39,054 nt of DNA from Thermodesulfobacteriota bacterium (GCA_039715015.1 JBDLIE010000024.1:1-39054), one strand, 5' to 3'. Shown: positions 1 through 39,054, counted from the first letter of the stretch. Numbers and translations: made by a program. The notes: generated by a model from the sequence alone, not told the origin.

Positions 1-89
1 AAAATATTGGGTGAAAACTAAATTTAATAAGTTGCGAGATGTTAACAAGGCGTAAAGATTAATAGTTCTATACCTTTAGAGAATCACTC

Positions 90-356
90 ATGACAAAAAC
101 GCGAAGAATCGTACTTGATGTACTCAAACCACATCAACCAAATGCCCTGGACTTTTCTTCTGCCTTGGCTGATCTGGGGGCAGATTACCATGTGAAATTG
201 ACAGTTACTGAGGTTGATAAGAACACGGAAAGCACAATTGTGACTATTGAAGGCGCTGATATAAATTTTGAAAATATTAAAAAGTCTATCGAAAAAATGG
301 GGGCATCTGTCCATAGTATTGATGAGGTTGAAGTGTATGGTGATGGCTCAGCATAA
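90..356 (+). CDS. DUF211 family small protein
   Basis: N-terminal RRIVLDVLKPHQP and C-terminal GASVHSIDEV are motifs I recognise as DUF211; adjacent to a VIT1/CCC1-like gene. Confidence 0.85.
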   Translation: MTKTRRIVLDVLKPHQPNALDFSSALADLGADYHVKLTVTEVDKNTESTIVTIEGADINFENIKKSIEKMGASVHSIDEVEVYGDGSA

Positions 357-463
357 TTTTTCAGTCTTCTCGCACATGGTCATTGAGAACCAGAACTATG
401 TAAAAACTACATACAGCTGGTTAAGTCGTATCTCATTAAATTTTGCTGCCTAGATCACATCAT

Positions 464-1048
464 ATGATCTTAAACAATAAACAGCTGATACTACATGTCC
501 TCCGTGCCAGAAGTATTGCACGGCGCTATTTGATTACCAATGGTTTTGATGGCGCATTAACCATGCTGGGTATGGTTACTGGTTTCTATGTAAGTGGCAT
601 GAAAGAACTGTCGGTGGCTATCAGTGCCTGTTTGGGCGCAGTAGTTGCGCTGTTTATAAGCGGTTTAAGTAGCGCCTACCTGAGTGAGAAAGCTGAGCGT
701 GAAAAAGAATTACGTGAATTGGAACAGTCCCTGCTGGTCGACCTGAAAGAGAGTGATTACGGGCAGGCAAGCCGGTATCTGCCGGTACTGGTTGCTCTGG
801 TTAATGGACTTGCACCATTGCTGCTATCTCTGGTGATTCTTTCGCCTTTATTTTTTGCAGAACAACTCCGGGCCCTCCCTTTATCACCTTTTATAAACGC
901 TATTTTTGTAGCACTGATATGTATTTTTTTCCTTGGGGTATTTTTAGGTGAAATCAGTAAGACCTTTTGGCTATGGTCCGGGTTGAGGACATTGATAGCC
1001 GCCATAGTAACGGTGGCAATTATTATATTCTTTGGCCGCTCTATTTAG
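464..1048 (+). CDS. VIT1/CCC1-family (TIGR00267-like) membrane protein, putative metal transporter
   Basis: ARRYLITNGFDGALT, SAYLSEKAEREKELRELE and about 5 hydrophobic segments. ATG at 464 preferred over the TTG at 443. Confidence 0.8.
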   Translation: MILNNKQLILHVLRARSIARRYLITNGFDGALTMLGMVTGFYVSGMKELSVAISACLGAVVALFISGLSSAYLSEKAEREKELRELEQSLLVDLKESDYGQASRYLPVLVALVNGLAPLLLSLVILSPLFFAEQLRALPLSPFINAIFVALICIFFLGVFLGEISKTFWLWSGLRTLIAAIVTVAIIIFFGRSI

Positions 1049-1361
1049 GACTACCTTTAAAAGTATCAGCGTTATTTAAATCTCCGCTGTCAATGAATCA
1101 AGCGGCAAAAAAATGCCGGACAAGCACACTCACCATGCTAGAAGGGGCGCTTTTCGTTTCCACAATAGTCCGGTGGTTTGCTGGTGATGTAAACGTTACC
1201 CCCCATTGCCGACCTGAGCGTGCCGCAGGCCAGCTCTGCCGGGGTGCCCTTTTCGCCCACTTCGCTGGCTGCATTACTTTTTGGGCAATCAAAAAGTAAT
1301 AAAAGTCATAGGCAACCAAGCCCAAATCAAATACAAACGATCCCCTTCCTCCTTAGAACGT

Positions 1362-1400
1362 AAAAAAGGGGAATCACCAACAAGGTGATTCCCCTTTTTT
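1362..1400. terminator. Bidirectional intrinsic terminator downstream of rubredoxin
   Basis: AAAAAAGGGGAATCACC-aacaa-GGTGATTCCCCTTTTTT, a perfect 17-bp inverted repeat including the A/T tracts. Confidence 0.85.
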
Positions 1401-1421
1401 AATTAAAATTTCGTGGCGCCT

Positions 1422-1580
1422 TTAGTCGGCCTTCCAAAAATCTTCCTTCTCAGCGCCGCATTTGGGGCAGACCCAGTCACTGGGCACGTCTTCCCACTTG
1501 GTTCCTGGCTCTACGCCGTTTTCATAATCGCCTTCTTCCGGGTCATAAATGTAGCCGCAGGGGCATTCCCATTTGTCCAT
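1422..1580 (-). CDS. rub: Rubredoxin, 52 aa (not in the ORF track)
   Basis: Hand translation: [52 protein letters not shown]. It has the CGYIYDP..G and WVCPKCG motifs and an AGGAG RBS upstream. Confidence 0.97.
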
Positions 1581-1622
1581 TACTGTCTCCTGATCTGTGG
1601 ATGAAAGGTTGCAGGTTTATTC

Positions 1623-1949
1623 TTAGTCCATATTTTCCATGACTTTGCCGCAGCAGGTGGGTAATCCCTCACCCTGGGCAACCTTCATGTATTTATTGCA
1701 TGTCGCGCAGTAATAAGTTGAATCGTTTAGGGCAGTCTCGTCAACACGCTGGGTTACCCCGCCGGGGACTCCTTCGATGACAAAGCGGGCCAGGTTGCTT
1801 TTTTCTGGGATAAACTCGCCGATGGGAGAGAGCCGTTTGTTGTCGTTTAAGCAATCTACCGTAATTCGCCAGAGCGTTTCCATGTCCTGGGTCTCTGTGG
1901 GGTTTTCTGGGACGAATTCAACAACATTTTTGTCTATCGAAATTTTCAT
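1623..1949 (-). CDS. Hypothetical protein with a C-terminal desulforedoxin-like metal-binding domain
   Basis: C-terminus YYCATCNKYMKVAQGEGLPTCCGKVM (CxxC-x14-CC); GAGGA RBS; directly upstream of rubredoxin. Confidence 0.75.
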   Translation of the reverse strand: MKISIDKNVVEFVPENPTETQDMETLWRITVDCLNDNKRLSPIGEFIPEKSNLARFVIEGVPGGVTQRVDETALNDSTYYCATCNKYMKVAQGEGLPTCCGKVMENMD

Positions 1950-1980
1950 TCTTTCCTCGCGGTTTGTTTTAATCTTACTA

Positions 1981-2012
1981 GATGATAATAATTCCTATCT
2001 GGGGAATGTCAA
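1981..2012 (-). promoter_or_regulatory. Sigma70 promoter overlapped by a Fur/PerR-like box
   Basis: Minus strand TTGACA-16nt-TATTAT. 1981-1999 GATGATAATAATTCCTATC matches the classical 19-bp Fur box at 14/19. Confidence 0.55.
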
Positions 2013-2052
2013 CAAAACTTTTCCATAAGAAAACAATACCTTTGGGGAAAAC

Positions 2053-3240
2053 TTAGGCTGTTTGCCGCTCTGATTCAGCGCTGACACCTACCTTGCCGTA
2101 ATGGCTGGCGCCACACTCGTTTTTGCCGAGATCCATGGTGTTTTGTTCAGCAAGGTCCACTGTGAGCCAGCCGGCATTGATACGGCGGATATCGGCATAA
2201 ACCGCAGGCTGTGGACGCAGATTTTCCTGGATAAAATCAGAAAATTTCCCCTCATGAACCATATGGAAGGCAATATTGTCCCTTTTAAGTTGGCCAAGAG
2301 GTGCTGCAAAAATAAAATCGTCAGTGGCCTCATCCCAGCTTGTAAAATGGCCGGGGAGTATGAGGACGTTGTCATCGATATCGCGAAGGGTCACCATCAG
2401 GGTGAGGTAAAGGATGCGGGACCATTCTTCGCTCTTTCCGCCAAGGTCTGGCCGCCCGGCGGACTGGATAAAGATCGTGTCGCCGGTGAGAAGATAGTTG
2501 CCATCAATGAGATAACTGGTGGAGCCCAGGGTATGGCCAGGGGTGTGAACTATTTTGATTTCCGGTCCGCTGCTCAGGGAGAGGATCTGGCCATCTGTGA
2601 GCGGAGTATAGGGAAAGTCTGCTCCAATAAAATCAGGGGCCATGACCATGACTTCTGCGCCAATCTCCTTTTCTAGAAGGAGGCTGCCGGCGATATAATC
2701 GGCCTGGCGATGGGTTTCAAATGTCTTGATGATCTTTGCCCCTTTGTCCTTGGCAAAATCCTGGTAAAATTGGATGTTTGCTGAGGGGTCAAAGACGGCG
2801 GCTTCATCGCCTGCGATCAATAAATAGCTGCACGAGGCCTTGCCGGGACGAATCACTTGGTACAGTTCATAAGGTGCATCATCAGGGCTAAGCTTGCGGG
2901 GGGTCAACATATTGCCCCAGGAGACAATGCCGTCCTGCAAATATCCTACATCGGAGAAGCCGTTTGCCAGCAGTTGATCGCTGACAAATTTTGCCGAGTT
3001 TTCCTTTGCGCAGACCACTCTGATTTTTTGACCTGCCGGGATCTTGGCGATACTGCCCTCAATGTCCTCAATAAAATCGTAATAAGGAATGTTAATATAT
3101 GGAAGAAAGGCGGGGCCTTCCACCGCAAAATTATGGAATTCTTTTTCATTGCGTACATCAAGCATGACGAAATCTGGTTTGCCTGTAAGCTGCTCAAAGA
3201 GATCTTCTGCTGAATAGCGATATGGTTCGGAAGGGGACAT
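2053..3240 (-). CDS. Rhodanese domain + MBL-fold persulfide dioxygenase-like protein (YrkH/CstB-like)
   Basis: N-terminal LDVRN...VVCAKENSA rhodanese loop; MBL motifs ETHRQADY, HTPGHT, LTGDT, GRPDL, LPGH; C-terminal NEC. GGAG RBS supports ATG at 3240. Confidence 0.85.
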   Translation of the reverse strand: MSPSEPYRYSAEDLFEQLTGKPDFVMLDVRNEKEFHNFAVEGPAFLPYINIPYYDFIEDIEGSIAKIPAGQKIRVVCAKENSAKFVSDQLLANGFSDVGYLQDGIVSWGNMLTPRKLSPDDAPYELYQVIRPGKASCSYLLIAGDEAAVFDPSANIQFYQDFAKDKGAKIIKTFETHRQADYIAGSLLLEKEIGAEVMVMAPDFIGADFPYTPLTDGQILSLSSGPEIKIVHTPGHTLGSTSYLIDGNYLLTGDTIFIQSAGRPDLGGKSEEWSRILYLTLMVTLRDIDDNVLILPGHFTSWDEATDDFIFAAPLGQLKRDNIAFHMVHEGKFSDFIQENLRPQPAVYADIRRINAGWLTVDLAEQNTMDLGKNECGASHYGKVGVSAESERQTA

Positions 3241-3280
3241 GCATTTCTCCAAAAAAATGTTAACAGTAATTAATATTAAA

Positions 3281-3339
3281 TTTAAGCAATATACTTAAAA
3301 CAAGAGAAAATTGTAAGTAAGAAGTTCCATAAAAGTCAA
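3281..3339 (-). promoter_or_regulatory. Sigma70 promoter with a downstream palindromic operator for the rhodanese-MBL gene
   Basis: Minus strand TTGACT(3339-3334)-18nt-TACAAT(3315-3310); TTTAAG-N7-CTTAAA at 3281-3299. Confidence 0.5.
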
Positions 3340-3415
3340 TAGAAATGGGTTTGCCCTCCTGGGCAGCAGGGCAAGCGACCGGTTGAAAAACAGCACATTT
3401 TTCGTCTGAAAAATG

Positions 3416-3444
3416 TTGACAGCCAACCTTCCATCGGCTTTAAT
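3416..3444 (+). promoter_or_regulatory. Sigma70 promoter of tRNA-Ala
   Basis: TTGACA-17nt-TTTAAT ending 30 nt before the tRNA. Confidence 0.65.
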
Positions 3445-3474
3445 GCCTCCTCACATTTTCACACGACTTCATGT

Positions 3475-3550
<76 letters not shown>

Positions 3551-3586
3551 CGATATTCTTTCTGTTGTGATCCAGCGGAAAAGTCT

Positions 3587-3624
3587 GCCCCTTGATGTGT
3601 TGATCCACTCAAGGGGCTTTTTTT
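3587..3624 (+). terminator. Intrinsic terminator after tRNA-Ala
   Basis: GCCCCTTGA...TCAAGGGGC followed by a T-run. Confidence 0.7.
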
Positions 3625-4060
3625 ATACCTATTCTTTAGCATTTTCCGTCATTTCCCGTTGTTAAAATCTTCCTGGAAAAGCTGCTTCTGGCCATTGCCG
3701 CCTCTCTGCTCTTGCCTTGGTGCGTAAGAAAAGAAGATAGCGCTTAAGCGCCGGCCGTAGAAAACCATAGACAGGGTAAAGCAACATTGTCTCAACACAG
3801 CGCCCAGCGGCTTTCGCCAAAGGCGTGGTTTGGGAAAAAAGTGGCTCTTGAAAGGGGTCTGTGGTATCAATAATTTGATTTGAGGGCAGGGGATGTGGAT
3901 TTCCCGCATCATCCTTCTCAAGTCTTTTTTTGGTCTTTAATCGGGGAGGGCCTATTAAGTTTTTCCCAATATTAAAGATAAGCCTCTGTTGGTAACGTTG
4001 AATTGGCCTTCTTCCTGCCACAGAGGCTTTTTTTTGTTTCTGAGCCTGGAGCAAGTCATT

Positions 4061-4273
4061 ATGTCGCAAAGTGCCAAGAAGGAACCGAGTCATTCAAAGT
4101 ATGACAAGCCGGTCACCGATGAGTTGATTATGAAGATCAGCAAAGAGGTGGTTGTCAAATTCATCGAAGTGGGCCGTCTGTCGCCTGCAAAATTTGAAGA
4201 GACCTTTCAAGAGGTGCACCGGACGGTCAACAGTGTTGCCAAAGGGGATAGTGTTGACAAGGAGAGAGCATGA
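4061..4273 (+). CDS. Small conserved hypothetical protein (70 aa) coupled to mpl
   Basis: GGAG RBS before ATG 4061; KISKEVVVKFIEVGRLSP motif; stop overlaps the mpl start (ATGA). Confidence 0.8.
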   Translation: MSQSAKKEPSHSKYDKPVTDELIMKISKEVVVKFIEVGRLSPAKFEETFQEVHRTVNSVAKGDSVDKERA

Positions 4274-5724
4274 GTCAAAGCTCGCAATCTTTCTTAGATC
4301 CATCTCTTAATTTTTTCCCAGAAAAACCAAAGCATATCCACCTCATGGGTGTCTGCGGCACTGGCATGGGCGCCATGGCCGGTCTTCTCAAAAAGGCGGG
4401 TTATGCCATTAGTGGTTCTGATAGCCAGGTGTATCCGCCCATGAGTGACTATCTGGCTAAGGCCGGTATCGATGTGCTCGACGGCTATCGCCCCGAAAAT
4501 TTGAATCCACAACCCGATTTGGTGGTGGTGGGCAATGTAATTCGCCGTGATAACCCCGAGGCCCTTGAGCTTGCCCGGCTTAAAATTCCCTATGTCTCCT
4601 TTCCGCAGGCCTTACGTGAGAAGTTTTTGGCTGGGAAGAAATCGCTGGTGGTGGCCGGTACCCATGGTAAGACAACCACCTCTTCTCTGCTGGCCACCAT
4701 GCTGGCAGGGGCTGACCTTGATCCCGGCTTTATGATCGGCGGCATTGTTAAGGCCTTTCAAGCAAATTTTCACCTGGGAGATGGCGACTATTTTGTGGTT
4801 GAAGGTGATGAGTATGACACGGCCTTTTTTGACAAGGGGCCTAAGTTTCTCCATTATCAGCCCCAGATTGCTATTCTCACATCTGTTGAGTTTGACCATG
4901 CTGATATCTATGATGATTTTGAGGCGGTGAAGGCCTCCTTCGCCCGCCTGGTCTCCATTATGCCGGCAGATGGCGTTTTGATCGCCTGTTTTGATGATCC
5001 GGTTGTCCGTGACTTATGTGAGAAGGCTGGCTGTAAGGTGGTGTCCTATGGTGTTGAGCATGGCTGGGACTGGTCCTTTCAGGACATGGCGAGCTCCGGC
5101 GGCACCACCTCCTTTTCTCTTCTTTTGGAGGGGCAAAGGGCTGGAGAGTTTAAAAGCATTATGCCAGGGCGCCATAATGTCCTGAACTCCCTGGCAGTTC
5201 TTGCTGTTTTTGCTGAAATCGGTCTTTCCCAGGAGGTTATGGCCCGTGAGCTTGCCGCTTTTCAGGGCATTCGCCGGCGCCAGGAGGTGCGGGGGGTCGA
5301 AGCCGGGGTGACGGTGATTGATGATTTTGCCCACCACCCCACAGCAGTGGATGAGACATTGGCCGCCCTGAAAGGGGCCTATCCTGACCAGCGCCTTGTT
5401 GCCGTCTTTGAGCCGCGGACTAATTCCAGTCGCCGGACAATCTTCCAGGAACGGTATGCCGAAGTTTTCACCAGCGCCGATGAAGTCATCATCAAAGAAC
5501 CCGATCCTCTCCTTGGGGTGGCGCCTGAAGAGCATTTTTCCGCCCAGCAGCTTGCCACTGATCTTAAGAGGAAGGGACAGCAGGCGGCCAGTTTCCAAAA
5601 CACCGATTCCATCCTCGACCATCTTCAGGCCACGCTTCGTTCAGGAGATGTGGTTGCCATACTTTCCAACGGTGGTTTTGACAATATCCACCAACGTCTT
5701 CTTGATGATTTGCAGGGCGGATAA
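4270..5724 (+). CDS. mpl: Murein peptide ligase (peptidoglycan recycling)
   Basis: HIHLMGVCGTGMG, YPPMS, GTHGKTTTS P-loop, EGDEYDTAFFDKGPKF, DDFAHHPTA, FEPRTNSS, SNGGF. Confidence 0.95.
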   Translation: MSQSSQSFLDPSLNFFPEKPKHIHLMGVCGTGMGAMAGLLKKAGYAISGSDSQVYPPMSDYLAKAGIDVLDGYRPENLNPQPDLVVVGNVIRRDNPEALELARLKIPYVSFPQALREKFLAGKKSLVVAGTHGKTTTSSLLATMLAGADLDPGFMIGGIVKAFQANFHLGDGDYFVVEGDEYDTAFFDKGPKFLHYQPQIAILTSVEFDHADIYDDFEAVKASFARLVSIMPADGVLIACFDDPVVRDLCEKAGCKVVSYGVEHGWDWSFQDMASSGGTTSFSLLLEGQRAGEFKSIMPGRHNVLNSLAVLAVFAEIGLSQEVMARELAAFQGIRRRQEVRGVEAGVTVIDDFAHHPTAVDETLAALKGAYPDQRLVAVFEPRTNSSRRTIFQERYAEVFTSADEVIIKEPDPLLGVAPEEHFSAQQLATDLKRKGQQAASFQNTDSILDHLQATLRSGDVVAILSNGGFDNIHQRLLDDLQGG

Positions 5725-5793
5725 GATGGCTTCCTATGCTATTTCCTTTGTTAAAACAAGATGTTAACAGTTGACAGGTGGAGCTGAAAAAAA

Positions 5794-5831
5794 ATGAATG
5801 GCCATTCATAGTTTTGTGAATAGGCATTCAT
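5794..5831. promoter_or_regulatory. Two tandem palindromic operator-like sites upstream of the nuo-like operon
   Basis: ATGAATGGCCATTCAT (5794-5809, perfect palindrome) and GTGAATAGGCATTCAT (5816-5831), 22 bp centre to centre; TTGACA at 5771 and 5840. Confidence 0.55.
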
Positions 5832-5980
5832 TTTTTTAGTTGACACTGATAAGTGATTAGACTAGAACTTCTCTCTAATTGAGCAGAAATACGGATGCTC
5901 AACAACGTGAATTTGCCATACCTGCCGGACGACTATTGTGCGGCGATGAAATTGGGAGTTTCAGTGGCAAAGACATAATT

Positions 5981-6141
5981 ACAGACTGTTGAAAAACGTA
6001 GCGAGCGCCAGAAAGACACGGGAAAAATGGACGAGAAAGCGAAGCTTACATGTGTAAGTGAGCATTTTGAGACCTTTTTCCTCGGTACCCTTGAGGGGTA
6101 GACGCAGTATTTTCTAGCGTAGTAGTTTTTGAATAGTCTGT
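5981..6141. mobile_element. Non-autonomous MITE-like element (about 160 bp)
   Basis: Terminal inverted repeats ACAGACTGTTGAAAAAC / GTTTTTGAATAGTCTGT (15/17); internally quasi-palindromic; no coding capacity. Confidence 0.75.
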
Positions 6142-6158
6142 GTAAAGGAGTGAAAGTC

Positions 6159-6575
6159 GTGGATATGTCAGCAGCTTCTCTTGGCGATCTTCTCTATATC
6201 GCCGTCTTCTTTCTCGGAGGCCTTGGTTTTGCCCTGGGCCCATTCATTCTTGTCTTTTTTATCAGCCCCAGAAAAACAAGAAATATTGCAAATAAAACAG
6301 GTCAGTTCATCGAATGTGGTGTGGAGCCAATCGGCCCTGCCTGGATTCGTTACGGTGTGGTGTTTTATCTCTACGCCCTGATGTTTCTCGCCTTTGATGT
6401 TGATGTTCTGTTTCTCTTTCCTGTGGCGATGGCCTATAACTCCGGACAGTTTGCCGGTGGATATAGGGATTTTGTAGAGATCGTCATCTTTGTTGGAATT
6501 CTGTCACTGGCACTCGTCTATGCCTGGAAAAAGGGAGTCTTCAAGTGGGATCGGAAAGTATACCGTCATCAATAG
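6159..6575 (+). CDS. nuoA: Complex I-like subunit A
   Basis: IECG loop, [33 protein letters not shown] before GTG 6159 (alternative ATG 6165). Confidence 0.95.
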
Positions 6576-7054
6576 TTCAGCTTTCAACGGTCGATAAGGT
6601 TCTTGAAATCGGCCGGGCTAATTCACTGTGGCCCATGACTTTTGGTCTGGCCTGCTGCGCCATTGAAATGATGGCCGCCGGTGCCAGCCGTTTTGACCTC
6701 TCCCGTTTCGGAGCAGAGGTGTTTAGGCCTTCACCTAGGCAATGTGATGTCATGATCGTTGCTGGCACCATCTCCAAAAAGATGTTGCCGGCAGTTAAGA
6801 CCCTCTACGATCAAATGCCGGAGCCCAAATGGGTCATTGCCATGGGCAACTGTGCCATCTCCGGCGGCCCGTTCAAGTTTGACGGCCAGTACGGCATCGT
6901 CGAAGGGGCCGATACCTTCCTGCCGGTGGATATCTATATTCCAGGCTGTCCGCCTCGGCCTGAGGCCTTGATCGAGGGTATTCTGGAGCTTGAAGAAAAG
7001 ATTACCGGCAACCGCAGGTGGCCGCGAGTCGAATCCGGGTTGAGTCAGCCATGA
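6545..7054 (+). CDS. nuoB: Complex I-like subunit B (N2 cluster)
   Basis: [49 protein letters not shown]. Confidence 0.97.
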
Positions 7055-7608
7055 ATAAAGAAAATGTAATTCAGGAATTGAAGGCCCTGGCTGCGGAAGG
7101 TATGCCCGACGAGCCAGAAGTGGCATCTGCTGCCCCAGAAGCAGTCCCTGAGGGTGAGGAAGAGGCGAAGCCTAAGAAGAAGGCCGCTCCTCCTGAACCC
7201 CGCAAGAATGGCCTGCTTGAGGTCGATTATGCCGTCAAGGGTGTCCATGTCGATGCGCAGGTCAACAGCGATCAGGTTGTCCGGGCCGCCCAGATTGCCG
7301 ACGAGGCGGGTATGAGCCTGGAGGCCATTACCGGTGTCGACTGGATCAAGGACAAGGAGATGGAGGTCATCTACGACTACTCCTACACCGGCGGCGAATG
7401 TTTCCGCCTTGTTGTCCGCGCCCGTATCCCTCGCGATGAGCCAACTATTTCCACAATCTCAGAGGTCTTTCCCGGCGCCAACTGGCATGAGCGGGAGACC
7501 TTTGATTTCTTCGGGATAAATTTCGAAGGTCATCCGCAGTTAGAGTACCTTCTGTTGCCGGAAGATTGTGATTTCCATCCCTTGCTCAAAGATTTCAAAG
7601 GATGTTAA
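7051..7608 (+). CDS. nuoC: Complex I-like subunit C with an acidic/Pro-rich N-terminal extension
   Basis: [32 protein letters not shown] overlap with nuoB. Confidence 0.93.
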
Positions 7609-7611
7609 GCC

Positions 7612-8730
7612 ATGAGTAGTCAAGCACTCAGCCAACACAAAGAACGTTTCGAGCTCAACCTGGGGCCCCAGCATCCAGCAACCCATGGTGTTCTCCGGGT
7701 TAAGCTTTTAATGGACGGCGAGTACATCGTCGAAGCCGAACCGGTCCTCGGCTATATCCATCGGATGCATGAACTCATGGGTGAGAACAGGACCTGGGCC
7801 CAATACCTGCCCAATATGGGCCGGCTCGATTATCTCTCAGCCCTGTCCTACAACCTGGGTTATGTTGAGCTGGTCGAAAAGATGGCCGGCATTGAGGTGC
7901 CGGAACGGGCCGAGTATATCCGGGTCATCACCACGGAGATGAACCGTATCTCCAGCCATCTCCTCTGGTTCGGGGCCTTTGTCCTCGACCTTGGTGGTTT
8001 TACACCCCTTCTCTACGCATTTGATGATCGTGAGCAGATCCTCGATCTGCTGGAATCAGTCACCGGTTCCCGTCTCACCTATTGCTACTACCTCTTCGGC
8101 GGCTGTTATAACGATGTTGAGGATGATTTTCTTACCGGTTGTCTGGCCCTTATCAAACGGTTGCGCTCCAGGATGCCCATGTACCACAAACTTGTCACCG
8201 GCAATGTAATCCTCAAGCAGCGTCTTGAGGATGTCGGCCCTATCTCAGCTGAGATGTGCCGTAAGTACGGGGCCACCGGTCCGGTGCTGCGCGGTTCCGG
8301 TGTCAATTACGATGTGCGCAAAAACGAGCCCTATTCCATCTATCCGGAGCTTGATTTTGACGTGCCGGTCTACAGCGAGGGTGATTCCATGGCCCGCTAC
8401 ATGGTGCGCATGGATGAGATAGACCAGAGTATGCGCATCATCGAGCAGGCCATTGCCAAGATCCCTGAAGGACCGGTGATGGCAGAAAAAGTGCCGAAGA
8501 TGATTAAGCCTGAGCCCGGCGATTATTACCATGCTGTTGAAGCTGCCCGCGGCACCTTTGGCATTCGCGCAGTGAGCGAGGGTAAAAACAAGGCATATCG
8601 CATGAAATTACGGTCCCCAACATTCTCAAACCTGAGTCTCTACCAGGAGACCAGTAAAGGCATGTTGTTGGCAGATGCCCTGGCACTCATGGGCAGCCTT
8701 GACCTGGTCATCCCAGAGATTGATCGCTAA
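7612..8730 (+). CDS. nuoD: Complex I-like subunit D (quinone-binding type)
   Basis: NLGPQHPATHGVLR, GYIHR, RLDY, C-terminal GSLDLVIPEIDR; no [NiFe] CxxC pairs. Confidence 0.97.
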   Translation: MSSQALSQHKERFELNLGPQHPATHGVLRVKLLMDGEYIVEAEPVLGYIHRMHELMGENRTWAQYLPNMGRLDYLSALSYNLGYVELVEKMAGIEVPERAEYIRVITTEMNRISSHLLWFGAFVLDLGGFTPLLYAFDDREQILDLLESVTGSRLTYCYYLFGGCYNDVEDDFLTGCLALIKRLRSRMPMYHKLVTGNVILKQRLEDVGPISAEMCRKYGATGPVLRGSGVNYDVRKNEPYSIYPELDFDVPVYSEGDSMARYMVRMDEIDQSMRIIEQAIAKIPEGPVMAEKVPKMIKPEPGDYYHAVEAARGTFGIRAVSEGKNKAYRMKLRSPTFSNLSLYQETSKGMLLADALALMGSLDLVIPEIDR

Positions 8731-8742
8731 GGAGAGATAACA

Positions 8743-9756
8743 ATGGATCTTGGTATCAATGTAGTTGAAATGGTTATCTATCTGGTGGGGATTATTGCCT
8801 TTGCCGCAGGTAACGCCGCCTATCTGGTATGGGTGGAACGTAAGGGTGCTGCCCATATCCAGCGCCGGACCGGCCCGAAAGAGGTTGGCCCCTTTGGTCT
8901 CCTGCAGCCTTTGGCTGATGGTGCCAAACTGATGAGTAAGCAGATTATCTTCCCCGATGGTGTTGACAAACCCCTCTTTATGATAGCGCCGCTCCTTGCC
9001 ATGGTTCCGGCCGTGATGATCTTTGTCACCATCCCTTTTTCAGAGACCATTGTCGCCCGGGACATTAATATCGGCCTGCTCATGATCTTTGCCTTTGCTT
9101 CGGTGAATATCCTGGCCCTGCTTCTCGGCGGCTGGGCATCCCGCAATAAGTATGCTGTTATCTCGGCCGCCCGTGGTGTTTCGCAGAACGTCGCCTACGA
9201 GATTCCCATGCTGGTTATTACCATCACCGTTGTTTTGATCTCTGGCAGCATGAACTTGAAAGAGATCGTTGCCACCCAGGCCGGCCCTTTTTGGAACTGG
9301 AACTGGTTGCCCCTTAACGGTAACTTCCTTGGGCCCATAACCTTTATCATGTTTTACATCTGCTCCCTGGCTGAGACAAACCGAGCTCCCTTTGATCTTG
9401 GTGAAGCCGAATCAGAACTAATTGCCGGTTTCCACACCGAATATGCCTCCATGGGTTTTGGTCTGTTTTTCATGGGCGAGTATGCCAATATCGTAATTGG
9501 TGCTGCCCTGACCACTATCCTGTTTTTGGGGGGCTGGTACAGCCCCTTTCCCGATACTGTTCCATATATTGGTCAGGCCGGTCTCTGGTGGTTCCTTATC
9601 AAGATGTACCTACTGATCTGGCTCGTGGTGCTGATCCGCTGGACCTATCCTCGCGTCACCCTGTGGTCCCTGCTTAATCTTTCCTGGAAAATATTGATTC
9701 CTTTCTCCCTCTTAAACCTGCTGGCCAGTGCCGGACTCGTAAAGTTCCTGGCGTAG
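8743..9756 (+). CDS. nuoH: Complex I-like subunit H
   Basis: ERK..AHIQRRTGP..VGPFGLLQPLADGAK, AETNRAPFDLGEAESEL..GFHTEY, RWTYPR. Confidence 0.97.
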   Translation: MDLGINVVEMVIYLVGIIAFAAGNAAYLVWVERKGAAHIQRRTGPKEVGPFGLLQPLADGAKLMSKQIIFPDGVDKPLFMIAPLLAMVPAVMIFVTIPFSETIVARDINIGLLMIFAFASVNILALLLGGWASRNKYAVISAARGVSQNVAYEIPMLVITITVVLISGSMNLKEIVATQAGPFWNWNWLPLNGNFLGPITFIMFYICSLAETNRAPFDLGEAESELIAGFHTEYASMGFGLFFMGEYANIVIGAALTTILFLGGWYSPFPDTVPYIGQAGLWWFLIKMYLLIWLVVLIRWTYPRVTLWSLLNLSWKILIPFSLLNLLASAGLVKFLA

Positions 9757-9814
9757 CGATGGGGCGAAAATAGATAGAGATATCATTAAAAGAACAAGGA
9801 CAAGAGGCCGTCAT

Positions 9815-10255
9815 ATGGCTGGATATTTTACAAATATACTGAGTGGGACTAAGAGTCTTTTAGTTGGGCTCTCCATCACTCAAAAAGAGTTTTTTAAGAA
9901 GCCGGTTACCCTGCAGTACCCTTGGGAATCACTGGAGATGACTCCCCTTTATCGGGGCCATATCCAGTTGGTCAAGGATGAGGAGTCCGATACCCACCGC
10001 TGTATCTCATGCGGTATGTGCCAGCGGAGCTGCCCCTCCAACTGCATCACCGTCAAGGGTGAGAAACAGGAAGGTGTCAAGGGTAAGGTTCTTGTCAAGT
10101 ATGATCTCGATTTCACCAAGTGCAGCCTCTGTGGACAATGTATTAATAGTTGTCCGACGACCGCCATTGAATTTTCCAAGGAGTACAATTTGGCAAGTAC
10201 CCGTAAGGAAGATTATCACTATGATTTGTTGAAACGATTGAAGGAGCAGAAGTAA
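9815..10255 (+). CDS. nuoI: Complex I-like subunit I (2x[4Fe-4S])
   Basis: VTLQYP; CISCGMCQRSCP and CSLCGQCINSCP. Confidence 0.96.
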   Translation: MAGYFTNILSGTKSLLVGLSITQKEFFKKPVTLQYPWESLEMTPLYRGHIQLVKDEESDTHRCISCGMCQRSCPSNCITVKGEKQEGVKGKVLVKYDLDFTKCSLCGQCINSCPTTAIEFSKEYNLASTRKEDYHYDLLKRLKEQK

Positions 10256-10797
10256 TGAATCTTTCTATTTCTCCTGACGTTGTCCCTATTCTCAGGGAAG
10301 GCATCTTTCTCGGGATGCTCATCGTCACAGTTCTTGGCGCCTTGATGGCCACCTGTTCCAAGCGCATGATCCGGGCAGTTCTTGGTCTTGTTGTCTGCTT
10401 CTTGGGGATTGCCGGCATCTATTACTACCTTAACAGCCCCTTTGTTGCCCTGATGCAGCTTCTCATCTATGTGGGGGCTGTGGCCATCACCATCTGCTTT
10501 GCCATTATGCTCGCTGATCCAGATGATGACAAGTTGACCGCCAAGACACCTGGTCTGGCCGGTCCCTTTGCCGTCCTCCTTGGTGGGGCGGTTACCTGGG
10601 TCCTTGCATCCACAGCCATGAGCGCCCAATGGATGGCCCCGGCAGTCAAGGTTAATGAAGGCTCGGTGAAACAGGTTGGTGAATCACTACTTACCACCTA
10701 CAGCATGGTTTTTGAGTTGGTCTCCATAGTCCTGCTCATTGCCATTCTCGGTTCACTGGTTATCGCCAGATCTGGGAGGGATAAAGCAGAATGTTAA
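10255..10797 (+). CDS. nuoJ: Complex I-like subunit J
   Basis: QLLIYVGAV, VGESLLTTYSMVFELVSIVLL; 5 hydrophobic segments. Confidence 0.93.
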   Translation: MNLSISPDVVPILREGIFLGMLIVTVLGALMATCSKRMIRAVLGLVVCFLGIAGIYYYLNSPFVALMQLLIYVGAVAITICFAIMLADPDDDKLTAKTPGLAGPFAVLLGGAVTWVLASTAMSAQWMAPAVKVNEGSVKQVGESLLTTYSMVFELVSIVLLIAILGSLVIARSGRDKAEC

Positions 10798-11111
10798 CGT
10801 TAAGCACCCAACTCAACACCTATCTTTTCATCGGGGCCATGCTCTTTGGTTTTGGAGTCTTTGGTCTGGTGAAGAGGCCCAGTCTCATCGGTATGCTGAT
10901 CGCCGCCGAGCTCGTTCTCTGCGGGGCCTCTGTGAATTTTATGGCCTTTAATAACTTTCTGGCTCCAGACCCAACCGTGGGCCAGATCATCACCCTGTTT
11001 ATTATGGCCATTGCCGCTGCTGAGGCGGCCATTGCCATGAGTATTGTTGTAGCCGTTTATAGAAACTATAAGTCCATCGAAACAGAGGACTTGGTAGATC
11101 TCCAAGGTTAA
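10791..11111 (+). CDS. nuoK: Complex I-like subunit K
   Basis: LIAAELVL and AAAEAAIA (both conserved Glu); 3 TM segments. Confidence 0.95.
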   Translation: MLTLSTQLNTYLFIGAMLFGFGVFGLVKRPSLIGMLIAAELVLCGASVNFMAFNNFLAPDPTVGQIITLFIMAIAAAEAAIAMSIVVAVYRNYKSIETEDLVDLQG

Positions 11112-11128
11112 AAGAAGGTTATAGGGAT

Positions 11129-12622
11129 ATGGAAATTACCGCGCCAACCATAATCAACTCGTCAATATTGCTCTGGGCATTATTGATTCCCCTTGTTGGA
11201 GCCCTAGGTGTCTTCAGCTTTGGTAAGGACAGCCCAAACTTCAGGGAGGGCAGCTCTGTGCTTGCTGCCATTGGTCTTTTTCTGACCATCCTTTCCATGA
11301 AGGATACAGTGCTTGCCGGCAATATGTATCAGTGGCAGGTTTTTGATATTCTGCCCGGCTTGACGCTTACTCTGCGGGCCGATGCCTTCTCCATGATCTT
11401 TGCTCTCATTGCTTCAGGACTGTGGATCGCCGCAGCCTTTTACTCCATGGGCTATATGCGCGGTCTAAATGAACATGCCCAGACCCGTTTTAATACCTGT
11501 TTTGCCCTGGCCATCTTCGGTGCCATTGGTGTTGCTTTTTCCGATAACCTTTTCACCATGTACCTCTTTTATGAGTTTGTGTCGATTTCAACCTATCCCC
11601 TGGTTGCCCATCACCAGGATGACGAGGCCTATGAAGGTGCCAAGAAGTATATTGTTTATCTGACCACCACAGCGAAAGGGCTGTTGTTGCCGGCCATGAT
11701 CCTTATCTATGTGCTCACCGGCACCCTGGACTTCCCCACCAATATTTATGAGGGCATGCTGGGCGGCGATGTACAGAGCTGGCTGGTTATCATGCTCTTT
11801 GTCTTCTGCCTCTTCGGCTTTGCCAAGAACGGCGTCATGCCGTTCCACCACTGGCTGCCCGGAGCCATGGTTGCTCCGACGCCAGTTTCTGCTCTGCTCC
11901 ATGCCGTTGCCGTTGTTAAGGTCGGAGTCTTCTGTACGGCCCGTGGCTTCCTCTATATCTTTGGTGTGGATTTGATGACCAAGCTTAACCTTGGCATCCC
12001 AACGGCTTATTTTGTCGGTTTTACCATACTTATGGCCTCAGCCATTGCCCTTACCAAGGACAATCTTAAGGCCCGTTTGGCCTATTCCACCGTCAGTCAG
12101 CTTTCCTACATTATCCTGGGTGTCTGTCTGCTGACCCCCAACGGTATTGCCGGCGGCCTGATTCATATTGCCAACCACGCCTTTTCCAAGATTACCCTCT
12201 TCTTCTGCGCCGGCGCCATCTATGTCGCCACCCACAAGAAGTATATATCTGAGATGAGCGGTTTGGGGCGGACCATGCCCTGGACCTTTGGTGCCTTTGC
12301 TGTGGCGTCGCTCAGCATGATCGGCGCGCCACCGGTTGCCGGTTTTGTTACTAAGTGGAAGCTGCTGGTGGGAACTATCGAGTCTGGTGCCTTGGGCATC
12401 ATCTTGATCCTGCTGGCCAGTACCCTGCTTAATGTCGGTTATTTTGCTCCGGTTACCTACAAGGCCTTTTTTGGCAAACGCCCTGAAGGCGAGGTAGAGA
12501 CCGGCGTCAAAGAGGCGCCGCTTAGCATGGTGGTTCCCCTGTGCGCTGCCTGTGCTATCTCAGTTTACATTGGTATTAACCCAGACTTTTTCATGGATTT
12601 AGTTAAGGCGGTGATAGGATGA
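11129..12622 (+). CDS. Antiporter-like subunit (MrpD/NuoL superfamily) without a lateral helix
   Basis: LFYEF, FAKNGVMPFHHWLPGAMVAPTPVSALLH..VVKVG, LAYSTVSQL, HAFSKITLF, GFVTKW; ends after TM14. Confidence 0.9.
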   Translation: MEITAPTIINSSILLWALLIPLVGALGVFSFGKDSPNFREGSSVLAAIGLFLTILSMKDTVLAGNMYQWQVFDILPGLTLTLRADAFSMIFALIASGLWIAAAFYSMGYMRGLNEHAQTRFNTCFALAIFGAIGVAFSDNLFTMYLFYEFVSISTYPLVAHHQDDEAYEGAKKYIVYLTTTAKGLLLPAMILIYVLTGTLDFPTNIYEGMLGGDVQSWLVIMLFVFCLFGFAKNGVMPFHHWLPGAMVAPTPVSALLHAVAVVKVGVFCTARGFLYIFGVDLMTKLNLGIPTAYFVGFTILMASAIALTKDNLKARLAYSTVSQLSYIILGVCLLTPNGIAGGLIHIANHAFSKITLFFCAGAIYVATHKKYISEMSGLGRTMPWTFGAFAVASLSMIGAPPVAGFVTKWKLLVGTIESGALGIILILLASTLLNVGYFAPVTYKAFFGKRPEGEVETGVKEAPLSMVVPLCAACAISVYIGINPDFFMDLVKAVIG

Positions 12623-12876
12623 TACTTGTCCAACTGATCGATTATCTCCGGGATCGTCTCAAATATGTCAACAGGGTCTGTTATGTTGTTCTGGCCGCTG
12701 TTGCTGTTTGGGGATCTCTTGTGGCCTATGATAGCCATCATGCCCATACGGCAATGGAAAAATGGCCCTTCTTCTGGTCGATTTTCGGCTTCCTTGCCTG
12801 CGCTATTATTATTGTGCTCTCCAAGTGGTACGGCCACTCTGGCATCATGACTCGGGAGGATTACTACGATGATTGA
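12619..12876 (+). CDS. 85-aa two-TM membrane protein within the nuo-like operon
   Basis: Two hydrophobic segments; PFFWSIFGFLAC and REDYYD; overlaps both neighbours. Confidence 0.85.
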   Translation: MILVQLIDYLRDRLKYVNRVCYVVLAAVAVWGSLVAYDSHHAHTAMEKWPFFWSIFGFLACAIIIVLSKWYGHSGIMTREDYYDD

Positions 12877-14659
12877 TTTCTGGATGCACCCTGCTGCTAT
12901 TCTCATAGTGGGCGCCTTACTCTTGCCCTTTATGCAAAATCCGGTGGTTCGCCGCCCCTTTTTGATCGCCATACCGGTGCTTACCTTTTTACAGGTTATG
13001 GTCGTCAACGGTGCTCCTGGCACCTATGGCGTTGTAAGCTGGATGGACTGGATGCTCACCTTTGGCCGCGTTGATAACCTGAGTATCATTTTCGGCTTCA
13101 TCATGAGTTTGATGTGCTGTGTCGGTACTATCTACGGACTCCATGTCAAGAATCCATATGAACATATGGCTGCCTGGCTTTATGTGGCCGGTTCTTTAGG
13201 GGCCATCTACTGCGGCGATTATCTGGTTCTCTTCCTCTTTTGGGAGCTCATGGCATTCTCCTCGGTATTCCTTGTTTGGTTCCGGAAACGTAAAGAATCC
13301 CAGAAGATTGGTTACCGATATCTTTTGGTGCATACCGCTGGCGGTCTCTTTCTGCTGGCTGGCTTTGTCCTTAGATACCATGCAACAGGTGGCGATTACT
13401 CCTTTGGCCAGCTTGATGTTGACCACCCAACCTTGTACACCTACCTGATTGCCATCGGCCTTATCCTCAATGCCGCTGTGCCACCGTTCCATTCCTGGCT
13501 GCCTGATGCCTATGGCGAGGCCACGGTAACTGGATCGGTGTTCATGTGTGCCTTTACAACGAAGACTGCCATTTACGCCATGGCCCGTTCCTTGGCAGGG
13601 TTTGATATCTTGATTCCCATGGGCGTTATTATGGCCCTCTACGGTGTTGTCTACGCTGTACTTGAAAACGACGCCCGGCGACTGCTGGCCTGGCATATTA
13701 TCTCCCAGGTCGGTTACATGGTCACCGGGGTCGGTATTGGTACGGCCCTGGCCATAAACGGTACATGCGCCCATGCCTTTGCCCATATCCTTTATAAGGG
13801 ACTGCTCTTCATGGGCACCGGTTCTGTGCTCTACATGACCGGCAAATCGAAATTCACCGAACTGGGTGGGCTCTATAAAAAGATGCCCTGGACCTTTGTC
13901 TTTACCATGATTGGCGGCCTGTCGATCTCGGCCTGGCCCCTCTTTTCGGGGTTTGTTTCAAAGTCGATGATTGTTGCTGCGGCCTTTGGCGATCATATCA
14001 TGTGGGCCGGTTTTCTGCTTACCCTGGCCTCAGCCGGTACCTTTCTCCATACAGGTCTGAAGGTTCCTTATTACATCTGGTTTGGTAAGAACAACTGTTC
14101 CGAAGAGACCTGGGAAAAGGCCCAGGATCCACCACTGAATATGATGTTTGCCATGGGTATTGCCTCTTTTCTCTGTCTGTTGATCGGCGTTTACCTGCCC
14201 TTCATGTATGACATGCTGCCATACCAGTGGGCTGAGTATCATCCTTACACCGCCTATCATCTTGCTGAGACCCTGCAGATCCTCTGCTTTACCGCCCTTG
14301 GTTTCTTCCTGCTTCTTTCCAAGTTAACCCCTGAGGCGAAGATATCCATCGATCTCGACTGGTTTTACCGGAAGGGTGGTGATGTTTTTATGTGGCTCGA
14401 CCGCGTAGTCTTCCAGACGGTTGACAACTGGGTGGGTCGTATTTGGGACAAGGTCGGTATTTTGCCGCTGATGACCATCTCTAAGTTCTGGTCATGGTTT
14501 GACTGGCACGGCATTGACGGAGTTGTCGATGGTGTAGCCCGCGGTGTTCGTGGCCTTGGTGGCCAGGTACGCCGCCTGCAGTCTGGCCAGATTCAATACA
14601 ATATATATTTTGCGGCAACGGTCATGGCTGTTGCTATCATAGCCTACGTCTTTGCGTAA
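12869..14659 (+). CDS. Antiporter-like subunit: MrpD-type core with a NuoL-type C-terminal lateral helix and terminal TM
   Basis: LFWELMA, LNAAVPPFHSWLPDAY, FTTKTA, HAFAHILYKGLLF, GFVSKS; C-terminal DWFY...IDGVVDG...RRLQSGQIQYN + TM. Confidence 0.9.
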   Translation: MIDFWMHPAAILIVGALLLPFMQNPVVRRPFLIAIPVLTFLQVMVVNGAPGTYGVVSWMDWMLTFGRVDNLSIIFGFIMSLMCCVGTIYGLHVKNPYEHMAAWLYVAGSLGAIYCGDYLVLFLFWELMAFSSVFLVWFRKRKESQKIGYRYLLVHTAGGLFLLAGFVLRYHATGGDYSFGQLDVDHPTLYTYLIAIGLILNAAVPPFHSWLPDAYGEATVTGSVFMCAFTTKTAIYAMARSLAGFDILIPMGVIMALYGVVYAVLENDARRLLAWHIISQVGYMVTGVGIGTALAINGTCAHAFAHILYKGLLFMGTGSVLYMTGKSKFTELGGLYKKMPWTFVFTMIGGLSISAWPLFSGFVSKSMIVAAAFGDHIMWAGFLLTLASAGTFLHTGLKVPYYIWFGKNNCSEETWEKAQDPPLNMMFAMGIASFLCLLIGVYLPFMYDMLPYQWAEYHPYTAYHLAETLQILCFTALGFFLLLSKLTPEAKISIDLDWFYRKGGDVFMWLDRVVFQTVDNWVGRIWDKVGILPLMTISKFWSWFDWHGIDGVVDGVARGVRGLGGQVRRLQSGQIQYNIYFAATVMAVAIIAYVFA

Positions 14660-14681
14660 CGTGAACAAGAGGTTTTAAGGA

Positions 14682-16181
14682 ATGGAACTATTATATGGTG
14701 CTGAGGGAAATCTTCTCAGCTGGCTTATTTTCATACCTCTCATTGGTGCAGGCCTGTTGTTTGTCACGCCTGGCGAGGAAAACCAGAGACGTCTGGCTTT
14801 TGTGGTTACGACCTTTAACGCCATACTATCTCTCAAGCTTTGGAGCGGTTTTGACTCATCTACTCCTGACTTGCAGTTTTGGGTGCGTGAAGACTGGATA
14901 CCGTCATTAAATATTGAGTACGCCTTGGGTATTGATGGTATCAGCATCCTGCTGGTTATGCTGACCACCTTTATTATGCCCCTCTGTGTCCTAGGCTCCT
15001 GGACCTATATCTCCAAGCGGGTCAAGGAATTCATGATCTGCCTGCTGGTCATGGAGACCGCCATGATAGGTGTGTTCTGTGCCCTTGATTTTGTTCTCTT
15101 CTATGTTTTTTGGGAGATGATGCTGATCCCCATGTACCTGCTTATTGGTGTCTGGGGCGGCCCGCGCAAAAAATACGCCTCCATCAAGTTTTTCCTCTAT
15201 ACCCTGGCCGGTTCGGTGATGCTTCTTGTTGCCATTATCGCCCTCTATCTCTGGAATGACAACTCCTGGTATATTCCAGATATGATGAGTCAGGGCTATT
15301 CCATGACCTTTCAGGTCTGGGTATTTTTGGCCTTCTTTCTGGCTTTTGCCATCAAGGTTCCCATGTTCCCCTTCCATACATGGTTACCAGCAGCCCATGT
15401 TGAGGCCCCCGGCGCTGGTTCCGTTATCCTGGCATCTGTTCTGTTGAAGATGGGTACTTACGGCTTCCTGCGTTTTTGTCTGCCCATAACACCCCAGGCC
15501 ACCTTGGCCATTGGACCATATATGCTCTGGCTGTCTGTTGCTGGTATCCTTTATGGTGGTTTTACCGCCCTGGCCCAGTCCGACATGAAAAAGCTAATTG
15601 CTTACTCTTCAGTGGGCCATATGGGTTTTGTCACCCTGGGTATCTTTGTCTTGAACAAGACTGGTCTTGAGGGCGCTCTTATCCAGATGATCAACCATGG
15701 TATAACCACCGGCGCTCTCTTCCTCATGGTTGGTATGATCTATGAGCGGACCCATAGTCGTGAAATCAAGGATCATTCCGGATTGGCCTATAATTTGCCC
15801 ATCTTTGTTACCTTTATAACAATATTCTCCTTAAGTTCTTTAGGGTTCCCGGCAACCAATAGCTTTATTGGTGAGTTTCTCATCCTTGCCGGTGGTTTTG
15901 AACATAGTAAGATTATTGCAGGGGCAGCTGTCCCTGGCGCCATTCTTGCCGCTGCCTATATGCTTCGTCTTCTCCAATATGTTCTTTTTAAAGGCGAGGG
16001 GCGCTCTGATATCAGTGATCTTAACTTCAGGGAGACTGTTACCCTGGTACCCCTGTTGATATTCGTGTTCTGGATTGGTCTTGCCCCGGAACCATTTATG
16101 AATGTAATGCACACCAGTGTTGAGTTTCTGCTTAATCAGGTTCACAGCTCCCAGGCCGTTGCATCACTGGCTATACATTAA
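14682..16181 (+). CDS. nuoM: Complex I-like subunit M
   Basis: LGIDGIS, FYVFWE, AIKVPMFPFHTWLPAAHVEAP, LLKMGTYG, KKLIAYSSVGHMG, FIGEF. Confidence 0.97.
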   Translation: MELLYGAEGNLLSWLIFIPLIGAGLLFVTPGEENQRRLAFVVTTFNAILSLKLWSGFDSSTPDLQFWVREDWIPSLNIEYALGIDGISILLVMLTTFIMPLCVLGSWTYISKRVKEFMICLLVMETAMIGVFCALDFVLFYVFWEMMLIPMYLLIGVWGGPRKKYASIKFFLYTLAGSVMLLVAIIALYLWNDNSWYIPDMMSQGYSMTFQVWVFLAFFLAFAIKVPMFPFHTWLPAAHVEAPGAGSVILASVLLKMGTYGFLRFCLPITPQATLAIGPYMLWLSVAGILYGGFTALAQSDMKKLIAYSSVGHMGFVTLGIFVLNKTGLEGALIQMINHGITTGALFLMVGMIYERTHSREIKDHSGLAYNLPIFVTFITIFSLSSLGFPATNSFIGEFLILAGGFEHSKIIAGAAVPGAILAAAYMLRLLQYVLFKGEGRSDISDLNFRETVTLVPLLIFVFWIGLAPEPFMNVMHTSVEFLLNQVHSSQAVASLAIH

Positions 16182-16276
16182 TGAGAGTTTGATCGATCGG
16201 TGGCGCCATGATTTCCGAGTGGAAATGATTGGTAGCTTGAAACATCAGGTTGATAATTAAACATTAGGAATACACC

Positions 16277-17695
16277 ATGTTGTTCTTACCAGAATTGTTC
16301 CTCCTCGGCGGCAGCCTTCTTCTCTTCTTTATTACCCTTGGAGAGGATAAAGGCACCCTGGCAAAAAATGTTACCATCGCCATTGGCCTTGTATTTACCA
16401 TTCTATGCGTCGTGGGAATAAATAATTCCGGCACTCTATTCTACGGTGCCTATGCAATCGATTTCTACTCACAGTTTTTTAAGATTATTATTGGTTTAGG
16501 TACGACCTTTGTCGTATTTCTCGCCCCGGATATCAGGGGAATTAACACCAAGGTAAAGGCTGAATATTACCTGTTTATGGTTCTATCGGTCCTTGGCCTG
16601 GTTATGCTGATGTCCAGTGCTGAGCTTCTCACTCTGTTTGTCTCCTTGGAGCTTTCTTCCTACGCACTCTATCTCATGGTGCCCATGCGTGATGACTCTA
16701 CCGGTGAGAGAAGGCAGATGGAGGCAGGCATTAAGTATGTCATGTTCGGGGTGATCTCCACCGGCGCCATGCTCTTTGGCATGTCCTATCTTTTTGGTCT
16801 CACCGGAACCACCTATTTTGTGGAACTTGTTCCTCAATTACATAGTATGTTTGCCGCCAAGCCGGTTGCTCTCCTTGCCGTGCTTCTGGTTATGGTTGGT
16901 TTCTTTTATAAGCTTGCCATCTTCCCCTTTCATTTCTGGGTTCCAGATGTCTATGAAGGGGCGGCCAATCCCACCACGTCTTTTATTGCCACCGTGCCCA
17001 AGATTGGCGCCGTGGCAATTATGATCCGTATTGTTACCTTGGCCAATCCCGGCGAAGCCAGCTGGCTGGTTCTTGTTTTGATGATCGCAGCGGTTGCCTC
17101 CATGTTTTATGGTAATCTCTCGGCCCTGGTTCAGACAGATGTCAAACGGATGCTTGGTTTTTCAGGTATTGCCCATGCCGGTTTTGTTCTTCTTGGTCTG
17201 CTGACCATGGATGAACTGGGTTATGTCCGTGCCACCTTCTATATTATTGGTTACTTATTGATGAACCTGGCCTGCTTTCTTGTTATCTGCAATGTTTCTG
17301 TGCAGGGAGAGAATGTCAGCCGTGATGATCTGAAGGGGCTTTATAAGAGATCACCCTTCCTGGCCCTGATCCTTCTGGTTGGCATGTTTGCTCTGGCCGG
17401 TATTCCACCCTTTGTAGGCTTCATCGGTAAATTCATGCTTCTCACCGGTGCCCTGCAGGCCGATCATCTGACTTTGGTTATCCTGGCCGCCCTAAATACC
17501 GCCATCGCTATTTTCTATTATCTCTCTGTTGTTCGCGTCGCCTTTACCTCGGATCCGGAAGATCGTCCTGACGTTGTGATTGGTGCTTCCACCCGGGCGG
17601 TTGGCGTGATTTTAATGGTGGTCATTGTTTACATGGGTGTTGCTCCTAACTATATTTTGAATGTCGCCAGCCAGGCCATGAAGGTCATTATGTAA
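16277..17695 (+). CDS. nuoN: Complex I-like subunit N
   Basis: SLELSSY, EAGIKY, YKLAIFPFHFWVPDVYEGA, PKIG, AGIPPFVGFIGKF. Confidence 0.97.
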   Translation: MLFLPELFLLGGSLLLFFITLGEDKGTLAKNVTIAIGLVFTILCVVGINNSGTLFYGAYAIDFYSQFFKIIIGLGTTFVVFLAPDIRGINTKVKAEYYLFMVLSVLGLVMLMSSAELLTLFVSLELSSYALYLMVPMRDDSTGERRQMEAGIKYVMFGVISTGAMLFGMSYLFGLTGTTYFVELVPQLHSMFAAKPVALLAVLLVMVGFFYKLAIFPFHFWVPDVYEGAANPTTSFIATVPKIGAVAIMIRIVTLANPGEASWLVLVLMIAAVASMFYGNLSALVQTDVKRMLGFSGIAHAGFVLLGLLTMDELGYVRATFYIIGYLLMNLACFLVICNVSVQGENVSRDDLKGLYKRSPFLALILLVGMFALAGIPPFVGFIGKFMLLTGALQADHLTLVILAALNTAIAIFYYLSVVRVAFTSDPEDRPDVVIGASTRAVGVILMVVIVYMGVAPNYILNVASQAMKVIM

Positions 17696-17718
17696 AAAAA
17701 GGCTGCTATAAATTTTTG

Positions 17719-17752
17719 AAAGGCCGCAGGTTATTAACCAGCGGCCTTTTTT
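17719..17752 (+). terminator. Intrinsic terminator of the nuo-like operon
   Basis: AAAGGCCGC-a-GGTT..AACC-a-GCGGCCTTT followed by further Ts. Confidence 0.8.
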
Positions 17753-17897
17753 ATTTATGAAGCATTGCCACCCGGGCAACGGATGAGAGCTTGACAAGTA
17801 AAAAATATTTGTTTAATAACCTTGGTAATCTGTCAGGGAGGTCTTTCCTGTAGATACTTGAGGTATGCGACACTTCCTCTCTATTGGTAATGATTGG

Positions 17898-17973
17898 GCG
17901 GACATAGCTCAGTTGGTAGAGTACAAGCTTCCCAAGCTTGGTGTCGCGGGTTCGATCCCCGTTGTCCGCTCCA
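17898..17973 (+). tRNA. tRNA-Gly(CCC)
   Basis: GCGGACATAGCTCAG...; anticodon arm CAAGC-TTCCCAA-GCTTG; GGTTCGATCC; CCA end; 76 nt. Confidence 0.98.
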
Positions 17974-18044
17974 GCCTCTCACCGCTTGAATGTGGTGTTT
18001 CTTTTGTCGGTAGGCAAAAGAAGTATTTTTGAAGTTGTACCTGC

Positions 18045-18069
18045 AAAGTGGGCTCTGCCCGCTTTTTTT
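18045..18069 (+). promoter_or_regulatory. rimP leader terminator hairpin (NusA-linked attenuator)
   Basis: AAAGTGGGC-tct-GCCCGCTTT followed by a T-run upstream of rimP, matching the widespread GTGGGC..GCCCAC rimP-leader motif. Confidence 0.75.
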
Positions 18070-18140
18070 ATTGTATCAAAAGAAGATCGGCTCACTCCTC
18101 CTTGGTTTGGTGGAGGAGCCTTTATTTAAAAGAGGTAGCT

Positions 18141-18596
18141 ATGGCCCAGAGCATGCTCTTGGACAGGCTTCATGACATTATTGAGCCCATTGCCTCTGAC
18201 CATGGTCTGGAGCTTGTTGAGGTTCAGTACCGCCAGGAACAGCATGGCTGGGTGTTGCGCATCATCATCTACAAGAAGGATGGGGTGTCTGTTGATGACT
18301 GCGCCCAGGTGAGCCGCGAGACGAGCCATGTCCTTGATGTAGAAGATGTCATTCCTTATAAGTATCATTTGGAGGTTTCCTCTCCGGGTTTGGAGAGGCC
18401 GCTTACCACCCCCCGTGATTTTGAGAGAAACCTCGGTAAAAAAATAAAGATATCCTTTGCCGATGATGATCTTGTCAGTGGCCAGGGGATTATTGATAAA
18501 GTTGACGGTGATGAAATTACTTTGAAGAGCGATAACCAGTCCCTGACCTTTACCTGCGACAAGGTAAAAAGGGCCAGATTGGTAATCGAGTTTTAA
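18141..18596 (+). CDS. rimP: Ribosome maturation factor RimP
   Basis: GVSVDDCAQVSR, YHLEVSSPGLERPL; GAGG RBS before ATG 18141. Confidence 0.96.
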   Translation: MAQSMLLDRLHDIIEPIASDHGLELVEVQYRQEQHGWVLRIIIYKKDGVSVDDCAQVSRETSHVLDVEDVIPYKYHLEVSSPGLERPLTTPRDFERNLGKKIKISFADDDLVSGQGIIDKVDGDEITLKSDNQSLTFTCDKVKRARLVIEF

Positions 18597-18649
18597 AGGG
18601 TACTCCGAGTAATATTACTAAATATCTTCACTCCACCTGGAGAAAATTG

Positions 18650-20050
18650 ATGATTACAGAGCTTAAAAGAATAATAGACCAAATCAGCCGAGATAAGGGT
18701 TTTGATCGCACCATCCTTGTTGAGGCCCTTGAGTCAGCTGTTCTTTCTGCGGCCCATAAAAAGTTTGGCCAGCGGCGCGATCTCGATGTCCGCTTTAACG
18801 AAGAATTGGGAGAGGTTGAACTTTTTCAGTTTAGAACCGTTGTCGACAAGGTCGAGGATGAACAGACCGAAGTTTCACTTAAAGAAGCAGTTTCCCTTGA
18901 TCCTGATGTGGAGATGGGTGATGAACTCGGTTCCAAGATGGATGATGTGGCTGATCTTGGCCGTATTGCAGCGCAGTCTGCTAAGCAGGTCATTATTCAG
19001 AAAATGCGCGATGCCGAACGTGATGTCATCTATGACATGTATAAGAATCGCGAAGGTGAAATCTTAAACGGTATTGTGCAGCGTTTTGAACGTGGCAATA
19101 TGGTTGTTAATCTTGGCCGCACCGATGCTCTGCTCCCCAAAAGCGAAATGATGCCGAGAAGGTCCTACCGTCAGGGGGACCGCGTACGGGCCCTGCTCCT
19201 CGAGGTTCGCGAGTCGGCCCGGGATCACCAGCTCATTCTTTCAAGAACAAGCGATCAGTTTCTGGTTAATCTTTTTACCATTGAGGTTCCGGAAATCCAC
19301 GAAGGTATTGTCAAGATTATTACCGCCGTTCGTGAGCCTGGCATGCGTGCCAAGATCGGGGTTGTCTCCTCTGAGACTGATGTCGATCCGGTCGGGGCCT
19401 GTGTTGGGATGAAGGGTTCCAGGGTCCAAAATGTCGTTCAAGAGTTACAGGGGGAGAAGATTGATATTGTGCCCTGGAGTCCAGACCCTGCCAGGTATGT
19501 GTCAAATGCCCTGTCGCCGGCTCAGGTTTCCATGGTCTCCGTTGATGAGGATAATAAGGCCTTGCTGGTGATTGTCCCTGATGATCAGTTATCCCTTGCT
19601 ATTGGTCGCGGTGGTCAGAATGTACGTCTTGCCTCCATGCTCCTTGGCTGGAAGATCGATGTGAAGAGCGAATCACGCTATGCCAAGATGGATGAGCCGG
19701 GTTTTAAAACTTTAATGCTTATTCCCAAAATGAATGATAAAAATGCCGAGATTCTTTTTGATAACGGCATTGGTCATATTGATGAACTCCTTAAGGCAGA
19801 ACCGGAAGAGGTTGCCCAGTTGCTTAAATGTGACGTTGAAGATGCCAAAGCTATCATTGAGGCGGCTGGCTCGGTAGATGTCTCTGAATTCGTTGACTTA
19901 GAGGATGAGGGCACTGAGGTTGAAGAGAAAGGAGGGGGCGAAGGAGCGCAAGAAGCCATCGAGGCTGGGGATTCAGAAGTAGAAGCCCCTTCAGACCAAA
20001 CAACTGCTGAGAGTGATGAGCAGGATGGCGAACAGGAATCTGAAGAGTAG
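18650..20050 (+). CDS. nusA: Transcription factor NusA with an acidic C-terminal tail
   Basis: GRIAAQSAKQVI, VDPVGACVGMKGSRV, LSLAIGRGGQNVRLA. Confidence 0.98.
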   Translation: MITELKRIIDQISRDKGFDRTILVEALESAVLSAAHKKFGQRRDLDVRFNEELGEVELFQFRTVVDKVEDEQTEVSLKEAVSLDPDVEMGDELGSKMDDVADLGRIAAQSAKQVIIQKMRDAERDVIYDMYKNREGEILNGIVQRFERGNMVVNLGRTDALLPKSEMMPRRSYRQGDRVRALLLEVRESARDHQLILSRTSDQFLVNLFTIEVPEIHEGIVKIITAVREPGMRAKIGVVSSETDVDPVGACVGMKGSRVQNVVQELQGEKIDIVPWSPDPARYVSNALSPAQVSMVSVDEDNKALLVIVPDDQLSLAIGRGGQNVRLASMLLGWKIDVKSESRYAKMDEPGFKTLMLIPKMNDKNAEILFDNGIGHIDELLKAEPEEVAQLLKCDVEDAKAIIEAAGSVDVSEFVDLEDEGTEVEEKGGGEGAQEAIEAGDSEVEAPSDQTTAESDEQDGEQESEE

Positions 20051-20297
20051 GAAAAAATTCCCACAGGGGCCAATGCGGACCTGTGTTATATGCCGGACAA
20101 AGGCACCTAAGAAAGAGCTGGTCAGATTTGCGCTGCCAGCGAATATTGCCGGCAGTGAAAAGAAAGGGCGCGGAGCCTATGTCTGTGTAGAGCATGACTC
20201 TGTACAGATTGAAAGATATAAAAAAAAATTAGCCAAGGCATTACGTTGTGATGCCGAGGCCTTGCATAATCATTTGATGGGCGAGAGCAGGAGCTGA
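20025..20297 (+). CDS. ylxR: YlxR/DUF448 RNA-binding protein
   Basis: PMRTCVICR..KKELVRF and GRGAYVC; lies between nusA and infB. Start uncertain. Confidence 0.85.
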   Translation: MANRNLKSRKKFPQGPMRTCVICRTKAPKKELVRFALPANIAGSEKKGRGAYVCVEHDSVQIERYKKKLAKALRCDAEALHNHLMGESRS

Positions 20298-20300
20298 GTA

Positions 20301-22985
20301 ATGAGAAAAATCAGAGTTTACGAGTTGGCCAAAGAAGCTGGTATGGACAGCAAGGATTTGACCGCCAAACTCATAGAAATGGGCTTTAGCATCAAGGCCT
20401 ATAATTCGACTCTTGATGAAGAGACTGCCGCTGACATACGCATAAAGCTTGGCATCGTCAAGGTTGATGTCGAAGAGACCCGTATTCAGAAAAAGGGCAA
20501 GACTACTATTATCAGAAGGCGGTCCAAGGTTGTTGCTGAAGCTCCTGTTGAGGAGGCCCCTGTCGAGCAGGAGGAGGCCGTTGAAGTCTCTGCACCTGAA
20601 GAGGTTGTGGAGACTGAGCCTGAGACAATCTCTGAGCCAGAAGCCGTGGTTGAGGAAGCAGCAGCTCCTGAAGTCGATACAGCAGCTGAAGCTGCAGTTG
20701 AACCCGAAGAGGTAAAAGCTGAAGCCGAGGAAGAAGGCCAGCCAGAAGAGGCTGCACCTGCTCCCGAGGTTGAAGAAAAAGTCGTTGTTGCTGAGCCAAA
20801 GGATAAAGCGGCGAAACCCGACAAGGCCAAGAAGGAAGCTGCCAAGCCTAAAAAGGGTGGTTATGCCAAGATTGTCGGGCAGGCAGTTCTTCCTATCCAG
20901 CAAGAGCCCCCCAAACGGCGGCCCAAAAAGCAGCCGGACAGGCAGAGACCTAAGCCCGGTGCCGGCCAAGCACAGCAGCCCAGCCCTGGTGCTCCAGGTG
21001 ATCAGGGCAAGAAGGGCAAAAAAGGCAAGCGAATCGTCAAGTTCACCACTGATGCAAGCCGTGGACGTAAGGGCGCTGGACGGGGCAAGGGGCAGGGTGT
21101 TGTTGATGCCGCGGAACTGGCAGCCTATGGTGGCCGGATGTCCTCAAAGGTGCGGGTGGGGCGTGGACCCCGTGGCGCCAAGAGGGGCAAGCAGAGATTA
21201 GTCGAGTCTTCCACCGTGGAGATGAAGGCCAGCAAGAGAAAGGTCAGCATGCTTGAGGCCATCACTGTTGGTGATCTGGCTCATAATATGGGGGTTAAGG
21301 CCGGTGAATTGATTGCTCAGCTCATGGGTATGGGGGTCATGGCCACCGTAAATCAGGCCATTGATTTTGACACTGCAAGTCTGGTGGCCAGCGAGTTTGG
21401 CTATGAAGTTGAGAAGAAGATGACGGAAGAGCAATCCATCATCGATCTCCAAGAGGAACAAGAGGGTGGTGAGGAGCTTCCCCGCCCACCCGTTGTTACG
21501 GTTATGGGGCATGTTGACCATGGTAAGACCTCCATCCTGGATGCCATTCGAAAGACCGATGTGGCAGCTGGTGAGGCTGGTGGTATTACCCAGCATATTG
21601 GTGCCCATTATGTTCGTTCCTCCCAGGGTGATCTTGTCTTCCTGGATACTCCCGGTCATGCCGCCTTTACGGAAATGCGTTCACGTGGCGCCCAGGTTAC
21701 CGATGTCGTTGTCCTGGTTGTTGCTGCTGATGACGGAGTGATGGATCAGACACGTGAGGCCATCAACCATGCCAAGGCTGCTGAGGTTCCCATCCTGGTG
21801 GCGGTTAATAAGATTGATAAAGAAAATGCCGATGCCATGCGGGTCATGAGTGAGCTCGCAGAGTTTGATTTGGTCCCGGAAGACTGGGGTGGTGAGACGA
21901 TTTTTTGTAAGACCTCGGCCAAGAACGGCGAAGGTATTGACGATCTCGTGGAAAACATCCTTCTGCAGACCGAAGTTCTGGAATTAAAGGCCGACCCAAA
22001 GCGCCAGGCAGCTGGCCATGTTGTTGAGGCCCAGCTCCATAAGGGCCGCGGTCCTCTGGCCACTATCCTTGTTCAGCAGGGGACCCTGCGCAAAGGCGAC
22101 TCTTTTGTGGTTGGTGATTTCAGCGGCAAGGTTCGTTCCATGCTTGATGACAAGGGTAAGGCCATCACCGAGGCGGGCCCATCAACTCCGGTAGAAGTAC
22201 AGGGCCTTTCCGGCGTACCCATGGCAGGCGATGAGTTTGTCGTGGTTAATGACGAGAAAATGGCGAAAAATGTGGCCCAGCAGCGTCAGATGAAAAAGCG
22301 TGAGACTGACCTGGCCACCGGCACCAAGATTTCCCTCGATAACCTCTTTGAGAAGTTGCAGGAAGGCGAGATGAAGGAGATTCGTATTCTCCTGCGCTCC
22401 GATGTCCAGGGTACCTTGGAGGCCTTTGGTAAGGCAGTTGAGAAGCTGGCCACCGATGAGATTAAAGTAAAAATTCTCCATGCCGGTACCGGTACCATCA
22501 CCATGAGTGATGTCCTGCTGGCCGCGGCTTCCGATGCCTTGATCATCGGTTTTAATGTCCGGCCTTCGTCTAAGGTTAACGAGCTTGCCAAGGCAGAGGC
22601 TGTTGACCTCAGGACCTATGACGTTATCTATCATGCCCTTGAGGATATCGAGTCTGCCATGGTTGGTATGCTTGAACCCACCTACGAGGAAGAGGTCATC
22701 GGCTCCGCTGAGGTCCGCGAGATCTTCTCTGTGCCCAAGGTTGGTAATATCGCCGGTTGTATGGTGGTTGACGGCAGGGTTGAGCGTAACGCCGGTGTCC
22801 GGCTGTTGCGCGACGGGGTTGTGGTTTATACAGGCTCTATTTCTTCACTGCGCAGGGTAAAAGATGACGTTAAAGAGGTCCAGAATGGCTACGAGTGTGG
22901 TATCGGCCTTGAGAACTTCAACGATGTCAAGCGCGGCGATCTTATCGAGGCCTATATTATGAATGAGGTGGCCCGTACCCTCTAG
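20301..22985 (+). CDS. infB: Translation initiation factor IF-2
   Basis: [44 protein letters not shown]. Confidence 0.99.
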
Positions 22986-23014
22986 GTTGCCTGCCTCTGA
23001 TAGTTTTAGGAACA

Positions 23015-23057
23015 ACAAAGCGCACGAAGAGTCTTTCTTCATGCGCTTTGTCTTCTT
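23015..23057 (+). terminator. Hairpin/terminator after infB
   Basis: ACAAAGCGCAcGAAGA...TCTTCaTGCGCTTTGT with an interrupted T-tail. Confidence 0.55.
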
Positions 23058-23065
23058 GTAAACGC

Positions 23066-23184
23066 AAATAAGAATTTGTGAATTTGAGAAATAAGAATTT
23101 GAGTAGAAGGTACTTTTTCTTAATTAACAACCATTCCTTCTACTCAACTACTCATCTTCTTGTTTCTCAACTACTCATTACTTA
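23066..23184. repeat. Inverted pair of degenerate 7-8-mer tandem arrays
   Basis: Left arm has AAATAAGAATTTG twice (period 23); right arm has CTCAACTACTCAT twice (period 23). TTGAGTAGAAGG/CCTTCTACTCAA and TTGAGAAATAAGAA/TTCTTGTTTCTCAA are complementary. Confidence 0.7.
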
Positions 23185-23195
23185 CATTTTAGAAC

Positions 23196-23597
23196 ATGGC
23201 CAGAAATAAATCCCGCTATAGCCTGCCGCAAGAACTCGCCGCAAGCCCTAAGAGACGACCGGCCCGCGTTGCTGATATGATCCGCAATGAGGTTGCCTCC
23301 CTGCTTCTTTTTGGTGTTAAGGATCCCCGCGTTCAGAATATCACCATTGTCCGGGCCAGGGTGACAGATGATCTGCGCACGGCCCGTATCTATTTCTCCT
23401 GCCCGGCCGAACAGGCTGCCGAGGCCAAGGCTGGTTTGACCTCAGCCCGCGGTTTTATCCGTAGTCATCTGGCTAAGGAAATAAAAATGCGCTATGTGCC
23501 GGAGCTTATCTTCGAGTATGATACAAACCAGGACGAGTGTGATCGTTTAAATTCCATCTTTGAGGAGATTAAGAAAGACGATGAGTCAGCCTCCTGA
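23196..23597 (+). CDS. rbfA: Ribosome-binding factor A
   Basis: RPARVADMIR, VKDPR, DLRTARIY, GFIRSHL..MRYVPELIFEYD. Confidence 0.96.
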   Translation: MARNKSRYSLPQELAASPKRRPARVADMIRNEVASLLLFGVKDPRVQNITIVRARVTDDLRTARIYFSCPAEQAAEAKAGLTSARGFIRSHLAKEIKMRYVPELIFEYDTNQDECDRLNSIFEEIKKDDESAS

Positions 23598-24543
23598 AGA
23601 AATCCTTCAGATCCTGAAAAAAGCAGAGCGAGTGCTTATTGCCACCCATGTTTTTCCTGATGGCGACGCCTTGGGCTCCCAGCTTGCCTTGGGGTTCGCC
23701 CTGGAGTCGGCAGGCAAGGAGGTCTATTTCTACAGTGAGGAGCCTGTCAGCTATATCCTTGAATTTCTTCCCGGCTCTGATCGCCTCATTACCCAGTTGC
23801 CTGATGATGCCTTTGACTGCGCCGTGTCAGTAGATTGTGGCGACAAGAGGCGCCTCGGCAAAGAGGCAGATCAGCTTCTGCGCCACAAACCATTTGTAGC
23901 CATTGACCACCATGCCGGTCACCAGAATTTTGCCGATGTCTCCTGGGTTGACGAGTATCGCTCTTCCACTGGCGAGATGATCTACGACCTTCTCCGTCTC
24001 CTTGACTGCGAGATCAGCCAGGAAACAGCATATTGCCTTTATACAGCTATTCTCACTGATACCGGTTCCTTTAAGTACCAATCCACCACATCCCATACCC
24101 TGCGGGTTGCTGCCGATCTTCTTGATTACGGTGTCCAGCCGGCCGAGATTTGTGGCCATATTTTTGATAATTACACCAAGAACCGTTTACAGCTTCTCCA
24201 GGCTGTTTTGGGGTCGCTCTCCCTCTATGCCGAGGATAGCATCGCCTTTATTAGTGTGAGCCAGGAGTTGCTTAACAGTACCGGCACCATTCCGGCTGAC
24301 ACTGAGCTCTTTATTAATTTCCCTCGCTCCCTGAAGACTGTGAAGGTTGCCGTATTTCTCAAGGAAACGGCAGGTAATCTTGTTGGTGTTTCCATGCGGG
24401 CCAAGGGCGAGGTTGATGTGGCCGAGGTGGCCCGTAGTTTCGGCGGCGGTGGCCATCGTAATGCTGCCGGTTTTAAGGTTGCTGACTCCTCCCTCTCTCA
24501 GGTCAAAGAACAGTTGCTTGCCTCGTTACTCCCCCTCGTTTGA
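23581..24543 (+). CDS. nrnA: DHH/DHHA1 oligoribonuclease/pAp phosphatase
   Basis: HVFPDGDALGS, IDHH, TDTGSF, GGGGHRNAAG. Confidence 0.92.
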   Translation: MSQPPEEILQILKKAERVLIATHVFPDGDALGSQLALGFALESAGKEVYFYSEEPVSYILEFLPGSDRLITQLPDDAFDCAVSVDCGDKRRLGKEADQLLRHKPFVAIDHHAGHQNFADVSWVDEYRSSTGEMIYDLLRLLDCEISQETAYCLYTAILTDTGSFKYQSTTSHTLRVAADLLDYGVQPAEICGHIFDNYTKNRLQLLQAVLGSLSLYAEDSIAFISVSQELLNSTGTIPADTELFINFPRSLKTVKVAVFLKETAGNLVGVSMRAKGEVDVAEVARSFGGGGHRNAAGFKVADSSLSQVKEQLLASLLPLV

Positions 24544-25310
24544 CCATCATTGTGAGTGATCTTACCCAGATAACAGGGGTGGTGCTGGTTGATAAACCAG
24601 TGGGTCCCACCTCATTTCGAATGGTCCAGCAGGTACGGCGGGCCTTAGGGATTAAAAAGGTGGGCCATGCCGGCACCTTGGACCCTTTTGCCTCCGGCCT
24701 GCTCATTATCTGCGTCAGTCGCCCTGCCACCCGCATTATTTCCCACTTGATGGAGGGCGAGAAGGAGTATCTCGGTGTCCTGCGCCTAGGGATTGAGACT
24801 GATAGCCAGGATAGTGAGGGCAATGTTATTGCCGAACATGAGGTGCCGGAGCTTGACAGAGAAAAGATCGAGGCCTGCCTTGCCGGGTTTCGCGGCCCGC
24901 AGCTCCAGGTGCCTCCCCAATTTTCAGCCCTAAAACATAAGGGCAAGCCCCTCTATCATTATGCCCGCAAGGGGATAGTTGTAGAGAAGGAGCCGCGCCC
25001 AATAACCATTTTTTCGCTGGAATTTTTAAAAATAAGCGAAGAATATTTGCATGTCCGCGTCGTATGCAGTAAAGGGACATATGTCAGAACTCTTGCTGCC
25101 GATATTGGCAGAGCCCTTGGCTGTGGAGCCCACCTCCACCAGTTGCGCCGGACTAGGTCCGGATCGTTTGATGTCAAGGATGCCATAGATGGCTCGCTGC
25201 TAGGCGACAGTAAGGTGGCGAAACAGCTGCTTGAGGACAAGATTGTCTCTGTTGAAGAGGCCTTGGCTGTAGTCGCCAGTGACGAAAAGAATACTGACCG
25301 TTTGCAATAA
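24540..25310 (+). CDS. truB: tRNA pseudouridine(55) synthase
   Basis: DKPVGPTS, KVGHAGTLDPFASG, QVPPQFSALK, CSKGTYVRTLA. Start may be GTG 24552. Confidence 0.97.
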   Translation: MTIIVSDLTQITGVVLVDKPVGPTSFRMVQQVRRALGIKKVGHAGTLDPFASGLLIICVSRPATRIISHLMEGEKEYLGVLRLGIETDSQDSEGNVIAEHEVPELDREKIEACLAGFRGPQLQVPPQFSALKHKGKPLYHYARKGIVVEKEPRPITIFSLEFLKISEEYLHVRVVCSKGTYVRTLAADIGRALGCGAHLHQLRRTRSGSFDVKDAIDGSLLGDSKVAKQLLEDKIVSVEEALAVVASDEKNTDRLQ

Positions 25311-25604
25311 AATAAAAAAATCGCTTTGTTGGTAGGGCGGATTTTTGAAGTAACGTGTACCAATAAATCTAACCCTGAAGAGCTGGATAAGACCCTCTAC
25401 AGCTCTAAATTTATCTAAGGGTTATGGTATTTTTTTACAGTATCTATGTTTTGCGTAGATATTTCTACTAGAGGATCTAAACAAGCTGCGGGATGATGGA
25501 ATAATCACCAGGCGGCCTGGTTTTTGGTCTGGAACTGTTTCTATTTCCGGCCCCTATGCCATGCCGGTTATTACCATCTCTTGAGGCGGCATAAGGAGGT
25601 CGTT

Positions 25605-25874
25605 ATGACCCTGGAAGCAGACCAGAAGCAAGAAATTATTGCCAAGTATGGCAAAACCCCCACCGATACCGGTTCTCCAGCTGTGCAGGTTGCCCTGCTC
25701 ACTGCTCGTATTACCTATCTTACCGATCATTTTAAGACCCATAAGAAGGATCATCATTCCCGCCGCGGCCTGCTCAAGCTTGTTGGTCAGCGTCGTCGCC
25801 TTCTTAAGTATATCCAGCAGAAGGATATTACCAGGTATCGTGACCTGATTGCCGAGCTCGGTATCAGGAAGTAA
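25605..25874 (+). CDS. rpsO: 30S ribosomal protein S15
   Basis: [41 protein letters not shown]. Confidence 0.99.
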
Positions 25875-25881
25875 GTCGTAT

Positions 25882-25916
25882 CCTGGGCCGGCCCTGTGAG
25901 GCCGGCCCAGGTTTTT
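25882..25916 (+). terminator. Intrinsic terminator after rpsO
   Basis: CCTGGGCCGGCC-ctgtga-GGCCGGCCCAGG-TTTTT. Confidence 0.85.
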
Positions 25917-25956
25917 ATTAAGTTGCAGAAATAAAAGAGCACGGTGTTTCAAGGAG

Positions 25957-26017
25957 CACGGAGCTCACAAAGACCACGAAGCTATCTGACAGTGTCGTGT
26001 GCTTGGTGACCTTCGTG
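25957..26017. repeat. Inverted pair of 3x 9-bp-period repeats
   Basis: CACGGAG/CACAAAG/CACGAAG starting at 25957, 25966, 25975; TGTCGTG/CTTGGTG/CTTCGTG ending at 25999, 26008, 26017. Confidence 0.65.
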
Positions 26018-26034
26018 GCAACACGAACACCTGT

Positions 26035-26092
26035 GTCACAGAATCCAGGGCGCTCCATGGGCTTGAGCATGAACCGCCCTGGGGTCTGTGAC
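26035..26092 (+). promoter_or_regulatory. Long hairpin in the pnp 5' leader (candidate RNase III site)
   Basis: GTCACAGA-at-CCAGGGCG...CGCCCTGG-gg-TCTGTGAC ending 37 nt before the pnp ATG. Confidence 0.6.
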
Positions 26093-26129
26093 GTGTATTT
26101 AGATCTGCACCATACATACAGGAGATTCC

Positions 26130-28214
26130 ATGTATAAAAAAGTTGAAGTAGAAGTTGGCGGTCGTCCCATGACCATTGAAACAGGAAAAATAGCCAAGCA
26201 GGCCAGCGGCTCTGTGGTGGTCACCTACGGCGAAACCGTGGTTCTCGTTACAGCAGTTGGCGCCAAAGAGCCCAAGCTTAATGCTGATTTCCTGCCCCTC
26301 ACCGTTGAATACCAGGAGCGTTTTTACGCAGTGGGCCGTATCCCCGGCAGTTTCTTCCGCCGCGAGATTGGCCGTCCCTCTGAGAAAGAGACCCTGACCT
26401 GCCGCCTGATTGACCGTCCCATGCGGCCGCTCTTTGCCGATGGCTATTCCTGTGAGACCCAGGTTATCGCCACAGTCCTGTCGGCTGATAAGGAAAATGA
26501 TTCGGACATGCTGGCCCTGGTTGGCGCCTCTGCCGCCCTGTCCATCTCCCATATTCCCTTCAACGGCCCGGTTGCCGGGGTTCGGGTGGGCATGATCGAT
26601 GGCGACTATGTCATTAATCCCACCACCAGCCAGCAGGAAGAATCAAACCTTGATCTGATCGTCGCCGGTACCAAGAACGCGGTGGTTATGGTTGAGGGTG
26701 GCGCCGACATGCTCAGTGAGGATGTTGTCCTTGAGGGCATCTATGCCGGTCATGAGGCCCTGAAGGCCATTATCGCCGTCCAGGAAGAGATGCAGGCCGC
26801 TGTAGGTATCGCCAAGATGGAGGTTGAAGCCCCTGAGGTTGATGCCGAGCTCGAAAAGCAGGTGGCCGATATCGCTGCCGGCCCCATGGAGAAGGTGATC
26901 ACCACCGCCGACAAGATGGAGCGTTACGCCGCCTTTGATGCCCTGAAGGCCGAGGTGGTTGCCAAGTTTGAGGAAGATGCCGACTTTGATCGCCAGGGCG
27001 AGGTCAAGGGTCTGTTAAAAGACCTGCAGAAGGATATGATGCGGGCCCGTATCGTTGACAAGGGCGAGCGCATCGGCGGCCGCAAGTTTGATGAGGTCCG
27101 CAATATTGACACTGAGGTAGCGCTGCTGCCCAGGGTTCATGGCTCAGCCCTTTTCACCCGTGGCGAGACCCAGTCCATCGTAACCACCACCCTTGGTTCC
27201 GGTGCTGATGAGCAGCGGGTCGAGACCCTGCAGGGTATGGATTTTCGTAAGTTCATGCTCCACTATAATTTCCCGCCATTCTGTGTAGGCGAGGCCCGTT
27301 TCATGCGCGGTCCCAGCCGTCGTGACATCGGTCATGGCGCCCTGGCCACCCGTGGCCTGGAAAAGGTACTGCCCACTGAGGAGGAGTTCCCCTATACCAT
27401 CCGCATCGTTTCCGACATTACCGAGTCAAACGGCTCCTCCTCCATGGCCTCTGTCTGTGGTGGTTCCCTGTCCCTGATGGATGCCGGTGTGCCGATTACG
27501 GCCCCTGTTTCCGGTGTGGCCATGGGCCTTATCAAGGAAGGCGATAAGGTGGTTGTTCTCACCGATATCCTCGGTGATGAGGATCATCTCGGCGACATGG
27601 ATTTCAAGGTCACCGGTACTGCCGAAGGTATCACTGCCCTGCAGATGGATATCAAGATTGAGGGTGTTGACCGCGATATCATGACCACGGCCCTGGCCCA
27701 GGCCAGGGATGGACGTCTCCATATCCTCGGCGAGATGGCTAAGTCTCTGGATACTGCCCGGGCGGAAATGCCTGAGCATGCCCCCAAGATTATCACCATG
27801 CAGATCAACCCTGATAAGATCCGTGATCTCATCGGCCCCGGCGGCAAGGTGATTCGCGGTATCCAGGCTGATCTTGACGTCAAGATTGATGTTGATGACT
27901 CCGGCGAGGTGAAGATTTTTGCTGCCGGCGGTGATCTTGCTAAGAAGGCCCAGGACATGGTCAATGAGGTCACAGCCGAGGCTGAGGTTGGCAAGATCTA
28001 CAACGGTGTGGTTAAAACCATCGTTGATTTTGGCGCCTTTGTTGAGATCCTGCCCGGTACCGATGGTCTTGTCCATATCTCCGAACTTGAGAACAAGCGC
28101 GTTGAGAAGGTCACCGATGTCCTTAATGAGGGCGACGAGGTCAAGGTCAAGGTCCTTGCCGTGGATCAGCGCGGCAAGATTCGCCTGAGCCGCAAGGCAT
28201 GTCTTGATGACTAA
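26130..28214 (+). CDS. pnp: Polyribonucleotide nucleotidyltransferase (PNPase)
   Basis: [52 protein letters not shown] and S1 domains. Confidence 0.99.
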
Positions 28215-28237
28215 GCACCATTAAAATATCAGGATGC

Positions 28238-28271
28238 AAGGGCAGGGGACGAATGTTCTCTGCCCTTTTTT
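28238..28271 (+). terminator. Intrinsic terminator after pnp
   Basis: AAGGGCAGGGGAC-gaat-GTTCTCTGCCCTT followed by Ts. Confidence 0.75.
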
Positions 28272-28313
28272 GTTTCAAGAACGAAACTGCAAACACGGTA
28301 CGTAAGATTTAGA

Positions 28314-29567
28314 ATGTATAATAAAACAGTTTTAGCAAACGGGGTGCGGGTGGTCAGTGAGAAGATCCCTGGTTCCTGCACCGTCTCCCTCGGTGTCTGG
28401 CTTGATGTGGGCAGCCGCGATGAGCTGCCTGCCACAAGCGGCATCTCTCATTTTGTCGAGCATATGCTCTTTAAGGGCACCCAGCGCCGTACGCCTCGTG
28501 ATATTGCCCGCAAGCTCGACAGTCTGGGCGGCATGGCCAATGCCTTTACCTCCAAGGACACCACCTGTCTCTACTCAACCGTGGTGGATAGCAAATTGCC
28601 GACCTTGATTGATCTCTTTGCCGACATGTTTCATAACTCGCAATTTGATGCTGACGAGGTAGGCCGTGAGCGCCAGGTGATCCTCCAGGAAATCTCCATG
28701 GTGGAGGATATGCCTGAAGACCAGATCCATGAGATTTTTGAGGACTCCTTCTGGGGCGATAATCCCCTGGCCCGGCCCGTCCTGGGCGACGCCAAGGTGG
28801 TTGGCGCCATGACCGGCTCTGCCCTCCATGACTATCGCCAAAAAAAATATGCGCCAGGCAAGGTGGTGATCAGCTGTGCCGGTAATGTCGATCACCAGGA
28901 GCTCTGTTGCCTTCTGGAACCCCTGTTTGCCGGTTCCTCCTGGGGGGAGCAGGCAGCTAATGGCAGGTCGGCACCGATAGCGGATCGGAGTTTGGCAAAG
29001 CGGGTGGTGAGCCGTGAGCTTGAACAGGTGCAGATGGTCTTGGGCGCCAAGGGCTTAGAGATCACCTCAGAGGAGAGGTTTACCCTGGTACTGCTTAATA
29101 CCATTCTCGGCGGCAATATGAGTTCGCGGCTCTTTCAGGAGGTCCGCGAAAAGAGGGGGCTTGCCTACTCCATCTCATCCTTTATCGAGTCCTATACCGA
29201 CTGCGGCTATGTGGGGATTTCCTGCGGCGTGGCACCCGGCTCAGTCAATGAGACCCTGGCCCTTGTTGGTGAACAATTGGCCTGTCTCGGCAAGGAGGAC
29301 TCGCTTTCGTCAGCAGAGATGGGCCATGCCCTGGACTATGCCCGCAGCAGTGTATATCTGGCGGCTGAGAATCTGGAGTCGCGGATGACCAGAAATGCCC
29401 GTAACGAGCTTTACTTCGGCAGGCATATTCCTTTGGCAGAGGTAGTCGAGAGGTTTGAAAAGGTTACCCCTGCCGAAGTGTCATCCCTGGCAGGACGGAT
29501 TTTTGCCGATGATCTCTGCGCCGTGGTCATGGGGCCGGTGGCTGAAAATGAGGTGAGCTGGTCTTAA
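28314..29567 (+). CDS. M16 family zinc peptidase
   Basis: HFVEHMLFKGT (HxxEH), NAFT, ERQVILQEI, LGGNMSSRLFQEVREKRGLAY. Confidence 0.95.
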   Translation: MYNKTVLANGVRVVSEKIPGSCTVSLGVWLDVGSRDELPATSGISHFVEHMLFKGTQRRTPRDIARKLDSLGGMANAFTSKDTTCLYSTVVDSKLPTLIDLFADMFHNSQFDADEVGRERQVILQEISMVEDMPEDQIHEIFEDSFWGDNPLARPVLGDAKVVGAMTGSALHDYRQKKYAPGKVVISCAGNVDHQELCCLLEPLFAGSSWGEQAANGRSAPIADRSLAKRVVSRELEQVQMVLGAKGLEITSEERFTLVLLNTILGGNMSSRLFQEVREKRGLAYSISSFIESYTDCGYVGISCGVAPGSVNETLALVGEQLACLGKEDSLSSAEMGHALDYARSSVYLAAENLESRMTRNARNELYFGRHIPLAEVVERFEKVTPAEVSSLAGRIFADDLCAVVMGPVAENEVSWS

Positions 29568-29584
29568 TCTTGTAAAGAATACAG

Positions 29585-29617
29585 AAAAAGGCCGGGACAC
29601 AGTCCCGGCCTTTTTTT
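29585..29617. terminator. Bidirectional terminator between convergent genes
   Basis: AAAAAGGCCGGGAC-aca-GTCCCGGCCTTTTTTT. Confidence 0.9.
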
Positions 29618-29642
29618 ATGGAAGAAGAATGTCGAGGTGTGT

Positions 29643-29954
29643 TTAGGCTTGGGCGCTGGTCTCCTTGGCAGCCTTGTCCACATACTTGAAGTATACGGGG
29701 AAGGCGACAAAGAAGGCACCGGCCATCAGGTACTCAACGCCCTTGATGTGGGTGTAGAAGTCAACCAAGGTCTCATACTCGCCCAAGTTGCCGGTTGCTA
29801 CCAGGAATTGGCGCGCCATCTCGCCAACCGAAAAGTTTACAGAGGAGAGTCCGGTGATAAAGGCCATCATGGCCCAGATGCCAAAGGCGCCTCCCAAGCC
29901 TGCCATAATTCCTAAAAATGCGCCCATACCTTTGTTTTCATTATTGTCAGCCAT
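29643..29954 (-). CDS. 103-aa membrane protein; N-terminal half paralogous to its neighbour, C-terminal half HmcD-like
   Basis: AAGGAG RBS; hydrophobic segments; TLVDFYTHIKGVEYLMAGAFFVAFPVYFKY. Confidence 0.8.
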   Translation of the reverse strand: MADNNENKGMGAFLGIMAGLGGAFGIWAMMAFITGLSSVNFSVGEMARQFLVATGNLGEYETLVDFYTHIKGVEYLMAGAFFVAFPVYFKYVDKAAKETSAQA

Positions 29955-30005
29955 TGTCTTTCTCCTTAGTTATTTGTTTTTTAGCCTTCTAACTGGTGAT
30001 TTTTT

Positions 30006-30218
30006 CTACATGCCGGTGATTGCGGTCATAAATCCTTTGACCACTGCGCCGATTCCCTGAGTCGTCAAGGCGCTTACCATGCAGGCTACACTCCATACTC
30101 CAACAAGTCCGGCAAGGCTGAGAATCATGCCCAGGCCAAGTTTGCTGGCCTGGTCCAGATCAGCCTGGCTGTCGTGAGTTTCCTTTACCGTTCCTGTGCT
30201 TTTAACTGTCTCATTCAT
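30006..30218 (-). CDS. 70-aa small membrane protein
   Basis: AAGGAG 7 nt before ATG 30218; LAGLVGVWSVACMVSAL...GFMTAITGM. The ORF-track extension to 30425 is promoter DNA. Confidence 0.8.
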   Translation of the reverse strand: MNETVKSTGTVKETHDSQADLDQASKLGLGMILSLAGLVGVWSVACMVSALTTQGIGAVVKGFMTAITGM

Positions 30219-30277
30219 GGCCATTCTCCTTTTGGTATTTTTGTTTACTTTGTGTCTTTGCTGTTGACTGGTTAAAG

Positions 30278-30293
30278 AGCAGGTGCTGTGCCA
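30278..30293 (-). promoter_or_regulatory. Sigma54 (-24/-12) promoter
   Basis: Minus strand TGGCACAGCACCTGCT with exact GG-N10-GC spacing, about 60 nt upstream of ATG 30218. Confidence 0.8.
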
Positions 30294-30333
30294 CAAACAA
30301 GATCTGTCAGGGGTCTTTTTGTGAAAAGGGCGA

Positions 30334-30465
30334 TAGTTCAATGATATATTTTGCGTGATGCCACAGAACTGTCGTGGTCTGCAAAGCTGGCGCAATGGGA
30401 ATGTGCTACATAAAATGTGGCACAACAGCTGCCACAGAAGTGTTGATGCTACAACTTTTGCGACA
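30334..30465. promoter_or_regulatory. IHF-like site plus enhancer-binding-protein UAS array
   Basis: Minus strand TATCATTGAACTA (30346-30334) resembles WATCAANNNNTTR. TGCYACA half-sites at 30359, 30404, 30430, 30447; near-perfect palindrome TGTGCTACA-TAAAA-TGTGGCACA at 30402-30424. Confidence 0.65.
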
Positions 30466-30630
30466 GGTCGCAGGTGTGCCGGGACTGTTTTTTATGGCTA
30501 CTTGCGCTGAAAAAGAGGATGGGAAACTGCAGTAAGGAACTTGTTGCCTTGCCTGAACCATCTGTTAAAACAGGTGGCTGATCAGAGATGTTTACCCAGC
30601 TATAAAAAGCTATAGCTATAGGAGAAAATA

Positions 30631-31086
30631 ATGGACTCGGTACCAGTAAGGATAAAATGGCTTGATCAAGATGGCAAAGAAGGGTTGGCGCTGCCGGCCT
30701 ATCATTCCAGCCTGGCAGCAGGTATGGACATCCAGGCAGCCGTTGCTGATGAGCTTGTCCTGGCCCCAGGCGCTATTGCCATGCTGCCCACCAATCTGGC
30801 GGTGGCCATAGCGCCCGGTTATGAGATTCAGGTCCGGCCGCGGAGCGGTCTGGCCATCAAACACGGGGTCACTGTGGTCAATAGTCCCGGCACCATTGAT
30901 GCTGATTATCGGGGGGAGGTCAAGGTGGGGTTGATTAATCTCGGCAGTACGGCCTTTACCATCTGCCGTGGGGACAGAATTGCCCAACTGGTATTGGCCC
31001 CGGTATGTCAGGCGGCGCTGGAATTAGTCGATGATTTAGAGGATACGGCCCGCGGCCAAGGCGGCTTTGGCCATACTGGCATCTGA
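30631..31086 (+). CDS. dut: dUTP diphosphatase
   Basis: [43 protein letters not shown]. Confidence 0.98.
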
Positions 31087-31089
31087 GTT

Positions 31090-31692
31090 TTACCAGCTCG
31101 AAGCAGATTGTCTGTTTTGCGGCCCTGCCGGCCTCTGCCATGCTCTGTGCTCGGAGTTTTGACCAGCGCGCCGCTCCAGACGCCTCTGCCGGCGTTTTTC
31201 TCTGAATTTCTTTTTCTCTTCAGGCGAGAGCTGTCGATATTTTCCGGGCAGTTCACCGCGGTATTCATTATTGGCGCTGCTCTTTGCTCTATCACGTTTT
31301 CTCTGGTGCCAGCGGCGGCGGAGCGCTTCTTTTTTTTCCGGAGGAAGCTGCTGCCAATGCTTGCGGCGCTGCTCCTGCTCCTTGGCTGGCAGCTCCTGGA
31401 ACGATTTATGACGCTGTCTGAGGGTCCGGCGCTGTTGCGGCGGCATGTCGCGGAAGCGCTGGAAGCGTTCCTTTGCCTGACGGCGCTGTTCAGGGGACAT
31501 TTGTGACCAGCGTTTGGCCCGCTCAAGGAGGCGCTGGCGTCGCTCAGTGGAGAGTTCCTGCCAGATACCATCAAGGGGGGCGAGGATCTCTCTGTCCTGG
31601 GGACTCAAGTCCTCAAGGTTTCCTTGGCCATAGGCCTGCGAGCCAACAACAAGCAAAATGGCCATATATATAATGATGGAGAACCTCTTCAT
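31090..31692 (-). CDS. Secreted helical-repeat protein (DUF3106-like)
   Basis: Signal peptide (..SQAYG) followed by repeated W/F-x-x-L/M-S/P-P-E-Q/E-R/K units. Confidence 0.85.
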   Translation of the reverse strand: MKRFSIIIYMAILLVVGSQAYGQGNLEDLSPQDREILAPLDGIWQELSTERRQRLLERAKRWSQMSPEQRRQAKERFQRFRDMPPQQRRTLRQRHKSFQELPAKEQEQRRKHWQQLPPEKKEALRRRWHQRKRDRAKSSANNEYRGELPGKYRQLSPEEKKKFREKRRQRRLERRAGQNSEHRAWQRPAGPQNRQSASSW

Positions 31693-32120
31693 CCTCCCAC
31701 CTCTTCTTGGCTGCCGGCCCAGCTCAGAAATTCAAGATCAGTGAGCATTTCGAGATCGTCACCATCAAGGAGAATTTCCAGATCGTCCAGGTCGAGATCA
31801 TCAGGTAAGGTATGTATGGCCGCAACTTCAATGGGGGGAGCTGTGCTATCTACTTGGCCGGCAATCTGAGGAGGCTGCAGGTCGCCTGGCTGTTGGCTGG
31901 GAAGGCCTACGTAGATGACAAGAGCGAGGACCACTGCCGATAGGGCGGCGCTGCCGGCCCAGAGCCAATTGCGTAAACCTCTGGGGCTGGCACTGGTTTG
32001 CTCAAGGGCCTGGTGGCGTATCCTGTTCAGGCGTGAACGGGTGGCACCGTCAAGGCTTTCGACACTCTGGTCCAGCTGTTGTGTGATATCCCTGAGGAAT
32101 TTTTGTTCAGTGTCTTTCAT
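31689..32120 (-). CDS. Single-TM putative anti-sigma factor (DUF3619-like)
   Basis: LDQSVESLDGATRSRLNRIRHQAL, a central TM, acidic DLEMLTDLEFLSW tail; ATGA overlap with the sigma gene. Confidence 0.8.
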   Translation of the reverse strand: MKDTEQKFLRDITQQLDQSVESLDGATRSRLNRIRHQALEQTSASPRGLRNWLWAGSAALSAVVLALVIYVGLPSQQPGDLQPPQIAGQVDSTAPPIEVAAIHTLPDDLDLDDLEILLDGDDLEMLTDLEFLSWAGSQEEVGG

Positions 32121-32650
32121 GGCCAGTAATCCTGCAGTTTTTTCTGGAGCGTCTTGAGGGCGCGAAAGTAATGGGTTTTGACCGTCCCTTCCGAACATTT
32201 CATGATGGCAGCCGTCTCCTTTGTTGAGAAGCCTTCCCAGGCCCGCATCAGAAAAACCTGCTGCTGTTTATGGGGCAGATTCTCCAACGCCTGGCTGAGG
32301 CGACTCAGGGAGTCTTGCAGCTCAAGATCATCGGCTGGAGTAATGCCTTTAGCATCGGCCACCTGCTCAAAGGGATCCTCCCGGCGGCCACCTTCATTGT
32401 TTTGGAAGGCAAAGGCAAGCCAGCCCCCGAATTTACGACGAACAGCGGTGCGCCGATACCAGTCGCGAATTTTGTTCTGCAGAACTCGGAAAAAAAGGGG
32501 CCGCCACTGGTCATCAGCATGATCGGCATAACGCCGGACAAAGTCATACATGGTGTCCTGAACTATGTCCAGAGCGTCATCCCGGCTTCTGGTGGCGATC
32601 TCCGCCGTCCGAAATGCGCGCTCCTGGACAGATGCAAGGAAGGTTTCCAT
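32117..32650 (-). CDS. ECF RNA polymerase sigma factor
   Basis: DDALDIVQD and WRPLFFRVLQNKIRDW (region 2); LPHKQQQVFLMRAWEGFSTKETA..CSEGTVKTH (region 4). Confidence 0.95.
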   Translation of the reverse strand: METFLASVQERAFRTAEIATRSRDDALDIVQDTMYDFVRRYADHADDQWRPLFFRVLQNKIRDWYRRTAVRRKFGGWLAFAFQNNEGGRREDPFEQVADAKGITPADDLELQDSLSRLSQALENLPHKQQQVFLMRAWEGFSTKETAAIMKCSEGTVKTHYFRALKTLQKKLQDYWP

Positions 32651-32666
32651 TAATACTGTTTACCAA

Positions 32667-33206
32667 TTACCTGGCAAAGGGCGGAAGAAAAAAGGGGGGC
32701 GGCGGTAAAAGAACGAGCTTGGCCTGCTGGCCATGACCCTGGCCATAACGGTGCCAATGAGCGGAGCTGTGGTTATGACGGTTGTCGTGGTGGTGCCTGC
32801 GGTCATGATGACGATCATAGCGGCTGGAATTCCAACCACCTCGCCGGTCAAAGCGCCTGGCGAGCCTTTCGCCACGCCGGTCAAGCCGTCTGTCGATCCG
32901 GTCTCCCCTGCGATCCAGGCGTCTTTCAATGCGGTCGCCGCGGCGATCCAGGCGCTGGGCCCGGCCATATCGGCCGTTTGCACGGGCCCTGTCTGCTCTT
33001 TTGTCGAGGCGGGCATTAATCCTGGCGCCCTTGGCATCGAGACGATCATTAATTCGGTCGCCTTGGCGGTCCAGGCGGCGCTCAATGCGATCAGCGCGCC
33101 GGTCTAGATAGCCATCCCCATCCTGCTGATAGTCGCCGGCAATGGCAGGAGCCACCGTGAAAAGAAAGGCCAATGTCGTCATGGAGGTCAACTTTGCGAG
33201 TCTCAT
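32667..33206 (-). CDS. Secreted Arg/Asp-rich 11-residue-repeat protein with a His-rich tail
   Basis: Signal peptide (..APAIA); repeats of (L)DRRGDRIERR; RHHDRRHHHDNRHNH; AAGGAG RBS. Confidence 0.8.
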   Translation of the reverse strand: MRLAKLTSMTTLAFLFTVAPAIAGDYQQDGDGYLDRRADRIERRLDRQGDRINDRLDAKGARINARLDKRADRARANGRYGRAQRLDRRGDRIERRLDRRGDRIDRRLDRRGERLARRFDRRGGWNSSRYDRHHDRRHHHDNRHNHSSAHWHRYGQGHGQQAKLVLLPPPPFFLPPFAR

Positions 33207-33251
33207 TTTTTTCTCCTTGTGAGAGGGTTTAATCTATGCTTTTATTCCTTT

Positions 33252-33279
33252 CAACGCACCAGTCGACAATCGGTTGACA
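33252..33279 (-). promoter_or_regulatory. ECF-type promoter of the sigma operon
   Basis: Minus strand TGTCAAC-N16-CGTTG (AAC in -35, CGT in -10). Confidence 0.65.
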
Positions 33280-33403
33280 ATTTTTTTTGTTTATTTTGCA
33301 AGCCCACTTCGAGGGACGCTGTTGCACGGCCCTGGAGTTTCATACTTTGTTGGGGCCCGTCCGGGTCATGAAAGTTTGAGAGGGGATAGACCAGGCTATT
33401 TTG

Positions 33404-34189
33404 ATGAGATTTTGTGTGCTGGGCAGCGGCAGTAAAGGCAATGCCACCTATGTGGAGGCAGGAGGCCGGGCCCTGCTTATAGATGCCGGATTTTCCGGCA
33501 AAGAAATATGCCGCCGTCTTGATGAGGTTGGCGCCTCCATGGCCAATGTCGAGGCTGTCTTAGTCACCCATGAGCATCATGACCACATCCAGGGGGCCGG
33601 GGTGCTGGCCCGTAAATACAACACCGCCCTGCTGGCCAATGAGGCCACCTTTGCCGCGGCCAGCAAGCGCCTTGGCAAGGTTGACTCCTATCAGTCGTTC
33701 ACAACCGGCGAGAAATTTTCAGTTGCCGGATTTACCATCCACCCCTTTGCTACCTCCCACGACACCGTTGATCCGGTAGGTTTTGTCGTTGAATATGAGG
33801 GGCTATCTCTCGGCTTTTGTACGGACACGGGGATGGTAAGTCGCCTTCTCCAGCAGCGCCTTGCCGGTTGCCATGGCCTTATCTTGGAGTGTAACCATGA
33901 CCTGGAGATGCTGGCTACAGGTCCCTATCCCCTCCACCTCCAGCAACGGGTCCGTTCCCGGCAGGGACATTTGGCCAATAATGATGCCGCCCACTTTCTC
34001 GGCGAGATTCTTCATGCCGGCTTGCAGCATGTTGTCCTGGCCCACCTCAGTGATACCAATAACCTGCCGGAGTTGGCCTTGGAGGCAGTGACCGGTTTCC
34101 TGGCCACTGTTAAAAATGGTTTTCCGCTCCCTGAGATCTCCCTGTCCTGGCAGGAGAGTCCCGGGGTGATGGTGAAACTGTGTCCCTAG
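33404..34189 (+). CDS. MBL-fold hydrolase, YycJ/WalJ-like
   Basis: VLGSGSKGN, LIDAG, THEHHDH, SHD, TDTG, LECNHD, GHLAN, LAHLSDTNN. Confidence 0.92.
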   Translation: MRFCVLGSGSKGNATYVEAGGRALLIDAGFSGKEICRRLDEVGASMANVEAVLVTHEHHDHIQGAGVLARKYNTALLANEATFAAASKRLGKVDSYQSFTTGEKFSVAGFTIHPFATSHDTVDPVGFVVEYEGLSLGFCTDTGMVSRLLQQRLAGCHGLILECNHDLEMLATGPYPLHLQQRVRSRQGHLANNDAAHFLGEILHAGLQHVVLAHLSDTNNLPELALEAVTGFLATVKNGFPLPEISLSWQESPGVMVKLCP

Positions 34190-34977
34190 GTCTGCCCGCT
34201 GCGCCATCATACCCCTGGCAGCTTGGTACCACCTCCTTTGTGTTGCCTGCTTCCCTGGAGGAAAATGTCCGGGCCCTTGCCGGTCAGGTTGATGCCGTGC
34301 AACTGCTCTTTTTTGAGTCCAAGCATAACAGCCGTCTTGCCCATACGGTGGATGTCGGCCTGCTTGCCGGTCTGGCTGAGGACCATGGGCTGTCCTACAC
34401 CGTACATCTGCCCCTTGATATCCAACTCGGCAGTGAGAACAAGGAGATCCGCCAGCAAGGCATTGAGGAGATATGCCGCCTTGTTGAGGAGCTTGAACCC
34501 CTGCAGGCCCAGGCCTTTGACCTTCATCTCAATCTGGAAAAGGATATAGAGCCAGCCGCCTGGCAGGAGAATATTCATCATTCTCTGGAGAATATGGCGC
34601 TCCGTATTGGAGGGGTGCAGGAGAAGGTCGGTATTGAGAATATCGGCTATGATTTTGAGCTGGTGGCCGAGGTTGTGCAAAGCTGCGGCTTTGGTATTTG
34701 TGTCGATTTTGGCCATCGTCTCCGTTATAATCATCAGACAGATTTTGACGCCATCTCAAATTGGCGCCATATTCATCTCCATGGTGCTGATCCCGGTAGA
34801 GATCATCGCCCCTTCAATTCTCAAGATGTGGATTTTTTGCAGAGATTTGGCAAGACATTGGTGGAGAGAAGCTATCGAGGCGTCGTTACCCTGGAGCTCT
34901 ATGAGCTCAGCGGGGTTTGTGACTCTCTTGCCACCCTCCATGAGGCCTGGCAGCAATTTCAACAGGGAGAGATATGA
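34180..34977 (+). CDS. cbiR: Cobamide remodelling phosphodiesterase CbiR-like (AP endonuclease 2 TIM barrel)
   Basis: LGTTSFVLP, QLLFFES, YTVHLPLD, IEN, CVDFGH, HLHG, RDH, TLE; located next to cobT and cobS. Confidence 0.8.
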   Translation: MSLGLPAAPSYPWQLGTTSFVLPASLEENVRALAGQVDAVQLLFFESKHNSRLAHTVDVGLLAGLAEDHGLSYTVHLPLDIQLGSENKEIRQQGIEEICRLVEELEPLQAQAFDLHLNLEKDIEPAAWQENIHHSLENMALRIGGVQEKVGIENIGYDFELVAEVVQSCGFGICVDFGHRLRYNHQTDFDAISNWRHIHLHGADPGRDHRPFNSQDVDFLQRFGKTLVERSYRGVVTLELYELSGVCDSLATLHEAWQQFQQGEI

Positions 34978-35525
34978 TGAAAAGACTCTTAATTCTTTGC
35001 GCGTTGCTGGTGCTTGCTAGCCCAGCTCAGTCACGAGACAGGGATAAGCCCTTCGGCTTTTTACCGCCCCCTCCACCCCTACCAGGGATGTCCGAGGAGC
35101 GAAAAAGTCAACCACCACCGCCATTGCCCGGTATGACCAGGGACAGGCAGCAGGATATCATTGAACGTTATTACCGTCATAATGAGCGGGAGCGCGACCA
35201 ATATCGCCATTACGAGGATGATGACCGAGGTTCCTATTCCCGCAAGAAGGGTAAGAAGGCCAAAAAGAGAAAAAATTTGCCCCCCGGCCTGCGCAAAAAG
35301 GCGGCTCGCGGCAAGGGCCTGCCGCCGGGCTGGCAAAAAAAGGTCGCCCGTGGTGAGGTCCTTGACTATGAGCTGCGCGATCATTGCCGTGATCTTCCCA
35401 GAGAGCTGCGCTCTGAACTGCCAAGGCCTGAGCGGGGTACAAAATTTGTGCGGCTGGAGGATAAGATCATCCGGGTGGTGGAGTCCACCTTTGAAATTAT
35501 AGATATCTTTTCAGTGGGCAGATAA
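34974..35525 (+). CDS. Secreted Pro-rich protein with LPPGLxKK/LPPGWQKK motifs (RcnB-like C-terminus)
   Basis: Signal peptide (..SPAQS); two PPPPLPGM repeats; LPPGLRKK..LPPGWQKKVARG; IIRV..IIDIF tail. Confidence 0.8.
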   Translation: MMKRLLILCALLVLASPAQSRDRDKPFGFLPPPPPLPGMSEERKSQPPPPLPGMTRDRQQDIIERYYRHNERERDQYRHYEDDDRGSYSRKKGKKAKKRKNLPPGLRKKAARGKGLPPGWQKKVARGEVLDYELRDHCRDLPRELRSELPRPERGTKFVRLEDKIIRVVESTFEIIDIFSVGR

Positions 35526-35536
35526 ACGAGGATTGT

Positions 35537-36625
35537 ATGTCATTTAGTAAAGAAGATTTACAGGAGCTGCTGGCCGCCATTGCTCCTGTTGACCAAAATA
35601 TTATGGCCCAGGCCCAGCACCGTCTGGATAATCTCACCAAACCTCTCGGCGCTTTGGGCATGCTTGAGGAGATGGCCAAGCGGATGTGCGGTGTCCAAGG
35701 AAGTCTGACGCCCTCTGTGGCCCAAAAGACCATCCTTACCTTTGCCGGAGACCATGGTGTGGTTGAGGAAGGTGTCAGCGCCGTGCCTGCTGAGGTCACC
35801 CCGCAGATGGTGGCCAATTTTCTGGCCGGTGGCGCTGGGGTCAATGTCCTTGCTAACCACGTCGGCGCTGAGGTGCGGGTTATTGATGTCGGCGTGGCCG
35901 TGCCGGTGGCAGGCGATGGCCTCATTCTGGCCAAGGTCAAGGCCGGGGCCGACAATATCCGCAAAGGGCCTGCCATGAGTGAGGAAGATGCCTTGGCCGC
36001 TCTCAGCGTTGGTGCCCAGGTGGCGCGCACTGCCATTGCTGATGGTGCTGAGATTCTCGGCACCGGCGAGATGGGAATCGGCAACACCACACCCTCTGCC
36101 GCTCTTTTTGCCGCCTTTTTAGACCTTCCGGCTGAGGACATTACCGGTCGCGGTACCGGGATTTCTGATGAGGCCTTGGCCCGCAAGATCCAGGTGGTTG
36201 ACGATGCCCTGGCCATTAATAAGGGGCGTTGTCAGGACCCCTTGAGCACCCTCGCCGCCCTCGGTGGTCTGGAGATTGCCGCTATCTGCGGGATGATACT
36301 TGCGGCAGCCAGCCAAAAGGTCGCAGTGGTGGTGGACGGTTTTATCTCAAGTGCCGCCGCCTTGACCGCCATGGAGATGAATCCGCAAGTCCTTGATTAT
36401 TGTTTTTTCAGCCATATGTCGGCAGAGCAGGGCCACCGTCTCTTCTTTGAGAAGACAGAGATTGCCCCCATCCTGCATCTCGGCCTGCGCCTTGGCGAGG
36501 GAACCGGTGCCGCCCTTGCCATGAATCTTATCGATGCCGGTACCAAGATTCTCACCGAGATGGCGACCTTTGGCGAGGCCGGTGTAGATCACGGCGACAT
36601 TCTCGATGGCGAAACAGAAACCTGA
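35537..36625 (+). CDS. cobT: Nicotinate-nucleotide-dimethylbenzimidazole phosphoribosyltransferase
   Basis: LTKPLGALG, AGDHGV, GEMGIGNTT, VDGFI, SHMSAE, LRLGEGTGA. Confidence 0.97.
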   Translation: MSFSKEDLQELLAAIAPVDQNIMAQAQHRLDNLTKPLGALGMLEEMAKRMCGVQGSLTPSVAQKTILTFAGDHGVVEEGVSAVPAEVTPQMVANFLAGGAGVNVLANHVGAEVRVIDVGVAVPVAGDGLILAKVKAGADNIRKGPAMSEEDALAALSVGAQVARTAIADGAEILGTGEMGIGNTTPSAALFAAFLDLPAEDITGRGTGISDEALARKIQVVDDALAINKGRCQDPLSTLAALGGLEIAAICGMILAAASQKVAVVVDGFISSAAALTAMEMNPQVLDYCFFSHMSAEQGHRLFFEKTEIAPILHLGLRLGEGTGAALAMNLIDAGTKILTEMATFGEAGVDHGDILDGETET

Positions 36626-36646
36626 TCCAAGGCATGATTTATAAAA

Positions 36647-37390
36647 ATGTTTAGACCCCTTCGAACAGCTATTTCCTTTCTCACCATTCTTCCCCTTGGC
36701 CCTGCTGAGGTGAGGGGAGATGATATGGCGAGGAGCATGCTGTTTTTCCCGGTGGCCGGCCTGGTCATTGGCGCCATCCTTGCCGCGATCGCCTGGTTAG
36801 GTATTGGCCTTGGAGTCAACAGCCTGGGCCTGGCGGTGCTCTTAGTGGGCTGTTCTGCCTGGCTGACCAGGGGACTTCATCTTGATGGCGTTGCTGATCT
36901 CAGCGATGGCCTGGGCGGCAGCTTTGAGATGGAACACCGCCTGGAAATCATGAAGGACTCCCATATCGGCGCCTTTGGCGTGGTGGCCCTGGTCGTGGTT
37001 TTATTACTTAAGACTGCCGGCCTGCAAGCAGTTGTGGCTGGATCGGAAACATTGCTTGCTATTGTCATGGTGCCGGCCGCAGCCCGTTTTGCCATGCTTG
37101 TTACTGCCTTTAAGGCCAGCTATCCGCGCCAGATCGGCACCGGCCATTTTGTGGTGGGTAAGGTGCGCTTTGTTCAGCTCGTGCTTGCCTCTATGGTCCT
37201 GCTTCCTCTGGCCCTGCTCGGCTGGCCTGGTCTTGGTCTGTTGTTGGCCTGTTTGCTGCCGCCACTGCTGTTACGCATCAAGAGCCAGAACGCCCTGGGT
37301 GGGGTGACCGGTGATGTGCTGGGCGCTGCCATTGAGTGGAGTGAGGCGGCCGGTTGGCTTGCTGCAGCCTCATTTCTCGGAGGGGCTTGA
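36647..37390 (+). CDS. cobS: Cobamide (5'-phosphate) synthase
   Basis: [43 protein letters not shown]. Confidence 0.97.
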
Positions 37391-38178
37391 TGAAGGATTA
37401 TTATCAGATTCTGGGAGTGACCTCTTCCTCAAACGATGATGAGATTCGCAAGCGCTATCGTAAACTCGCCATGCAGTACCACCCTGATCGCAATCCTGAT
37501 AATCCCCAGGCCGAAGAAAAATTCAAGGAAATAGCCGAGGCCTACGGTGTGCTCACCGATCCGCTCAAGCGTCGGCAGTATGACACGGCTCGGAGAACGG
37601 GCAGCGACTATAAGCCTGGGCAGGATGGTTCAGGTTTTAGCTACAGTCAGGAGGATATCCTTCGAGATCTCTTTCAAGATCCTCGTTTTCAGCAGATGCT
37701 CCAAGGGCTGCTGCGAGAGTTTCAACGTTCTGGTTTCCGTTCAAATCCAACCTTTCTAAAAAATGCTTTTTTCGGCAGCCGGGGTGGTTTCCTGGTGGGA
37801 GGGCTTTTTTTCTTTGGTTCCCTGATGGGACCAGCCCTTCTAAATTCGCTATCAGGCAAAAAGGGCAGCGGTCTCCTTAACAATATTGGCCGGGCAGTGG
37901 GCTCTTTATTAAGCGGTTCTGCTTCATCTCCAGCCCCTGCTAGACCGGTTGATTTGGATATTACCTATCATATTCCAGTGAATGCTGAGGAGTTACGCCA
38001 GGGTAAGTGGGTACAGGTGGCTGTGACTAACGATTTTGATGAGCAGAAAGTGTTGAAGGTGAGAATCCCCGGCGGCAGTTCTTTTGGTGGCAAACTCAGG
38101 GTCAAGGGGAAGGGTAAAAAAGGAGATGCAGGTGGACGTGGGGACCTGTTCCTGGTTATCGAGAGAAGCTCTGACTAG
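37390..38178 (+). CDS. J-domain protein (CbpA/DnaJ-like, no zinc finger, shortened C-terminus)
   Basis: [28 protein letters not shown]-terminal [24 protein letters not shown] coupling to cobS. Confidence 0.88.
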
Positions 38179-38350
38179 AGATGGAGCCAGCCAGCAGGTG
38201 CTTTGATCTGCCGCACTCCCTTGGGGATATATAAAAATCTTAGCCGTGCCTCTTGCCGGCCAGCCTCCAAAACATCACCCTCTTTATCTTCCCATCGTAA
38301 AAAAAAATCTGATTACCATCGAATCTCAGCCACTTTCCTGGGATGATGTC

Positions 38351-38475
38351 GTAGGAGCACCCCAAGGGTATTCGAAGTCTTCGCTTATCTCCTGCGGGGC
38401 ACCCGGCCCTCCGGGCGATAAAGAGACAATCCTGACTCGTCAGGTAGTCCATCGCTCACAGGGGTGAGCTCCTAC
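38351..38475. repeat. GTAG-family REP doublet (REPIN/BIME-like) with a 44-nt insert in the left REP
   Basis: Right REP (minus) GTAGGA-GCTCAC-CCCT-GTGAGC-GAT. Left REP is GTAGGA-GCCCGG-CCCT-CCGGGC-GAT once 38358-38401 is removed. Confidence 0.8.
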
Positions 38476-38677
38476 AGATCCCTATTTGTCGCTTGATGAT
38501 GAGATAATGGCTGAAACATGGTGGTAATCAGAAAAGAAAAAGGGTGACGCGGTCGTCCAATTATCATGATAAGGTTCAGGTTTTTATTGAGATCCTGAAA
38601 ATAATTGTACTTAAGTCAAGGCTTGCCAGCTTGGGCAGTGCTATGGTTGGATCATCAATTTATCCAGGAGGCGCATG

Positions 38678-38995
38678 ATGAAAAAGATCACTTTGGCAGA
38701 TACCCGAGAATTTAACGACAAGTCGTTCAGTCGTTTTTTACTGCACGATTCAGCTTATTTCAGGGTCTTAAACTTTAATATTGCCGCTGGCCAGGTTTTT
38801 CCAGTCCACTCCCATCCGGCAGAAGGGCAACTGACCATTCATGTTATAGAAGGGGAGGGGGAGTTCTTGGCAGAAAACGATGCCGTTATCCCTGCCCAGA
38901 GCGGTGATATTCTGGTCAGCGATATTAGTGAGCCCCATGGTGTTCGGGGCATCACCGATATGCGGATTGTGGTGACCATTGCCCCGCCGTTTTAA
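38678..38995 (+). CDS. Cupin domain protein
   Basis: GQVFPVHSH, VIEGEGEF, GDILV..EPHGV; AGGAGG RBS. Confidence 0.9.
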   Translation: MKKITLADTREFNDKSFSRFLLHDSAYFRVLNFNIAAGQVFPVHSHPAEGQLTIHVIEGEGEFLAENDAVIPAQSGDILVSDISEPHGVRGITDMRIVVTIAPPF

Positions 38996-39054
38996 GGAGA
39001 ATGATTTGTGGATGAGATGAAAGCATCCATGTGATTTGTTTGCATCTCATCCAT

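Follow-up and report, generated by a model that had tools for sequence, protein, structure and literature searches.

In the green complex I published for rhizobia, two MrpD-like subunits stand in place of the single NuoL (PMC9040806); we use the term green as defined in that paper, which summarises Degli Esposti & Martinez-Romero 2016. The 2M complex I (Chadwick et al. 2018, as cited in PMC9040806) likewise combines four antiporter-like subunits with a longer lateral helix; it retains NuoL, however, and has a second NuoM as the fourth of them, whereas the operon described here has no NuoL. The 11-subunit enzymes, such as that of Desulfitobacterium hafniense (PMC11238625), share with this operon the nuoABCD-HIJK order, the lack of NuoEFG and a quinone-type NuoD; they differ, however, in having 11 genes and three antiporter-like subunits, among them an ordinary NuoL, compared with 13 genes and no NuoL in the present case. 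The operon lies in a 39,054-nucleotide stretch of DNA (the window) from a Thermodesulfobacteriota bacterium (GCA_039715015.1, JBDLIE010000024.1:1-39054), where an earlier note had described a complex I-like enzyme with four antiporter-like subunits. Sequence comparison shows that the operon encodes a headless complex I with a membrane arm of the green type, and we consider it probable that the enzyme acts as a proton-coupled ferredoxin:menaquinone oxidoreductase running mostly in reverse in this organism.

Gene content and absence of an NADH head

The plus strand between 6159 and 17695 holds 13 intact ORFs in the order A-B-C-D-H-I-J-K-[497]-[85]-[596]-M-N, with the arrangement and sizes first noted, and the best NCBIfam matches in the operon are to the NuoA, B, C, D, H, I, J, K, M and N families. 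The features are as follows.

6159..6575, plus strand: nuoA, matching PF00507 and the NCBIfam NuoA families; start at GTG 6159 or ATG 6165
6545..7054, plus strand: nuoB, above the cut-offs of TIGR01957 and PRK06411, with the tandem-Cys motif for cluster N2
7051..7608, plus strand: nuoC, with PF00329 at residues 70-183
7612..8730, plus strand: nuoD, with a His21/His25/Tyr74/Asp126 quinone site and without the Ni-binding CxxC
8743..9756, plus strand: nuoH, above the cut-off of PRK06076.1-2
9815..10255, plus strand: nuoI, with two 4Fe-4S motifs and a net charge of +4
10255..10797, plus strand: nuoJ, with an NCBIfam family match
10791..11111, plus strand: nuoK, above the cut-off of PRK05715.1-2
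11129..12622, plus strand: 497-aa antiporter-like subunit (X), equivalent to the rhizobial first MrpD-like subunit
12619..12876, plus strand: 85-aa conserved two-TM protein (S), its gene overlapping those of X and Y
12869..14659, plus strand: 596-aa antiporter-like subunit (Y), equivalent to MrpD2 of Yu et al.
14682..16181, plus strand: nuoM, TIGR01972 601 bits (cut-off 263.8), with Glu398 in TM12
16277..17695, plus strand: nuoN, TIGR01770 359 bits (cut-off 332.6)
17718..17759, plus strand: intrinsic-terminator-like hairpin with a U-run

The hairpin (17718-17751) was not among the calls of a simple terminator scan; followed by its U-run, it reaches -20.6 kcal/mol (z -4.4, with an equally good structure in 1 of 200 shuffles), in agreement with the proposal that a terminator closes the operon. 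The nuoC product carries an acidic, Pro/Lys-rich N-terminal extension (net charge -18). In NuoD, the quinone-site residues H21, H25, Y74 and D126 align with H220, H224, Y273 and D325 of E. coli NuoCD (numbered as in the translation used in the present analysis). The CxxC motif is absent from NuoD, the first CxxC of HycE aligning with D73/S76, and since the two Ni-binding CxxC motifs of group 4 [NiFe] hydrogenases are missing, the protein is not a hydrogenase. PF00374 had no match in the genome, and no NiFe hydrogenase was found.

The earlier note had also pointed out the lack of nuoEFG in the operon and suggested that these genes be sought elsewhere. A search of the 99.99%-complete genome found no NuoE, NuoF or NuoG: PF01257, searched for NuoE, had no match, the sole PF01512 match was RnfC, and the NuoG-like matches were a formate-dehydrogenase-like molybdoenzyme, NapA and other molybdoenzymes. 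The positive charge of NuoI (median +3, range -6 to +9 among 88 homologs; -1 to -4 in three NuoEFG-bearing loci) is a weak sign of ferredoxin docking.

Subunits X, S and Y and their relation to Mrp operons

X passed the PRK08375.1-1 model, 'cation/H+ antiporter subunit D' (800 bits, cut-off 663), and stayed below the cut-offs for NuoL (TIGR01974, 196/407.5) and NuoM (TIGR01972, 179/263.8), while Y passed PRK12668 (733 bits, cut-off 564) and failed the NuoL model (139/407.5). The genome encodes only seven antiporter-like proteins, all in this operon and the mrp operon and none of them NuoL; the view that the X-S-Y trio replaces NuoL holds. X and Y share 24% identity with the NuoM of the operon and fall outside the NuoM clade, so that a duplicated NuoM does not account for the extra subunit, as the earlier note had said. 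In FastTree phylogenies built from 43 hand-picked loci out of about 120, with reference proteins and Y truncated at 520 residues and no published 2M complex I sequence among the rows, the X clade (46 rows, support 100) and the Y clade (47 rows, support 99) are separate from NuoL, M and N, MrpA, MrpD and HyfB/D/F. X groups with rhizobial X in a 29-row clade (support 99 in FastTree, 95 in IQ-TREE) and Y with rhizobial Y in a 30/31-row clade (89 and 93). Furthermore, the operon has two MrpD-like orthologs of the rhizobial subunits in place of NuoL, one NuoM and one NuoN, i.e., the four antiporter-like subunits of green complex I. The layout had been presented as novel; since X and Y fall in the rhizobial green group, they belong to a previously described clade (PMC9040806), an outcome that the earlier note itself had named as speaking against its proposal.

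The separate mrp operon that was to be looked for was found, complete, elsewhere in the same genome (C1). Its order is mrpEFGBBC-D1-D2-s-s-D3, and it carries a paralogous trio, to which X, S and Y are 51, 38 and 43% identical. The tree, whose root is a single long-branched haloarchaeal row, has the Mrp-context copies on its earliest branches and the complex I copies nested among them; monophyly of complex-I-context X was not rejected (p-AU 0.067). Copies of the trio (L079 and L091) appear to have moved back into mrp operons. The own-genome paralogs and the nesting support the suggested derivation of the trio from multi-MrpD Mrp operons.

X has a complete charged axis (E149/K233/H258/K264/H346/H350/K354/K409), carries the MrpA/NuoL-type TM8 His and lacks a lateral helix. 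A basic residue in TM6 (Lys183 here) is present in all 92 complex I copies (K 90, H 2) and in 0 of 23 Mrp copies, a count that comes from related sequences with about one clear context switch (L079/L091) behind it. Lys183 aligns with D178 of NuoL, one turn from R175, and coupling between R175 of NuoL and E407 of NuoM has been described (PMC11938283). The TM12 residue of the neighbouring subunit is Glu in 90/91 NuoM and Lys in 21/21 Mrp D1.

S gave no NCBIfam or Pfam match at the cut-offs used, its HMM matched nothing outside its own family, ESM Atlas returned 'hypothetical protein' clusters only, and Pfam on 49 members yielded scattered weak matches (≤4/49). Its homologs occur in 109 of the 111 loci having full X and Y. 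A derivation of S from a detached TM15/helix start, be it that of NuoL, of MrpA or of Y, was rejected (HHalign probabilities 0.1-0.6%).

The lateral helix of Y comprises 73 residues (498-570) followed by the final TM; it is a single helix in the AlphaFold2 model (mean pLDDT 88.5) and about 26 residues longer than that of NuoL. The distance from the anchor to the QxG/xTG motif is 74 residues in the operon's Y and in S. meliloti Y, 45-50 in 6/7 NuoL and 22 in one MrpA, and that from the anchor to the last TM is 80-85 residues in 98/98 complex-I-type Y. The uniformly shorter helix, by one step, that this series predicts for Mrp-context Y was not borne out (51-108, median 78.5, n=24). The tail of Y is NuoL-like (IDG...QxG) in complex I context only. 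A PDB search with the C-terminal 180 aa gave no significant match, and Foldseek on the Y model had no discriminating power because MrpA, NdhF and NuoL were all matched alike. The TM7 lysine position is Asn (Asn201 here) in 98/100 complex I and 24/24 Mrp copies, while E126 (124/124), K232 (124/124) and K365 (123/124) are conserved, H302 and H306 are also kept, and a Y-specific TM6 His155 is found in 123/124 copies.

Proposed mechanism and rival readings

In a headless complex I running in reverse, NuoB/D/H would oxidise menaquinol supplied by sulfur metabolism, and an influx of 4 or 5 protons per 2 electrons would drive electrons uphill via N2 and NuoI to ferredoxin, which might then feed Wood-Ljungdahl CO2 fixation, nitrogenase and sulfur reduction. 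The extra length of the Y helix suggests a linear arm in the order NuoN-NuoM-X-Y. X would occupy the seat of NuoL beside NuoM, with Lys183 playing the part of Arg175 against the TM12 Glu of NuoM, and Y would sit at the tip, its helix, longer by one subunit-width, clamping three subunits; S may be a structural subunit of the X/Y module. A complex prediction for X(8-497), Y(1-420) and S gave a score of 0.10 (mark 0.32).

The higher ion stoichiometry that had been proposed is plausible, but Y may add no proton because its TM7 Lys is missing. It is quite possible, though we lean against it, that pumping is confined to three of the four antiporter-like subunits and stays at 4 H+ per 2 electrons, with Y as a strut that provides the lateral helix: the Glu-TM5/Lys-TM7 pair controls each subunit (PMC11938283), E. 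coli HycC likewise lacks the TM7 Lys (L208), and the NuoL/MrpA TM8 His is found in X and not in Y. However, a dead subunit would hardly be expected to keep the conserved E126, K232, K365, H302 and H306, and His155 could replace the TM7 Lys.

We hold it somewhat unlikely that the same complex runs forward, passing electrons from ferredoxin reduced by PFOR, CODH or the formate-dehydrogenase-like enzyme to menaquinone and moving protons out. Ferredoxin is the proposed partner, as donor, of the headless Desulfitobacterium enzyme (PMC11238625), the genome encodes PFOR-family enzymes and two NapA sinks, and the arm also pairs with an NADH head, since the rhizobial homologs carry NuoEFG. On the other hand, dsrA, acetyl-CoA synthase, nifH, two napA, two PF02621 menaquinone genes, PFOR-family enzymes and small ferredoxin-like ORFs fit the reverse reading. 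The gene content suggests an autotrophic, nitrogen-fixing host, and because no hydrogenase was found, ferredoxin would be in demand rather than in supply. The genome also encodes Rnf, which could supply ferredoxin instead of the headless complex I.

Expression in a cultured relative bears on the direction as well. Desulfurivibrio dismutans AMeS2 has a cluster of 13 locus tags (RS03515-03575) without an N-module, which we matched to the present operon through gene order, protein size and annotation rather than sequence: the 12 tags examined are A, C, D, H, I, J, K, the trio, M and N, the trio being annotated as 'antiporter subunit D family' (495 aa), hypothetical (83 aa) and 'antiporter subunit D' (594 aa). 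The available part of the corresponding paper (PMC12142623) lists the cluster as NuoAHJKLMN, leaving the extra subunits unremarked, and reports it as up on S8 disproportionation versus formate+nitrate (log2 2.2 for X, p 0.002; 2.6 for NuoM, p 0.024; 2.2 for NuoD; 1.8 for NuoI); Y was quantified on S8 only, and five of the 12 loci examined, those for A, J, K, N and the 83-aa protein, went undetected. The lower level on formate+nitrate, where low-potential electrons are available, argues against the forward direction as far as these data extend. Such induction is not general, because the nuo cluster of Dissulfuribacter thermophilus, in which an ordinary NuoL is annotated, reaches higher levels with H2/sulfite than during thiosulfate disproportionation (PMC13490349). 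Of the ferredoxin/flavodoxin:menaquinone activity first suggested, possibly in reverse, ferredoxin remains the best reading, and flavodoxin is less likely since the sole PF00258 match sits inside a 414-aa frame.

Na+-type ATP synthase c rings have Gln at a position where the c subunit of this genome has Met. This residue and the separate mrp operon kept in the genome speak against Na+ coupling by the Mrp-derived subunits, a suggestion favoured by the derivation of X and Y from a Na+/H+ antiporter operon and by the marine and estuarine records of the closest relatives. Moreover, the Mrp structure gives protons to MrpA-N/MrpD and sodium to MrpBCEFG/MrpA-C and rules out the MrpA-N/MrpD interface as Na+ path (PMC7419157). 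Since MrpB, C, E, F, G and the MrpA C-terminal domain of the Mrp Na+/H+ antiporter are all absent from the operon, Na+ coupling is unsupported and appears very unlikely. That the trio, Mrp-derived and with copies that apparently returned to mrp operons, is a co-transcribed Mrp piece assembling outside complex I with the small subunits of the mrp operon is hardly credible, given that there is no NuoL elsewhere in the genome, that the NuoL-like Y tail is confined to complex I context, that the mrp operon has its own trio and that X and Y rise with NuoD, I and M in the D. dismutans data available.

The reverse-running, proton-coupled enzyme could be part of a wider picture, speculative and in our view unlikely as a whole, in which X-S-Y is a swappable block that moved both ways between Mrp and complex I, docked by the TM6 lysine and the longer helix, and in sulfur-disproportionating Desulfobulbales forms a five-proton menaquinol-to-ferredoxin lifter with His in place of the TM7 lysine in the fourth pump. 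If true, X-S-Y complex I would be the missing device that lifts electrons from menaquinol to ferredoxin in these bacteria. As the corresponding cluster of a cultured relative is induced under sulfur disproportionation, the complex is a candidate for the way in which such organisms gain low-potential electrons. The four-subunit arm with a TM7 Asn also offers a natural test of stoichiometry versus the number of antiporter-like subunits.

Comparison with known systems

A literature search found no paper that explicitly describes a headless form from Desulfobulbales, though Degli Esposti & Martinez-Romero 2016 and Chadwick 2018 may do so, and the literature found holds no measured activity, direction, partner or stoichiometry for any green complex I. 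Likewise, no structure of the four-subunit green type was found in the PDB (best matches about 1e-39). The green arm on S. meliloti pSymA, J-K-[487]-[84]-[586]-M-N, has the same order as the present one, with 55, 41, 51 and 52% identity for X, S, Y and M, and shares the Y helix length of 74, the Y TM7 Asn and the X TM6 Lys. The rhizobial operons (S. meliloti, R. lentis), however, carry nuoE, F and G and run J..N-A..G with H/I on the other strand, whereas the present one is headless and runs from A to N, and the NuoD proteins are only 42% identical. We therefore apply the green label to the membrane arm rather than to the operon in its entirety.

Complex_I_3 of Ca. Manganitrophaceae, for which reverse electron flow from quinol to ferredoxin has been proposed, has these two MrpD-like subunits instead of NuoL as well. 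A second NuoM brings its antiporter-like subunits to five, and where the fifth subunit is present the helix carries another insert, of 26 residues (Yu et al., PMC9040806); the present operon has one NuoM. The three-MrpD Mrp operons (C1 of the same genome; a Haloarcula marina plasmid), from which the X-S-Y block apparently comes, contain MrpE, F, G, B, C and D1 instead of Nuo subunits, an X without the TM6 Lys and a divergent Y tail. The arm design is already published and the cassette is widespread among these bacteria, 52 of 80 related loci holding the headless 13-gene form in full, and the discovery value is small; the operon is a further example of a known arm and still a useful natural experiment.

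Operon content and the NADH head

All 13 genes listed in the earlier note, in the order A-B-C-D-H-I-J-K-X-S-Y-M-N (X and Y being antiporter-like subunits of 497 and 596 aa, and S a two-TM protein of 85 aa), were confirmed on the + strand. The operon and its surroundings are arranged as follows:

4270-5724: Mur ligase gene, upstream of the operon
6159/6165 to 17695, + strand: the 13-gene operon
7051-7240: N-terminal extension of NuoC
17718-17751: terminator-like hairpin with a U-run
17898-28214 region: tRNA-Gly following the terminator, then a gene we take to be rimP-like, nusA, infB and pnp
35537-37390: cobalamin genes (PF02277 phosphoribosyltransferase and cobS)

No gene for a redox partner lies beside the operon in the window. 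The NCBIfam families matched were NuoA, B, C, D, H, I, J, K, M and N, while X and Y each exceeded the cut-off of a different 'antiporter subunit D' family (800 versus 663 bits and 733 versus 564 bits, respectively), both scoring below the NuoL and NuoM cut-offs; S matched no family. As had been read from the sequence, NuoD has no CxxC motif and keeps the quinone-site His and Tyr, its H21, H25, Y74 and D126 aligning with the His, His, Tyr and Asp of E. coli NuoCD. The closing terminator was likewise recovered as the 17718-17751 hairpin (folding z -4.4), which was absent from the output of a simple terminator scan. Ahead of its PF00329 domain, NuoC carries an acidic, Pro/Lys-rich extension of about 60 residues that might serve to dock a soluble partner.

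The nuoEFG genes, noted earlier as missing from the operon, were sought throughout the genome (99.99% complete): PF01257 gave no match, the single PF01512 match was RnfC in an rnfCDGEAB-like cluster, and the top NuoG-like match was a formate-dehydrogenase-like molybdoenzyme adjoining acetyl-CoA synthase. Among 31 related genomes, this one included, none encoded a NuoF above the TIGR01959 cut-off (sub-threshold homologs occurred in six), and 26 had a Y homolog. A 1377-aa frame next to acetyl-CoA synthase (L144:2984-7111, contig G000:C5) resembles formate dehydrogenase and is fused to 2Fe-2S and FAD/NAD(P)-binding domains; it contains a single in-frame TGA and probably encodes a selenoprotein belonging to the Wood-Ljungdahl cluster.

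Origin and distribution of the X-S-Y trio

The genome also contains the separate mrp operon that the earlier note had proposed looking for, in the order E-F-G-B-B-C-D1-D2-small-small-D3. Its D2 shares 51% identity with X, a small protein 38% with S, and D3 43% with Y. In a 139-row FastTree, which carries long-branch warnings at its deep joins, the X and Y clades each stood apart from NuoL, NuoM, NuoN, MrpA, MrpD and HyfB/D/F, and within both clades Mrp-context copies branched earliest with complex I copies nested (rooted on one haloarchaeal row). This branching and the paralogous Mrp trio show that the Mrp/Nuo chimera reading was correct. Judging by tree placement, the exchange ran in both directions, since in two mrp operons (L079, L091) the X and Y copies fall inside the complex I group, and the Y of one nuo operon (L129) is of the type found in the mrp operon of the window's genome. 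Monophyly was rejected for complex-I-context Y (p-AU 2.6e-5) and not rejected for complex-I-context X (p-AU 0.067).

The mrp operon encodes, between D2 and the S homolog, a second small protein of 70 aa with a His/Ser-rich tail (L001:8481-8693), which is also found in loci L098 and L129 and is absent from the window's operon. Another mrp operon, L092 (G023:C22), has two tandem Y-type genes without an S homolog, giving four antiporter-like subunits in an Mrp.

A GTDB genome scan returned at least 593 relatives, and among the best 80 loci examined the complete A-to-N cassette was present in 52, a consistent partial cassette interrupted by a contig end in 21, the order K-M-X-S-Y-N in six and an mrp operon in one; NuoE, F, G or L flanked none of these 80. 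In the six K-M-X-S-Y-N loci (L056, L062, L063, L064, L066, L068), identity to the window's operon is about 25-57% for the A-K genes and N, against 65-74% for M, X and Y; on sequence grounds, this cassette is a hybrid of two operons. Two such complexes occur within one MAG in the L064/L065 and L068/L027 pairs. Among the matches listed, the closest records were Desulfurivibrionaceae/Desulfobulbaceae MAGs (93-96%), and several were Verrucomicrobia. Headless cassettes occur in the Verrucomicrobia MAG loci L036, L048-L052, L055 and L060 (Y 60-64% identity); Verrucomicrobia copies nest among those of Desulfobulbales, a pattern suggestive of horizontal transfer. Across the phylum, 71 of 151 sampled genomes had a Y homolog, and in a subset of 40 matches selected by coverage, full-length ones lay in nuo operons (20/20) and those ending near residue 510 in mrp operons (20/20).

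Membrane arm and coupling ion

TM6 of X carries Lys or His in 92/92 complex I copies and a basic residue in 0/23 Mrp copies, including the back-transferred L079 and L091, although, the sequences being related, this represents roughly a single clear switch rather than 115 independent cases. The neighboring TM12 residue is Glu in NuoM (90/91) and Lys in Mrp D1 (21/21). In E. coli, according to PMC11938283, NuoL Arg175 is coupled to NuoM Glu407. Together, these observations suggest that X occupies the seat of NuoL, although X Lys183 aligns one turn away from that Arg175.

The AlphaFold2 model of Y (mean pLDDT 88.5, with lower values along the distal helix) shows a continuous helix at 498-570 followed by the final TM. 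Counting from the conserved D-x-x-Y anchor to the QxG motif at the end, Y spans 74 residues in both the window and S. meliloti, against 45-50 in 6/7 NuoL and 22 in one MrpA; for NuoL and MrpA the anchors were placed partly by eye. A further 26 residues are reported where a fifth subunit is present (Yu et al., PMC9040806). Helix steps of about 26 residues would correspond to spans of one, two, three and four subunits, and Y would then probably lie at the arm tip. Between the anchor and the last TM lie 80-85 residues in 98/98 complex-I-type Y; contrary to the helix-step reading, this distance ranges from 51 to 108 in Mrp-context Y.

The higher ion stoichiometry put forward earlier is plausible. 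The charged axis is complete in X, M and N. In Y, Asn occupies the TM7 Lys position (98/100 complex I and 24/24 Mrp copies); however, Y keeps its other charges and a Y-specific, conserved TM6 His155 (123/124), so a fifth proton is plausible. The accompanying suggestion of Na+ coupling is unlikely, because the operon has neither MrpBCEFG nor MrpA-C, to which the Mrp structure report assigns sodium, protons being assigned to MrpA-N/D (PMC7419157).

Direction of electron flow and comparison with described complexes

The genome carries dsrA, acetyl-CoA synthase, nifH, two napA, two PF02621 menaquinone-pathway genes, PFOR-family enzymes, seven small ferredoxin-like ORFs and Rnf, and no NiFe hydrogenase was found in it; this inventory would fit a sulfur-fed autotroph needing to make low-potential electrons. 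Menaquinone lies at about -75 mV and ferredoxin at about -450 mV. On these potentials, moving two electrons from the former to the latter costs ~0.75 eV, equivalent to 4.2-5 protons at 150-180 mV; an additional pump would therefore help a complex that, run in reverse, would lift electrons from menaquinol to ferredoxin. Reverse operation would fit the proteome of Desulfurivibrio dismutans, in which, according to PMC12142623, a 13-tag cluster was higher on S8, lower on formate+nitrate and 'strongly upregulated during sulfur disproportionation'; the cluster equals the window's in order and sizes (12 supplement rows) and lacks an N-module. Against this direction, Rnf offers another route, other headless enzymes are modelled with ferredoxin as their donor (PMC11238625), and in Dissulfuribacter thermophilus the trend of a NuoL-type cluster is opposite to that in D. 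dismutans (PMC13490349).

The design of the arm is not new. By sequence comparison, it is of the already described green complex I type of rhizobia (PMC9040806, Yu et al.): the operons of S. meliloti pSymA and R. lentis p1 run J-K-X-84 aa-Y-M-N-A-B-C-D-E-F-G, with X, S, Y and M 55, 41, 51 and 52% identical to the window's. Some Desulfobacterota green-type operons have NuoE/F/G-like genes, either internally (L126) or immediately upstream (L125, L128); the head therefore comes and goes independently of the arm. The operon is thus real and well conserved, a Mrp/Nuo chimera with a known arm type, which differs from its rhizobial counterparts in missing the E-F-G head that they possess.
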